Of a DNA stretch of 60,265 nucleotides, positions 1 to 60,265 are shown in pieces. The stretch spans positions 1-60,265 of the forward strand of contig CADBTL010000007.1 in NCBI GenBank assembly GCA_902797575.1, read 5' to 3'. The position numbers and the translations under genes were made by a program. This stretch comes from an uncultured bacterium. Its GTDB lineage: Bacteria; Cyanobacteriota; Vampirovibrionia; Gastranaerophilales; Gastranaerophilaceae. How positions within the stretch are numbered: the first letter of the stretch is position 1; the number at the start of each line of letters is the position of its first letter. The notes beneath the pieces are model-generated. The model had not been told where the DNA came from, did not search any database, and was given only the letters and a program-made list of their open reading frames with translations.

Positions 1-1
1 A

Positions 2-493
2 AAAGCTACTGTTATAGATATGTATAATTCTTTTAATTCCGATAATACCAAATTAAGAAATGCTATTTTGGATAGATTTAAATATACCAAAGGCAAAAAT
101 ACTGCAGCAGAAATTGTAGAAATGAAGAGTTTATTTGATAGGATAGACAAAGATACTGATGCAAGAACGTTTATACAAAAAGCTATAAATAAAGATTTAC
201 GAGTGAGTTCCATCGCTGAACTTAATGAAATTATAAATATTGTTCCCTTGAAAAAAGCTAATGTATTTTTTAATAATGCAAAAAGAATCATTGAATTATC
301 TAATGGTGAAGAAAGAAAAGCAGCATTAATAAAAGAATTGGAAAATCCATTCTTTAGACCGAAATCAACGACTCAAAAAGCAAAAATTGTAAGGATGTAT
401 TCTCCATATGAATCGGAGAACATTTTTACGCAAATTGCCAAAATTGTTGAAAATAAATTTAATAAATTTATATATAGCAGAATTGCGGCATAA
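2..493 (+). CDS. Hypothetical protein, C-terminal part (5' end outside window)
   Basis: Frame is open from the window edge (KATVID before the Met at 20); no recognisable family. Confidence 0.6.
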   Translation, partial: KATVIDMYNSFNSDNTKLRNAILDRFKYTKGKNTAAEIVEMKSLFDRIDKDTDARTFIQKAINKDLRVSSIAELNEIINIVPLKKANVFFNNAKRIIELSNGEERKAALIKELENPFFRPKSTTQKAKIVRMYSPYESENIFTQIAKIVENKFNKFIYSRIAA

Positions 494-495
494 AA

Positions 496-1824
496 CTATC
501 CTGCACCTGCAAGTTGCCCCAACTGCAATAATTCTTGAATAGTTGTTTCATATTCTATTTTATCATTTGTAGATTGTAAAAGGAATGAATTTATATCGTC
601 CATCATTGCAATTGCTTTATCACAAACAGGATCTGAACCTTTTACATAAGCTCCAATATTAATCAAATCTTCATTTTTTCTATGTACTGCGAGTAAATTC
701 CTTAAAACTCCGGCTGCAGCCCTATGTTCTTTTGTTGTTACATCACCCATTACACGGCTTAAAGATTGCAAAACATCAACAGCTGGATAGTGGTTTTTAT
801 GAGCCAAATCTCTTGATAGAACAATGTGTCCATCTAATATACTTCTTGCTGTATCGGAAATAGGTTCATTAAAATCATCACCTTCAACTAAAACTGTATA
901 TAATCCTGTTATTGTTCCGTATTCATTGGTACCGGCTCTTTCCATAAGCTTTGGCATTATTGCAAAAACAGAAGGAGTATATCCTCTTGTTGCAGGAGGT
1001 TCACCAATTGCAAGACCTACTTCTCTCTGTGCCATTGCGATACGTGTTACAGAATCAAGCATAAATAACACGTCCATACCTTTATCTCTAAAATATTCAG
1101 CAATTGTTGTTGCTACAAATGCTGCTTTAATTTTTACTAAAGATGGTTGTTCAGAAGTAGCTGCAATAACAATGGAACGCTGCATTCCTTCTGCGCCCAA
1201 GATTTCTTCAATAAATTCTTTTACCTCTCTGCCACGTTCCCCGATTAATGCAATGACGTTCAGTTGGGCAGATGTATTTTTTGCCATCATACCGATTGTA
1301 GTACTCTTACCAACACCGGATCCGGCAAAGATGCCCATTCTTTGTCCTTTTCCGACAGTCATAAATCCGTCTATTGAGCGTATACCTAATGACAACGGTT
1401 CTGAAATACGTTTTCTTTTTAATGGGTTAATGACATCCGCTACTGTTGAACGATATTCAGTAAACTGTATCGGACCTAGATTATCAATAGGATTACCAAG
1501 TCCGTCCAGAACTCTTCCAATTAGCTGATTCCCTACACCAACTTTCATTGCCCCGCCTGAATTAATAACAAATGCACCGGGTCTGATTCCATCGGGAGAA
1601 GCTAATGGCATAAGTAAAATCTTACCCTGTTTAAAACCAACAACTTCAGCCATAATAGGTTTATTATTTAAATTGTTATATATGTAACATAAATCACCAA
1701 TTGAAGATTTTGGACCGTCAGACTCAATTGTCAGACCGATAATCTCGGTGATTTTGCCAACTTCTTTTATGGTTTGGGTATTTTGAATAATTTGTAAATA
1801 TCTATTTTTGTCCCATTCCATCAC
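496..1824 (-). CDS. fliI: Flagellar/type III export ATPase FliI
   Basis: GQRMGIFAGSGVGKST Walker A, LIGERGREV, DSVTR..AQRE.GL.GEPP.TRGY, RSILDGHIVLSR; follows fliF-fliG-fliH. Confidence 0.95.
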   Translation of the reverse strand: MMEWDKNRYLQIIQNTQTIKEVGKITEIIGLTIESDGPKSSIGDLCYIYNNLNNKPIMAEVVGFKQGKILLMPLASPDGIRPGAFVINSGGAMKVGVGNQLIGRVLDGLGNPIDNLGPIQFTEYRSTVADVINPLKRKRISEPLSLGIRSIDGFMTVGKGQRMGIFAGSGVGKSTTIGMMAKNTSAQLNVIALIGERGREVKEFIEEILGAEGMQRSIVIAATSEQPSLVKIKAAFVATTIAEYFRDKGMDVLFMLDSVTRIAMAQREVGLAIGEPPATRGYTPSVFAIMPKLMERAGTNEYGTITGLYTVLVEGDDFNEPISDTARSILDGHIVLSRDLAHKNHYPAVDVLQSLSRVMGDVTTKEHRAAAGVLRNLLAVHRKNEDLINIGAYVKGSDPVCDKAIAMMDDINSFLLQSTNDKIEYETTIQELLQLGQLAGAG

Positions 1825-2575
1825 TACCGCCAGTCAAAAGTTTTTGTGTAATTTCATTTATTTGAGAAGAAATTCTTGAATCCAGTCTTGTTGTCGGAGT
1901 TTCTACAATTGCACCATCTGGAGATATTGAATTATCTTCCACAACTTTAACAAATTGCAAATTTTGTATAGAACTTTTAAAATTCGGAATCATTTTTTGC
2001 ACAGAGGCAGCAAGTTTAGGATTTACTATTATTGTTATATTTTCTTTATCATTTAATAATTTTATTGAATCCGTAATTATTTGATACAAAACTTGCGGAT
2101 TAAATTTTGTATGACAAACTTTGTCGGAAATGGCATTTATAAGTTCTATAATATCTCTTGATGCAGAATCAATAATATTGTTTTTCATGTCAAACGAACT
2201 TTTAGCCAGTGTTTCAAGAGAATCCAAAGCTTCTTGGGCATCTTGAGTAAACTTTTCTAAGCCGTCAGCTTCACCTTTTTGAAATCCCTCCTGATAAGCC
2301 TGTGCTTTTATAGCTTCGTACTCTTCTTGCGCTCTTTTTTTTGCATCTTCTATAATTCTTGTTGCTTCGTTATTTGCAGTTTGAACTATAATCTGAGATT
2401 TATTATCAGCGGCATCTACAATTTGTTGAGCTTTTGCGTCTGTTTCTTCAAGTATTTTTTTTACTTTAGCCTGTGATAACGTAACTTTAGATTGTTCAAT
2501 CGGCAATACATAACTATCACCAAATTGAATATTTTTTCTCTGAAATCTGTTATTATTTCCTTGATTACTACTCAA
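1802..2575 (-). CDS. fliH: Flagellar assembly protein FliH
   Basis: Coiled-coil N-terminus, AYQEGFQKG GxxxG repeats, I.VNP and ED.SISPDGAIVET...LDSRI C-terminal motifs; lies between fliG and fliI. Confidence 0.88.
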   Translation of the reverse strand: MSSNQGNNNRFQRKNIQFGDSYVLPIEQSKVTLSQAKVKKILEETDAKAQQIVDAADNKSQIIVQTANNEATRIIEDAKKRAQEEYEAIKAQAYQEGFQKGEADGLEKFTQDAQEALDSLETLAKSSFDMKNNIIDSASRDIIELINAISDKVCHTKFNPQVLYQIITDSIKLLNDKENITIIVNPKLAASVQKMIPNFKSSIQNLQFVKVVEDNSISPDGAIVETPTTRLDSRISSQINEITQKLLTGGSDGMGQK

Positions 2576-3617
2576 TTAATTCATCCTCAACACTAGCACG
2601 GGTAATTGTAATCTCACCGGTTGCTTCAAGATTTCTGATTGCAGTAACAACATTGGTCTGTGCTTCCTGAACTTCTTTTGCACGAACAGGACCAAGATAT
2701 TCCATATCATCTCTAAGCATTTGTCTTGCTCTTTCTGACATGTTTTTGAATATTTTATCTTTAATTTCTTCTTTTGTCCCTTTAAGAGCAGTAGCAAGAA
2801 CTTTTGTGTCAACTTCTCTAAGCAATCTTTGAACTGCACGGTCATCGAGTATAATGATATCTTCAAATACGAACATCAAGTCTCTGACTTCTTGCGCCAT
2901 TTCTTGATCTTCTATATCAAGCCATTCCATAATATTTTTTTCGGTTCCACGGTCACAACAGTTCAATATGTTAGCTAAAGATTCGACACCACCGGCATTT
3001 GAAAAATCTTGAACCAAAAGAGCTGAAAATTTTCTTTCAACAATATCTTCAATCGTAGAAAGAATCTCCGGATTTGTAGGTGTCATATTTGCAATTTTCA
3101 TTGAAACAACAGCCTGTATATCAGGAGGTAAATATGATAATACTTGAGCAGCAAGTTCAGGTCTTATATATGCAAGAATTAATGCCAGTAATTGCGGATT
3201 TTCTGTTGCAAATGTGTTAGCAAGTTGTGAAGGATCCGCTTCATTTAAGAAATAGAATGGATTAGTATTAACCATTGAATTAACTCTTTCGAGCATCTTT
3301 GCCGCTTCAGAGTCTCCATATGCTTGTGATAACAATTGTTTTGCATAATTTACACCACCTGATGCAACAAAGTTCTTTGCCTGAAATACTGCCTTAAACT
3401 CATTAAGAACGTCGTTTAAATCTTCATCAGAAACTTTTCCTAAATTTGCAATATCAAGCGTAATTTGTTCAAGTAAATCTTCATCTTTAATATTTTTGAG
3501 TATTTCAGAAGCAGTTGTTGGACCAAGAGCAATCAGAAGTGCTGCGACCTTCTGACTTGGACGCGTTATAACCTTTTTGGCCTCTTCTTTTGCTTTTTTT
3601 ATTTCTTCAATGCCCAT
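2568..3617 (-). CDS. fliG: Flagellar motor switch protein FliG
   Basis: QKVAALLIALG, GGVNYAK, ENPQ (EHPQ-like), MFVFED, NMSERA, GPVR..EV..AQ motifs. Confidence 0.95.
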   Translation of the reverse strand: MGIEEIKKAKEEAKKVITRPSQKVAALLIALGPTTASEILKNIKDEDLLEQITLDIANLGKVSDEDLNDVLNEFKAVFQAKNFVASGGVNYAKQLLSQAYGDSEAAKMLERVNSMVNTNPFYFLNEADPSQLANTFATENPQLLALILAYIRPELAAQVLSYLPPDIQAVVSMKIANMTPTNPEILSTIEDIVERKFSALLVQDFSNAGGVESLANILNCCDRGTEKNIMEWLDIEDQEMAQEVRDLMFVFEDIIILDDRAVQRLLREVDTKVLATALKGTKEEIKDKIFKNMSERARQMLRDDMEYLGPVRAKEVQEAQTNVVTAIRNLEATGEITITRASVEDELIE

Positions 3618-3620
3618 TAA

Positions 3621-5180
3621 TTAGTCCTTGATATATGAAACAAGTAATTTGGCAGCTTCCTCTGGTGCAGCCATTACTGCTTCATTCAATTCACTGATAC
3701 TTTGTTCTTTTTGAGATTTTATTTCCCTTTGCGTTGCTTGAACCGGCTGAATTTCTTCTTCTTGTTCGACCTCTTCCGGTCGTGTATCAGCAATCTCTTC
3801 AATTCTGCGCTCGATTCTTTTTGCACTTGGCATTTTCGCAACAAAATTCCTTAATACAAGTAATGCAAATCCGCCGAGAACTAAGACAACTACCAAAGGA
3901 ACTACTGATGTGCCAATAAAGTAGAATAACTGTTCTTGTTGATATTGTTTTGTAAAGTCTTCCTGAGCTTGCTTATCAATGTTTGCACCTTCAAATTGCA
4001 AACCTGATACCGAAACTGCATCTCCTCTTGAAAAATCAATACCTGCTGCCGATTGTATAAGATTTTTAACTTCCTCTTTTTCACTATCAGTCAAAACCTT
4101 ATTAATTGCTACGGCTATAGAAAGTCGTTTTACTGTTCCTGGAGCATACACAACTTGCTTCACTTCTTTTGATACACTATAATTAATTGCGGTTTTTTGT
4201 TTAGAGTAATTCAAATTTCTATTTACTGTAACCGGCGGAGTAAGGTTCTGTGGATTTTGTATATTGTTTGGGTTCTCATAGGTTTCTGTTTCTGTTTGAG
4301 AACTTGCTACAACACCGGTTCCTTTTTCATCTGTTAAAGGAATATAACTTTCAATTGTTGCTTTAGCAGAATTAAAATCTATATCTGCATTGACTTGAAC
4401 AGAAACGTTACCTTTGCCGACAATTTTTTCCAATACCGATGAAACTTTTTTAGCTGTTTCTTTTTCTAAATTACTTTTGAAACTTTCCATATCTGTTGAA
4501 TTTTTTGATGTTTCATCAGACAGACTGTTACCGTTTTGGTCTGTAATAAATACTTGCTCGGTAGTCATTCTTGGGATAGAATAAGCAACCAAATTTTTAA
4601 TCGCTTTAACTTGCGGGCTTTTAATTTTATAACCAGGTTCTAAACCCAATATTACAGACGCTGTCGGTTTTTCATCGTTATCTTCAAAGATTGAACGCTC
4701 CGGTTCAGCAAGTTGAACGCGTGCATGTTTAATTCCCTGAATTTTTTCTATTGAACGAACCAATTCTCCTTGAAAAATTCTTTGTTTGGTAAGTTTATTT
4801 TTAAAGTCTGTAGAGCCGAGTTGCATATTATCAAGTAGTTCAAATCCCAAATCTTGATTTTTTATAAAGTCATTTTCTGCAACAAAAACTCTCATTTCGT
4901 CTCTTACGTTAGAAGGAACTAAAACCGATTTACGGTCTTCGGATACTTTGTATTTGTAACCATTTTTCTTCATTCCCTCAACGATACTGATTGTATCAAC
5001 TTCGTTCAAATCCGAGTATAAAACAACCCAATCAGGTTCCATAGCTTTTGAAAGAAAGAACGTTGCCGCAATTATCGTTATAACTATAAGTCCGAGCATG
5101 CCGAGTTTTTGCGCTCCGTCAAGCCCATTCCATAATTTCTTCACATCATTAGCTAAAAGTGCAAAATAATTATTTTCCAT
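3621..5180 (-). CDS. fliF: Flagellar MS-ring protein FliF
   Basis: N-terminal TM, LGFELLD, QGELVRSI, ARVQLAEPERSIF, PTASV, RLSIAV, SRGDAVSV, C-terminal TM and PEEAAKLL. Start moved to ATG 5180 (GGAGAG SD). Confidence 0.92.
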   Translation of the reverse strand: MENNYFALLANDVKKLWNGLDGAQKLGMLGLIVITIIAATFFLSKAMEPDWVVLYSDLNEVDTISIVEGMKKNGYKYKVSEDRKSVLVPSNVRDEMRVFVAENDFIKNQDLGFELLDNMQLGSTDFKNKLTKQRIFQGELVRSIEKIQGIKHARVQLAEPERSIFEDNDEKPTASVILGLEPGYKIKSPQVKAIKNLVAYSIPRMTTEQVFITDQNGNSLSDETSKNSTDMESFKSNLEKETAKKVSSVLEKIVGKGNVSVQVNADIDFNSAKATIESYIPLTDEKGTGVVASSQTETETYENPNNIQNPQNLTPPVTVNRNLNYSKQKTAINYSVSKEVKQVVYAPGTVKRLSIAVAINKVLTDSEKEEVKNLIQSAAGIDFSRGDAVSVSGLQFEGANIDKQAQEDFTKQYQQEQLFYFIGTSVVPLVVVLVLGGFALLVLRNFVAKMPSAKRIERRIEEIADTRPEEVEQEEEIQPVQATQREIKSQKEQSISELNEAVMAAPEEAAKLLVSYIKD

Positions 5181-5289
5181 ATCTCTCCAAGCACTATTAT
5201 TCAATAATATCATATATTAACCATTGAAACTTTTCAAATAGTTAAGATATTTTAAGCAAAATAAATTGTTCCGATTTGAAATATCAGTA

Positions 5290-5841
5290 TTATATATTTG
5301 CGGATATTATTTCTTCCAGTTTCATTACCGCATTATCAACAGTATCATTTATAATTTTATAATCAAATTTTTTAGAATTTTCTATTTCTAATTTAATAGA
5401 GGCAAGCCTTTTTTGTATAGCTTCTTCCGTTTCGGTATTACGTCCCCGCAAACGATGTTCAAGTTCTTCAATGGAAGGTGGCGCAATAAATATAAGAACA
5501 GCCTCCGGCATAATTCTTTTTACGTTTAGTGCTCCTTTTGTATCTATCTCAAGAATAAGATATTGTCCTAGTTTCAAACATGTTTCTACAAACATTTTCT
5601 TTGTTCCGTAATAATTCCCTGAAAATTCTGCCCATTCGAGAAATTCGTTATTTTTCACACAATTTTCAAATTCATCACGTTTAAGATAAAAATAATTAAC
5701 TCCTTCCTGTTCGCCGTCTCTTTTTGCTCTGGTTGTACAAGAGACAGATAATTTTAATTCAGGATGTTTTGTCATAAGCTTATTAATTATTGTACCTTTA
5801 CCGACTCCTGAGGAACCGGATATAACAAATAGTTTACTCAT
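5290..5841 (-). CDS. gmk: Guanylate kinase
   Basis: SGSSGVGKGT P-loop, SCTTR..R.GE.EGVNY, FLEWAEF.GNYYGT. Confidence 0.96.
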   Translation of the reverse strand: MSKLFVISGSSGVGKGTIINKLMTKHPELKLSVSCTTRAKRDGEQEGVNYFYLKRDEFENCVKNNEFLEWAEFSGNYYGTKKMFVETCLKLGQYLILEIDTKGALNVKRIMPEAVLIFIAPPSIEELEHRLRGRNTETEEAIQKRLASIKLEIENSKKFDYKIINDTVDNAVMKLEEIISANI

Positions 5842-7600
5842 TTATATCCTCTGCTTTAAATAATTTATCAATTTCGCTAAATGCTTGATGCACAACGGTT
5901 TCATACCCTGAAGAACCGGCATAATTTGTTAAAACAATATTTTTTTCTTTAGGCAATACGCCTTGTTTATGATAGTCTGAATTGTCCTTTGTTTTTGTCA
6001 GAAATTTTTGCGCAAGCTCTGCTATGTCCATTTCGGCTAATTTTACTTCTATGTAACAAAGCTTGTTCATAATTTGAGTGACTTTCAATGCTTTGTCAAA
6101 ATCTTCTTCCGAGGTAACCGATGTAGCCCATACATCACCATCAAAAATCCTTGCAAATTTTGCGTAATTAATACTTATAATATCGTTCATATTGTTTTGT
6201 GGCTGCTTTGACAAATATCGTTCAGTGGAATAGCCTTTGTTATTAATAATAATAAAAATTGGTTTTAATCCATTCTTTATAATTGTTCCGATTTCCATAC
6301 CCGTCATGAGATGAGCACCGTCACCTGAAATCACTATGACTCTAGAAGCAGGTTTTGCAATAGAAATCCCTAAAGCAGCAGCAGTTGCCCAACCTGTAGA
6401 ACTCCACAACAATTGACTTTCAATATTAACATCGGATGGACAATCAATTTGAGCAAGCCCATATTGAACAGTACCTGTTTCACCAACTATAATATCATTG
6501 GCTTTTATAAAACTTTTAAGTTTTGTATATAAAAAATCAGAAGTAATAGGAATATTTTCTGACTCTTTTTGTATAAGAATTGGTGCTGACTTTTCAATCA
6601 CATATTCCTTTGTTTCTATTAATTTAGTTACCTTTTCTAATACATCAGACATTTTTATATCATCATATCTTGTACTATCTATGTATGTATGCGTACCATA
6701 TATAGCAATTTGATTTTTAATTTTCAAAGAATCATTAAAGCCAAATGCATTTATATCGCTGCATATTGCTCCGACTGTAATTAAACAATCCGTTTCGTTG
6801 AAGTATTTTTCTACATCCGAGTTTTGGAATTCTGCGCAATAAGTTCCAATATAATTTTTTGCATTTTTATCTATCAGTCCTTTTCCCATAAGAAAGTTTG
6901 AGACCGGAATACCTGATTTTTCACAAAATTCTTTATATTCTATTGTTGCGTCAAATCTTTTTATTAAAGCGTCCCCAACTATTAGAGGTTTTTCGGCATT
7001 TGCTATTTTTTGAACAATTATCGAACAAACTTCTGTTAACGTATTTTCATTACTGTGCCAATCATTAAAAGAGTCTTTATCAGAAATTCCCATTTCTGCA
7101 ATATCTAAAGGAACTGCAATATAAATCGGCTTTTTTTCTTTTACTAATATTTTTATTGCTTTATCGATTTCTATTTTAGCATTGTCCTTAGTTAATAATG
7201 CTGTTGTTGCAGTAACCGCTTTATATGCCTCAGTAAAAGCATTATAATTAACATCTTGCAAATTATGATGCAGTAGCGTTTTATTTTTTATACTTTTGCT
7301 TGAAGGTAATCCTACAATATGCACTACAGGAATATTTTCAGCCATACTGCCGGCAATTGCATTTATTGCACTAAGCTCTCCTGTGCCATACGTAGTTATA
7401 AATGCACCATACCCTTTAATTCTTGCATAACCGTCTGCTGCATATCCTGCATTAAGTTCATTTGTACATCCAATCCAATTCATGGAAGGATTATTTTCTA
7501 CTGCATATATCAGATTAAAATTGTAATCACCGGGTACACCAAAAAAATCATTTATACCAAGCTCTTCTAATTTTTTTACTATATATTCTGCGGTATTCAT
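5834..7600 (-). CDS. TPP-dependent alpha-keto acid decarboxylase (pyruvate/indolepyruvate decarboxylase family)
   Basis: GVPGDYN, NELNAGYAADGYAR, LLHH, GDG...NNKGYSTE TPP motif; start at MNTAEY. Confidence 0.88.
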   Translation of the reverse strand: MNTAEYIVKKLEELGINDFFGVPGDYNFNLIYAVENNPSMNWIGCTNELNAGYAADGYARIKGYGAFITTYGTGELSAINAIAGSMAENIPVVHIVGLPSSKSIKNKTLLHHNLQDVNYNAFTEAYKAVTATTALLTKDNAKIEIDKAIKILVKEKKPIYIAVPLDIAEMGISDKDSFNDWHSNENTLTEVCSIIVQKIANAEKPLIVGDALIKRFDATIEYKEFCEKSGIPVSNFLMGKGLIDKNAKNYIGTYCAEFQNSDVEKYFNETDCLITVGAICSDINAFGFNDSLKIKNQIAIYGTHTYIDSTRYDDIKMSDVLEKVTKLIETKEYVIEKSAPILIQKESENIPITSDFLYTKLKSFIKANDIIVGETGTVQYGLAQIDCPSDVNIESQLLWSSTGWATAAALGISIAKPASRVIVISGDGAHLMTGMEIGTIIKNGLKPIFIIINNKGYSTERYLSKQPQNNMNDIISINYAKFARIFDGDVWATSVTSEEDFDKALKVTQIMNKLCYIEVKLAEMDIAELAQKFLTKTKDNSDYHKQGVLPKEKNIVLTNYAGSSGYETVVHQAFSEIDKLFKAEDINE

Positions 7601-7687
7601 ACGTAATAATTCCTTAGATAAATGTTTTATATATAATATCACGCAAAAATGTACATGTACAGATTGTTATACTCTTTTTTATTCAGA

Positions 7688-9193
7688 TTAAACAACACCT
7701 GCAATATTTTTTGATGTATTTTGAATAATTTCCAATAATTTATTTACCATAAGCTCTTCATATTTTTCCGCAGTTTCCTTGCAATCTGCTTCGAAACGTA
7801 ACGTAAATACAGGTTCAGTATTACTTTGGCGAATTAGTGCAAAGCCGCCGGTTTTTTCTTCAGCACCTTCAAATACAATTCTCATACCATCTAAAGTTAT
7901 AATATCTTTTATAGGAACTCCAAAGAAATTAGGATTTTCTGCAATTACCGCCTGAAAACTTTCTAATGTAGGTTTCTTTAACGAATTAGGACAAGGAAGA
8001 CGAACTTCAGAAGAAGAATAAACTAAATCAAAAGGTTTTAGCATATCAGAAATTTTAAATTCCGGATTAGCTTTCTTTTTATTGGATATAATTTCAATAA
8101 TTCTGCATCCTGCATAAACAGCATCATCAAATCCAAAATACTTATCTTTAAAGAATGTATGACCACTCATTTCTCCCGCCAATACAGCACCGGTTTCACG
8201 CATTTTTGATTTGATAAAGCCGTGTCCTGTTTTACACATTACAGCAATTCCGCCACTAGCGTCTATTGTATCATACAAGACTTGTGAGCACTTAACTTCT
8301 GATACGATAAACGGTTTAACCCCTTTTTGGTTATATTCTTTAATTATATCTTCCGAATAAATCAATAAAAGTTTATCGCCCGTCAGAGAATTTCCATTAG
8401 AATCTATAACACCGATTCTGTCACTATCACCGTCAAAAGCAATACCAATATCCGCTTTATTTGCAACAACAGCTTTTTTGATATCATTAAGAGTTTTTTC
8501 ATCACTCGGATTCGGATGATGGTGTGGGAAACGTCCATCAGGTAAAGAATATAGTTCAATAACTTCACATCCAAGTGCTCTGTATAGTTTAGGTGCAACT
8601 ACACCTCCTGTACCGTTTGCACTGTCCACAACAACTTTAATACCTTCTCCTACTCTGCCAAAACGTTTTTTTAAATCTTCTATATAGTCTGGAATTAAAT
8701 CATATTCAACGTACTGGCCAAATGGAACAGGAGGAATTTGAAGTTTAAACTCTTCTTCTGTTAATTCTTTTACAACTTTTATTTGTGATTCACCAAGAGT
8801 TTGTTTTGCATACGTCATTTTTAAACCATTATATTGACTCGGGTTATGACTTGCGGTAATAATCAATGCGCCTGTTACCTGCATGTATTTTGTTAAATAT
8901 GGCGGGATACCGGCTGCTTCAGAATAATATCCAATAGGAGTTGGTGCAAGTCCCATGTCAACAACATTTGCTCCACAAGAACGTATCCCTTCAATAAGAG
9001 ATTTGGAGAGAGCTGGCGAATGCAATCTTGCATCTCTGCATACTGTAATCCATATTTCAGATGGAATCTTTCTTGCTTCTCTGACTAAATATTGAACAAA
9101 TCCTCTGCCTGTATAGTAGAAAAGTTCTTCCGTAACATTTTCTCCATATATACCTCTAATATCATTTTTCCCAAACGCTGTTGTATCAAGCAT
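7688..9193 (-). CDS. Phosphomannomutase/phosphoglucomutase (AlgC-like)
   Basis: DIRG, ITASHNP phosphoserine motif, FDGDSDR metal loop, GEMSGH, R.SNTEP. Confidence 0.92.
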   Translation of the reverse strand: MLDTTAFGKNDIRGIYGENVTEELFYYTGRGFVQYLVREARKIPSEIWITVCRDARLHSPALSKSLIEGIRSCGANVVDMGLAPTPIGYYSEAAGIPPYLTKYMQVTGALIITASHNPSQYNGLKMTYAKQTLGESQIKVVKELTEEEFKLQIPPVPFGQYVEYDLIPDYIEDLKKRFGRVGEGIKVVVDSANGTGGVVAPKLYRALGCEVIELYSLPDGRFPHHHPNPSDEKTLNDIKKAVVANKADIGIAFDGDSDRIGVIDSNGNSLTGDKLLLIYSEDIIKEYNQKGVKPFIVSEVKCSQVLYDTIDASGGIAVMCKTGHGFIKSKMRETGAVLAGEMSGHTFFKDKYFGFDDAVYAGCRIIEIISNKKKANPEFKISDMLKPFDLVYSSSEVRLPCPNSLKKPTLESFQAVIAENPNFFGVPIKDIITLDGMRIVFEGAEEKTGGFALIRQSNTEPVFTLRFEADCKETAEKYEELMVNKLLEIIQNTSKNIAGVV

Positions 9194-9291
9194 ATTTACT
9201 CCTTTTATAAAACATAAAAACTATTATGTATATTGTATTATAACCAAAATATAAGTACAAATTTATAAAAAAACAAACTATAAAACAGTAC

Positions 9292-9558
9292 GAGAATGTG
9301 ATAAAAGTCCGAAAATTTTATTTTTTTCGCGAGCTTTGTTTGTAAAATTTGTAGAGTTTGCGGAAAAATTAAAATTTTCCCTGCAAACTCTGGGGAACGG
9401 TTTCAAGCCAGACTACGTGCTATCCCGCACCTAGTCTGACTTTCACACACCTAAGGTCGGATTTGAAAAAGTCCGAAAAATTGTTTTTCTATAGGCGGAG
9501 TAGCTTGACGAAGCTCCGTCATCCCTCATTTACCCCTTTCGACTTTTTCCGCATCCTC
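9292..9558. mobile_element. Non-autonomous palindromic MITE-like element, copy 1 (267 bp)
   Basis: Imperfect terminal inverted repeats (GAGAATGTGATAAAAGTCCGAAA vs revcomp GAGGATGCGGAAAAAGTCGAAA), several internal hairpins, near-identical inverted copy at 32975-33131. Confidence 0.7.
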
Positions 9559-9658
9559 AGTAATATTATTGATATAAAAAAATCAGCATGTGATAATTCT
9601 GATATGTAAGAGATTGGGTGAAAAAATCATATTTTCCAACTCTTCATAAGGGAGTTAT

Positions 9659-10228
9659 ATGGATATAAAGGCTTATATCAAAAATTCTATTGATACAAAA
9701 ACAAAGATTTTAAACGACGAAAAAATCCTAAAAACAATTGATGAAATAGTAAATGTGATTGTTGAGACTTATCAAAACGGCGGTAAAGTTTTAACGGCAG
9801 GAAACGGTGGAAGTGCCGGAGATGCTCAACATATAGCAGGAGAATTAGTTGCAAAATTCTATTTTAACCGTCCTGCTCTCAAAGCTCAATCATTAGCAGT
9901 TAATACATCTGTTCTAACTGCAATCAGTAATGATTTTGGATATGAATACTGCTTTGCAAGACAAATTGAAGGTATTGCAGACAAGGGAGATGTTTTTATT
10001 GCAATCTCTACAAGCGGAAATTCTGCTAACATAATTAAAGCTTTGGAAGCAGCAAAAAAACAAGATGTTATAACCGTTGGTTTAGCAGGAGAAACAAGCG
10101 CTCAAATGGATGAATTATGTGACTATATTATTCACGTACCATCGTCATCTACACCGGCTATTCAAGAAGCTCATATTATGTTAGGACATATTATTTGTGC
10201 TCAGGTTGAAGAAAAATATTTTAATTAG
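9659..10228 (+). CDS. gmhA: Phosphoheptose isomerase
   Basis: GNGGSAGDAQHIAGE, ISTSGNS, IQEAH...GHIIC; GGAG SD. Confidence 0.95.
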   Translation: MDIKAYIKNSIDTKTKILNDEKILKTIDEIVNVIVETYQNGGKVLTAGNGGSAGDAQHIAGELVAKFYFNRPALKAQSLAVNTSVLTAISNDFGYEYCFARQIEGIADKGDVFIAISTSGNSANIIKALEAAKKQDVITVGLAGETSAQMDELCDYIIHVPSSSTPAIQEAHIMLGHIICAQVEEKYFN

Positions 10229-11207
10229 AAGATAAAACTTTTTCCCACTCGTAAGCCGTCTTTATACTATATGTTAAATCATTCTTAGGAATCCAATTAA
10301 GAACATCTTTTGCTTTAGAATTATCAGCTACAAGTGTTGCAGGATCTCCGTCTCTTCTCGGACAAATTTCTAACGGAATTGAACATCCTTTTATATTTTC
10401 GCAAGCGGAGAACACTTCTTTAACACTATTACCGTCTTTTGTGCCTAAATTAAAGTAATTTGTTTTTCCACCGTTATTTAAATATTCAAGAGCATTTAAG
10501 TGAGCTTGTGCTAAGTCTTCAATATTTATATAATCTCTGACACAAGTTCCGTCTTGGGTGTCATAATCAGTCCCAAACATTTTAAATGTTTTTTCCGAAG
10601 TAGCTTTTAAAACATTTGGAATAAGATGTGTTTCTGGTTCGTGCCATTCTCCGATTCTTGAAGAGGAATCAGCACCTGCAACATTAAAATATCTTAGTCT
10701 TACTGATTTTAAGCCGTATGCTTTATCATAATCATCCATAATCTTTTCTATCATAAGTTTTGACATCCCATACGGATTAATAGGGTTTTGAGGGTGTTTT
10801 TCATCAATTGGAGTGTAAACCGGTTCTCCGTATGTTGCGGCTGTTGATGAGAAAACAATCTTTTTTACATTGAATTCAAGCATGGCATTTAACAAGTTAA
10901 GCGTTCCGTAAACATTATTATAATAATATTTTTGCGGATTTTTTACGCTTTCTGCAACTTGAGAATATGCGGCAAAATGTGCAACAGCTGTTATATCTTT
11001 ATTAGACATGAAAACTCCGCGAATGTCGTCAAGATGTTTTAAGTTTCCCTTAATAAATTTTAAATTCCCATATTGTTTTAGTGTTTCTATTGTTTCCATA
11101 TGTCCAAGTTCCAGACTATCAAAAACAATTACATCTTCTCCCTTTTCTAAAAGTGCCATTACAAAATGGCTTCCTACGTATCCTGCGCCGCCTGTTACTA
11201 GTATCAT
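10221..11207 (-). CDS. galE: UDP-glucose 4-epimerase
   Basis: VTGGAGYVGSH, FSSTAATYG, YGMSK (YxxxK), LRYFN, DGTCVRDY. Confidence 0.95.
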   Translation of the reverse strand: MILVTGGAGYVGSHFVMALLEKGEDVIVFDSLELGHMETIETLKQYGNLKFIKGNLKHLDDIRGVFMSNKDITAVAHFAAYSQVAESVKNPQKYYYNNVYGTLNLLNAMLEFNVKKIVFSSTAATYGEPVYTPIDEKHPQNPINPYGMSKLMIEKIMDDYDKAYGLKSVRLRYFNVAGADSSSRIGEWHEPETHLIPNVLKATSEKTFKMFGTDYDTQDGTCVRDYINIEDLAQAHLNALEYLNNGGKTNYFNLGTKDGNSVKEVFSACENIKGCSIPLEICPRRDGDPATLVADNSKAKDVLNWIPKNDLTYSIKTAYEWEKVLSSN

Positions 11208-12298
11208 AAAGTCTCCTGTTTACTAATCTTTCCGTTTTCTATATTGTAAATTATAACATCTTTAAGAAATTCTTGTTCAAATAATAATGTATCAACAGAT
11301 GTTATTATTGTTTGTGTATTTTTATCAATAGATTTAAGAAGGTAATTTTGTCTTCTGTCATCAAGCTCTGCAAGAACATCATCCAGAAGTAATATTGGAT
11401 AAAAACCGGTTTTGTCTTTAATAATTTCAAGTTCCGATAACTTTAAAGAGAGTACTAAAGTTCTCTGCTGTCCTTGAGATGCAAATTTCGTAGCATCGGC
11501 TCCGTTAATTTTGAATATAATATCATCTCTGTGCGGACCTACGCATGATTGTTTTCTTGCGAATTCTTCCTTTTTTCTCTCTCTAAGTTCCAGTTTTAAG
11601 TATTCTGAGATATCTTCTATGTTATCTTTAGGACAAGTATAACTTAGAGTAAACTTTTCGGATTCACTAATTGTATTATGCTTAACCGATGCAATTTGCT
11701 CTATTTCTTTTAAAAATTTTTTTCTGAGAAATATAATGTTAGCTCCTGTTATTACAAGCTGCTCATTATAAATATCATAAAGCGCTTTATCTATTACTTC
11801 ACTTTTTAAAAGATTATTTTTCTGAATTCGAATTTTATCATATTTAGATAATCTTTCATCGTATGCCGGATATATCTGTGATATAGCTCTATCAAGCCAA
11901 TTTCTTCTATCTTCCGGACTTCCTCTTAATAAAAGCATGTCTTTTGTAGAAAATAAAACGGTTTTAGCTACTAATTTAAAATTTTTTGGTGTAGTTTTTA
12001 CTTTGTTTATTTTTAATTCACGCTTTTTATCAGAAGTATACAGATAATCTAATTCAATATCTGTATTATTTTTTTCAATGTTGGCATTTATTTCAAACTG
12101 TGACTTTTCGAATTGTATTAAGTCCGATATTGTTGCTGTTCTTGGACTTTTTAAGTCAGACAAGAAAAAAATACTCTCTAAAATATTTGTTTTACCTTGC
12201 GCATTTTTTCCTATGATCAAAGTTTTAGCGGATGGGAAAACTAACTCAATATCGGTGCAATTTCTGTAATTTTTAAGCCCTAACCTCTTAATCTTCAT
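11204..12298 (-). CDS. recF: DNA replication/repair protein RecF
   Basis: GKNAQGKTNILE, G.P..RR..LD, GPHRDD, SQGQQR, LLLDDVLAELD. Confidence 0.96.
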   Translation of the reverse strand: MKIKRLGLKNYRNCTDIELVFPSAKTLIIGKNAQGKTNILESIFFLSDLKSPRTATISDLIQFEKSQFEINANIEKNNTDIELDYLYTSDKKRELKINKVKTTPKNFKLVAKTVLFSTKDMLLLRGSPEDRRNWLDRAISQIYPAYDERLSKYDKIRIQKNNLLKSEVIDKALYDIYNEQLVITGANIIFLRKKFLKEIEQIASVKHNTISESEKFTLSYTCPKDNIEDISEYLKLELRERKKEEFARKQSCVGPHRDDIIFKINGADATKFASQGQQRTLVLSLKLSELEIIKDKTGFYPILLLDDVLAELDDRRQNYLLKSIDKNTQTIITSVDTLLFEQEFLKDVIIYNIENGKISKQETL

Positions 12299-12350
12299 AC
12301 TAAGAATTATAGCATGAAGATTATAGATTCTATTTAAATGATAAAACAGA

Positions 12351-12677
12351 TTATTGGAGTTTTATTTTTTTCCAATTAACATCATTTATAAATTGATTCA
12401 TTACACTACCATATGGCTGTTGTACAGTATGACTTTCAGGAGGTTGTACCTGTGTTTCTCTTTTGTTTTTTTCTCCAATTGGTTCATTAGGGTGAGTTTT
12501 ATTATATTCTTCTACCTTTTTTTGTTTTTCTGTATCAGAAAGCTGCATAAATTCCTGAACACTATGTACGATACCGGCATTAACAAGTTTTCTGGCAACA
12601 TCTAATTCTTTTTGATCAATACGTAAATTAGGATTGTGTTGTGCACCATTAATACCATTTATTCTGTCAATGCTCAT
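12351..12677 (-). CDS. Small hypothetical protein under a sigma28-type promoter
   Basis: AGGAG SD before MSIDRING; perfect sigma28 promoter upstream. Confidence 0.75.
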   Translation of the reverse strand: MSIDRINGINGAQHNPNLRIDQKELDVARKLVNAGIVHSVQEFMQLSDTEKQKKVEEYNKTHPNEPIGEKNKRETQVQPPESHTVQQPYGSVMNQFINDVNWKKIKLQ

Positions 12678-12716
12678 ATTATCTCCTTTTAAGTCTCGTC
12701 CACTCTGGTAATATAT

Positions 12717-12743
12717 ATATCGGCATAAATTCAAAAAACTTTA
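12717..12743 (-). promoter_or_regulatory. Sigma28 (FliA/SigD) promoter
   Basis: TAAA(12743-12740)-N15-GCCGATAT(12724-12717), an exact consensus match. Confidence 0.8.
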
Positions 12744-12846
12744 ATGTTTTTAAGAAAATTGTTACATTTCTTAATCTTTAAGATTCCATGTGTTCAAAAA
12801 ACTGTTAAAATTTTTATTAACATTTGTAACAAAAAATCTGATGTAT

Positions 12847-12880
12847 GAAATTAAGCTCTCAAAAATTTCTTTATATATAT
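12847..12880 (+). promoter_or_regulatory. Recurrent putative promoter motif GAAA-N22-ATATATAT
   Basis: Same spacing as the copies at 43067, 52444 and 58071. Confidence 0.5.
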
Positions 12881-12960
12881 AAGAGAGTTTAAATCAGACA
12901 TTAACAAAGTTAGAAAAAGAGAAGAAATGAGAACAAAGCTTCCCGCAAGGGGAGCTTTCT
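12881..12960 (+). ncRNA. Candidate small purine-rich RNA
   Basis: Bounded by the recurrent promoter motif and a GCAA-tetraloop hairpin; no credible ORF. Confidence 0.3.
12935..12960. terminator. Intrinsic terminator (aroQ; potentially bidirectional)
   Basis: AAAGCTTCCC-GCAA-GGGGAGCTTT hairpin. Confidence 0.75.
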
Positions 12961-12975
12961 ACTGAAAAAGAATAT

Positions 12976-13416
12976 TTACTGATTTTTTTTCAGCAAGTTA
13001 GCCAAACCTTCAAGACCAAGTATGTAACTTTGTTCTTTGAAACCTACAACTTGTGCAACACACACACCGGATAGTAATGATGTGTGGCGGAATTCTTCTC
13101 TTGCATGAATATTTGTCATATGTATTTCAACCGTCGGAATTTGAACTGCGGATATAGCATCTCTAATCACGACGCTTGTGTGAGTATAACCTCCGGCATT
13201 GATTAATATGCCGTCATAAATTCCTTTTGCGGCTTGTATTTTGTCAACAATCTCTCCTTCGTGATTAGATTGCCAAGAGTCTACTTCTATATCAAGTTCT
13301 TTCCCACGTTCAATAACAGATTTTTCTATATCTTGTAATGATACATTTCCATATTTTTCAGGTTCTCTAATCCCTAACATATTTAGATTTGCACCGTTGA
13401 TTAATAAAAATTTCAT
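12976..13416 (-). CDS. aroQ: Type II 3-dehydroquinate dehydratase
   Basis: NGANLNMLG.REPE.YG, QSNHEG, N.G.YTHTS, EIHMTNIHAREEFRH. Confidence 0.96.
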   Translation of the reverse strand: MKFLLINGANLNMLGIREPEKYGNVSLQDIEKSVIERGKELDIEVDSWQSNHEGEIVDKIQAAKGIYDGILINAGGYTHTSVVIRDAISAVQIPTVEIHMTNIHAREEFRHTSLLSGVCVAQVVGFKEQSYILGLEGLANLLKKNQ

Positions 13417-13540
13417 ATTCTCTCCCAGCTTTGTTGCAGTTTATATAATTCTTTGCTTAAGTAGTATTTATACCTATTTACTCGAAATATTTACATTTAC
13501 CCCATTTATTATACAATAGAAACAGAATGAGAGGAATATT

Positions 13541-13867
13541 ATGATTAACAAACGCTGGTATGATTCAGACCCTATTTTAAAAGAAGCATTAGAACTGTTA
13601 AGATTGTCTACTGATGATACAAAAAGTGAGGCGGCTAATTTTATGCTAAAGCTTCAAGAACAAGTTGCAAGTGAAGTTATTGAACACGTGTATGATATTA
13701 TTAATACATATCAAGGGAAGGGTAATCGTTGGTACGATAATGATCCAATGATGTTGAAAGGTGTAGAATTATTAAGAAATGCCCCTGCAAGTATTCAAAG
13801 AGTTGCAGCATTAAAACTTTTGATTGCGCTCGAACAGAAATCTTTTGAAGGAGTTGAACTATCATAA
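13541..13867 (+). CDS. Hypothetical protein with duplicated RWYD.DP motif
   Basis: GAGG SD, coupled to folE2, two internal repeats. Confidence 0.75.
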   Translation: MINKRWYDSDPILKEALELLRLSTDDTKSEAANFMLKLQEQVASEVIEHVYDIINTYQGKGNRWYDNDPMMLKGVELLRNAPASIQRVAALKLLIALEQKSFEGVELS

Positions 13868-14658
13868 TGAAGGATGTTCAAAGTCAACAAGATACAAGAG
13901 GTATAGATATACAAAAAGTAGGTGTAAAAGGTGTTGAATTCCCGCTCACTATACAGCGCAAAGATGATGAAGATATTACAATCTACTCAATTGCAACAGT
14001 AGGTGTGTCGTTACCTGCACACTATAAAGGTACTCATATGTCTCGTTTTGTTGAAGTTTTGAATGAATGGAGAACAAGACATCTTCTAGGAATGGATGTT
14101 AAAGGTTGTATTGAAGCTATAGTAAAGAAATTAAATGCAAAAAGCGGATATTTAAAATTTGATTTTAAATATTTTATAAATAAACAATCCCCTGTTACTC
14201 AAATATCTGCACCTATGTGTTATGATTGTTCTTTTGAAGGGGTTTTGGATAACTATAATGAAGAGGATGAAGAATACAAGTTCTATTTAGGAGTAAAAGT
14301 CCCTGTTACAACTTTATGCCCTTGTTCAAAAGAAATCTCGGATTACGGTGCTCACAACCAAAGAGCTTTAGTTTCTGTCAAAATAACTTATCCGGAAGAT
14401 GAACATATATGGCTTGAAGATTTAATAAAGGGAATTGAAAAATGTGCTTCATCAGAGCTTTATCCAATATTAAAGCGTGAAGATGAAAAGTATGTGACAG
14501 AGCATGCATATGAAAATCCCAAATTTGTAGAAGATGTTTTGAGAGATGTTGTATTACTTTTAAGAGAAAATGCTGTCATTGATTCTTTCGAAGTGGAATG
14601 TGAATCGTTAGAAAGTATACACAATCATTCTGCATGGGCATATCAACAAGAGGGATAG
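13867..14658 (+). CDS. folE2: GTP cyclohydrolase IB (FolE2)
   Basis: KGTHMSRF, TTLCPCSKEIS.YGAHNQR, LKREDEK.VTE.AYENPKFVED, ESIHNHSA. Confidence 0.96.
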   Translation: MKDVQSQQDTRGIDIQKVGVKGVEFPLTIQRKDDEDITIYSIATVGVSLPAHYKGTHMSRFVEVLNEWRTRHLLGMDVKGCIEAIVKKLNAKSGYLKFDFKYFINKQSPVTQISAPMCYDCSFEGVLDNYNEEDEEYKFYLGVKVPVTTLCPCSKEISDYGAHNQRALVSVKITYPEDEHIWLEDLIKGIEKCASSELYPILKREDEKYVTEHAYENPKFVEDVLRDVVLLLRENAVIDSFEVECESLESIHNHSAWAYQQEG

Positions 14659-14728
14659 GTTTATATCAGCCTTGAGTTTTGGTTTTAAGTTTAGTAAAAA
14701 TTAAGTGTTCGTGCTGTTAAATTTTGAT

Positions 14729-15676
14729 TCAGCGAAGTTTATATAATTGGTATCTTCCTGTTTCTACATTATAGCAATCCATATATTCTAAACTGTTACA
14801 TCTGTAATTTCTTGTGAATTCTTTTACATATTTAAGAATTTGGAAATTATCATAACCTTCAAGTAACAAATTTTTTACTTTTTCTAATAAAAGATTAGAG
14901 AGTTCTTTATCTTTAATATTTATTTTTTTCATTATTTCAAAAACAATCGGATCTATATAATTAGAATCTTGATTTGATTTGTTATTATATAGATAAATAG
15001 ATAATTTAAGTAAATTTTTATCTAAAACTTTTTCATTGAGTCTTTTTTCTTTAACTAAAGATGTTTTTTTAAGCACATCCATAACTTGTTCTGAAATAAG
15101 TCTATCCAATTTTTTTTGTATCAATTCTCTCTGTTTTTGTTTTTTTGCAAGCGAATCTTTTTTTAAATTTTCTCTGTATTTTTGGATTTTTATTACATTT
15201 TCGGTTATATCGTATTTATTATCAAAAGGTTTTTTGACGGCATCCGGCATGTCTTTATAACCAAAATCAGTGTCAGTTATTCTATAACCGGCATAATTTT
15301 CGTTAAATCTGTTATTTGATGATTTATGCGGGACTTTTATATCATCATTATCATATTGCCGGTATTCCAAATCTGTTTCATTGTCTAAATTAGGATTAAA
15401 CAGCTCTCTGTCTCTGAATGCTTTAGAATTAGCAAGTCCTAAATCAATATGGTAATTGTAATCAAATTCTTTTTCAGCTAGTTCATTATTAATTTCTGTT
15501 TCATAATTTATATCTTCTCGTATAGAATCAAAATCGAGTTCATTGTTATTTCTTATAAATTCATCACTTGCGATAATAGCAGCAGCCGCTGGTACTACTA
15601 TTTTTACACCGTTCCTTATAAATTTTTGTCTTGATGAATTGAAATTTATATTTAAACCATTTATTGTTATATTCAT
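14729..15676 (-). CDS. Hypothetical protein
   Basis: Long ORF; GGAG SD before MNITING; no family recognised. Confidence 0.65.
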   Translation of the reverse strand: MNITINGLNINFNSSRQKFIRNGVKIVVPAAAAIIASDEFIRNNNELDFDSIREDINYETEINNELAEKEFDYNYHIDLGLANSKAFRDRELFNPNLDNETDLEYRQYDNDDIKVPHKSSNNRFNENYAGYRITDTDFGYKDMPDAVKKPFDNKYDITENVIKIQKYRENLKKDSLAKKQKQRELIQKKLDRLISEQVMDVLKKTSLVKEKRLNEKVLDKNLLKLSIYLYNNKSNQDSNYIDPIVFEIMKKINIKDKELSNLLLEKVKNLLLEGYDNFQILKYVKEFTRNYRCNSLEYMDCYNVETGRYQLYKLR

Positions 15677-15726
15677 TTTAATCTCCACTATTTTATAAAA
15701 AATGAAAAAAAATTTTTTTGCTAGTA

Positions 15727-16989
15727 TTAAAGATTGTTATTTTTATCTATTTTAAATTTTATAGGATTATTCGGACCAAATTGTTTTTCAAAAAATGCAG
15801 TTGTAGTTTTTACAAAGTCTTCCGTTACATCAGATGATATAACATTTATTGTGTAGTTTTTTTTCTTGTTACTGTCATCTTTTAAATATTCAATAACTTT
15901 CTGTTTGATTTTATTCCCCCAAATACCGGCCATGTCTTTATCTTGTTTTTTCATTTGCGGTATAACAATTTTGCTCAAGTAAATCAGTTTAGGAGAATAA
16001 CTCATTAATATAGGACTTTGTAATATTTTTTGCATAATTTCTTTGTCGTTAAGTTCTCTGTTTTCATTTTTATAAGCAAATTCAAGAGCTTTGATACTTT
16101 TACTCATTGTTTCAGGATTCCTGTAAAAATATGCCGGCATTTTCAGGCATACATTTATATAATCTGACGTTTTTAATCCTTTATCTTGGAATTCAGCTAC
16201 AAGATTATTTATATTTTGTTCTATTTTATTAGGTGATATATAAAAAAGAGGAGGTTGCTTTATGCAGGCGGATATATATCCTTCGGTAGTAAGTCCTTCT
16301 TTTTCAAATAATTTTACTACGTTTCTAATATTTTTTTCAATCGCATTAGGTTTTCTGCAAAATAAGCATGGATATTGTACACAAGCTTTCAGGTATTTTT
16401 TTAATGAAAGACCTTCTTTTTCAAAAATAGTGACAACTCCTCTAATATTTTGTTCGATTGTTTTTGGTGCTTGATAAAATAATGTCGGTTGTTTTAAACA
16501 TGCTTGCAGATATTCTTTTGTAAGCAGCTCTTCATCTTTAAATAGTTCAACTAAATTTCGTACATTTTTTTCAAGGGTATCAGGAGTTTGTGTTAATAAT
16601 TGAGGAAATTTAAAACATGCTTGCATATAATCTTCTTTTTTTAATTGTTCATTTTTAAATTTATCTGTAAATTTTGCGATTCTATCATCAATGGTTTCTG
16701 ATTTTATATATAACAATTTCCCTTTTACCGCCATCGGGAGATAGTTTTCAATTGTAAGACCGTCATTTTTGTGCTTTTCAACAGTAGGAATAATGCAATT
16801 TTGTATCGCATCTGAAAGTGTTTTTACAAAGTTCATCCATTCTTTTGTTTTTTTAGGTTTTGAATCGAGAAATTTAATAATATTAGATTCCGCTTTGCCA
16901 GAATATCCGTAAAAATTGCAACTTGAATTATTTTTGGATAATTTAGAATAATTTATTGACGGTATGTTAGTTGTATTATAGATAATCAT
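15727..16989 (-). CDS. Helical repeat protein with 39-aa mTERF-like repeats
   Basis: Five tandem 39-aa units, consensus F..eGL....Y..AC.k.P.Lf...P..ieqNi..vv.. Confidence 0.7.
   Translation of the reverse strand: MIIYNTTNIPSINYSKLSKNNSSCNFYGYSGKAESNIIKFLDSKPKKTKEWMNFVKTLSDAIQNCIIPTVEKHKNDGLTIENYLPMAVKGKLLYIKSETIDDRIAKFTDKFKNEQLKKEDYMQACFKFPQLLTQTPDTLEKNVRNLVELFKDEELLTKEYLQACLKQPTLFYQAPKTIEQNIRGVVTIFEKEGLSLKKYLKACVQYPCLFCRKPNAIEKNIRNVVKLFEKEGLTTEGYISACIKQPPLFYISPNKIEQNINNLVAEFQDKGLKTSDYINVCLKMPAYFYRNPETMSKSIKALEFAYKNENRELNDKEIMQKILQSPILMSYSPKLIYLSKIVIPQMKKQDKDMAGIWGNKIKQKVIEYLKDDSNKKKNYTINVISSDVTEDFVKTTTAFFEKQFGPNNPIKFKIDKNNNL
16075..16659 (-). repeat. Five degenerate 117-bp coding tandem repeats
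   Basis: aa 111-305 of the 15727-16989 ORF align without gaps at a 39-aa period. Confidence 0.85.
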
Positions 16990-17056
16990 ACTTATTATAA
17001 AGTACGTAAAAAATTAATTTGCTATAAAAATATTGAATGCTCAAATGTTTTCTAAA

Positions 17057-18208
17057 TTATAAATTATTGTTAATAATACTTGAAGCTGCGACATATGCTG
17101 TAGACCAAGCATTTTGTAAATTGAACCCTCCGCAAAAGCCGTCTATATTTAAAGCTTCTCCTATTATGTACAAGTTTGGATAAATTTTTGATTCCATTGT
17201 TTTTGAATTTATTTCATCTAAGTCGTATCCGCCTGATGTAACAGTTTCTTCTCCTTTATCAGTGCCGAAGATTTCTACTTCAAAATTATGAATTTTATTT
17301 GATATTAAATTTCTAATTTGTCCGTTTATTTCATAACCTTTTTTATTGGAGTGTTCTGCCGATATATATTCTGCAAAGCGATGCGGAAAAAATTTACTTA
17401 AAATATTTTTTAATTCTTTTTTTGAGTTTTCATTTAATAATTGCTGCAAATCCGGCATGGCAGGATATAAATCAAAAATTAATTTATATGGCATACTATC
17501 TCTCGCTTTTATTGAAGAAATTCTGTAAATAAGCGGTCCGGAAAGTCCAAAGTGAGTAAACAAAACATCGTCTTTAATATTGCAATCATATGAATATACA
17601 TTTTTTATTACGATACCGCTTAAATTAGTTATGTTTGCTTTTAATCCTACAAGAGATGGCAAAGGTGTTATTATATTGTGATTTATTCCGTTAATATGTT
17701 TAGCTTTCATTCCGCCGCCATTGGATATAACTACAAAAGGGAAATAATATTCAGACTTGTCTGTTTTTAAAGCAAAACCGCTATCTATTTTGTTCAAAGA
17801 ATTTACGCATTCTTTTGAAAAATTAATACCTTTTATTTTATCTAGAATTTTATTTCGGACTTCACGAGAATCGTTGGATTTTGGGAAAATTCTTCCGTTA
17901 TCCTGAACGTAAGTTTCTATTCCGAGTTCTTCAAAAAGAGCTAATGTATCATAAGTAGAAAACTTTGAAAAAACAGAGTACAAAAATTTTTCACCTCTGG
18001 GGTAATTTGCTGCAAGTTCTCTATTGTCAAACTCTGCATGAGCAAGGTTGCATCGTCCTCCTCCGGTGGGAAGTATAGTTCTGAGCGGAGAACCGTAGTC
18101 AAAAAGAGTAACTTCATGTCCTGCTTTTAAAAGATAATATGCACAAACACATCCAGCAGCTCCGGCACCTACAATTCCAATTGACTTTTTAACCATGCCG
18201 GATTCCAT
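17057..18208 (-). CDS. HI0933/BaiN-family FAD-dependent oxidoreductase
   Basis: GAGAAG, TGGGRCN, GRIFP, LFTHFGLSGP, TMESK, GE..NIDG.CGGFNLQ.AW. Confidence 0.9.
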   Translation of the reverse strand: MESGMVKKSIGIVGAGAAGCVCAYYLLKAGHEVTLFDYGSPLRTILPTGGGRCNLAHAEFDNRELAANYPRGEKFLYSVFSKFSTYDTLALFEELGIETYVQDNGRIFPKSNDSREVRNKILDKIKGINFSKECVNSLNKIDSGFALKTDKSEYYFPFVVISNGGGMKAKHINGINHNIITPLPSLVGLKANITNLSGIVIKNVYSYDCNIKDDVLFTHFGLSGPLIYRISSIKARDSMPYKLIFDLYPAMPDLQQLLNENSKKELKNILSKFFPHRFAEYISAEHSNKKGYEINGQIRNLISNKIHNFEVEIFGTDKGEETVTSGGYDLDEINSKTMESKIYPNLYIIGEALNIDGFCGGFNLQNAWSTAYVAASSIINNNL

Positions 18209-18210
18209 TA

Positions 18211-18711
18211 TTATATTCTTGTCCCATATAAAAATACTTGCTCCGGATTTTCCAGTTCATCATATAACTCTGAAACCGTTTTTTTGAATAACGGATGAAC
18301 AAAGTCTTGCGCAATTTCCAACATTGGAACCAACATACAAGCTCTTTTATGAAAAAATTTATGCGGGATTGTTAAATCTTTTGTATTCACTATTTTATCT
18401 TCGTAGAAAAGTATATCTATATCGATAGTTCTATCTGTGTACTGTCTTTTTCCGCTGCGTTCTCTGCCGAGCTGCGCTTCGATTCTTTGAATGACTATTA
18501 ATAATTCTTCAGGCGATAATGTTGTTGATATTTGCACAATTGCATTGACGAACCAATTAGCTGAATCCATTTGCCAAGGTTCTGTTTCATAAAAAGATGA
18601 TGCAGTAACAATTTGGATATCTTTTGTTGTGCCGATAATACTTGCGGCTTGCTGAACATATCCAAGTCTGTCACCTAAATTTGATCCTAACGATAGATAT
18701 ACAATTGCCAT
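18211..18711 (-). CDS. folK: 6-hydroxymethyl-7,8-dihydropterin pyrophosphokinase
   Basis: YLSLGSNLGDR, RTIDIDIL, LTIPH. Confidence 0.96.
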   Translation of the reverse strand: MAIVYLSLGSNLGDRLGYVQQAASIIGTTKDIQIVTASSFYETEPWQMDSANWFVNAIVQISTTLSPEELLIVIQRIEAQLGRERSGKRQYTDRTIDIDILFYEDKIVNTKDLTIPHKFFHKRACMLVPMLEIAQDFVHPLFKKTVSELYDELENPEQVFLYGTRI

Positions 18712-18757
18712 ATTATAATTCTACATTTGTTTATTAAATTTTGTCAATAAAATAAGA

Positions 18758-20125
18758 TTATCGTATAATATCTTCTTTTAATCGGTTCATAACTTCAATT
18801 GCTCGTTTTGATAACAATTCAGTTTTTAGTTTTTTATTTTTCCGTTCGGCTTTGGATAGTTCTATTGTTTCAACGATTGCCCAATTTGAATTGATAGGCT
18901 GCGGAGGCAAATATCTTAAAGAACCGTCTCTTTTACTTATGTGTGCCAGATGTGCTTTATCTGTTACATAATTGGATAAAGCACCAAGCATTGTTTCTTT
19001 TGGGAAAATAACAGGCTCAGCACCGCTAATTCTCTTGTACATATTAATTGCTGCTAAAAGTCCGCCGGCAATTGATTCTGTGTAGCCTTCCGTACCGGTA
19101 ATTTGACCTGCAAAAAATAACCCCTGTCTTTCTCTTGTTTCAAATGTTGGATTTAATATAAGTGATGAATTTATAAATGTATTTCTGTGCATAACTCCAT
19201 ATCTTACTATATTTGCGTTTTCTAAGCCCGGTATTGAATGTACTAATTCTTTTTGCGCTCCCCACTTCAAATTAGTCTGAAATCCAACAAGGTTAAATAA
19301 AGTTTTTGCAGAGTCATCTTGTCTCAACTGAACGACGGCATAATTTTCGATTCCGGTTCTCTTATCAATTAAGCCTACAGGTTTCATCGGACCAAAACGC
19401 AATGTGTCATTACCTCTTGAAGCAAGAACTTCTACCGGTAAGCAGGATTCGAAGAATTTAGTTTTTTTATCGATTGCGTGTCCTTCAATTCTGGGTGCAT
19501 TTATAAGTATGTTATAAAAATTTTCGTACTCTTCTTTATTCATAGGACAGTTGATATATGAAGCATCTCCCTTATCGTATCTGGATGCCCAAAAAGCTTT
19601 GTCAAAATTTATTGAGTCTAATTCTACTATTGGTGCTATTGCATCAAAAAAATGCAGATGTTCAGCTTTAGTAAATTTTTGTATACTTTCTGCCATCTTA
19701 TCACTTGTTAACGGACCTGATGCAATTATTACATTCCCATCCGGAATTTCTGTTAATTCTTCTCTTATAAGTTCTATATTAGGGCTGGATTGAATCTTAT
19801 TTGTGACGGCAGCAGAAAAATCTTCTCTTGATATAGCCAAAGCATTTCCTGCAGGAACAGAGTTTTCTTTTGCAATTTTTATCAGTTCTCCGCCTAAAAT
19901 TTCCATTTCTGCTTTTAAAAGCCCGCTTGCATTTGTTATGTCTGAAGAGCCTAGACTGTTAGAACATACAAATTCAGCACATTTGTCGCTTATATGTGCG
20001 CCTGTTGTTTTATTAGGACGCATCTCATAAAGTTTTACTTTTATATCCCTTTTTGCAAGCTGCAAAGCCGCTTCGCTTCCTGCCAGTCCCGCACCTATTA
20101 TTTTAACTTCTTTGCTGCTACTCAT
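18758..20125 (-). CDS. trmFO: tRNA (uracil-5)-methyltransferase TrmFO
   Basis: GAGLAGSEAA, EFVCSNS, FFDAIAPIV, FGPMKPVGL, VGFQT.LKW, RYGVMHRNTFIN, AGQITG.EGY.ES. Confidence 0.96.
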   Translation of the reverse strand: MSSSKEVKIIGAGLAGSEAALQLAKRDIKVKLYEMRPNKTTGAHISDKCAEFVCSNSLGSSDITNASGLLKAEMEILGGELIKIAKENSVPAGNALAISREDFSAAVTNKIQSSPNIELIREELTEIPDGNVIIASGPLTSDKMAESIQKFTKAEHLHFFDAIAPIVELDSINFDKAFWASRYDKGDASYINCPMNKEEYENFYNILINAPRIEGHAIDKKTKFFESCLPVEVLASRGNDTLRFGPMKPVGLIDKRTGIENYAVVQLRQDDSAKTLFNLVGFQTNLKWGAQKELVHSIPGLENANIVRYGVMHRNTFINSSLILNPTFETRERQGLFFAGQITGTEGYTESIAGGLLAAINMYKRISGAEPVIFPKETMLGALSNYVTDKAHLAHISKRDGSLRYLPPQPINSNWAIVETIELSKAERKNKKLKTELLSKRAIEVMNRLKEDIIR

Positions 20126-20192
20126 TAATATCAGACCTCTTGTAAAAATTATACCAGATAATTTTATTTTAAGATTTTATTTAGAATACATT

Positions 20193-20744
20193 TTAATATC
20201 TGCTGGAAAAGAATATTTTAAATATTTTTAGAAAATTCTGCAGTGGTCTTTTTGTTAAAGAAAAAGCCATAAATACTAAAGTTAAAATTCCGCTTGTTAT
20301 GTTAAGGGTTCTGTGTCCGTATTCTTTTTCCATTATAAAATATTGTTCCCTGTTTTCCATATAATTTTGAAAGCGAAGGATATCTTCATTTATTCTGCGA
20401 GTTTTATTTTGTACGTTATTATAATCAAAATTGTAAAAGCTTGTTGTTCCAAAAGGATCTGTATTCATCGTACATCCTAAACCGCCGCCGTAGAAATTTA
20501 CAAAACCGGAATGCAGGTAGTCGCCTCCATAAAATCTTAATTTTGCGCCTTTGCACATTACAAAATCAGAGGATTGTCTAAAATTCCAAATAAAATGTCT
20601 TTCAACTGTGCACATATAGTTCGAATTGCAAGTCATTTTATCATATATCGGATTAAATGCTGCAACGATTATTATAGTTGATATATAAATAACTAATAAG
20701 GCAATAAACTCTTTTCTGTAAATACTAAATTCAGAACCCGCCAT
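20193..20744 (-). CDS. Hypothetical membrane protein (two TM segments)
   Basis: Hydrophobic N- and C-terminal segments; start overlaps the stop of the diguanylate cyclase gene. Confidence 0.65.
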   Translation of the reverse strand: MAGSEFSIYRKEFIALLVIYISTIIIVAAFNPIYDKMTCNSNYMCTVERHFIWNFRQSSDFVMCKGAKLRFYGGDYLHSGFVNFYGGGLGCTMNTDPFGTTSFYNFDYNNVQNKTRRINEDILRFQNYMENREQYFIMEKEYGHRTLNITSGILTLVFMAFSLTKRPLQNFLKIFKIFFSSRY

Positions 20745-22561
20745 TAGTATCTGCCTACCTGATTTCTGCCATGTTCTTTTGCGTAGTATAAACCCTTATC
20801 AGCCCATTCAATTAAGTCTTGAGGTGTTTGAGCATTATCAGGGAATGTTGAAACTCCTAAGCTTATAGTTACTTCTGCTGTATCAACAGGATTCAAATGG
20901 AATGGCTTTTCAGCAACAGCCGCACAAATTCTGTTTGCAAGAAGTAGTGCTTCATCAGCTCCTGTATTCGGAAGTATAATACTCATCTCTTCACCGCCAT
21001 ATCTGCAAACATAATCAGTAGTTCTTGAATTCTTTTTAAGAGTTTGTGCTACTTGTCTTAATACTGCATCGCCGGCTTGATGTCCGTATGTGTCGTTAAA
21101 CTTTTTGAAGAAGTCTATGTCACAAATTATTAGTGAAACAGATTGTTTGTAACGTCTGGATATGTCTATTTGCTGGCGCAAAGTATCTTGAAAATATCTG
21201 TGATTATATAATTCTGTTAAACCGTCAATTGTTGCAAGTTTATATTGATATTCAAAATCTCTTGACTTCATCAGATACTTCGCAAGTAAGCTTAATGTAA
21301 ACGCAAGACCTATTGCAATAATCGGAAGAACTACGGGTATCCATAAATTGAATAGTTCCATCATATAATATGAAACAAAGAAGTATGCAATCATAAATAA
21401 TATTGTAGAAAGGATACCAAATAAAGTAGATGATGAAAACATTGCTATTGCACCAACTATTGCAATTACTGTTAGTATTATTAAAATATTAGCAATTATA
21501 CTTGTTTTATGTATAAAATTATTATCTAAAAGATTGTTTATAAAAGTTGCGTGAACTTCTACACCAGGGTATACTTCCGCTTGAATAGGAACGCTTTTTG
21601 TGTCATGCAAGCTCATTGCAGTAGTTCCAACAATAATAATTTTATCTTTAAAATCGAATTTATTTATATTTGTACCGTCAATCTCTTTAATTATTTTGTA
21701 GAATGGAACAGCAGTGTGTGTTCCGCTTTGTCCGTACCAATTTAGGATTGCTTCTCCATTTTTAGTTAAAGGAATTTTTGTATCTGATACAAGCAAGTTA
21801 GAATTTTCATCAATTGTGAAATTATTATCATTCTTCATTTGTAAATAGTCACTGCCTGCTTTAAAACTCAAATATGGATAATAATTATCTTTGTATACAA
21901 GTATCGGTGCGACAGAACGAATAATTCCGTCACTGCTTCTGATAACATTTGTAAGAGCAACATTAACATTGCCGTTCAGTAATTCCGGTAATATTAAACG
22001 ACAATTTTGGAATTTATATTTTTTACTAAAATCTATTTTAGATTTGTTATTAATATTTAATTTAAGTCTATCCGGTAAGTCTTCAGGTTTTCTAACGTCA
22101 TATGGCTGATTATCAAAATTTAAGCCTGTATATATGTTATTGTATTTATTCATTGTGTCAACAAAGTATTTATCGGCATCTTTTGAAGTGCGCACAGATT
22201 TTAAAAACATTAAATCAAATATTATTGCTTGAGGTTTTTGGGCTTCAATGTAGTTTATTATATCTCCGTAAACATTTCTTGGAATAGGCCATTCTCCATA
22301 TTTGTCCCATAACGCTTCTACGCTTGCATCATCAATTGCCAAAACAACAATATCTTTGTTCGGTAATGGTCTTTTGTGCATAATTTTAATTGTTTGTCTG
22401 TAATCAAAAGTCCTATTTTCAGCTACCTCAAAAAATGATTTGAATACATTTCTTAGGGTATTATTATTTTGTAATAGTACAAACCCTATTAGTAATGATG
22501 CTAATACTAATAATATATAAGTACCAAATATAAACCATTTTGTCTTTGTTAAATTTTTCAC
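20744..22561 (-). CDS. CHASE2-domain diguanylate cyclase
   Basis: IVVLAIDD..WP.PR, D.DG.IR, PGVEVHA (CHASE2), 3 TMs, DGLT.LYN, DIDFFK.FND.YGH..GD, RYGGEEM with RTTD I-site. Confidence 0.93.
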   Translation of the reverse strand: MKNLTKTKWFIFGTYILLVLASLLIGFVLLQNNNTLRNVFKSFFEVAENRTFDYRQTIKIMHKRPLPNKDIVVLAIDDASVEALWDKYGEWPIPRNVYGDIINYIEAQKPQAIIFDLMFLKSVRTSKDADKYFVDTMNKYNNIYTGLNFDNQPYDVRKPEDLPDRLKLNINNKSKIDFSKKYKFQNCRLILPELLNGNVNVALTNVIRSSDGIIRSVAPILVYKDNYYPYLSFKAGSDYLQMKNDNNFTIDENSNLLVSDTKIPLTKNGEAILNWYGQSGTHTAVPFYKIIKEIDGTNINKFDFKDKIIIVGTTAMSLHDTKSVPIQAEVYPGVEVHATFINNLLDNNFIHKTSIIANILIILTVIAIVGAIAMFSSSTLFGILSTILFMIAYFFVSYYMMELFNLWIPVVLPIIAIGLAFTLSLLAKYLMKSRDFEYQYKLATIDGLTELYNHRYFQDTLRQQIDISRRYKQSVSLIICDIDFFKKFNDTYGHQAGDAVLRQVAQTLKKNSRTTDYVCRYGGEEMSIILPNTGADEALLLANRICAAVAEKPFHLNPVDTAEVTISLGVSTFPDNAQTPQDLIEWADKGLYYAKEHGRNQVGRY

Positions 22562-22886
22562 TGTTACTTCTCCATTCTATAAAATTATAGCCTGCTTATA
22601 TTTTAGCAGAACTGAATTTATGTAAGTACTATCCTTTGTTAATTATGCTTTTTGATATGCAATTTCAACATGTTTGGCGCAGCAATCCATATTCTCAAAT
22701 TTGGCACCTAAAATTTCATTGTTATTTTTTAACAATTCTGTGGTGTAAAAAAGCTCTAAAGGATTAATTAAATATTTAAGTAAACATTCTTCATGTAAAT
22801 TCATAATAAATTAATCGTCTGCAATTGACAAATCTTTAATCATTATTAAAAAAGTAATGCAAATGTATGATTTTTTACAAAGAGTA

Positions 22887-22913
22887 TAAAGAAATTGTGC
22901 ATAAAACCGATAA
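22887..22913 (+). promoter_or_regulatory. Sigma28-type promoter of fliE
   Basis: TAAA(22887-90)-N15-ACCGATAA(22906-13). Confidence 0.65.
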
Positions 22914-22942
22914 GTATAATAAATGAGAAAGGCAAGTAATAT

Positions 22943-23281
22943 ATGATTAACAGTTTTATTCCTAATTATGATTTGGAAGCAAGGATTCAGCATACCAAAC
23001 TGGACGGTTTTGCAGGTATGCCATCAGCAAGAATAGGTAATATGGAAGAAGCAGGCGGAGCTGATTTCAAAAGCGTAATGTCAGGACTTGTTGATAATAT
23101 GAATCAAACGATGAATGCTCCGGATAATTTAATGAAAGATGTAATGATGGGCAATGAGAATGTTGATATTCATGATGTAATGGTTGCTATGTCAAAAGCA
23201 GAAATATCGGTTAATATGGCAACAACAGCAGTCGGAAAAGTCATACAAGCGTATGATAGAATAATGCAAATACAAATATAG
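22943..23281 (+). CDS. fliE: Flagellar hook-basal body protein FliE
   Basis: F..VM, G...DIHDVMVAMSKAEIS, KVIQAY.RIMQIQI C-terminus. Confidence 0.88.
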   Translation: MINSFIPNYDLEARIQHTKLDGFAGMPSARIGNMEEAGGADFKSVMSGLVDNMNQTMNAPDNLMKDVMMGNENVDIHDVMVAMSKAEISVNMATTAVGKVIQAYDRIMQIQI

Positions 23282-23404
23282 ACTTCTCATAATTGAAATA
23301 AAAGTGTATAATAATGGAACAGGGCGGTTGAGAACATAAGCTTTTGTAATTTTTAACTCAAACTTTCTTATACTTAACTTCCGGACTTCCAAAAGGGCAG
23401 GATT

Positions 23405-25078
23405 ATGGAAAAAATCAAAGAATTACTTCAGAACAAGACTATACTTTACGGTTTAATAGGAGCAGTTGCTCTTGTACTTTTTTTAGTAATTATTATCGGT
23501 TCAATAAGTGTTAATAAATCAAATAATGAACCACAGCCTGCTGATAGCGAAAAAATCCAAGAGGATATTGACTTACTGACTACTGATAATTTAGGAAAAG
23601 CCTTAGAAATACAAGCTCTTTTAACAAAGCACGGTATAAGTGCAACAAGAATGGTTGATGGTACGAAATCTGTCCTGAGACTCAGTAAAAAAGGATGTTC
23701 TCTTGCAAAGAAAAACTCCTGCACGATAAAAGAACGTGATACTGCAATTATGGTAATTGTTGAGAGCGGATTATATGACCAAAATGTAGGATTAGAAATT
23801 TTTGATAAAGGTGACTTTACATCAACAAAAGAAGATAAAAAAATAAGACTTGTACGTGCAATGAATGGTGAGCTGGCTCGTTTAATTAAACGTATAGATG
23901 GTATTCAAGACGCATCCGTATTCATATCAATACCGGAACAGTCTATGTTTGCCGCTAATCAAAAGCCTGTAACAGCAACTGTTCAATTAACTGTTGCAAT
24001 TGGTAAAACTTTGAGTCAAAGTACTATTAAAGCAGTAACGAATTTGGTATTAGGTGCAGTCGGTAAAGATTTAACAGCTGATCATGTAGCAATATCTGAT
24101 ACAAACGGACATGTTTACAATAGTGTAATTGATGCGTCATCAGAAATGCTTGAAAAATTGCAAGAAAATGATAAATATATGCAAGAAAAAGTTCAAGCTC
24201 AATTGAACAAATTAATTGGCGGCGGTAAATATGTCGTAACTGTATCTACATTCTTAAAACAAGCACCGCTTGAAAAGTATACTATTGCGTATGATCCCAG
24301 TTCTAAAACTGCTGTTACAGAACAAAGTTTCTCCGAAGGTTTGGGTGACAGAACGTCTGATAGCAGCAGCAATACAAATGCTGTAAGCGTATATTTGCCA
24401 AACGGACTGCCTGCCGGTAATTCTAATTCATCTCAAAATAGAAGCTATCAACGTTCTGCAAGAGAAACTCAGTATGGCGTGACTAAGGTACAAACAAATG
24501 AATATATTTCACCCGGTGCAATAGAAGAAATCTCTATAGCGGTAACTTTAGAAAAAGATTCACTACCTGTTGAATTAACTCTTGAAGATCTAAAAGATCT
24601 TGTTGCAAGAGCTGCAAGTCCAAAAGCTAAAGCTGAAAATGTAACTATTGCGTTTGCAGATACAATCGATCCGTTTATTGCGGCAGATAAAAATGTTAAA
24701 GCACCTATAAAGGCTTCTCACGGCAATCCTTGGTGGTTGGCAATTGCACTAATGTTTATGGGCTTATTGTTCGGTCACAGATTGCTTACAAACAGAATTA
24801 AGGCAGCTAAAGAAGCTCAAGATGAAGAATTGGTAAGATTGAAAGAGCAAAATGAAATGCAGGAAAAGCAATTAAAAGATTTGAGCTTGAATGCAGCTAA
24901 TTTGATACAAAGACAGACACAACTACAGCAAGGATTGATTGAACAACAGAGTAAGCCGGCAATAGCTCCTACTTCTGCAGCTGAAATCAGAGAAGCTTTA
25001 AGAGACTTAAAGCGTGAACTTGATGGTGCTGATGATGTTGAGACCGGTGAAAGAATAAGAAGCTGGATAGAAGGCTAG
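23405..25078 (+). CDS. Divergent second FliF/YscJ-family ring protein
   Basis: N-terminal TM, GLEIFD, GELARLIKRIDGI.DA.V.ISIPE.S.F, P.TATV, I.DTNG, FliF-like C-terminal ring domain (PGAIEEISIAV), C-terminal TM. Confidence 0.82.
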   Translation: MEKIKELLQNKTILYGLIGAVALVLFLVIIIGSISVNKSNNEPQPADSEKIQEDIDLLTTDNLGKALEIQALLTKHGISATRMVDGTKSVLRLSKKGCSLAKKNSCTIKERDTAIMVIVESGLYDQNVGLEIFDKGDFTSTKEDKKIRLVRAMNGELARLIKRIDGIQDASVFISIPEQSMFAANQKPVTATVQLTVAIGKTLSQSTIKAVTNLVLGAVGKDLTADHVAISDTNGHVYNSVIDASSEMLEKLQENDKYMQEKVQAQLNKLIGGGKYVVTVSTFLKQAPLEKYTIAYDPSSKTAVTEQSFSEGLGDRTSDSSSNTNAVSVYLPNGLPAGNSNSSQNRSYQRSARETQYGVTKVQTNEYISPGAIEEISIAVTLEKDSLPVELTLEDLKDLVARAASPKAKAENVTIAFADTIDPFIAADKNVKAPIKASHGNPWWLAIALMFMGLLFGHRLLTNRIKAAKEAQDEELVRLKEQNEMQEKQLKDLSLNAANLIQRQTQLQQGLIEQQSKPAIAPTSAAEIREALRDLKRELDGADDVETGERIRSWIEG

Positions 25079-25143
25079 AGGTCTGGATTAAGCTGTAAAA
25101 CGAGTTATAATATAAGTAAATAACCTACTTTAAGGAACAATAA

Positions 25144-26184
25144 ATGGCAATCGAAGGATTTGATTATAAAGCATTCGCGGAAAATATGGCAGGACAGGCA
25201 AAACAGCTTGTTCCTCAAGATTTAAGGCCAGACCAGCAAGAATATATTGTATCAACTTTAAACAATTTTACGTTACTTGCCGGAGAGGCATTATATAATG
25301 ATGAAAGCTTAAAGATAACTGCAGAACAAGCTGTATTTATAACACAAGTTATTGCCGAATGGTCATTTCACAAATCAATTGACTTGATAAGATCAGGTTT
25401 ACCTAAGATATATTGGGATAGTATTATGCAAAAAATTGCATTTACTATTTTTGAAATTGCAAAACAAGCTATAGGAAAAGATATTACTCAAGAACAATTA
25501 TTACCTGTAATTGAACATCATGTTGTTAAAGTATATAACAAATGTATTGATGATTTGCAGAGTAGGGGTGCTATCACAAAAAAAGCAAAGGAAACCGCAG
25601 AAAGCCAATCAAATATTGATGCAATGGCGAAACAAGCTGCTGAAGAGATCAATAAAGAGAAAGAAGCTCCATATATAGAGGCTGATAATCGCAGAAAGGA
25701 AGCTCTAAAGAAAAGAGAAGAAGCAAGAAAGCAGCGTAAAGTAGAGCAGGAGTTGGAAAAAGCTTCTGAACTTGTAAATAAAAAACAACTAAAAATGATA
25801 TCACTAGCTATGATTTTAAGAATGCTGCCTGATGAAAAAGCTAACTTAATATTGAGCAAGGTAAATCCTGACGATGTAAAAGTCATAATGAGCTATATGA
25901 ATGTAGTTAATCTGGAGTCGCAAATTGATGGTGATATACTTCTTGAATGTTTAAAAGAAATCAAGAATGCACTTCCTGTAAAGCGAACGCTTACGGAAGA
26001 AAATATTATGGGAGATATGCTCAGATTATATAAAACTAATCCGCGTGAAAAAGTCGAAAAAACAATTAAAAATGAACGTCCGTTAGTTAAAAGATTTATA
26101 TCTCAGGCATATAACGGTGAGTACTCAGGACTTCCTGTAAAAGTTGCAGGAATTGTTGCACAATACGTTGAGGATAGTATATAA
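25144..26184 (+). CDS. Hypothetical protein with FliG-N-like C-terminal region (SctK position)
   Basis: SLAMILRMLPDEKANLILSKV..DDVKVIMSYM resembles FliG KVAALLIALGPTTASEILKNI; lies between the ring and stator genes. Confidence 0.6.
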   Translation: MAIEGFDYKAFAENMAGQAKQLVPQDLRPDQQEYIVSTLNNFTLLAGEALYNDESLKITAEQAVFITQVIAEWSFHKSIDLIRSGLPKIYWDSIMQKIAFTIFEIAKQAIGKDITQEQLLPVIEHHVVKVYNKCIDDLQSRGAITKKAKETAESQSNIDAMAKQAAEEINKEKEAPYIEADNRRKEALKKREEARKQRKVEQELEKASELVNKKQLKMISLAMILRMLPDEKANLILSKVNPDDVKVIMSYMNVVNLESQIDGDILLECLKEIKNALPVKRTLTEENIMGDMLRLYKTNPREKVEKTIKNERPLVKRFISQAYNGEYSGLPVKVAGIVAQYVEDSI

Positions 26185-26199
26185 TAATTGTAAAAACAC

Positions 26200-26991
26200 A
26201 TGATTATTAAGAAAAATAAAATTAAACAGTGGGAGGAAAAGAAGCAACAAGAAGAGATGGCTTTGCACCAAGAGCAAGAGCCTGTAACTGTTGTGGAAGA
26301 TTTTATAGAAGGCCAGGATGAAGCTCCTGAAGAAGAACCAATAGAAGATATAACGCCAATAGAACCTGTTTTACCTCCTGAACCGGAGATTGATTTATTT
26401 AATATTGAGAATATTGATTTCTCACAGCGTCAAGAAAGAAGACGTGGTACGAGAAGAAGAGGCTATAGAAGAATTGATGACAGAAATCTTGTTTCAAGAG
26501 CGCAAGAAGAGGCTGAAAATATTAAAAAGTCTGCTTTTGAAGAAGGATATAGAAAAGGCTTGGAAGCTGCCGGTAGTGATATAGCGCATTTAAGGAATAA
26601 TATTGCGGAATTTTTAGGTGCGCCCAAAGAAGTTTTTGAGTATATCGCACCGGATATTTTAGAAATCAGTGTTAATATTGCTAAAACTATTATAAAAAAA
26701 GAGTTAAGCACGGATCCTCAAGTTTTATTGGATATTATAATTGATGTATTAAGAAAAAGCTGCAAAAATGAGCCAAAAGTTTCGGTAAGAGTTCATCCTC
26801 AGTTCGTGGCATTTATAAAGGATGCTCTTCCTAATATGATTTATGAGTATGGAATTGAGACGAAAATAAATATTATTTCAGATCAATCATTGGATATAGG
26901 AAACTGTATTCTTCAAACAAACAACGGTATTATAGATGCGTCTATTGACACACAGATTGAAATCATTAAAAAGGCTTTAGAGGGGATATAA
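26200..26991 (+). CDS. Second FliH/SctL-family protein
   Basis: AFEEGYRKG, IA..II.KEL, VRVHP, D.SL..GNCILQT.NG.IDASIDTQIE.I. Confidence 0.87.
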   Translation: MIIKKNKIKQWEEKKQQEEMALHQEQEPVTVVEDFIEGQDEAPEEEPIEDITPIEPVLPPEPEIDLFNIENIDFSQRQERRRGTRRRGYRRIDDRNLVSRAQEEAENIKKSAFEEGYRKGLEAAGSDIAHLRNNIAEFLGAPKEVFEYIAPDILEISVNIAKTIIKKELSTDPQVLLDIIIDVLRKSCKNEPKVSVRVHPQFVAFIKDALPNMIYEYGIETKINIISDQSLDIGNCILQTNNGIIDASIDTQIEIIKKALEGI

Positions 26992-29093
26992 TGGCAGCAG
27001 AACCCACGAGTAAACCTATATCAGAAATAGCATTGGCAATCTTTGTAATGATTTTGATATTAATCTTAATCATAGAGATGCCAAATTGGGTTATTAATGT
27101 TTCTATAGCATTAAATATTACTCTGGGAATTGTTTTATTGATGATATCTCTTTATGTGCAAAAACCTTTAGAGTTGGCAGCTTTTCCTTCTATAATTCTT
27201 TTGGGTACTATGTTTCGACTGTGTCTTTCTATTGCTTCGACTCGTCTTATTTTGGCAAAAGGGGAAGCCGGTGAAGTTGTGCATGCATTTGGAACATTTG
27301 TAACCGGCGGGAACATGGTTGTAGGCGGTGTAATATTCTTAATTATTACTGTTGTTCAGTTTATGGTTATTACAAAAGGTGCTGAACGTATTGCCGAAGT
27401 TGCAGCACGTTTTGCCTTAGATGCTATGCCCGGTAAACAAATGACTATTGATGCTGACTTTAATGCAGGTTTAATTACACCTGAAGAAGCAGTAAAAAAG
27501 CGTGAAGATCTTCAAAGAGAATCAAGCTTATTCGGTTCTATGGATGGTTCTATGAAGTTCGTAAAAGGTGATACTATGGCAGGTATCATCATTGTAATAA
27601 TAAATATTGTAGGTGGTTTAACAATTGGTTGTTTGATGAATCAAATGCCAATAGCAGATGCTGTCAGCAAATATACTGTTTTAACAATCGGTGACGGTTT
27701 GGCATCTCAACTTCCGTCTTTATTAATGTCTGTTGCTGCAGGTATTGTCATGACTCGTGCTTCAGCAGGAAGTATGTCATTAGGCGGTGATTTGACAACG
27801 CAAATACTTGCAAAGCCGCATTCTCTTTTCTTTGCATCTGCATTCTTGATGTTAATTGCACTAACAGGTAATACCGGTTTGTGGCAAGGAACCGGTTTAC
27901 CGTTTATACCGTTCTTTTTGTTTTCAGTAGGTCTCGCAATTGCAGGGTTCTCTGTATTAGTTAATGCCGATGTTCAATCACAATTGGGACAATTGGAAAG
28001 CGTTCGACAAAATATGCAAGACTTGGTTAACCCGAACAAGATGTATGAAAGACTTGGTGTTGATGTTTTAAGCTTGCAGGTTGGAGCGGGATTGCTTGTA
28101 ATTGCCGATCCGGATCAAGACGGTCAATTGCTTGCTAAGATAGCTGCTTTACGTCAAAGGGTAACGGATGAACTTGGTTATATCTTACCGAATATTCGTA
28201 TTATGGATTCTTCTGCATTGGAAGCTAATGAGTACGTAATTTCTATTAGAAATAACGTAGTTGCCTCAGGATTTGTATATCCGGGCAGATATATGGTTAT
28301 AGCCGATCAATGGGATTCTGTTAAGAAGACAATTCCTGATGATGCAATAGTTGGTGTTGATCCGACATATCAAACTCAAGCTTATTGGATAAATCAAGAA
28401 GATGCAAGAGCTAATAAAAATGTTACAGCAGTTGATTCTACGGATGTTCTTGTAACTCACTTACAAGAATGTGTGCGTAAACATGTTGATGAAGTTATGA
28501 CAAAAACAGATGTTCTTAAACTTATGGAGCTTGTTCGTTCGCAAGACCCAACATTAGTTAATGACTTAGTACCTGCAATAATTTCAACTTCAGATTTGCG
28601 TAAGATATTTGTAAACTTAATCAGAGAAAAGGTTTCAATCAAAGATATTATATTTGTATTTGAGCGATTATGTGATTATGCAAGATTTTCAAAGGAACCT
28701 GATATACTTTCTGAGCGTCTCCGTGCTGCATTAGGACGTCAAATTTGTTTAAGTAACGTTGATAAAGATCACGTTTTATATGCATTGACATTATCTCCTG
28801 AATGGGAAAAAACATTAGATGACAGCTGCCAAAGAACAGAACTCGGGACAATGTTTTTGCTTAATCCGATGCAGGTTCAAGACTTGATTGAAACTACAGC
28901 TATGACATTGATGAGGGCACACCAACAAATTGGACAGCAGCCGGTAATCTTGTGTTCTCCAAGAATAAGATTGCCTTTATATCAACTCCTTGAACGTCAT
29001 ATTCCAACAATTGTTGTAATATCTTATTCGGAATTAATAACGGATATTAAGGTTGAAGCAGTTGATACTGTAGGTGAAGGCGGCGGTTATTAG
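26991..29093 (+). CDS. flhA: Type III export gate FlhA/SctV (FHIPEP family)
   Basis: FPS.LL.T.FRL, KGAERIAEVAARF.LDAMPGKQM.IDAD, TIGDGL, NL.RE.VSIKD, V.SY.E; several motifs are SctV-type. Confidence 0.93.
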   Translation: MAAEPTSKPISEIALAIFVMILILILIIEMPNWVINVSIALNITLGIVLLMISLYVQKPLELAAFPSIILLGTMFRLCLSIASTRLILAKGEAGEVVHAFGTFVTGGNMVVGGVIFLIITVVQFMVITKGAERIAEVAARFALDAMPGKQMTIDADFNAGLITPEEAVKKREDLQRESSLFGSMDGSMKFVKGDTMAGIIIVIINIVGGLTIGCLMNQMPIADAVSKYTVLTIGDGLASQLPSLLMSVAAGIVMTRASAGSMSLGGDLTTQILAKPHSLFFASAFLMLIALTGNTGLWQGTGLPFIPFFLFSVGLAIAGFSVLVNADVQSQLGQLESVRQNMQDLVNPNKMYERLGVDVLSLQVGAGLLVIADPDQDGQLLAKIAALRQRVTDELGYILPNIRIMDSSALEANEYVISIRNNVVASGFVYPGRYMVIADQWDSVKKTIPDDAIVGVDPTYQTQAYWINQEDARANKNVTAVDSTDVLVTHLQECVRKHVDEVMTKTDVLKLMELVRSQDPTLVNDLVPAIISTSDLRKIFVNLIREKVSIKDIIFVFERLCDYARFSKEPDILSERLRAALGRQICLSNVDKDHVLYALTLSPEWEKTLDDSCQRTELGTMFLLNPMQVQDLIETTAMTLMRAHQQIGQQPVILCSPRIRLPLYQLLERHIPTIVVISYSELITDIKVEAVDTVGEGGGY

Positions 29094-29150
29094 GGTTGAT
29101 GTTTGTAAATATTAAAACATATACTCTGTATTTTATGTTAAAATCATCCT

Positions 29151-31568
29151 ATGTTAAGGGAAGTATTATCAAAAATATATCAAAATAAAAATTTTTTAAT
29201 GTTGTTTTCTGTTGGGGTTTATTTATTAGCATTAATTGGTGTTCTTAGCGGTAAGTCTGTTTTCTTTGCAACAGTAATAACTTTGATGATGGTTTTAGCT
29301 ATTATAAAAGATTTTTTCCCGTTAAAAATAATTATTGTTTGGATATTAATATTTTATTTTGGCATTATTAATACCGGTTTAAGGTTAAAAAATAATGATG
29401 AATTGTTGAATCTTGCACCGGTAAATTCAACCATATATGGTAAAATTGTATCAATACCGCAAAATAAAGGTGATGGAAAGGTTAAATTTTTCTTTAAAGT
29501 AAATAAAATAGAATATGATAATCTTGTTCAAAAATTTAAGGATGAAAAAGTTCTTGTTACTTTAAATACTGATGATAAATTAAATATATATGATTCTTAT
29601 AAAATTAGAGGAAGATTATCAATGCCATTTAAAGCGGGTAATCCTTCTCAATTTGATTACGGAAATTATTTAAGGAATTATGGTTCTTATGCTGTTTTTT
29701 ACGGAAGAAATCCTTATTCAATGAAAGATGAAGATATTCCTTGTTATGAAAAATTCCAAAATAAAAATTCAACTATAGAAAAAGCATTGCAAAAAATAAA
29801 TAATTACAGAGAAAGTATTTTATCAGTGCATTCAAGGTATTTAAAGTCTCCTAATCTTGAAATTTTAGGTGGTATAGTTTTTGGTGATGATGCGGTGTCA
29901 CCTCCGGAAAATATTAAGCAATCTTTTGTAAATTCAGGTCTGCTTCATATACTTGCCGCATCAGGTATGAATGTTGCATTTATCTATTCTTTCTTTTTCT
30001 TAATTTTAAGATTAATAAGGGTTCCGTTTAAAATTAATGTTGGCTTATGTATGCTGGCTGTTATAACATATGTTTTAATGACAGGGTTGGGTGCATCAGT
30101 TTTAAGAGCGGCATTAATGCTTTTATTTGTTTTAGTGGGTAAATTAATAGACAGAGATGCTCATAGCGTAGCACTTTTATCTTTTGTTGCATTTCTAATG
30201 CTTATATATAATCCAATGTACATAAATGATGTCGGATTTCAGCTTTCTTTTATTGTTACATTTGGTCTTTTAATGATGACACCTTACTTATTCAAGATTA
30301 ATCATAAGGTAATTGATTGGATTATAGGAACCGTTACTATACCAATAATTGCTCAATTATGGGTAATTCCGATTCAAATTTTTTATTTTAATAATATCAG
30401 TATTTATTCTGTATTTGCAAATATAATGAGTGTACCGCTTTTGTCAGTAATAAGTTTTGGTGGATTTATAAGTTCACTTATTTCTATAATAACTCCAATT
30501 TCTGATTTTATATGCAGGATTTTTGATTTTGTTATTAATCCGCTAATAACAATACTTGTAAATATATCAGACTTTTGGGGAAATCTTCCGAATTCAACAA
30601 TGCAAACTACTCACCCAAATCCATTTCAACTAATCTTGTATTATGCAATTTTAATATGTATCACAGCTCTATTTGATAAAAATATTAGAGAAAAATTTGT
30701 TAAACAGCTATTAGCGGCAATATTGACATTATTAACAATCCTGTTGCTTTCTATGATATCTATTCCAAGTCAAAGTTTGGAAATAACAACTTTTGATGTC
30801 GGTAATGCGGATGCTTTCATGATTAAGACTCCTGATAATAGGTTTATCATGATAGATACTGCAAAAAGCGGCTATAATGGCGGAAAATCTCAAGCAGAAA
30901 TGCTTATACTTAAATATTTTAAGGATATTGGTATAAAGAATCTTGATTCAATTATTGTGACTCATTTTGACAATGACCATTGCGGTGGTGCTGTTGATTT
31001 ATTGAAAAACTTGAGTGTAGAAAAAATATATGTAAATTCTCTTACGCATAATTCCAATGCTGCTAAAGATATATATAAAACAGCCAATCAACGTAATACG
31101 GAATTGATAGAAGCAGAAAATAATCAAACCGTTTATGATAATAATGCTTTAAAAATAACAAATTTTATAGTGAAAGATGTTGCAGGAATCGGTGATAATG
31201 AAAGTTCAATAATAACTCTTCTGACTTACAATGATTTTACTATGCTATTTACAGGTGATGCAGGTGTGGAAACTTTTAATAAACTAAAAAATAAACTTCC
31301 ATCCAATATTACGATATTGAAAGTAGGACATCACGGTGCATCAGGTGTTGTCAATAAATCAATGGCAGAATATCTGCGACCGGAATATTCAATAATATCA
31401 ACCGGCGAAAATAAGTTTGGTCATCCTTCAATTTATACATTAGAGACTCTGAGAAATTCAAAAATTTTAAGAACTGATATTAATAATTCAATAAAAATTG
31501 AAGTAAAAGATAAGGTGCACAAAGTCTATACGTATAATTCCGAGAAGCGTAAATATATGTTATATTAA
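29151..31568 (+). CDS. comEC: DNA uptake competence protein ComEC/Rec2
   Basis: NP..FDY..YL, SGLLHILAASGMNV, GFQLSF, metallo-beta-lactamase domain (FDVGNAD, THFDNDH, LFTGD, KVGHHG, FGHP). Confidence 0.93.
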   Translation: MLREVLSKIYQNKNFLMLFSVGVYLLALIGVLSGKSVFFATVITLMMVLAIIKDFFPLKIIIVWILIFYFGIINTGLRLKNNDELLNLAPVNSTIYGKIVSIPQNKGDGKVKFFFKVNKIEYDNLVQKFKDEKVLVTLNTDDKLNIYDSYKIRGRLSMPFKAGNPSQFDYGNYLRNYGSYAVFYGRNPYSMKDEDIPCYEKFQNKNSTIEKALQKINNYRESILSVHSRYLKSPNLEILGGIVFGDDAVSPPENIKQSFVNSGLLHILAASGMNVAFIYSFFFLILRLIRVPFKINVGLCMLAVITYVLMTGLGASVLRAALMLLFVLVGKLIDRDAHSVALLSFVAFLMLIYNPMYINDVGFQLSFIVTFGLLMMTPYLFKINHKVIDWIIGTVTIPIIAQLWVIPIQIFYFNNISIYSVFANIMSVPLLSVISFGGFISSLISIITPISDFICRIFDFVINPLITILVNISDFWGNLPNSTMQTTHPNPFQLILYYAILICITALFDKNIREKFVKQLLAAILTLLTILLLSMISIPSQSLEITTFDVGNADAFMIKTPDNRFIMIDTAKSGYNGGKSQAEMLILKYFKDIGIKNLDSIIVTHFDNDHCGGAVDLLKNLSVEKIYVNSLTHNSNAAKDIYKTANQRNTELIEAENNQTVYDNNALKITNFIVKDVAGIGDNESSIITLLTYNDFTMLFTGDAGVETFNKLKNKLPSNITILKVGHHGASGVVNKSMAEYLRPEYSIISTGENKFGHPSIYTLETLRNSKILRTDINNSIKIEVKDKVHKVYTYNSEKRKYMLY

Positions 31569-32348
31569 TACAAATTTTTCAATAGCTTTCACAAATCCGT
31601 CATTGTTTACAGTATCTGTAATATAATCGGACACAGATTTTAATTCCTCAGTAGCATTTCCCATTGCAATTTTTATACCACCAGCTTTTAATAGTTCTAT
31701 ATCATTATTTTGATCACCAATTGTCAGAATTTCATTGTCGTTTAAGTTCCAATATTTTTGTAAAAATTTTACGGCACAGTATTTTGAAGCTTCAGGATTT
31801 GAAAATTCCAAAAAATTAGGAGTCGATTTTACAATATATAATTCCGGAAAAATTTGAGGTAGTTCTTTTTCTAATTTATCAATTTTATTAGGATTCTTGT
31901 AATCAATAGCTAATATTTTATTTACACTGTTCTTCTTTATTTTAGAAAAATCTTTAACAACATAATCAATGTTTTGACGTTTGCTATAGCGTTGAATCTC
32001 ATAATTATCAGATTCTGAATAAAGTGTATCATCGTTATACAAATTTATATGTATGTTTTCTGATTTTGCCCAAGCAATAATTTTTTCACTTTGTTCTTCT
32101 GATAAATATCTTTCGTATAATACTTGTTCGTTATTTTTAACGAGTCCGCCTTGATAAGATACGATTGGGGTTTTTAATCCTAATTCCTTTGCCACAAGTC
32201 TCGCTGCCTTATTCATTCTGCCGGTCACAAGTACGACAAGAATTCCTTTATCTTGTAATTCTTTAATGCAATCTTTTACTCTTTGAGTAAAAGGTTGTTC
32301 CGGTATTAATATTGTACCGTCTATATCAGTGGCTATTAGTTTAATCAT
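31560..32348 (-). CDS. Cof-type HAD-IIB hydrolase
   Basis: DIDGT, TGR, SK, GDQNND..L...AMGNA. Confidence 0.92.
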   Translation of the reverse strand: MIKLIATDIDGTILIPEQPFTQRVKDCIKELQDKGILVVLVTGRMNKAARLVAKELGLKTPIVSYQGGLVKNNEQVLYERYLSEEQSEKIIAWAKSENIHINLYNDDTLYSESDNYEIQRYSKRQNIDYVVKDFSKIKKNSVNKILAIDYKNPNKIDKLEKELPQIFPELYIVKSTPNFLEFSNPEASKYCAVKFLQKYWNLNDNEILTIGDQNNDIELLKAGGIKIAMGNATEELKSVSDYITDTVNNDGFVKAIEKFVLI

Positions 32349-32466
32349 AAGTATATTTTATCATAAATGATAATATGTAATATATATTCGATACTTTGGA
32401 TTTTAATAGCAAATTTTTTTTTCTTTCGGTTTTTATGTTATTAGAAAACTAAAACAGAAGGTAAAA

Positions 32467-33042
32467 ATGTATAAAGTAGTTAATATCGGTACGTATGACA
32501 ACAATCATAAATTATATGAAGTAACGAGCAATACTCGTCACGGAAAGACTAAATATCGAGAGAAAGCAACGTATATTGTCGATAATCGAGATGCTGATAA
32601 GTTTGAACATTTATATGAAAAACAAAATAAATTATATGATTATTTTAATAAATATGATAATCCTGAATTCCAAAAGAAAGCATCTCTTAAACTAAAAATC
32701 GGTACAGCTATAGGTGGTATAATTGGAGCCGGACTTCCATTATCAGTTTTTGCTTTTACGAAAAATAAAATTGCACGTACCGCAAGTGTATTGGCATCTT
32801 TTGTAGGTTTATTAGTTGGCTCTTTTTGCGGAGTTGCGTTAACAACTTGGCATGGTATTATACCAAATCAATTTAAAAATGAATTTTATAAAAATTTAGA
32901 AGAAATGAAAAATCTGAATGTCAAAAAGGTCAAAGAAGAAAAAGAAAAAATAGGCGAAATTGAATATAAAAATAGAGGATGCGGAAAAAGTCGAAAAATG
33001 ACAATTTTTCGAACTTTTTCAAATCCGGCCTCAGGTGTGTGA
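32467..33042 (+). CDS. Hypothetical glycine-zipper membrane protein; 3' end supplied by the repeat element
   Basis: IGTAIGGIIGAGL and FVGLLVGSFCG hydrophobic segments; last ~22 codons lie inside the element. Confidence 0.7.
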   Translation: MYKVVNIGTYDNNHKLYEVTSNTRHGKTKYREKATYIVDNRDADKFEHLYEKQNKLYDYFNKYDNPEFQKKASLKLKIGTAIGGIIGAGLPLSVFAFTKNKIARTASVLASFVGLLVGSFCGVALTTWHGIIPNQFKNEFYKNLEEMKNLNVKKVKEEKEKIGEIEYKNRGCGKSRKMTIFRTFSNPASGV

Positions 33043-33131
33043 AAGTCAGACTAGGTGCGGGATAGCACGTAGTCTGACTTGAAACCGTTCCCCAGAGTTT
33101 GCGGAAAAATTAAAATTTTCCCTGCAAACTC
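32975..33131. mobile_element. Palindromic MITE-like element, copy 2 (157 bp, inverted relative to copy 1)
   Basis: Reverse complement of 9354-9558 lacking the 9490-9536 module. Confidence 0.75.
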
Positions 33132-33160
33132 AATAATATAAATAGTGAAAGGACATAAAT

Positions 33161-34597
33161 ATGAAAGTTGACAAAATCATTACCCCAATTGTCAGAGATA
33201 CAGTCGAAAACGGAATAAAAAAGGCTGAAAAAGTTGTAGAAAAGCCTATTGAAGAATTTACTGGTAAAGCAGGCGATGTTGCTGGAAGAACAAAAGTGTT
33301 GCTTGATTCTAAAAAAGAAATAACATTTGAGGAACTCAGAGTTATAAAAGAAGAATTACGCAGGAAAATGGTCGATAGAAATTTTTCACAAAAAAATATT
33401 GATTATATTTTAAGTTTTACAAATAAAGATACTTGGCGAGTTGCAAAAGAACTTATAGAAGATGAATATGCACATACCTCTGAAATCACTTGGACAATTG
33501 GATATACAACAAAAGAGAATGCAGCATTGATGGAATATGCTGCAAAAATGAAAAATTATGATGCTATGGTTAATATACATCAAGCATGCTATGGTAGACC
33601 CAAAATCAATAATATTTCAGAAATAAAAGATATGCGTAAAGAAGTTATGCGGACAAGAGAAGTATATCGACCTAAAAAAAGAACCATGCCCGTAATATCT
33701 GAAGATGTTTTATACACACAAAAACAAGAAGTGTTAAATCGTTTAAAACAGACAGGTGCTGATGAAAAAACTTTAGATTACATAAAAGGGCATCTTAATA
33801 TAGAAAATATTGAAGTTGCAAGATTATTGGCAGAGGATACAAATGCAAAAGATAATATGTTAAGAGATCATTTGGAATTTATACAATGGGTAGTTCCATA
33901 TACAAATGCTGAAAATGCTGATTTAATGATAAGAGCGATACTTAATAAAGATTATACTGCAGTTTACAGTATAGAAGGCGGACTGACGAGAAGTCTAGAT
34001 ACATTAGATGCAAGATACGCTTTTTGGAAAAGAAGGGACAAAGAACTTGATAAAAACAGTCCAGATTATTATGAAAAAATTAATAAAGTTACAAAATTTA
34101 TTAATGATAAATTTTCTGATTTTATGAAAGTATTAATGGAAGATGAAGCAATAGATTTTAATTTTATAGTTAAAATTGCTGAACACTTAAACAAAGAAAA
34201 TAAAAATGCGCTTAAAAAAGCATTTATTGAAAGAGATTTTGCTACAATAGAAGAAATTTGCGGAGAAAGATTATTTTCAAAATCTTTAGACCCGACAAAA
34301 GAAAAACTAAAGTTTGAATTTAAAACAACATCTTCAAACGGCAAAATTACAAGAAATGATTTTATCAGATATATGGATGATAAATTAACTCATACTGAGA
34401 ATTTTGATGTTGCAACCCTAAAAGATTCGGAAGTCCGTAACTTAGCAAAATTATTAGGAACAACGGAAGAACAAATTAGAAATATGGATAAACGAGAATA
34501 TAGACGTTTATGTATAAAAACTCACCCCGATAGAAATCCTAATGATAATTTAGCAAATCAAGTATTTAGAATTTTAAATAGAATTTATCAAGGTTAA
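33161..34597 (+). CDS. Hypothetical repeat protein with C-terminal DnaJ-like (HPD) segment
   Basis: AAGGA SD; YRRLCIKTHPDRNPND..A...F..LN..Y at the C-terminus; internal duplicated region. Confidence 0.7.
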   Translation: MKVDKIITPIVRDTVENGIKKAEKVVEKPIEEFTGKAGDVAGRTKVLLDSKKEITFEELRVIKEELRRKMVDRNFSQKNIDYILSFTNKDTWRVAKELIEDEYAHTSEITWTIGYTTKENAALMEYAAKMKNYDAMVNIHQACYGRPKINNISEIKDMRKEVMRTREVYRPKKRTMPVISEDVLYTQKQEVLNRLKQTGADEKTLDYIKGHLNIENIEVARLLAEDTNAKDNMLRDHLEFIQWVVPYTNAENADLMIRAILNKDYTAVYSIEGGLTRSLDTLDARYAFWKRRDKELDKNSPDYYEKINKVTKFINDKFSDFMKVLMEDEAIDFNFIVKIAEHLNKENKNALKKAFIERDFATIEEICGERLFSKSLDPTKEKLKFEFKTTSSNGKITRNDFIRYMDDKLTHTENFDVATLKDSEVRNLAKLLGTTEEQIRNMDKREYRRLCIKTHPDRNPNDNLANQVFRILNRIYQG

Positions 34598-34614
34598 TAA
34601 ATGAAAGGAATGTT

Positions 34615-34962
34615 ATGGAACCGATATTAATGAAAACAATAAAATATAAACTTCCAATCACAAGAAAGACTATTGAAATACCCGAAAAAGCAAGAAATAA
34701 GGCTATAGCAGTTGCTTGTGTCTCTACTTTGGAAGCAGGCGCGGGAGCTGTGTTTACACTTGGCGGAATTGCTGCAAAAGAACCTATGTTTACAGGTGTC
34801 GGTTTAGCAATATTGGGAAAAGTTGCGGGTGGTATTGCTATGCTAAAGGGTTCTATTTGGGATTTTGCAGGTAATTTTGCTAAAAATCAAAAAGATTTAA
34901 TGAACTTAAAAAAATCATTAGAAAAAGCAGGCAAGCAGATAGATTCTAAATATTATGTATAA
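34615..34962 (+). CDS. Small hypothetical protein with hydrophobic hairpin
   Basis: AAGGA SD; Gly/Ala-rich hydrophobic core. Confidence 0.65.
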   Translation: MEPILMKTIKYKLPITRKTIEIPEKARNKAIAVACVSTLEAGAGAVFTLGGIAAKEPMFTGVGLAILGKVAGGIAMLKGSIWDFAGNFAKNQKDLMNLKKSLEKAGKQIDSKYYV

Positions 34963-35032
34963 AAAAACAAAAAGCTGCTAAAATGAAAGACAAAATTTGT
35001 TGTTGAATTATGCAAGTAGTATAATTATCAAT

Positions 35033-37015
35033 ATGGACAGAAAATTTGAGATAGTTTCCAAATATAAACCGTCAGGAGATCAGCCGAAAGCGATAGAGCA
35101 ACTTGTAGAAGGTATTACAAGAGGTGACGATGCGCAGACTCTTTTGGGTATAACAGGCTCAGGCAAAACGTTTACAATAGCAAATGTAATAGAAAAAATT
35201 CAAAAACCGACGCTTATTATAGCGCATAATAAAACGCTTGCAGCACAACTATATAATGAGTTTAAGGAATTATTCCCAAATAATGCTGTGGAGTATTTTA
35301 TTTCATATTATGATTACTATCAGCCTGAAGCATATATTCCGAGGACTGATACTTATATAGAAAAATCTGCAAGTATAAATGATGAAATAGACAGGTTGAG
35401 ACACAATACAACCAGAAGTTTGTATGAAATGAATGACGTAATAATAGTTGCATCAGTAAGTTGTATTTATGGATTGGGACTTCCTGAAAGTTATTTTAGA
35501 GGAACTATAAAAGTTTCAGTAGGAGATGAGCTTGAACGTAACGAATTAATTAAGCACCTTGTAATGACTCGTTATACTAGGAATGATGTAGAATTGGAAC
35601 GTTCTACATTTAGGGCAAGAGGTGATATTTTAGAGATAATGCCCGCTTTTGAAAAAGTCGTCACTCGTATTTATTTCTTTGGTGATGAGATTGAAAAAAT
35701 AGTCAGGATTGATCATTTAACCGGTGAAATTATAGAAGTTCCTGAAAGTGTGTACATATATCCGGCTGTTCATTATATTGCTTATGATGAAAATGAAGAT
35801 GAAACCCTTGATATGATTAGAACTGAACTCAGAAATAGAGTTGCAGAATTGGAAAATGAAAATAAAATTCTTGAATCACAAAGGCTTCAGCAGCGAGTTA
35901 AATATGATATGGAAATGATTAAAGAGATGGGATATTGTTCAGGAATAGAAAATTATTCAAGAATAATTGAACGCAGACCTGTTGGCTCAGCTCCTGCAAC
36001 GTTACTGGATTATTTTAGAGGGGATTTTTTGACGGTAATTGATGAATCACACGTTACTCTTCCTCAGTTAAACGGGATGTACCATGGAGATGCGTCAAGA
36101 AAACAAGTGCTCGTAGATTTTGGGTTCAGATTACCATGTGCAAAAGATAACAGACCGCTTAAGTGGGATGAATTTTTTGCTAAGGTCGGGCAAAAGGTTT
36201 ACATATCAGCTACGCCGGGAGAGTTTGAAAAAAATACTTCATCTCAACTTGTAGAGCAGATTATTCGACCGACCGGTCTTGTCGATCCTAAAATATCCGT
36301 AAGACCGATTGAAACACAGATAGCTGATTTAAAACAAGAAATTGCAAAACGAGCAAAAAAAGACGAAAGAGTTTTAATTACAACTTTAACTAAGCGAATG
36401 GCAGAAGATTTATGTGATTTTTTCCTGCAAGAAGGTATTCGCGTAAGATATTTGCATAGCGGAATTAAATCAATTGAAAGAGTAGAAATTTTGCGTGATT
36501 TACGTCTTGGGGAGTTTGATGTATTAATCGGTGTAAACTTACTAAGAGAAGGATTAGATATACCGGAAGTATCACTTGTGGCAATTATGGATGCTGATAA
36601 AGAAGGTTTTTTAAGGTCTGATACAAGTTTAATTCAGACAATCGGTCGTGCTGCCCGTAATGCTTGCGGTGAAGTTATTATGTATGCGGATAAAATTACG
36701 GACTCTATGCAAAGAGCAATTGATGAAACTAATCGAAGACGTGAGATTCAACTGGAACATAATAAAAAATACGGTATAATTCCTCAAACAATTAAAAAGC
36801 CGATAGAAAATAATTTACTTTCACTTGTTGCAAGTTATCGTGATTTAGAAGATATAGTTGCAGAAGAAATGGTCGATTTAGGAATAGATAAAAAAGATTT
36901 ACCGAAACTTATATCAAAACTTGAAAAAGATATGCACAAAGCTGCTAAAATACTTGATTTCGAAAGAGCTGCCGAGATAAGAGATCAATTAAAGAAATTA
37001 AGAGAAATGGTTTAA
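35033..37015 (+). CDS. uvrB: Excinuclease ABC subunit B
   Basis: [44 protein letters not shown]-terminal UVR domain. Confidence 0.98.
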
Positions 37016-37026
37016 GATATTAACTT

Positions 37027-37677
37027 TTAGTGACGTTTTCTAAATCTGGCCCAAAAACTTTTCGACTCTTGACTTTCTAACTGTTCAATTCTTTTTGAAA
37101 GTTCTTTGTTATGTTCTATAAGCTCTTTAACTTGTTGAGCCAAAATCTCATTATCACGTTTATAACCGCCTGCTTCAATTAATTTTGTTGCCATATCTGA
37201 ATTAGTAATGTCATCACTAATCTTCTTTGCAACAGCTTCCGCAAGCATTTGTAAAGTTTGGCTTGATACATCTAAAGTAAAGCTTTTTCCTTGCGGAATA
37301 GGTTCCGGCTTAATTTGTTGTGCAATTTCTTGAACTGCAAAATTATTTGATGCTTGCTCTAAACCGCCTTCAATTTCATCTCCTTTTGCATCCAATATTA
37401 CAGGTTGTACCGGTTTTGGCGGCTCTTCATATTTTTCAACTCTTGCTTCTATTTTAGCAAGTTTGGTGATAATTTGTTCGTCAGTAAATCCTTGAGCTTT
37501 AAGAGAAATGCCTCGTTTAATTTTTTCTAAGGCTAATTCATCATAGAACTCTAAGCCGTCTTCATCTTCGTAAATAGATTCTATTTTCCAATCCTGCAAA
37601 AATAAATCAAGCGAATGCCTGTCAATATAATAATTTTCAGTATTTAAACTTTTTAAAATCGATTCCCTGTTAAACAT
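37027..37677 (-). CDS. Hypothetical protein: MerR-like N-terminus, coiled coil, SFWARF tail
   Basis: FYDE.ALEKI.R.I.L..QG.T..QI pattern; C-terminal heptads. Confidence 0.6.
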   Translation of the reverse strand: MFNRESILKSLNTENYYIDRHSLDLFLQDWKIESIYEDEDGLEFYDELALEKIKRGISLKAQGFTDEQIITKLAKIEARVEKYEEPPKPVQPVILDAKGDEIEGGLEQASNNFAVQEIAQQIKPEPIPQGKSFTLDVSSQTLQMLAEAVAKKISDDITNSDMATKLIEAGGYKRDNEILAQQVKELIEHNKELSKRIEQLESQESKSFWARFRKRH

Positions 37678-37687
37678 CCGCTAATCC

Positions 37688-38134
37688 TCATCTTTTTACA
37701 AACCTTGCAATATCTCTTTCTTGTGTTTTTTTAGCTATTGCTTCACGTTTGTCATAAATCTTTTTACCTTTTGCCAACCCAATTTCTATTTTAGCAAAAC
37801 CTCTTGTTAAAAACAATTCTAAAGGAACAATTGTTACACCGTCTTTTTTTACTTTGTCCTGAATTTTTAGAATCTCTTTTTTATTTAACAAAAGCTTTCT
37901 GACTCTGTCCGGTTTATGATTGAATCTATTTCCTTGTTTGTATGGAGATATGTGCATTCCATATAAAAACATTTCGTTATTTTCAATTTTCGCAAATGAA
38001 TCTTTGAGATTAATTGCACCTTCCCGAATTGATTTTATCTCAGTTCCAGTTAGAACAATTCCTGCAATGAACTTGTCAAAAATCAAGAAGTCATGAAATG
38101 CTTTTCTATTTGTTGAAACTACTTTTTTATCCAT
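37688..38134 (-). CDS. smpB: SsrA-binding protein
   Basis: NRKAFHD, AGIVL.GTEIKSIR, RKLLL, GKK.YDKRE. Confidence 0.97.
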   Translation of the reverse strand: MDKKVVSTNRKAFHDFLIFDKFIAGIVLTGTEIKSIREGAINLKDSFAKIENNEMFLYGMHISPYKQGNRFNHKPDRVRKLLLNKKEILKIQDKVKKDGVTIVPLELFLTRGFAKIEIGLAKGKKIYDKREAIAKKTQERDIARFVKR

Positions 38135-38150
38135 ACTATTTGAATTCTTT

Positions 38151-40829
38151 CTATTTTAAAGATTCAATCAAGTCTTTAATTACACCTTCTTGAGCTGTTA
38201 TTTCTTCTATTCTTGCATTTGTTTGTTCTACAAGTTCGCGTGGTGCGTTTGCAACAAATTTTTCATTTTTCATTCTGCCAAGAAGTGAATTTTTTTCATT
38301 TGTTAATTTTTCCAGCTTTTTTTCTTGTCTTTTAATTTCAGCATTTAAGTCAATCAAATCTGCAAGCGGAACAATCAACTTAGAAGTAGAAACAACCGCA
38401 GTAGCGCTCTTTGGAGGAACAGGAGATAATAAATCAGCATAGGTGATTTTATTAACTTTTGCAAGTCTGTGAATATAAGATTCAATCTCACCAAAAATTT
38501 CTTTTTCTCTGCCTTCACTGCGAATTTCAACATCTACTGTTGCAGAAGTCGGTATATTAAAGCTTTGTCTGACATTTCTTAAAGAAGTAATTGTATTGAA
38601 TACAAGCTTCATTTCTTCTGCTTCGGTTGAATATGATAATTCTTCATTGTATGTTGGATATTCTGCAATAATTAATGCACTTGGCTTATCAACTTCTGCA
38701 CTTAATCCTATGCTTTTTATTCCCTGCCATACTTGTTCGGTAATATGAGGCATTATAGGATGAAGCATTCTTAGTGACATATCAAGAACATATCTTAAAA
38801 CTCTTTGTGTATTTAATTTAAGTTCAGAATCTTGCAATTGAATTTTAGCAATCTCCACATACCAATCACAATATTCACTGCGGAAGAAATCATACAATGT
38901 ATGAGCAATTTCGCCGATTCTGTATTCTTTCATATGTTCATTAACAGTTTTTGCTGTTTCGTTCAATTGGTTAAGAATCCATTTATCAACAAGAGTTAAT
39001 TTATCCTTATTGATAGGTTTGTTATCAACTCCTTCAAGGTTCATTAATACGAATCTTGAAGCGTTCCAAAGTTTGTTTGCAAAATTTCTGCCGTATTCAA
39101 AGCGTTCGTCAGATATTTTGATATCTTGTCCGCCATACGTACAAAGTGATGTCATGGTAAATCTTAAAGCGTCACAGCCATATTTGTCTATAATTTGAAC
39201 CGGATCAATTGTGTTGCCTTTTGATTTTGACATTTTTTGACCTTTTTCATCTCTTATTAATCCGTGTATATATACATCTTTGAATGGTGCTTTTCCTGTA
39301 AATTCAAGTCCCATAGTAATCATTCTTGCAACCCAGAAGAAAATTATATCAAATCCAGTTACAAGAACGCTTGTCGGATAAAATTTCTTAAAATCATCTG
39401 TTTCAGAATTAGGAAATCCCATCGTAGAGAATGGCCATAGACCTGATGAGAACCAAGTATCAAGACAATCTGATTCTTGTACGTAATTTTCAGGATCAGG
39501 ATTTTCTTTAGCAACTACCATTTCTCCTGTGACCTTATGATAATAAGCCGGAATTTGATGTCCCCACCAAATTTGACGAGAAATACACCAATCTCTTATG
39601 TTTTCCATCCATCCTAAATAATTTTTTGTCCAACGTTCAGGAATAAAATTAATTCTGCCGTCCTTAACAGCTGCGATAGCTTCTTTAGCAAGAGGTGCCA
39701 TTTTTACAAACCACTGTTCTGATAGAAGCGGTTCTATTGTTGTATTACATCTTTGGCATTTACCTACGTTATGTTCGTGATCTTTGACTCTTAGCAAGAA
39801 GTTGTTATAAGAAAGCATATCAACGACTTTTTTACGAGCTTCGTATCTGTCAAGCCCTTGATATTCAGGCGGTACTTCTGCGCAAGCTTTCATTTTGCCT
39901 TCTTCATCAATAACCCAAATTGGTTTGAATCCGTGTCTATTTCCGACTTCAAAGTCATTAGGATCGTGAGCGGGAGTGATTTTAACAGCTCCGGTTCCGA
40001 AAGACTTATCAACGTATTCATCTGCGATAATCGGTATTACACGATTTGTAAGCGGTACTAATACATTCTTGCCGATAAGTTCAGAATACTTTTTGTCATC
40101 AGGATGAACAGCGATAGCAACGTCACCAAACATTGTTTCCGGACGTGTTGTATCAACAATAATAGCACCAGGTTCATTAACAAGCGGGTAAGATATTTCC
40201 CATAAATGTCCTTGTTCTGTTTCGTATTCCGTTTCTATATCGGAAATCGCACTTTGACAGCGCGGACACCAGTTAACAATGTATGCACCCTTGTAGATTA
40301 AACCTTTATTATATAAAGTAACAAAAACTTCTTTTACAGCGTCAGAACATCCTTTGTCAAAAGTAAATCTTTCTCTCGAGCGGTCAAAAGATGCACCTAA
40401 TTTTTTCATTTGGTCTAAAATTCTGCTTTTATGTTCATTTGTCCATTCCCAAGTCTTTTCAAGGAATTTTTCTCTGCCTAAATCGTGACGAGTTAAACCT
40501 TCTTTTGCTAATTGTTTTTCAACTACATTTTGAGTAGCAAGTCCGGCATGGTCAGTTCCGGGAATCCAGAGTGCTTCGTAACCGCTCATTCTATGATATC
40601 TTGTAAGAATATCTTGTAATGTTTCATCAAGAGCGTGTCCCATGTGCAAAACTCCTGTTACGTTTGGCGGTGGAATTACAATTGTAAACGGCGGTTTATT
40701 TGAATGAGCGTCAGCTTTAAAATAACCGCCATCTTCCCAGAATTTATACATTTTTTCTTCTGTAGATTTTGCGTCATATACTGTTGGCAAGTCTTCTATT
40801 TTAAATTTTTCCGTTAAAGTTTCTGTCAT
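38151..40829 (-). CDS. valS: Valine--tRNA ligase
   Basis: PPPNVTG.LHMGH, DWCISRQIWWGH, KMSKS, C-terminal coiled coil. Confidence 0.98.
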   Translation of the reverse strand: MTETLTEKFKIEDLPTVYDAKSTEEKMYKFWEDGGYFKADAHSNKPPFTIVIPPPNVTGVLHMGHALDETLQDILTRYHRMSGYEALWIPGTDHAGLATQNVVEKQLAKEGLTRHDLGREKFLEKTWEWTNEHKSRILDQMKKLGASFDRSRERFTFDKGCSDAVKEVFVTLYNKGLIYKGAYIVNWCPRCQSAISDIETEYETEQGHLWEISYPLVNEPGAIIVDTTRPETMFGDVAIAVHPDDKKYSELIGKNVLVPLTNRVIPIIADEYVDKSFGTGAVKITPAHDPNDFEVGNRHGFKPIWVIDEEGKMKACAEVPPEYQGLDRYEARKKVVDMLSYNNFLLRVKDHEHNVGKCQRCNTTIEPLLSEQWFVKMAPLAKEAIAAVKDGRINFIPERWTKNYLGWMENIRDWCISRQIWWGHQIPAYYHKVTGEMVVAKENPDPENYVQESDCLDTWFSSGLWPFSTMGFPNSETDDFKKFYPTSVLVTGFDIIFFWVARMITMGLEFTGKAPFKDVYIHGLIRDEKGQKMSKSKGNTIDPVQIIDKYGCDALRFTMTSLCTYGGQDIKISDERFEYGRNFANKLWNASRFVLMNLEGVDNKPINKDKLTLVDKWILNQLNETAKTVNEHMKEYRIGEIAHTLYDFFRSEYCDWYVEIAKIQLQDSELKLNTQRVLRYVLDMSLRMLHPIMPHITEQVWQGIKSIGLSAEVDKPSALIIAEYPTYNEELSYSTEAEEMKLVFNTITSLRNVRQSFNIPTSATVDVEIRSEGREKEIFGEIESYIHRLAKVNKITYADLLSPVPPKSATAVVSTSKLIVPLADLIDLNAEIKRQEKKLEKLTNEKNSLLGRMKNEKFVANAPRELVEQTNARIEEITAQEGVIKDLIESLK

Positions 40830-40893
40830 AATCAATTCCTCTAATGTGTAAAAATCTTAAGTATATAATAACACAAACAGGGTTTTAAAGATG

Positions 40894-41799
40894 TTATTTA
40901 TTCAACGATTTGGTTTCTGTAGGACAAATATTAGCCGTCAGTACACCGCTAATCATAAATATACATCCTGCAATCTCTTTTAGAGTCATAGTTTCACCCA
41001 AAATTATAACTCCGCCGAGAACTGCAAAAACGGATTCCAGGCAAAGAATTAAGGATGCAATTACAGGGAGTGTGTATTTTTGACCGAATATTTGAAGAGT
41101 GTAAGCAACTCCGCAAGTTACAATTCCTGCATAAAACAGAGGAGTTTTACAAGCAAGAATAGCTTCAATGTTAGGGGTTTCAAATAATAGAAGCGGCAGC
41201 AGAGATAAAAAGCCGACAACAAAAAATTGAAAGCAGGAAGCTTTTACAGGGTTAACAATTCTTGAATAATAGTTTACAACCATTATATGCACAGCATAAA
41301 GAAATGCGCTTAATAACAGCAGTAAATCATATATATCAAATCCGGCATGTGGTTTAAAACATAATAAATACAAACCGATTAAAGCGAGAAATATACTGAT
41401 AACAAGGCTCTTTCTTAATTTTTCGCCAAGTAAAATTGCTATAACCGGTACAAAAATTATATATAATGCACTGATAAAACCACCCTTTCCCGCACCAACA
41501 TATTGCATGCAATATTGTTGAACAGACATAGCAAGAAAGAGTGCAACCCCGCATGCAATACCGGCACGAGTTAAATTTATATGCTGTGCGTGTTTCCGTC
41601 TTTCAGTTCTTTTGTCAGGTTTAGCTACTTTTATAAAAATTATTACAGGAAGCAGGCTTAAACCGCCTAAAAAGCACCTGACAGCATTAAATGTGAATGG
41701 TCCGATGTAATCCATTCCTGCTCTTTGGGCAACAAAAGATAATCCCCAAATTAAAGCCGTTAAAAATAATGAAATATTTGCAAGAATACGATTTTTCAT
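40894..41799 (-). CDS. DMT/EamA family transporter
   Basis: About 10 TMs, IWG.SFVAQ, AYTLQ..GQ, LESVFA. Confidence 0.9.
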   Translation of the reverse strand: MKNRILANISLFLTALIWGLSFVAQRAGMDYIGPFTFNAVRCFLGGLSLLPVIIFIKVAKPDKRTERRKHAQHINLTRAGIACGVALFLAMSVQQYCMQYVGAGKGGFISALYIIFVPVIAILLGEKLRKSLVISIFLALIGLYLLCFKPHAGFDIYDLLLLLSAFLYAVHIMVVNYYSRIVNPVKASCFQFFVVGFLSLLPLLLFETPNIEAILACKTPLFYAGIVTCGVAYTLQIFGQKYTLPVIASLILCLESVFAVLGGVIILGETMTLKEIAGCIFMISGVLTANICPTETKSLNK

Positions 41800-41844
41800 T
41801 TTTCTTACACTTACCCCATATTTACTTCTATATTTACCCCTCCC

Positions 41845-42207
41845 CTAGAATTTTCTGTTAACCCAAATTAAGTGGTAACCAAATTCTGTTTTAACAGGAC
41901 CTACAACTGTGTTTTTTTCTGCGGCAAAAGCTGCTTTTTCAAACTCTTTCACCATCTGACCTCTGCCGAAACAACCTAAGTAGCCGCCCTTTTTACCGGA
42001 TGGGCATTGTGAGTATATAGCGGCAAGCTGCTGAAAATCTTTAAAATCTTTTATTTCAAGCTTTAGTTGTTCTGCTTGAACTTTTTCAGGAACCAAAATA
42101 TGACTTGCACATACATTAATCGGTTCATCAAAGCTGCTTCCCATGTACGCTTTTGCGGGAAGGACAATTAACATTAACAAAAATAAGATTCCTAAAACTT
42201 TTTTCAT
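41845..42207 (-). CDS. Exported parvulin-type peptidyl-prolyl isomerase
   Basis: Signal peptide ending AKA; ASHILV, S.CPSG..GG.LG.F.RGQMV.EFE, PVKTEFGYHLI. Confidence 0.92.
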   Translation of the reverse strand: MKKVLGILFLLMLIVLPAKAYMGSSFDEPINVCASHILVPEKVQAEQLKLEIKDFKDFQQLAAIYSQCPSGKKGGYLGCFGRGQMVKEFEKAAFAAEKNTVVGPVKTEFGYHLIWVNRKF

Positions 42208-42989
42208 TTATTATTTTCCTCTTTTAATATTTCCATTTTAGCAAGTTTCCACAAATTATTAAATTCGTCAAAAGAATATTCTTCAAATGGTTTTGTTTTT
42301 AATTCTTCCATTTTTTTAAATCTTTTAGTAAATTTTTTATTTGCTCTCAAAAGAGCTTGCTCCGCATCTATTTTATACCATCTGGCAAGATTTACCGTTG
42401 CAAAGAAGATATCGCCCATTTCGTCTTCCATTTTGTCATTGTCTCCTGTTTGAACAGCTTCCTCAAATTCTTTGTATTCGGATTTAATACAATCTTTAAG
42501 TGATTCTGCATTCTCCCACTCAAACCCGACTTTGACAACTTTTTTGCTTATTTTTTGTGCTGACATTAAAGCTGATTGCGATTTCGATATACCATCCAAA
42601 ATTGATTTTCGGTATGTTTTTTCTTCTTTCTTCAGTTTGTCCCAATTAACCATAACATCATCTGCTGAATCAACGTGAGCAGTCCCAAATACGTGCGGAT
42701 GACGATGTATTAATTTCTCAGACAGTTCTTTTGCAACATCTTCAATATCAAATTCATTGTTATCTTTAGCTATTTGAGCATGAAGGACAACTTGTAAAAG
42801 AACGTCACCAAGTTCTTCTCTTAAGTTTGGAATGTCGCCGTCATCAATAGCATCGACTGCTTCATAAGCTTCTTCCAACATATTTGGTCTGAGCGATTTA
42901 TGAGTTTGTTCTCTATCCCAAGGGCAACCGTTTTCACTTCTTAAAACAGCTATTATGTCTACTAATTTTTCTAAATGCGGATACTTCAT
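42204..42989 (-). CDS. mazG: Nucleoside triphosphate pyrophosphohydrolase MazG
   Basis: LR..GCPWDREQT, EEAYE, EELGDVLLQV, RHPHVF, E.GD.FF; start at MKYPHL. Confidence 0.95.
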   Translation of the reverse strand: MKYPHLEKLVDIIAVLRSENGCPWDREQTHKSLRPNMLEEAYEAVDAIDDGDIPNLREELGDVLLQVVLHAQIAKDNNEFDIEDVAKELSEKLIHRHPHVFGTAHVDSADDVMVNWDKLKKEEKTYRKSILDGISKSQSALMSAQKISKKVVKVGFEWENAESLKDCIKSEYKEFEEAVQTGDNDKMEDEMGDIFFATVNLARWYKIDAEQALLRANKKFTKRFKKMEELKTKPFEEYSFDEFNNLWKLAKMEILKEENNK

Positions 42990-43066
42990 AGTCTGATTAT
43001 ACCACGCTAAGATTAACGTCATTTAGAAATAATTATTAAGTTATGTAAATATTTTTAATAATTTGT

Positions 43067-43100
43067 GCAATTTTTGTTTTTTAGAATACTTTATATATAT
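43067..43100 (+). promoter_or_regulatory. Recurrent putative promoter motif GCAA-N22-ATATATAT
   Basis: 27 nt upstream of the 43128 ORF; same spacing as the other copies. Confidence 0.5.
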
Positions 43101-43127
43101 GTACAGAGATAATAAAGGTATAATTTC

Positions 43128-43361
43128 ATGGGCGGAATAGACAAATTATTTGGTATTACAAATCCTATAAACACAGGTGGCATAGAACGTGCCGGTTATG
43201 CACAACCAGCGTTTTCATTGCAAAAAACATTCGGTGAGAATGGTACATCGTCAGGAACAACTTTGGGTTTGCATGGTAACTATCAAAGAGGAGATGTTGT
43301 AAGTATTCCTTCTGGTGCCGGATATGAAGCACACCAAGCTCGTATTCTTGGCTATTGCTAG
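43128..43361 (+). CDS. Small Gly-rich hypothetical protein (77 aa)
   Basis: AAGG SD, own promoter motif and own terminator. Confidence 0.7.
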   Translation: MGGIDKLFGITNPINTGGIERAGYAQPAFSLQKTFGENGTSSGTTLGLHGNYQRGDVVSIPSGAGYEAHQARILGYC

Positions 43362-43382
43362 TTATAAATTTTGTTAAATAAT

Positions 43383-43411
43383 AAAAGAGACTTCTTCGGA
43401 GGTCTTTTTTT
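43383..43411 (+). terminator. Intrinsic terminator
   Basis: AGACTTC-TTCG-GAGGTCT followed by a T tract. Confidence 0.85.
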
Positions 43412-43423
43412 GTTGTTTTATTA

Positions 43424-43680
43424 GTGAATTACAAATCTGTTTTAAACAAATTTGCAGATAAAAAAACTCTAAAATTAACACACGAATTACCACTCAAAAT
43501 AATTGTCTATAATACAGTAATAATGTTTAATAAACACATATTATGTATTTCCAAAATCCCATGCAAAATCCCAAACAAATCCCAAACAAATCCCAATCAA
43601 ATCCCAATCAAATCCCAACAACTAAAGAAAGGAATAAAGGAAGAAAGGAAGAATATTATTAAAAAAATATTTTTTAATTT
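43424..43680 (+). pseudogene. Possible remnant of a phage replication initiator (replisome organiser) gene
   Basis: LKLTHE..TVIMFNK followed by a Q/N/P/T-rich linker encoded by 11-bp repeats and then KKGIKEERKNII; no SD. Confidence 0.35.
43554..43620 (+). repeat. Six iteron-like AAATCCCA direct repeats (11-bp period)
   Basis: Units start at 43554, 43566, 43577, 43588, 43599, 43610. Confidence 0.9.
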
Positions 43681-43793
43681 TAATAACTTTTTTCCGCATC
43701 CTCATTTTGTAAAATTATATTAAGCAAAGCTTATAAAATTGTTATATATTTTTAAGAATGTGGAACATGTAAGTGTAGTACTATAGCGGAAAC

Positions 43794-44069
43794 ATGTTTA
43801 TGAGTCTAGGAATAAACGGAGAACAATTTAATTATTTTCAGATCAAACCTGTCAATGAACGGGAAGCTAATCCTATTTATGGCGGGAATAATTTCTTTGT
43901 TAATCCTACGCCTGAGATTAAAAGTTTTACAAATGAACTGGGAATAAACATTCCATCTATTCACTCATATACAACAGATGTTGACGGAACACGTGTTGCA
44001 ATGGGACAAGATGGTGTAGGTTTAGCTCATGTAAACGCATCAGAACACGCTTTCCACGCAATTGGCTAA
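43794..44069 (+). CDS. Small hypothetical protein (~90 aa)
   Basis: Coding-like composition; Gly/Asn-rich like the 43128 peptide. Confidence 0.6.
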   Translation: MFMSLGINGEQFNYFQIKPVNEREANPIYGGNNFFVNPTPEIKSFTNELGINIPSIHSYTTDVDGTRVAMGQDGVGLAHVNASEHAFHAIG

Positions 44070-44113
44070 TTGCCGGTACTGATTTCTCTTTATCAAGGAC
44101 GAAATTACTTTTT

Positions 44114-44243
44114 ATTTACCCCTATTACAACAGGCGGAGCAGTTTAACGAAACTTCGTCATACATAATTTGCCCCTACAACAGGCGGATGAGTGTAACAC
44201 AACTTTGTTATCCTCCCTATTTACCCCTATACTCCATTACCCC
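44114..44243. repeat. Two tandem 50-bp REP-like units (TACAACAGGCGGA...hairpin...ATTTRCCCC)
   Basis: TACAACAGGCGGA at 44126 and 44176; homologous to 9493-9536. Confidence 0.75.
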
Positions 44244-44256
44244 TTTATCACGAAAT

Positions 44257-45084
44257 ATGATTAGTTTACGTACAAATATAACAAGTTTAATGGTTCAAAA
44301 AAATCTGTCTAAAGCGACTGCGGGTTTAGATAGAGCAATTGAGCAGCTTACAACAGGGTATAAACTTAATCATGCTAAGGATAATCCGGCAAATTATGCG
44401 ATGATGAAAAACATGGAGACAAAGCTTCATGCGTGGGAAATAGCAGCTGATAATATTTCTATAGGAAATGATATGCTTGAAACTGCATCGAGTAATGCCG
44501 AATTAATCGGAAACCATTTAAACAGAATACGTGATTTATGTGAGCAAGCTTCTAACGGAACTTACGGAGAACAATCAATTAATGCCATCAAATCCGAGAT
44601 ATCAGCAAGAGTTGATGAGATAAAAAGAATAAAAGAAAACACTGAGTTTAATGATATAAAGCTTTTTGGTGAGTGTGATTCGGAGGGGAAAGTAATTGGT
44701 AAAGAGATATTTATCCAAGTTGGAATTGACGGTTCACCGAGTTCAAGAATAGGAATTGATACAACTCTTGATTTGAGTGAAATAGATGATATTTTAGATT
44801 GGAATATACGAGATTCAAAGAATCTTGATAAGATAGATGAATACATTGATAAAATATCTGCTTACGAGGTAAAAATAGGTGCATCACAAAACAGGTTAGA
44901 GTGCGCTCTAGAGCTTACCGAAGTTAATACAAATAATCTTACTTCATCAATATCAACCATTCGTGATGCAGATATTGCAAAAGTTTCAAGTGAGTTTATA
45001 AGATATCAAATATTACAACAAGCATGTGCGACATTACTTGCAACAGCTAATCAAATGCCTGCTATGGCGCTTCAATTAATTTAG
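44257..45084 (+). CDS. fliC: Flagellin (short, 275 aa)
   Basis: ISLRTN, L.TG.KLN.AKD.PA, L.RIRDL..QA.NGT, GASQNRLE, S.IRDAD.A, ILQQA...LA.ANQ.P..AL.L. Confidence 0.9.
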   Translation: MISLRTNITSLMVQKNLSKATAGLDRAIEQLTTGYKLNHAKDNPANYAMMKNMETKLHAWEIAADNISIGNDMLETASSNAELIGNHLNRIRDLCEQASNGTYGEQSINAIKSEISARVDEIKRIKENTEFNDIKLFGECDSEGKVIGKEIFIQVGIDGSPSSRIGIDTTLDLSEIDDILDWNIRDSKNLDKIDEYIDKISAYEVKIGASQNRLECALELTEVNTNNLTSSISTIRDADIAKVSSEFIRYQILQQACATLLATANQMPAMALQLI

Positions 45085-45626
45085 CGTTTTATTGCACCCC
45101 AAGCTCGTATAAAACCTTTTTCATACATTAGCAGATAATAATCACCATTTCTTACGTATTCAATAGTTGCTTCCATATGTTCATATTTTTGTGGAACCGT
45201 TGCACCGGTAACAGCATATTTTTTATTTATAATTTCTTGTGTTCTGGCTTGTTGTTTTTCTTTTCTAATTCTTTTTTTATCTTCTTTAGTCGGTTTTTTG
45301 TTGGATTTATATAATTTATTAAGTTCGTGTTGGTTTTCTGCTATCTTGAAAACAGGAATTATTGCAAGTAAATTTTTAGATTCAATTATATATAAAAATT
45401 CCCTATCATCAGACAGAGCCAGCTGATAATATCCGGGGGTAATATAATTACCGTTATGGTCTGATATGTAGTCTTCAATTAGTAGTACCGGTTGTTCGTC
45501 AGTCGGAATAGCGTATCTGTATATGGTATCTTGGTGTACCATAATTCCTGATGGTGTCTGCGGGTAAGGTGCAGAGGGTGTCAGATAGTCAATATCTCTT
45601 AAAACAGGTGCAATGCCATCTATCAT
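45081..45626 (-). CDS. Hypothetical protein
   Basis: ORF coupled to rnpA (4-nt overlap); no family recognised. Confidence 0.65.
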   Translation of the reverse strand: MIDGIAPVLRDIDYLTPSAPYPQTPSGIMVHQDTIYRYAIPTDEQPVLLIEDYISDHNGNYITPGYYQLALSDDREFLYIIESKNLLAIIPVFKIAENQHELNKLYKSNKKPTKEDKKRIRKEKQQARTQEIINKKYAVTGATVPQKYEHMEATIEYVRNGDYYLLMYEKGFIRAWGAIKR

Positions 45627-45967
45627 AACTTATACACCAATTTTCTTATAGCGTCAGATACTTCTTGAAAACTTTTGCCTAACAATTTAGAGGATGCTAC
45701 AAAAATAATTGACATATATTTATCTGAAATGGCACCTTCTTTTATAAGCAATCTGTAGCTTTCACGCATTAATCTTTTAATTCTGTTTCTTTTAACAGCT
45801 CGTTTATGAATTTTTTTGCTAACAACAAACCCGACTTTTGTAGGGTAATTATTCTGTTTCTCTTTTCCGATAAAAAGCGTTACACCGTCTTTGTGTAAAG
45901 ATTTTCCGGTTTTGTAAGTCGCATTAAAAGCTGAACGTTTTTTTAATCTATAGTTCTTAGGCAGCAT
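45623..45967 (-). CDS. rnpA: Ribonuclease P protein component
   Basis: MLPK.YRL, GFVVSKK..KRAVKRNRIKR..RE. Confidence 0.95.
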   Translation of the reverse strand: MLPKNYRLKKRSAFNATYKTGKSLHKDGVTLFIGKEKQNNYPTKVGFVVSKKIHKRAVKRNRIKRLMRESYRLLIKEGAISDKYMSIIFVASSKLLGKSFQEVSDAIRKLVYKL

Positions 45968-46039
45968 AAGTTGATAATACTACAACAGACGATATATGTA
46001 AACTTTTGTAACAATTTTGTAAAAATTAGCCATAATTAT

Positions 46040-46067
46040 CAAAGTTTTAGGCAGAAAATGCCGTTAA
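46040..46067 (+). promoter_or_regulatory. Sigma28-like promoter
   Basis: CAAA(46040-43)-N16-GCCGTTAA(46060-67). Confidence 0.55.
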
Positions 46068-46110
46068 CCATGTAAAAGGGAAAACTATAACCAAAAGGAT
46101 TCGTTAAAAA

Positions 46111-47286
46111 ATGGGACTGGCAGCGACACAAGCAAGACTATTAACCATAACCGCTCGAATTCATGATGTCGAATACGAAGTAATGCGCATCATGAACGAG
46201 AAGGTTGAGCTTGGAACGCATCAGGACAAGATTTATCAAGATTATTGCAGAGCATTGGACGCACAAAAATTACAAATAGCAGTTAGTAGTGACAGTACAT
46301 CGTTAAATTATGTAGACGCTACATTTACTAATATTTGCGGGTACAATAACAGCAGAAAAGGCACATTTGCACTCATAGACAGTTCAACAGGTCGTATGAT
46401 TGTAGAAGATGATGCTTACGATGCATACAAAGAATATAGTAATGACAAGTATGCTTTTGCTTGGGCTATGATGGGATTTGAAAAAAATGATTTTGCGTGG
46501 GCTGATACTGCATATGAAGGTACCGGAGATCAGGTCGGTATTAATTCTCCATCAGGAGAACCAATAAAAACAAAAGACGGTTCTATTATATATGTAAGGT
46601 CAATGACGGAAGCTGAAGAATATGTATTTGACAAGCATAAAGATCTTAACTTGGACGAAACTGTCAAAACAAAATATGACAAGTACCAAACTGCATTACA
46701 AACAGGTGACAGAGATAAAATATCAGCGGCATTATCTGATTTTAGGAGTGCATTTACCTCAAAATATTTTGAAGAAATATATGATGCAATGCGTTTGGAT
46801 AAAGAAGGTGTAACAAAAGAGCAAGCAATCAGCAGTGGACAATATATTCCCGGTTTCGACGGCGATTATGATCCTGAACTAAAAGATGAGTTTGACTATT
46901 ATGTTCGTGTCTTTGAGGGTATAGAGCATGCCGGAGGTTGTATACCCGTAAGTAAATATTCAGAAGACGGTGATACCGGTAATGAATGGTTAAATAATCT
47001 AATGGATTACGGCATGATTACTATAAATGAATACGATAAGAAAAAAGGTTGGAGTGCAACCAGTGTTTCAGGAAGTTCAAATTTAAAACAGGTAACGGAT
47101 AATAATGCAATCAAAAGAGCTGAGGCAAAATATCAATATGAACTCTCTATTATAAATAAAAAAGAGGCAAAAATGGATCAAGATCTTAAGAGTCTTGAGG
47201 CAGAACGTTCTGCTCTCAATACAGAATTTGATTCGTATAAGAATATTATAGATGAAAACATAAAACGAACATATAAAATAGGTTAA
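46111..47286 (+). CDS. Hypothetical protein with terminal coiled coils (MGLAATQARLL...), flagellin-like architecture
   Basis: Amphipathic N-terminal helix, heptad C-terminus (KRAEAKYQYEL...ERSALNTEFDS.K.II..NI.RTY), no signal peptide. Confidence 0.8.
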   Translation: MGLAATQARLLTITARIHDVEYEVMRIMNEKVELGTHQDKIYQDYCRALDAQKLQIAVSSDSTSLNYVDATFTNICGYNNSRKGTFALIDSSTGRMIVEDDAYDAYKEYSNDKYAFAWAMMGFEKNDFAWADTAYEGTGDQVGINSPSGEPIKTKDGSIIYVRSMTEAEEYVFDKHKDLNLDETVKTKYDKYQTALQTGDRDKISAALSDFRSAFTSKYFEEIYDAMRLDKEGVTKEQAISSGQYIPGFDGDYDPELKDEFDYYVRVFEGIEHAGGCIPVSKYSEDGDTGNEWLNNLMDYGMITINEYDKKKGWSATSVSGSSNLKQVTDNNAIKRAEAKYQYELSIINKKEAKMDQDLKSLEAERSALNTEFDSYKNIIDENIKRTYKIG

Positions 47287-47326
47287 TAATAAAAATTTCC
47301 CTTTTTAATCCCTTTTCCCTTTTTCC

Positions 47327-47354
47327 GCTTGAGCTAAAACTCAAGCTTTTTTTT
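47327..47354 (+). terminator. Intrinsic terminator
   Basis: GCTTGAG-CTAAAA-CTCAAGC followed by T8. Confidence 0.8.
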
Positions 47355-47419
47355 AATTCTCAAGTGCTATTTAATTGTAAAAAATATTTTGATACAATAT
47401 ATTCAGATAGGAGATTTAT

Positions 47420-48655
47420 ATGTCAATAGATGATGCATTGGTTATGATTTTAGCCGGCGGAGAGGGAAAAAGACTATTCCCTTTGACTCAAGATAGAGCA
47501 AAACCGGCAGTTCCGTTTGGCGGAAGATATCGAATTATCGATTTTGTATTAAACAATTTTATTAACTCAGGTTTTTTTAAAATTAAAGTTTTAACACAAT
47601 ACAAATCAGATTCATTAAACAAACATATTTCAAAAGGGTGGCAGTTATCACCTTTTTTGAATCAGTATGTGGATCTTGTTCCTGCGCAAATGAGAACAGG
47701 CGGATCTTGGTATGCCGGAACCGCAGATGCTGTGTATCAAAATATTTTTCACATTCATGATGAAAATCCTGATTATGTTTGTGTATTTGGAGGTGATCAC
47801 ATTTATAAAATGGATGTGTATCAAATGCTCAAATATCATAAGGCAAAAGATGCGGATTTAACAATATCTGCTATTCCTATACCTATAGAGGAAGCTCATG
47901 AATTCGGTATTATTGAGGTCGATAGTGATTGGAAATTGACAGGCTTTGTAGAAAAACCAAAAACGCCTCCAAAACCAATACCAAATGATCCTACAAAATG
48001 TTTGGCATCAATGGGTAATTATATTTTTAACAAAGATATTTTGGTTAATGCTCTTGAAGAAGATGCAAAAATTCAAGATTCAAATCATGACTTTGGTAAA
48101 AATGTTATACCAATGTTGTTAAATCAGGGTAAAAAAGTTTATATATATAACTTTAATGAAAATACGTTTCCAGGTATGACCGATCAGGAAAAAGGCTATT
48201 GGCGAGATGTGGGATGTATTGATGCATATTGGCAGGCAAATATGGACCTCTTGGATTATAAACCTGAATTAAATTTATATTCAAAAGAATGGCCATTAAG
48301 AACTTTCAATTACAATTATCCTCCTGCAAAATTTGTTTGGGAAGAAGGAGACCGTATCGGTATGGCAACAAACTCGATGGTATCAGAAGGATGTATAGTT
48401 TCAGGCGGAACTATTTCGCACTGTGTATTGTCACCTGAGGTTCGTATCAACAGTTTTTCTTCGATAACTGACAGCATTTTAATGGAAAATGTAAGCGTAG
48501 GAAGACATTCTGAAATCAGAAAAGCTATAATAGACAAAAATGTAGTGATTCCATCTTATACTAAAATCGGTGTTAATAGAGAAGAAGACATTGCTCGCGG
48601 TTTCTATGTTTCAGAAGGCGGAGTAACCGTCGTTCCTAAAAACGCAAGATTATAA
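47420..48655 (+). CDS. glgC: Glucose-1-phosphate adenylyltransferase
   Basis: ILAGGEG.RLFPLT.DRAKPAVPFGG.YRIIDF, GTADA, ASMGNYIF, DFGK, YWRDVG. Confidence 0.97.
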   Translation: MSIDDALVMILAGGEGKRLFPLTQDRAKPAVPFGGRYRIIDFVLNNFINSGFFKIKVLTQYKSDSLNKHISKGWQLSPFLNQYVDLVPAQMRTGGSWYAGTADAVYQNIFHIHDENPDYVCVFGGDHIYKMDVYQMLKYHKAKDADLTISAIPIPIEEAHEFGIIEVDSDWKLTGFVEKPKTPPKPIPNDPTKCLASMGNYIFNKDILVNALEEDAKIQDSNHDFGKNVIPMLLNQGKKVYIYNFNENTFPGMTDQEKGYWRDVGCIDAYWQANMDLLDYKPELNLYSKEWPLRTFNYNYPPAKFVWEEGDRIGMATNSMVSEGCIVSGGTISHCVLSPEVRINSFSSITDSILMENVSVGRHSEIRKAIIDKNVVIPSYTKIGVNREEDIARGFYVSEGGVTVVPKNARL

Positions 48656-48670
48656 AATTTTAAATAGGAC

Positions 48671-48713
48671 ATAAAAAGAAAGATGCTATTTTTGCGAGCA
48701 TCTTTCTTTTTAT
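48671..48713. terminator. Bidirectional terminator between glgC and the MFS gene
   Basis: ATAAAAAGAAAGATGCT...AGCATCTTTCTTTTTAT inverted repeat. Confidence 0.85.
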
Positions 48714-48758
48714 ATTCTGTAAGAATAGAGTAATTTATTGGACTCTGTTTTCTATTTG

Positions 48759-50147
48759 TTATGCTTTTTTAACTTCTTTTTTAAACAATATTAAACATAT
48801 ACCAAGTGATATTAAAGCTGATAGTATCCAGAAGTTAATTGCGCTGTTCCAAGAGAATTTGTCGATAATGTAGCCGGTTCCGACACCTGACAGAATAGAA
48901 CCGATATAACCAAACATTCCGCAGAAACCTGTAACTGCAGAAGCAACTTTCTTAGAACTTGATTCTACAGCAGATAGTCCGCCAATTAAAACTTGAGGTC
49001 CGCAAGTAAATACACCTATTGCAGAAACATAAACGTAATCTAAGAGCGGAGTTTGGTTAACTTTAAATAAATATACGCAAATAGCTAAAAGTACCAAACA
49101 TATAATATTAACAGGTGATCTTTTTCCATTAAATAATTTGTCAGAAACAAAACCTGCTCCTATTGTTCCCAGTACTCCGACTAATGGCAGAAAACTTATA
49201 ATTTTTGCAGCTTCAGCTATTGTATAATGTTTCATGTCAACTTGATACATAACAAGCCAGTCAATTGTACCGTATCTTACAACATATACAAAAATATAAG
49301 CGATAGCAAGAAGCCAAACTGTCGGATTTTTAATAATATATTTTTTGAAAATATCCGAATATGTATAACCGTCTTCTTCATCTTTTTCTTTTGCAGGTTC
49401 TACATAATCAGGATCTTTATATTTTTCAATATCAGGTAAACCGATACTAACAGGTTTATCCTGAAGATTTTTATAGAAGAAATAGCAGAATATGATTGCA
49501 AAAATTGCCGGAACATAGAATACTGATTCCCAACCGTAATGAGTAATCAAATATCCTGAAAGAATCATACTTATATATGTGCCGATTTCGTGTGATGATG
49601 ACCATAATGACCACTTTACACCGCGTTCCTTATTTGAAAACCAATACGATAGATTTTTAGCAATCGGCGGGAAGCCCATTGATTGAAACCACCCGTTTAC
49701 ACCCCAGAAAAATGCTAAAATCCATAAAAGAATTGATATAGGAGGTAATCCGAAAAACGTTATTTCTTTAGGAACAAAATGAGCGCATACAACAAATAAA
49801 ATATTAACTAAAGCTGAAATAAACAATGCTGTAGGCAATATTCTTTTAGCATTTGTATTATCCGCAATGATACCGTTTATAAATTTTCCGGCTGCATAAG
49901 AAAAATAAAGCGAGCTTCCTAATAAACCAAGTTCAAGTTTGCTGTATCCTAAAGCTTCTTGTATAGCAGGAAGAGCTACCGATATATTCTTTCTGCAAGT
50001 ATAAAAAATTATGTATCCGAAAAACATTGATAAAAATATTCTCATTCTCCACATAGCATATGTTTTATCAACCAATGCGGAATCAGTAATCGGTTCTGCA
50101 GGTTCAGGCTCTCTGTAAAAACGCTTAATTGAATCTATAAATTTCAT
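48759..50147 (-). CDS. MFS organophosphate:phosphate antiporter (GlpT/UhpC/UhpT family)
   Basis: Y..RKN, NGWFQSMG.PP, WFS..ERG..WS.WS.SH, P.S.GLP, R....DW; about 12 TMs. Confidence 0.9.
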   Translation of the reverse strand: MKFIDSIKRFYREPEPAEPITDSALVDKTYAMWRMRIFLSMFFGYIIFYTCRKNISVALPAIQEALGYSKLELGLLGSSLYFSYAAGKFINGIIADNTNAKRILPTALFISALVNILFVVCAHFVPKEITFFGLPPISILLWILAFFWGVNGWFQSMGFPPIAKNLSYWFSNKERGVKWSLWSSSHEIGTYISMILSGYLITHYGWESVFYVPAIFAIIFCYFFYKNLQDKPVSIGLPDIEKYKDPDYVEPAKEKDEEDGYTYSDIFKKYIIKNPTVWLLAIAYIFVYVVRYGTIDWLVMYQVDMKHYTIAEAAKIISFLPLVGVLGTIGAGFVSDKLFNGKRSPVNIICLVLLAICVYLFKVNQTPLLDYVYVSAIGVFTCGPQVLIGGLSAVESSSKKVASAVTGFCGMFGYIGSILSGVGTGYIIDKFSWNSAINFWILSALISLGICLILFKKEVKKA

Positions 50148-50398
50148 TATTTCATCTTCCCCTATATATCCTATATTGATATTATCTCACAAAAATGGTA
50201 AATATTTGCAAAACGACTTCCTATTCTTTTAAAAAGATAGCAGTCAATATTGATTCTTTGCGTATACCAACGCATATTAGTGTCCAATAAAAAATTTTGC
50301 AAGCAAAGTGTCCTCTACCAACCGGAGAATATGTATGGGTGGAAATTTACCCTCGGTTTTGCACCTTTACCCCTAGATTTATCCCTAGATTTAACCCA

Positions 50399-51052
50399 TT
50401 ATCCCTGTCTGTCAAATCTATTTCGGAGGTCTTGATGAAAATCTTTGATGTTATCACCGATATCCTCGCCAAAGTCTTTGATGTTATTTCCGAGGTTCTT
50501 GATGTTGTTTATGTCTGTTGCATTATATACAATATCAAGTTTTGAAGGTTTGCCATATGTTTCACCTTCATATAATTTCGGTTTTACAAGGCCCCATTCT
50601 TGGAACTTTTCACTTGCCGGCATTGAAAAATATGGTGATATAAATCTTTTGATTACGTATTGACATAATATAACTGATAACAGCGCTGTAGAACCTTTTA
50701 CCAATCCGGATTTGTGTTTTAGTAATGTTGAAACAGCCTTATTATCTGAATCGGCCAGTCTTTGATCTAAATTTTTGAAGAAGTGTTTCATAAATTTAGC
50801 ATCTGCCATTTTTGTCATTGCAGCTTCTATCGGCTTAACTGCTAAAAGTTGTAAAGCTATATTTATAATACCATTTGCTAAGTCATAGTTAGCAACGTCA
50901 GCTCTTTTTTCCGGAGTGTATTTTTTATTTCTTCTTGCAGTTGAAGTATACATTACGCAGCCTACTGCATCTTTTAAGATTAGTGATGTCGCAAAATAAG
51001 TTGTAGGTGACAGGTTTGTCATTTTTTGCCAGATTTTATTTACTGAACTCAT
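50399..51052 (-). CDS. Hypothetical membrane-associated protein
   Basis: Coupled to the upstream ORF (4-nt overlap); three hydrophobic segments; NIKD/N repeats at the C-terminus. Confidence 0.7.
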   Translation of the reverse strand: MSSVNKIWQKMTNLSPTTYFATSLILKDAVGCVMYTSTARRNKKYTPEKRADVANYDLANGIINIALQLLAVKPIEAAMTKMADAKFMKHFFKNLDQRLADSDNKAVSTLLKHKSGLVKGSTALLSVILCQYVIKRFISPYFSMPASEKFQEWGLVKPKLYEGETYGKPSKLDIVYNATDINNIKNLGNNIKDFGEDIGDNIKDFHQDLRNRFDRQG

Positions 51053-52362
51053 GCGCTCACCTTCACTTTCTGACCTTCAGTTTGCTCTTGTATAGCTTGC
51101 TTTTGTGCTTGTTTTCTTTCAGCTTCTTCTTTTCTTGCAAGTTTAATTCCGTCTACAAAGTCAGCAAACTTAGGATGAAGCCAATTCAAAGCTGTACAAC
51201 TTACTGCAACCATAAACAAGTTTGTAACGAGGGTAAACCAGAATATCTTATTGCCGTGAACTTTTTGTGCAGCTGCGGCTTTTGTTTCAACAAACTTCTT
51301 AAATTTAGCAGCTTTGTCTTCTAAAATTCCAGGATTATCTTGCTGTAATAGTTCCAATCCTTTTTCTTTTGCAAATGCTTTTTGTGCATCACCAAGTTTT
51401 TTGAGCTTTTTATTGCTGAACCCCATTGATTTAACAATACTGTCAAACCAACTCAATTTTGCATCTTTTTCTAATTTATCGTAATCGGCTTTAAATCTGT
51501 GTTTAGCTAAATCTTGATACTTTTCAGTTACTAAATCAAGGTTATTAATTTTAAAATCTTTTCCTTGCAAAGCAACAACCTTTTCTTCCAGAAGTTTTGT
51601 ATGTTTAGCCTCAGCCATTTTCTCAGCTATGTACTTATTACGTTTTGATTTTTTATTTGCTAATTTTCTAAGTTTTTCATCAGAGATTTCAATTCCGACT
51701 TCTTCATATTCTGATTTAAGTTTATTTATTAATTCTGCCGTTATTTTTTCTGAATCTTCTGCAATTTTAAGTTCTTCAGCCCATTCTGCTTTTAATTCTG
51801 AACTACCGCTTCCTTTTAATACTTTTTTAGCTTGTTTTTTCAAGTAATCTTTAGAGGGAACTAAGTCTCCGATGATTTCGTCTTTGAATACTTTATAGTG
51901 CTTTTTGTATGCTAAATAATCAAACAATTTTGCAATACCGAGAGTTGTGGGGAGTTGGAAACCAAAAGCTAATCCGGCAGAGATTGGCTGTCTTAATGCT
52001 TGGAAAAATTTCTTTTCTTTAGCGGCCTTTTTCTCTTCTTCTGTAGGAGCAGCTTCACCTTTTTTCTTCCCTTTTCCGGGACTCATCATGATTGCGAAAG
52101 GAGCAATTCCGCCCGTACCGACAAGTGCAATCAATGCACTTTTCATTTCGCTCTTTTCTTTCATGTTATCTGACAACTGTCTAAATAACATCCAACTGCG
52201 TTTAGTAATGTCAGAGCCTCCTTTTTTAAATGCTATTTGTTTTGGTGATACTGAATTTAAACTTTTAGCATTAAAATAAGCGGTTCTCAAACGAGCATTC
52301 GAATGACGAAGTGCGTCATTTTGGGTTAAATACACATTACTATCAACGTTTCTTACTTTCAT
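51049..52362 (-). CDS. Hypothetical membrane-associated Lys-rich protein
   Basis: Long ORF with three hydrophobic segments flanking a charged helical region. Confidence 0.75.
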   Translation of the reverse strand: MKVRNVDSNVYLTQNDALRHSNARLRTAYFNAKSLNSVSPKQIAFKKGGSDITKRSWMLFRQLSDNMKEKSEMKSALIALVGTGGIAPFAIMMSPGKGKKKGEAAPTEEEKKAAKEKKFFQALRQPISAGLAFGFQLPTTLGIAKLFDYLAYKKHYKVFKDEIIGDLVPSKDYLKKQAKKVLKGSGSSELKAEWAEELKIAEDSEKITAELINKLKSEYEEVGIEISDEKLRKLANKKSKRNKYIAEKMAEAKHTKLLEEKVVALQGKDFKINNLDLVTEKYQDLAKHRFKADYDKLEKDAKLSWFDSIVKSMGFSNKKLKKLGDAQKAFAKEKGLELLQQDNPGILEDKAAKFKKFVETKAAAAQKVHGNKIFWFTLVTNLFMVAVSCTALNWLHPKFADFVDGIKLARKEEAERKQAQKQAIQEQTEGQKVKVSA

Positions 52363-52410
52363 ACTTAGCTTCTATCTTTTCTAATACACACCTAATCGGG
52401 ACATCTACCT

Positions 52411-52444
52411 ATATATATAAAAACATAAAAAAAGATGAAATTGC
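52411..52444 (-). promoter_or_regulatory. Recurrent putative promoter motif GCAA-N22-ATATATAT
   Basis: Upstream of the 52362 ORF; same spacing as the other copies. Confidence 0.5.
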
Positions 52445-52500
52445 CTTTTTGGCTTTTTTATATTAAGTTTTGTTAAGTTTGCAAAATATCCTTGTCGAGC

Positions 52501-53190
52501 CTATCGCAGTTTCATGTCGATTAATATTTTAACTGTATTCTTTAGCAAATTTACTGCCCATTTGATTATTAAGGCTCCTCCAAACAGACCGATAATAGGA
52601 TCCAAATAAATATAGTTAAAGTATTTTCCGATAAGTAGTGCTGTGATTGCCAAAACTGAAGTCATGGCATCTGCAAGAATATGATAATATGCAGCCAAAA
52701 AGTTGTAGTCTTCAGATTCATGTTCATGCTTGTGCTCAAGATTATTACCGGAATGGACAGGGTGTATGTGTGCGCCTTCCATGATAATAATGGATAAGAT
52801 GTTTACCACAAGTCCTATAATTGCAACCAGAATTGCTTCATTAAATTGTATTTTAAGCGGAGTTATTAATCTTTCAATTGCTTCATAAATAATCCAAAAA
52901 CCTGTTAAACCAAGAAATAACGAACTTGTGTAAGCAGTTAGAGTACCGATTTTATCAGTTCCGTTCGGAAACAAATCTGAGTCATGGAATTTTCGTATTA
53001 GTATATACGCAGCATAAGTCAACCCCAAGGCAAGAGCGTGTGTACCCATATGATATCCGTCAGCCAAGAGTGCCATTGAATTTGTAATATATCCATATGT
53101 TATCTCAGCTATCATCGTGATTAATGTAAGAATTATTACGGTAAGCGTCTTTTTTTCGTTACTGTTATTAATATTTTCGTGTTCATGCAT
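52501..53190 (-). CDS. Cation diffusion facilitator (DmeF-like, lacking the C-terminal domain)
   Basis: SMALLADG.HM.TH, His-rich loop, N..AAY.H.LADA.TS, LDP. Confidence 0.88.
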   Translation of the reverse strand: MHEHENINNSNEKKTLTVIILTLITMIAEITYGYITNSMALLADGYHMGTHALALGLTYAAYILIRKFHDSDLFPNGTDKIGTLTAYTSSLFLGLTGFWIIYEAIERLITPLKIQFNEAILVAIIGLVVNILSIIIMEGAHIHPVHSGNNLEHKHEHESEDYNFLAAYYHILADAMTSVLAITALLIGKYFNYIYLDPIIGLFGGALIIKWAVNLLKNTVKILIDMKLR

Positions 53191-53339
53191 AATAATCCAG
53201 CTCCATAAAAATAACAAAGTTGTTTACAAGCGATATTCTAGCATAATTATAAAGTGTTTTTAAGTCTGTTTATAAACTTATATATTTGATTATGGTAAAC
53301 AATAATTAAAGAGTTTATGATTTTATAGGGGGTGCGTAG

Positions 53340-53669
53340 ATGAGCTCTTTAAAAGTAAAATTTGGTAAACGTTTACGGGAATTGCGCAAAAGCAAAGGGC
53401 TTACACAAGAACAGCTTGCTGAACGGGTACCTATAGAACCTCCGAACCTATCTAAAATAGAATGTGGTACACACTTTCCGCAGCCGGAAAAAATAGAAAA
53501 AATTGCAGATGCACTTGGCATTTCAATTTCAAATTTGTTTGAATTTGAACATTTAAAAGAAAAAAACGAATTATTAAAAAATATTATAGCGACACTCGAG
53601 GAGTTTGATTTAAAAACAACAGAATTAGTTTATAAAATAGTTTCTGAATTAAAGTTGTATCGTAAATGA
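53340..53669 (+). CDS. XRE-family HTH transcriptional regulator
   Basis: G.RLRELRK.KGLTQEQLAE..LSKIE.G..P..IA.AL. Confidence 0.9.
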   Translation: MSSLKVKFGKRLRELRKSKGLTQEQLAERVPIEPPNLSKIECGTHFPQPEKIEKIADALGISISNLFEFEHLKEKNELLKNIIATLEEFDLKTTELVYKIVSELKLYRK

Positions 53670-53680
53670 CAATATAATAA

Positions 53681-54568
53681 TTAGCGTTTTCTTTTGACAC
53701 GCACACCTTCAACTTCGTGCACATCTTCTGTTACAATAAATGCTTTTGGATCAAGTGAATGAACGACATCTTTAAGTTTAGGCATCTCGAATTTATTAAC
53801 AACGCAATATGTTAGTATCTTTTCTTGTCTTGAATATCCGCCCAGAGTTCGCATATATGTTACACTTGTATCAAGCTCTTTCATAATAGCGTCTCCTATT
53901 TCTCTGTGATGTTCAGATACAATTCTTACGGATTTTGATTTATCTAAACCTTCAAGTACAGCGTCGATAACCTTTGATGCTATGTAATAAGTTAAAATCG
54001 AATACAGCGCTCTATCCCAGCCTAATAAGAATCCTGCTCCTGTATATATAAAAAGATTTATAACCATAAGCAATTCGCCAACTGAAATTATTCTTAGTTT
54101 TTTTGCAATTGTAATTGAAAGCATTTCAGTTCCGTCTAATGATGCATTATTTCTAAGAATTAAGCCAACACCAAATCCCAAAATAATACCACCAAAAATA
54201 GCAGATAGTATTAAATCTTCCGTAACATGGAATCCGTGAAATACGTTTGTTGCAATTGCAAGCATGCCTGTTGCAAAAAACGTATGTATAACGAATTTAA
54301 CACCCAATTTTTTGATAGCAAGTAGAATGAAAGGTATATTAATACAAAATATAAGTAAACCCAAGTTCCATTTTGTAACGTAGTGAACCATCATTGAAAT
54401 ACCGATTACACCACCGTCTATGATATTATTTGGAAGTAAAAAAGTTTCTAATGCGGCAGCGGTAATAAATGTGCCCACTGTTATAAAAAGTGCTCTGGAT
54501 AAATATTCTTTGAATAATTCTGCTTTTGTTTTTTTGATAGGTTCAACTTTTTTTTTCCGAAAAAACAT
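53681..54568 (-). CDS. YitT family membrane protein
   Basis: PN.IIDGG..GIS, NIPF, GG...G.G.GL, SLDGTE, DP.AFI..DV.EV.G. Confidence 0.92.
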   Translation of the reverse strand: MFFRKKKVEPIKKTKAELFKEYLSRALFITVGTFITAAALETFLLPNNIIDGGVIGISMMVHYVTKWNLGLLIFCINIPFILLAIKKLGVKFVIHTFFATGMLAIATNVFHGFHVTEDLILSAIFGGIILGFGVGLILRNNASLDGTEMLSITIAKKLRIISVGELLMVINLFIYTGAGFLLGWDRALYSILTYYIASKVIDAVLEGLDKSKSVRIVSEHHREIGDAIMKELDTSVTYMRTLGGYSRQEKILTYCVVNKFEMPKLKDVVHSLDPKAFIVTEDVHEVEGVRVKRKR

Positions 54569-54608
54569 ATTTGCTCTTTTCTTTTGGGGATAATTATTAA
54601 CTAAATAA

Positions 54609-55496
54609 TTATTTCCAGCGTAAAACGTCTAATAAATTTCTATGCTTTATATCTGCTTCTTCTGTAACTTTTTTTATACCTAATATAGATTCTAGGTCTT
54701 CTTTTAATGTCTTTAAATCTTCATATTTTTTTAATAAGCCATCCATACAAATTGAAACATCACCGGTTTCTTCAGAAACAACCAAGCATGCTGCTTCCGA
54801 AACTTCTGACATTCCAATTGCAGCTCTGTGTCGTGTGCCATATTTCCAACTTAGTTTTGGATCTTCTGTTAAAGGTAAAAGAACACCGGCGGATTGTATT
54901 TTATTGTTTTCAATAACCATTGCACCATCATGAAGCGGTGTATTTGGGTGAAATATTGTTAATATAAGCTCTGTTGAAATAATTGCGTCGATTCTCGTCC
55001 CGACATCCGAATAAACTCCGTTACTTAGTCCTTTATTAAAAACTATTAAAGCTCCGGTTTTAGTTTTTGTTAAATATTTAATAGCTTCAATAATTTCTTT
55101 TATTATATCAACTTCTGTATCGTTTGCGGCATGATGATTTTTAGAAAATAATGTTTTGCCAATAAATCCGGGTTGCCCTAAATAACCTAAAAATCGTCTT
55201 AACTCCGGTTGGAAAATTACAATTAAGCTTAATGCAATTACCGTAACAAGTCCTTTAAAGAATAAGCCCAATATACTAAGGTTAATTAAAGTAAGTACTT
55301 CGCTCATTATCCACATAAAAATTAGAATAAATAAGCCTTTAACAAGTTTTTCCGATGAGGTATTCTTTATAAATCTTTGATAGAACAAAAACAATGTAGA
55401 TGCTATGATAAGTATTTCAACGATATTAACCCAAGTTAGTGACCACTTGAGCTGCCCGACTATACCTTGAATAAATGCAAGAACAGTTTCTATCAT
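54609..55496 (-). CDS. cdaA: Diadenylate cyclase CdaA/DacA
   Basis: 3 TMs, IFQPELRR, PLHDGA, GTRHRAA, VVSEETG. Confidence 0.95.
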   Translation of the reverse strand: MIETVLAFIQGIVGQLKWSLTWVNIVEILIIASTLFLFYQRFIKNTSSEKLVKGLFILIFMWIMSEVLTLINLSILGLFFKGLVTVIALSLIVIFQPELRRFLGYLGQPGFIGKTLFSKNHHAANDTEVDIIKEIIEAIKYLTKTKTGALIVFNKGLSNGVYSDVGTRIDAIISTELILTIFHPNTPLHDGAMVIENNKIQSAGVLLPLTEDPKLSWKYGTRHRAAIGMSEVSEAACLVVSEETGDVSICMDGLLKKYEDLKTLKEDLESILGIKKVTEEADIKHRNLLDVLRWK

Positions 55497-56818
55497 TATT
55501 TTCTCAACCTATCAGGGATACTATCATGCGAGATTAAATCCTCAAGACTCTCTCTATTTACTATAATATCAGATTGTGAATTATTTACAAGTACCATTGC
55601 ATTTTTTTCTACTCTATTATAATTTGATGCCATAGAATAATTATAGGCACCTGTATTATAAACGCATATTATGTCGTCAGGTTCAAGATGAGGCATCTCT
55701 ATTTCGTTAATAAGTATGTCTCCGCTTTCACAATATCTTCCTGCAATTGTAACAACTTCTTTAGGTTTTTGTGCGAGCTTTTCTATATTTATCCCTTCTG
55801 CAACATATTCAGCTTGATACATACTTGGTCTCGGATTATCAGCCATTCCTCCGTCAACAGCTATGTAACGTTTTGTTTTTCCGTTAATATTTACAGTTTT
55901 AGAGCTTCCAACAGTATATAATGTGACGCCTGAAGTAGATATAATACTTCTTCCCGGTTCGATATATATTGTCGGGATATCAGCCAAATATTTATGCATC
56001 GCTCTGGTTATCGCATCAGCCAAATCTTTCACATTAGGCGGAGTATCCTTTTCTGTGTACTTAACTCCTAAACCGCCGCCAATATTCATTTCGTCAAGAT
56101 TTAAATTATATTTTTTATTTATCCTTGAAAGTTCTTTTATTAAAATTTCGACTTCATCATAGAAAGATTGTAATTCAAATATTTGGGAACCTATATGTGC
56201 GTGTATTCCTCTTAAGTTAAGATTTTTATATTGATTAATTATAAGTTCAATAATAGAATCAATTGTATTTAAATCGAAGCCGAACTTTGAATCAATTTGT
56301 CCTGTCTGTATGTATTCATGTGTGTGGCATTCAATTCCGGGAGTTATTCTTAATAAAATATCTACTTTTTTATTTTTTTGATTTGCGATTTGATTCAATA
56401 ATTCCGCTTCATAGAAATTGTCAACGGAAAATCTTCCTACATTTAAATCCAAAGCAAGTTCTATTTCTTTTTTAGATTTATTATTTCCGTTGAATAGAAC
56501 TTTAGACATATCAACTCCGGATTTATATACGGTATAAATTTCTCCTGCCGAAACGGTATCAAATCCAAATCCTTCTTCGTCTAAAATTCTTACTATGGCA
56601 GAAGTACATAGAGCTTTTGAAGCGTACATCATTCGTATGTTTTTATATTCTTTAAACGCATTTTTGTAATCTTTGCAAATACCTCTCAGAGTTGCTTCAT
56701 CTATCACGTATAGAGGAGTCCCGTATTTTTTTGCAAGTTCCACTGTATCACATCCGCCGATAAACAAATGTTCTTTATAAGTAGTTGTAATTGGCTTTAG
56801 GGATTGATTAACGCTCAT
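55496..56818 (-). CDS. lysA: Diaminopimelate decarboxylase
   Basis: YGTPLY, YASKA, SKFG, HIGSQI, EPGR, CESGD, GAY.YSMASNYN; GAGGA SD. Confidence 0.97.
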   Translation of the reverse strand: MSVNQSLKPITTTYKEHLFIGGCDTVELAKKYGTPLYVIDEATLRGICKDYKNAFKEYKNIRMMYASKALCTSAIVRILDEEGFGFDTVSAGEIYTVYKSGVDMSKVLFNGNNKSKKEIELALDLNVGRFSVDNFYEAELLNQIANQKNKKVDILLRITPGIECHTHEYIQTGQIDSKFGFDLNTIDSIIELIINQYKNLNLRGIHAHIGSQIFELQSFYDEVEILIKELSRINKKYNLNLDEMNIGGGLGVKYTEKDTPPNVKDLADAITRAMHKYLADIPTIYIEPGRSIISTSGVTLYTVGSSKTVNINGKTKRYIAVDGGMADNPRPSMYQAEYVAEGINIEKLAQKPKEVVTIAGRYCESGDILINEIEMPHLEPDDIICVYNTGAYNYSMASNYNRVEKNAMVLVNNSQSDIIVNRESLEDLISHDSIPDRLRK

Positions 56819-56880
56819 AGAAGTATCCTCGTTTAAGTATTTACATATATATTTTACCAAAAAAATACTGTTTTCATGAG

Positions 56881-57414
56881 CTAACCTTGTATGTATTTTG
56901 TGGCAATGTACATATTCAGATATATGATACCTGTCAGGGTGAAATCAAATGCTAAAATAATACCTATGAACCAAAGAGCAGCACCGGGTATAACTACAAT
57001 GATAATCAGGCCTAAAACAAATTCTATGACAGAAAGTAATAAACACATCCACCAAAAATTTAATGTTTTTCTTGATTGTACTGAGAAAGATGATGATGAT
57101 AGGCTTTTTAGAATAAAATAAACACCAGCAAGAGATATTATTGATATTATGTCAAATCTGGGTGCAAAAAATAACATTAATCCTGTTATAAGTAATACTA
57201 ATCCGGTTATAATGTCTAAAACAAAGTGTCTGGAAATGAATCTTGACAGAATTGATGATATGACTTTGTAGCCGCCGTAAATTATAAGTGCTAAACACAT
57301 CATAAGACCGAATGATAAAGGTGTAATTTTAGGAAGAACGAGCATTCCTAAACCAAGAAATAATAATAAAGCGCCTTCTGTAAGTACAAAACTTAAAAAT
57401 CTGTTTTCTGTCAT
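56881..57414 (-). CDS. HdeD/DUF308-like membrane protein
   Basis: Six hydrophobic segments with repeated G..L..G...L..P pattern. Confidence 0.7.
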   Translation of the reverse strand: MTENRFLSFVLTEGALLLFLGLGMLVLPKITPLSFGLMMCLALIIYGGYKVISSILSRFISRHFVLDIITGLVLLITGLMLFFAPRFDIISIISLAGVYFILKSLSSSSFSVQSRKTLNFWWMCLLLSVIEFVLGLIIIVVIPGAALWFIGIILAFDFTLTGIIYLNMYIATKYIQG

Positions 57415-57527
57415 AATATTGCTCCTTTACAATAAGAATGACATTGGAACAGAATAACTTGTACGACTAAAATGGTAACTTTTACGAATGATTTTATAAA
57501 TTCATAAATTTTATAAAAAATATTAAT

Positions 57528-58013
57528 TTATGCTAAAACTTCAAAAGAGTCTGTTTTTGTTCTTAAAAGTGAAACGGCTGCTTTTGCATTTAAAAATTCA
57601 AGAGCACCCATAAAACTTTTCTTTTTAGCTAAACCGTCTCTTGCTTCTTTCATTGTATTTTGAAGCTGCATAGCAGTCATTTGTTCTTTTATAATTTTGT
57701 TTTGTGTTGTTGCGCCAGTGTACAATTCATGTTGAACAAAACCAATATTTTCATTCTTAGCAGGTTTAACCGGCTCTTTGACTTCTTCAATCGGTTTTGG
57801 AGTTTCTAAAGCAGGAACTTCATCAGTTTTAGGAGCTGCAATTTGAGAAAACGGATTGTTATTGCTGACAAATGATTCTCTTGCAATATTCATCACGTCA
57901 GCTTGTAAATCTGTTGTCATTGCTTCCGAGCGTTCTCTTGCACGTTTAAAAATCATTTCTTTTAAAGCTTCCGCTTCGCTGTGATTTACAAATGAATTGA
58001 ATTGGTAGTTCAT
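57528..58013 (-). CDS. Hypothetical protein
   Basis: GAGG SD; recurrent promoter motif upstream. Confidence 0.75.
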   Translation of the reverse strand: MNYQFNSFVNHSEAEALKEMIFKRARERSEAMTTDLQADVMNIARESFVSNNNPFSQIAAPKTDEVPALETPKPIEEVKEPVKPAKNENIGFVQHELYTGATTQNKIIKEQMTAMQLQNTMKEARDGLAKKKSFMGALEFLNAKAAVSLLRTKTDSFEVLA

Positions 58014-58037
58014 GAAAAGCCTCTTTTTAACTCTCTT

Positions 58038-58071
58038 ATATATATAAAAACATTTTTGTTAAGAAAATTGA
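58038..58071 (-). promoter_or_regulatory. Recurrent putative promoter motif TCAA-N22-ATATATAT
   Basis: Followed by AAGAGAG, as in the 12847 copy. Confidence 0.5.
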
Positions 58072-58150
58072 CAAAATTTTATATATTTTTTATATATTGT
58101 TACAAAACTTAACAACTAATTTTTTCAATGTAATAATTATTTCGGCTAGC

Positions 58151-58188
58151 AACAAAAGAGGGTGACTTTTCAGTCATCCTCTTTTGTT
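58151..58188 (-). terminator. Intrinsic terminator
   Basis: AACAAAAGAGGGTGACT-TTTC-AGTCATCCTCTTTTGTT inverted repeat just after the 58209 stop. Confidence 0.85.
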
Positions 58189-58208
58189 TATGTTGTTCTG
58201 TAATTTTA

Positions 58209-60263
58209 TTACTTGTCAAGCATATTATTCGTTACTGCTACTGCTGCGGCTGCTGCATCTGCTTCAGCTTTCGTGTTGTATGTACCCGGTAAGAATTGTC
58301 TTGTATATGAGCCATCTTTGTTCGGACAACTTATATATGCTCTGAATGAACCGTTAGGTAGTTGTACCGATTCAGCTGTAACTTCAGCCTTTTTATATGT
58401 ATCGACTGTAACATCTGTTTTGTTCGTTCTGAGACAAGTTTGGTCACCGTATAAGTCGTAAGGAAGTACTATTCCCGCTGGTACGTATGTCAATCCGCCA
58501 CGAATGTTGTTATACTTTTTAAGTGCTTTAACGATTTTTGAGTAGTTTGGATCTTTATACGGGTTTTGTTTGTTTTCAATGCAATCTCCGTAATACATCA
58601 ATACAATTTCTTTCCAGCCGTATTTATTAGAATCATCCATTTTTAAGTCTTCAACCGAACCTGCACCGCATTTTGGTTTTTCAGGCTTAACTTCCGGCTT
58701 AACCTCAGGTTTTACTTCAGGTTTAACCTCTGGTTTTACTTCAGGTTTTGGAGTTGTAACTTTCTTCTTGATTTCTTCCAATCTGTTTTGAAGAGCTTTC
58801 ATCAATTCTGTTCTGTTCAATCTTGAACCGTTACCGCCTTCGTAACCTAAGAATTGATTCATTGCTTGACAATCAAGGTTTCCGTCTTTGTCAGCGAAGC
58901 TGAATGCAATTTGTTTAGCAATCTCGCCATAGACAGGCTTAATATCTTTATTTGTTACCATTGTATCAATTTTTGTTACGAATGATTTAAGTGATCTGCA
59001 GTCTGTGATATGAGGAATTACTTCCTGTTCACTCTTACCGTATGATAGAGCTGAACCCAATAACCCTACAGCTGCTCCGATTACACCTGCTGTTGTCAAG
59101 TCTTTTGCTAAATCATTTGTTGCACGATATTCTTGGATGTCGATATCTTCTATTTTTTTCAGTTCATCAACAAGGTTTCTAATCTCAACACCATTTACAT
59201 CAACAACTTGTTCTATAAATACTTTGTCAGTAATATATAAACTGTTGTCGATAATCAACTTACCTTTGAGTGCTAATGCTCCGCCTGCTCCTGCAAGACC
59301 TGCCAAAGCTCCGCCTAAAGTGTTTTCCCAAGCATTTTTGATTATGTTTTTCTTTTCGACGTGTCTGCCTGTAAGTTTAACAAGTCTCTTTATGTATTTG
59401 TTTTTAACTTTTGTATCAGATAAATCTATACCGGTTTTTTCTTGAATATAAGCTGCAAGTTCACCTCTCATGTTTCCTCTTTCAGAAACAGATCTGTTTT
59501 GTTGCCTGCTTAAATCAGCTTCAGAACCTGTTCCAAATTTATTAACAAATTCAGATAATTCAGAAATATCGTAAGTTCCGTCTCCGTTGTCTTTTATCAA
59601 ACCTGCTTTTTCAAGTATTGTTACTTGTTTACCGTGTCCATCATCAACAAGTTGTAAATATGGACATTTTTTACCTAATTTATCTACAATTTCTTCCATT
59701 TTAATAGGTGTCTCAGCAACTTTTTCTGCATTATTGTTCCAAGCTTGTGCTTGTCTCAAGTCTTTCATAGCTGAGTCTTGTCCGCTAATCCATTGAGCTA
59801 CGTTCCAATTACCATTGATAGCTCTTCTATCCCACTTATCTATTTTGCCGCCGTTTTGTTCTGCTAATGTAGCTTTTGCATCTCGTTTTACTTGTTTAGA
59901 ACTTGTTGCATCTGATTCACCAATTGCAGCAATTGCATTTAATTGTGCATCGATGTCTCTTGCTTGAGTTTTTAATTTAGCAAGTGCCATTTTATATTCT
60001 TTACCGCTGAAATCATTTTCAACTGCTTTGTATGCATCATATGGTCCTTTACCTGATTCGCGGTATTGAGCATACTTATCTGAAACTTCTGCATACGGTG
60101 TTTTCTTTTCTGCAGGTTGAGCATCCGGTTTAGCAGTTGCATCAGCTGGTCCTGCCGCTTGCAATTTTGCTGCTTGTGCTTCAGGTTTAACAGCTTCTGT
60201 TGCTGTTACGTTTGTTGTATAACCCAAAATTCTTTTTACATCGTCGCTTTCGTTTGCAACTTC
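58209..60263 (-). CDS. Large hypothetical protein (5' end outside window) with glycine zippers, (KPEV)5 linker and possible LysM-like C-terminal region
   Basis: Frame open to the window end (EVANESDDVKRILG...); GGALAGLAGAGG and AGVIGAAVGLLG segments. Confidence 0.8.
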   Translation of the reverse strand, partial: EVANESDDVKRILGYTTNVTATEAVKPEAQAAKLQAAGPADATAKPDAQPAEKKTPYAEVSDKYAQYRESGKGPYDAYKAVENDFSGKEYKMALAKLKTQARDIDAQLNAIAAIGESDATSSKQVKRDAKATLAEQNGGKIDKWDRRAINGNWNVAQWISGQDSAMKDLRQAQAWNNNAEKVAETPIKMEEIVDKLGKKCPYLQLVDDGHGKQVTILEKAGLIKDNGDGTYDISELSEFVNKFGTGSEADLSRQQNRSVSERGNMRGELAAYIQEKTGIDLSDTKVKNKYIKRLVKLTGRHVEKKNIIKNAWENTLGGALAGLAGAGGALALKGKLIIDNSLYITDKVFIEQVVDVNGVEIRNLVDELKKIEDIDIQEYRATNDLAKDLTTAGVIGAAVGLLGSALSYGKSEQEVIPHITDCRSLKSFVTKIDTMVTNKDIKPVYGEIAKQIAFSFADKDGNLDCQAMNQFLGYEGGNGSRLNRTELMKALQNRLEEIKKKVTTPKPEVKPEVKPEVKPEVKPEVKPEKPKCGAGSVEDLKMDDSNKYGWKEIVLMYYGDCIENKQNPYKDPNYSKIVKALKKYNNIRGGLTYVPAGIVLPYDLYGDQTCLRTNKTDVTVDTYKKAEVTAESVQLPNGSFRAYISCPNKDGSYTRQFLPGTYNTKAEADAAAAAVAVTNNMLDK
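58677..58748 (-). repeat. 12-bp coding repeats (KPEV x5 + KPEK)
   Basis: Directly visible tandem units with synonymous variation. Confidence 0.85.
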
Positions 60264-60265
60264 AG

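What the first reader, a model, noticed from the sequence alone, without database searches (positions are those of the whole stretch)
22887..29093. Second, divergent type III export cluster: flagellum/injectisome hybrid
Seen: fliE, then a second ring protein, a FliG-like orphan, a second FliH and the export gate, in addition to normal fliF/G/H 18 kb away. The order ring-X-stator matches injectisome sctJ-sctK-sctL. The gate has SctV-type motifs (FRLCLSI rather than FlhA RLxLNV; RESSLFGSMDGSMKF rather than EADFYGxMDGASKF). The ring keeps FliF architecture (N-terminal TM, third ring domain, C-terminal TM) but has an SctJ-like start (ALEIQALLTKHGISA). FliE is flagellum-specific. Inference: an undescribed non-flagellar type III secretion system that is intermediate between, or independently derived from, the flagellum. 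This is the best candidate for a new system in the window.
Basis: partly seen in the sequence, partly recalled or inferred. Interest (0 to 1): 0.9.

Follow-up and report, generated by a model that had tools for sequence, protein, structure and literature searches.

The report
Second, motorless flagellum-derived secretion machine
These five genes are part of a second, complete copy of the flagellum's protein-export machine that gut relatives of cyanobacteria keep even after losing their flagellum, so it likely works as a non-rotating secretion device, with some injectisome-like features but outside the known injectisome family.

Summary
The cluster is real. The genome, placed with Gastranaerophilales, has a full ordinary flagellum plus a second divergent set: FliE, ring, X, FliH, FlhA, FlhB, FliO/P/Q/R, FliI, FliJ, a FliK-like protein, four rod genes, a short hook/rod gene and a two-SPOA SctQ-like protein. 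The second gate is in 101 of 101 genomes of the order; 77 of them have no flagellin and no ordinary FlhA. It is under purifying selection. X is a new helical domain plus a FliG fragment without the torque domain. The SctQ-like gene has a conserved internal start, as injectisome sctQ does. The set is not an injectisome: it keeps FliE/FlgB/FlgC, has no linked secretin or detected needle, and placing its gate inside SctV is rejected. Best reading: a motorless export conduit with unknown cargo. Papers noted 'partial flagellar sets' in this order; none I found describes a second system. Earlier AI notes in this scan reached a similar reading on other DNA.

The parts
22943..23281 (+). FliE2, rod-base adaptor of the second system (112 aa)
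   Evidence: TIGR00205 61 bits over cut-off; PF02049; the canonical fliE lies after flgB-flgC on contig C52
23405..25078 (+). FliF2, inner-membrane ring (557 aa): N-terminal TM, YscJ_FliF and YscJ_FliF_C domains, C-terminal TM, terminal S-W-I-E helix in the place of FliF's FliG-binding tail
   Evidence: W554 invariant in 22 of 22 aligned homologues; own clade, SH-aLRT 100. Binding of the tail to X is inferred, not tested
25144..26184 (+). X (346 aa): lineage-specific helical N-domain (about 1-155), long helix, and a FliG N/M-like C-domain (about 213-346) without the FliG torque domain; sits in the FliG/SctK gene slot
   Evidence: profile of 66 homologues hits Aquifex FliG 3hjl at E 2.3e-5; members hit FliG_M 15 of 66 and FliG_N 9 of 66 weakly, FliG_C 2 of 66 at E 0.055; model pLDDT 82; the 3 listed structure matches that cover only the C-part are all FliG entries, Z 6.1-6.7
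26200..26991 (+). FliH2 / SctL-like ATPase tether (263 aa)
   Evidence: PF02108 84 bits; scores alike on FliH and SctL models, under all cut-offs
26991..29093 (+). FlhA2, major export gate (700 aa); keeps the residues matching E. coli R94, K203, D208, lacks the flagellar GYXLI motif
   Evidence: 40% identical to the genome's canonical FlhA; present in 101 of 101 genomes of the order

Best explanation
The cluster is the central piece of a second, vertically inherited type III export machine derived from the flagellar base, which likely builds a short non-rotating rod-type tube and is predicted to export as-yet-unknown proteins through it. Shown: gene content, conservation, absence of motor and filament genes in most carriers. 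Inferred steps: FliP2/Q2/R2, FlhB2 and FlhA2 form the gate inside the FliF2 ring; X docks on the FliF2 tail in place of FliG and holds pods made of the full-length SctQ-like protein plus its internally translated C-terminal product; FliH2 ties in the FliI2 ATPase with FliJ2; early substrates FliE2, FlgB2, C2, F2, G2 and a 278-aa FlgEFG-family protein polymerise into a tube, helped through the wall by the operon's lytic transglycosylase; the FliK-like ruler and FlhB2 (NPTH intact) then switch export to late substrates that are not flagellin. No torque is applied because X lacks FliG_C and most carriers lack MotAB. How or whether the tube crosses the outer membrane is not known.
For: Two copies of every core gene in G000. 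Rod-to-gate operon flgF-G-B-C-slt-fliE-fliF-X-fliH-flhA intact in 8 of 24 class-level gate loci fetched, continuing into fliI-fliJ-fliK-like-flgE-like in 2. Gate in 101 of 101 order genomes, canonical FlhA in 23, flagellin in 24; short hook/rod gene in 100 of 101. In 7 of 7 non-flagellated panel genomes: one ring, FlgC2, and no FliG_C, FlgI, FlgD or MotB plug. Single-contig genome G052, 87% read: 15 set-2 genes, no set-1 gene. dN/dS about 0.04-0.2 in 6 of 6 gene pairs between non-flagellated genomes; gate more conserved than canonical FlhA in 7 of 7 genome pairs. Gate residues, Walker A and NPTH intact. Internal SD+ATG before the last SPOA domain in 7 of 7 homologues that cover it.
Against: No substrate, expression or structure data. 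No L/P ring, hook cap or linked secretin in non-flagellated carriers, so an exit across the outer membrane is unexplained. Family f14 keeps gate and ring but FlgC2 was not found with this query (0 of 4) and its ring lacks the W tail. The FliG likeness of X is weak (hhalign against the genome's own FliG 30% probability; Foldseek nothing at E<=0.001). FlgB2/F2/G2 were not seen in the 87% of G052 that was read (FlgC2 lies in the unread part). Two class families lack any FlhA (0 of 36, 0 of 2), so the machine is not essential to the class.
Confidence: 0.68

Rival explanations
1. The machine exports only its own rod subunits, and the finished periplasmic rod or ring is the product: an envelope strut, attachment point or membrane-tube nucleator, not a secretion channel for other cargo.
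For: No outer-membrane ring, hook cap or linked secretin; no effector or chaperone gene recognised in the 8 intact operons. T3SS core proteins are reported in nanotube and hat-like structures (PMC9380563, abstract read).
Against: A FliK-like ruler and an intact FlhB cleavage motif are kept; by established T3SS knowledge these switch export to a second class of substrates. Full ATPase complex and SctQ-like platform are kept.
Confidence: 0.2
2. A decaying relic or a mere helper of the ordinary flagellum.
For: Genes are scattered over at least 6 contigs in G000; earlier papers read the non-flagellated genomes as incomplete flagellar sets (PMC4040986 passages).
Against: No stop codon inside the gate match in 101 of 101 genomes; 77 of 101 have it without flagellin; dN far below dS; where only one set is left, it is this one.
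Confidence: 0.04
3. A true but divergent injectisome acquired by transfer.
For: Ring-X-FliH gene order, two-SPOA SctQ-like protein with internal start, loss of GYXLI, AMKF motif in the derived members, first ring domain aligns to the YscJ model from residue 64.
Against: Gate inside SctV rejected (AU p 8e-5; 1e-91); FliE, FlgB, FlgC and FliO present; the only secretin sits in a pilus/type II operon; ring has FliF architecture and no N-terminal cysteine.
Confidence: 0.03
4. A second rotary motor driven by an unrecognised stator, for example the ExbB/TolQ-family protein.
For: Rod and a short hook-like gene are kept; G000 and G052 have a second MotA/TolQ/ExbB-family gene. In the other class, f26 genomes with only the second system still score on MotB_plug (2 of 2).
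Against: No FliG_C, MotB plug, P-ring or filament in 7 of 7 non-flagellated genomes of this family; in G000 the ExbB-like gene has no MotA N-domain hit.
Confidence: 0.05

Closest known systems
Bacterial flagellar basal body and its type III export apparatus
   Same: FliE, FliF architecture, FliH/I/J, FlhA/B, FliO/P/Q/R, FliK-like ruler, rod genes, and the gene order flgB-flgC-fliE-fliF-(fliG slot)-fliH.
   Different: FliG replaced by X without FliG_C; FliM+FliN replaced by one two-SPOA gene; no dedicated MotAB, FlgD, FlgH/I, FlgK/L or flagellin; GYXLI lost; coexists with an ordinary flagellum.
Non-flagellar T3SS (injectisome), as defined by Abby and Rocha 2012 (PMC3459982, passages read)
   Same: Eight shared core genes, no motor, SctQ-like gene with a predicted internal start as in spa33/yscQ (PMC4832279, passages read).
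   Different: Keeps the three flagellum-specific markers FliE, FlgB, FlgC; no linked secretin, no needle, tip, translocon or SctD recognised; gate outside SctV.
Myxococcales secretin-less T3SS ('Myxo', needleless T3SS*)
   Same: Motorless, secretin-less, conserved vertically; M. xanthus uses it in contact killing (PMC12075869, search listing only).
   Different: Myxo systems lack FlgB/C/D/E/K and FliE/G (PMC3459982) and their gates fall inside the SctV clade; this set keeps the rod and a FliG fragment.
Chlamydiaceae flagellar remnant (FliF-FliG_M fusion; PMC4768692, passages read)
   Same: Flagellum-derived ring with only a FliG middle-type module in a non-flagellated cell.
   Different: Chlamydial FliF is short and fused; here the ring is full-length, X is separate with an added domain, and a whole gate, ATPase and rod set is kept. 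The fusion form occurs in the phylum's other class (6 of 6 rings).
Buchnera hook-basal bodies (recalled; one search listed no paper on it)
   Same: Flagellar base kept without filament or motor, proposed as exporter.
   Different: Buchnera's is the reduced only flagellum of an endosymbiont; this is an ancient paralogous system kept beside a complete flagellum and remodelled.

Membership tests
Non-flagellar T3SS (Abby and Rocha 2012) | At least seven of eight core genes sctJNQRSTUV or homologues | tested here: met
   All eight have a set-2 homologue in G000 and G052
Non-flagellar T3SS (Abby and Rocha 2012) | Lacks flgB, flgC and fliE | tested here: not met
   fliE2 in the window; FlgB2 and FlgC2 over NCBIfam cut-offs; same operon in 8 of 24 loci
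Non-flagellar T3SS (Abby and Rocha 2012) | Dedicated secretin SctC | tested here: not met
   One secretin in G000 (91% complete), beside T2SSE and T2SSF genes; its orthologue is the only hit in the 87% of G052 read. Shared use cannot be excluded
Non-flagellar T3SS (Abby and Rocha 2012) | Gate falls in the SctV clade | tested here: not met
   Outside SctV in 4 trees; nesting with non-Myxo SctV rejected; sister position not rejected (p 0.42 and 0.18)
Non-flagellar T3SS (Abby and Rocha 2012) | Needle, tip, translocon, SctD | tested here: inconclusive
   None recognised among the ORFs of set-2 loci scanned; no genome-wide search for these families was run
Non-flagellar T3SS (Abby and Rocha 2012) | SctQ translated as full-length plus C-terminal product | tested here: inconclusive
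   Sequence signal in 7 of 7 homologues, background 0.24% of 3,745 internal ATGs; the protein product was not observed
Motile flagellum | FliG with torque domain and MotAB stator | tested here: not met
   FliG_C 0 of 7 and MotB plug 0 of 7 non-flagellated carriers; X lacks FliG_C
Motile flagellum | Filament, hook cap and P ring | tested here: not met
   Flagellin absent in 77 of 101 carriers; FlgD 0 of 7, FlgI 0 of 7
Motile flagellum | Export gate, MS ring, rod | tested here: met
Myxococcales needleless T3SS | Lacks FlgBCDEK and FliEG; gate basal within SctV | tested here: not met
   Rod genes and FliE kept; Myxococcota gates group with SctV, not with this gate
Type III export (function) | Exports proteins in vivo | not testable with these tools
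   No culture, proteome or RNA holder available

The most novel reading that the evidence does not exclude
This system, with the parallel second system of the phylum's other non-photosynthetic class, is the living flagellar sister group of all injectisomes: it preserves the stage after loss of motor and filament and after FliM/N became a tandem-translated SctQ and FliG shrank to an SctK-like adaptor, but before the rod was lost and a secretin recruited. That would put the first step of injectisome evolution earlier than the Myxococcales stage and tie it to the ancestor of Cyanobacteriota. Support is modest (SH-aLRT 92-93, best likelihood but rivals not rejected). If it is false, the system is a second, independent conversion of a flagellum into a secretion machine, which is itself new.
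Probability: 0.2. Interest if true: 0.92.

Novelty: new variant of a known kind. Interest (0 to 1): 0.72.

Why it matters
It changes the reading of 'incomplete flagellar gene sets' in common gut Melainabacteria: these genes are not leftovers of the flagellum but a separate, older paralogous machine kept in every genome searched in the order. It gives a natural experiment on how a flagellum becomes a secretion system, with rod kept and motor lost, either as a sister of injectisomes or as a convergent second origin. It also points to an unknown conserved export function in a human and animal gut lineage and in relatives of cyanobacteria.

Tried and rejected
Motif argument (LSI, MDGAMKF): mixed within the gate clade and within SctV, so rejected as a classifier. 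Gate as sister of SctV at 0.73 in the first tree fell to no support once Myxococcota and Chlamydiota gates were added. The careful IQ-TREE search did not finish; only the quick C20 tree is reported. Foldseek on the X model: nothing at E<=0.001; the N-domain's best match (IE1, Z 11) is under the tool's bar for helical bundles and SctK was not listed, which is inconclusive. The 141-aa ORF between fliQ2 and fliR2: only a lead to PF13629 (feature score 0.85, TM under 0.5), and not found in G052. Promoter scan upstream of fliE: 6 sites against 5.7 expected. No RNA holder listed; no evidence either way. Broader flagellar FlhA outgroups (spirochaete, Campylobacterota, Desulfobacterota, Thermotogota) could not be added, which limits the origin test. 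Literature searches found no description of a second system in this group; the library lacks most subscription papers, Di Rienzi 2013 was seen only as cited, and Extended Data Fig. 3 and supplements of the 2026 preprint could not be seen and may bear on novelty.
Full report
Observation. NCBIfam and Pfam give FliE, a ring protein below the FliF cut-off, an orphan (X), FliH/SctL and a gate scoring 696 bits on FlhA and 580 on SctV, below both cut-offs. A canonical fliF-fliG-fliH-fliI cluster lies at 496-5213 on the minus strand. GC content is flat across the region.

Organism. G000 is 1.83 Mb and 91% complete. The closest named gate sequences are from records titled Gastranaerophilales or Melainabacteria, and the nearest atlas clusters of X are Melainabacteria. 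I therefore treat it as Gastranaerophilales. Names for the coded families are my inference: f11 would be Obscuribacterales, the other class with FlhA would be Sericytochromatia, and the FlhA-less genomes would be oxygenic cyanobacteria.

Two sets. G000 has two each of FlhA, FlhB, FliP, FliQ, FliR, and of FliE, FliF, FliH and FliI. Set 1 is an ordinary flagellum: most of its export and rod genes pass the flagellar NCBIfam cut-offs, with FliG, FliL/M/N, MotA/B, FlgD/E/K/L/N, FlgA/H/I/J and flagellins. Set 2 adds, outside the window, a 365-aa two-SPOA protein, fliO-fliP-fliQ-orf141-fliR (contig C23), flhB (C126), fliI (C155), flgF-G-B-C (C3) and fliJ, a FliK-like gene and a 278-aa FlgEFG-family gene (C72). 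That these pieces belong together is shown by relatives: 8 of 24 class-level gate loci carry flgF-flgG-flgB-flgC-slt-fliE-fliF-X-fliH-flhA as one operon, 7 of them with fliI next, and 2 continue into fliJ, fliK-like and flgE-like. The C23 block and flhB2 are assigned to set 2 because they are the copies kept in non-flagellated G052.

Distribution. The set-2 gate is in 101 of 101 genomes of the order, at 70-89% identity and without internal stops; canonical FlhA is in 23 (22 full rows plus G093). Flagellin is in 24 of 101, the same genomes plus G011. The short hook/rod gene is in 100 of 101. In a hand-picked 35-genome panel, all 15 genomes with FliG_C have two rings, 19 without it have one, and one has none. 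The 7 non-flagellated genomes of the window's family have FlgC2 but no FliG_C, FlgI, FlgD or MotB plug (the last two used 25 of the 35). In single-contig G052, of which 1,619,001 of 1,867,336 bases were read in tiles, 15 set-2 genes and no set-1 gene were found; FlgB2/F2/G2 and orf141 were not seen, and FlgC2 lies in the unread part. In the class, 122 of 161 genomes have a FlhA-family gene; f11 (0 of 36) and f16 (0 of 2) have none, and f14 and f15 have a single full-length gate, which falls in the set-2 clade in the 6 sequences tested. Kin are not independent, so these are descriptions, not statistics.

Selection. Between non-flagellated genomes dN/dS is about 0.06 for the gate, 0.04-0.2 for the ring (4 pairs) and about 0.12 for X, with dS near saturation; the gate is more conserved than canonical FlhA in 7 of 7 genome pairs. 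Gate and ring trees have matching branching across families, which fits vertical descent.

Protein X. A profile of 66 homologues finds Aquifex FliG as its only solved relative below E 0.1 (2.3e-5, C-terminal half). The model (pLDDT 82, pTM 0.46) has a helical N-domain, a long helix and a C-domain; the listed structure matches confined to the C-part are three FliG entries at Z 6.1-6.7. The evidence is weak piece by piece but consistent, and X sits in the fliG slot. It has one FliG-type module and no torque domain. The N-domain also occurs in longer unrelated-length proteins and alone in G008 and G052. An SctK-like role is inferred from position; likeness to SctK was not shown.

Injectisome-like traits. 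The two-SPOA gene has GGAGGA followed by an in-frame ATG just before its last SPOA domain in 7 of 7 homologues that cover this part (2 of 9 were truncated). It is the best-scoring internal start in each, against 0.24% of 3,745 background internal ATGs, and the motif falls in different reading frames in different homologues. Five of the seven are close relatives. This matches the tandem translation described for spa33 and yscQ, which that paper also hints at for Thermotoga fliY (PMC4832279, passages). The gate keeps R94, K203 and D208 equivalents (numbers recalled) but lacks GYXLI, as do SctV and the other class's second gate (motif per PMC9431611, search listing).

Origin. The gate clade is fully supported in all trees and lies outside SctV (6 fragments were dropped; 52 of 154 rows used in 97 and 98). 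Quick IQ-TREE runs group it with SctV and the other class's second gate at SH-aLRT 93 (LG+G4) and 92 (C20), unstarred and unresolved. AU tests on 51 rows (one long branch left out; constraint trees from a fast LG search) reject nesting inside SctV under both models; they do not reject sisterhood to SctV (p 0.42, 0.18), to the other class's gate (0.44, 0.43) or to the class's own flagellar FlhA (0.14, 0.14); one duplication topology is borderline under C20 (0.046). Only 8 flagellar FlhAs from outside the phylum were included.

Mechanism. Best reading (0.68): a non-rotating type III conduit that assembles ring, gate and a short rod-type tube, then switches via the FliK-like ruler and FlhB2 to unknown late substrates. 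Gene content and conservation are shown; assembly, switching and export are inferred from established flagellar and injectisome biology. The open gap is the outer membrane: no L/P ring, hook cap or linked secretin was found. The main rival (0.2) is a purely structural periplasmic rod.

What is known. Soo 2014 (passages) and Utami 2018 (passages) read non-flagellated genomes as partial flagellar sets; Soo 2015 (passages) treats Melainabacteria fliI as one clade. A 2026 preprint (10.64898/2026.04.24.720558, passages) reports about 25% with complete flagella and the rest keeping flhB, fliI and flgG, postulated for secretion; this agrees with my 24 of 101 and anticipates the function, but the passages do not recognise a separate paralogous system. 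A 2026 flagellum-ancestry preprint has no hit for these taxa (PMC13277936, passages). By the Abby and Rocha criteria (passages) the set is neither NF-T3SS nor a motile flagellum. Earlier AI notes of this scan describe like systems on other DNA; they are leads, not support.

Verdict. Real, conserved, apparently undescribed as a system, and a new variant of type III export machine; function and deep origin remain inferred. Interest 0.72.

Noticed in passing
L072-L091, L107-L111 (other class of the phylum): These genomes also hold a second gate, in an operon flgF-G-A-H-I-J-sigma factor-flgB-C-fliE-fliF-flhA. Its ring is fused to a FliG_M domain (6 of 6 tested), it holds the genome's only flgI in the 4 two-system genomes checked, and family f26 has only this set, without FliG_C. 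Orthology to the window's system is unresolved.
   Followed up: partly
G000 C29:2658-4124 (L035) and C96:7108-7749 (L036): Stand-alone FlhA cytoplasmic-domain proteins without the membrane part (488 and 213 aa). The 488-aa form is also kept in non-flagellated G052 and many order genomes; it may be a partner or regulator of the second gate.
   Followed up: partly
L069:7872-9406, L302:2213-2923: The N-terminal domain of X occurs as a separate paralogue (187 aa in tandem in G008; 236 aa elsewhere in G052) and in many 500-700 aa proteins: an unnamed lineage-specific domain family.
   Followed up: partly
L040:2245-2670 (G000 C23): 141-aa protein with an N-terminal hydrophobic helix between fliQ2 and fliR2; weak lead to the pilus/secretin N-terminal domain PF13629; present in L364, not found in G052.
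   Followed up: partly
L040:2689-3180 (G000 C23): FliQ2 is 163 aa, with a C-terminal extension of about 75 residues beyond the usual FliQ; same length in G052 and L364.
   Followed up: no
window 44188-45084 (+): Isolated flagellin gene, one of at least five in the genome.
   Followed up: no
window 15727-16989 (-): 420-aa ORF with weak hits to the mostly eukaryotic mTERF repeat family (35 bits, over cut-off).
   Followed up: no
window 20744-22561 (-) and 29151-31568 (+): The cluster is flanked by a CHASE2-GGDEF diguanylate cyclase (divergent) and comEC; neither neighbour was recognised beside the cluster in relatives (only comEC was in the reference set).
   Followed up: partly
L041:5123-6001 (G000 C155): A cyanobacterial-type RpaB response regulator (over NCBIfam cut-off) follows fliI2.
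   Followed up: no
window 46111-52362 and 57528-60227: Several ORFs of 160-670 aa without Pfam hit at E 1e-5; the listed ORF 48759-50147 did not translate as given and was not examined.
   Followed up: no
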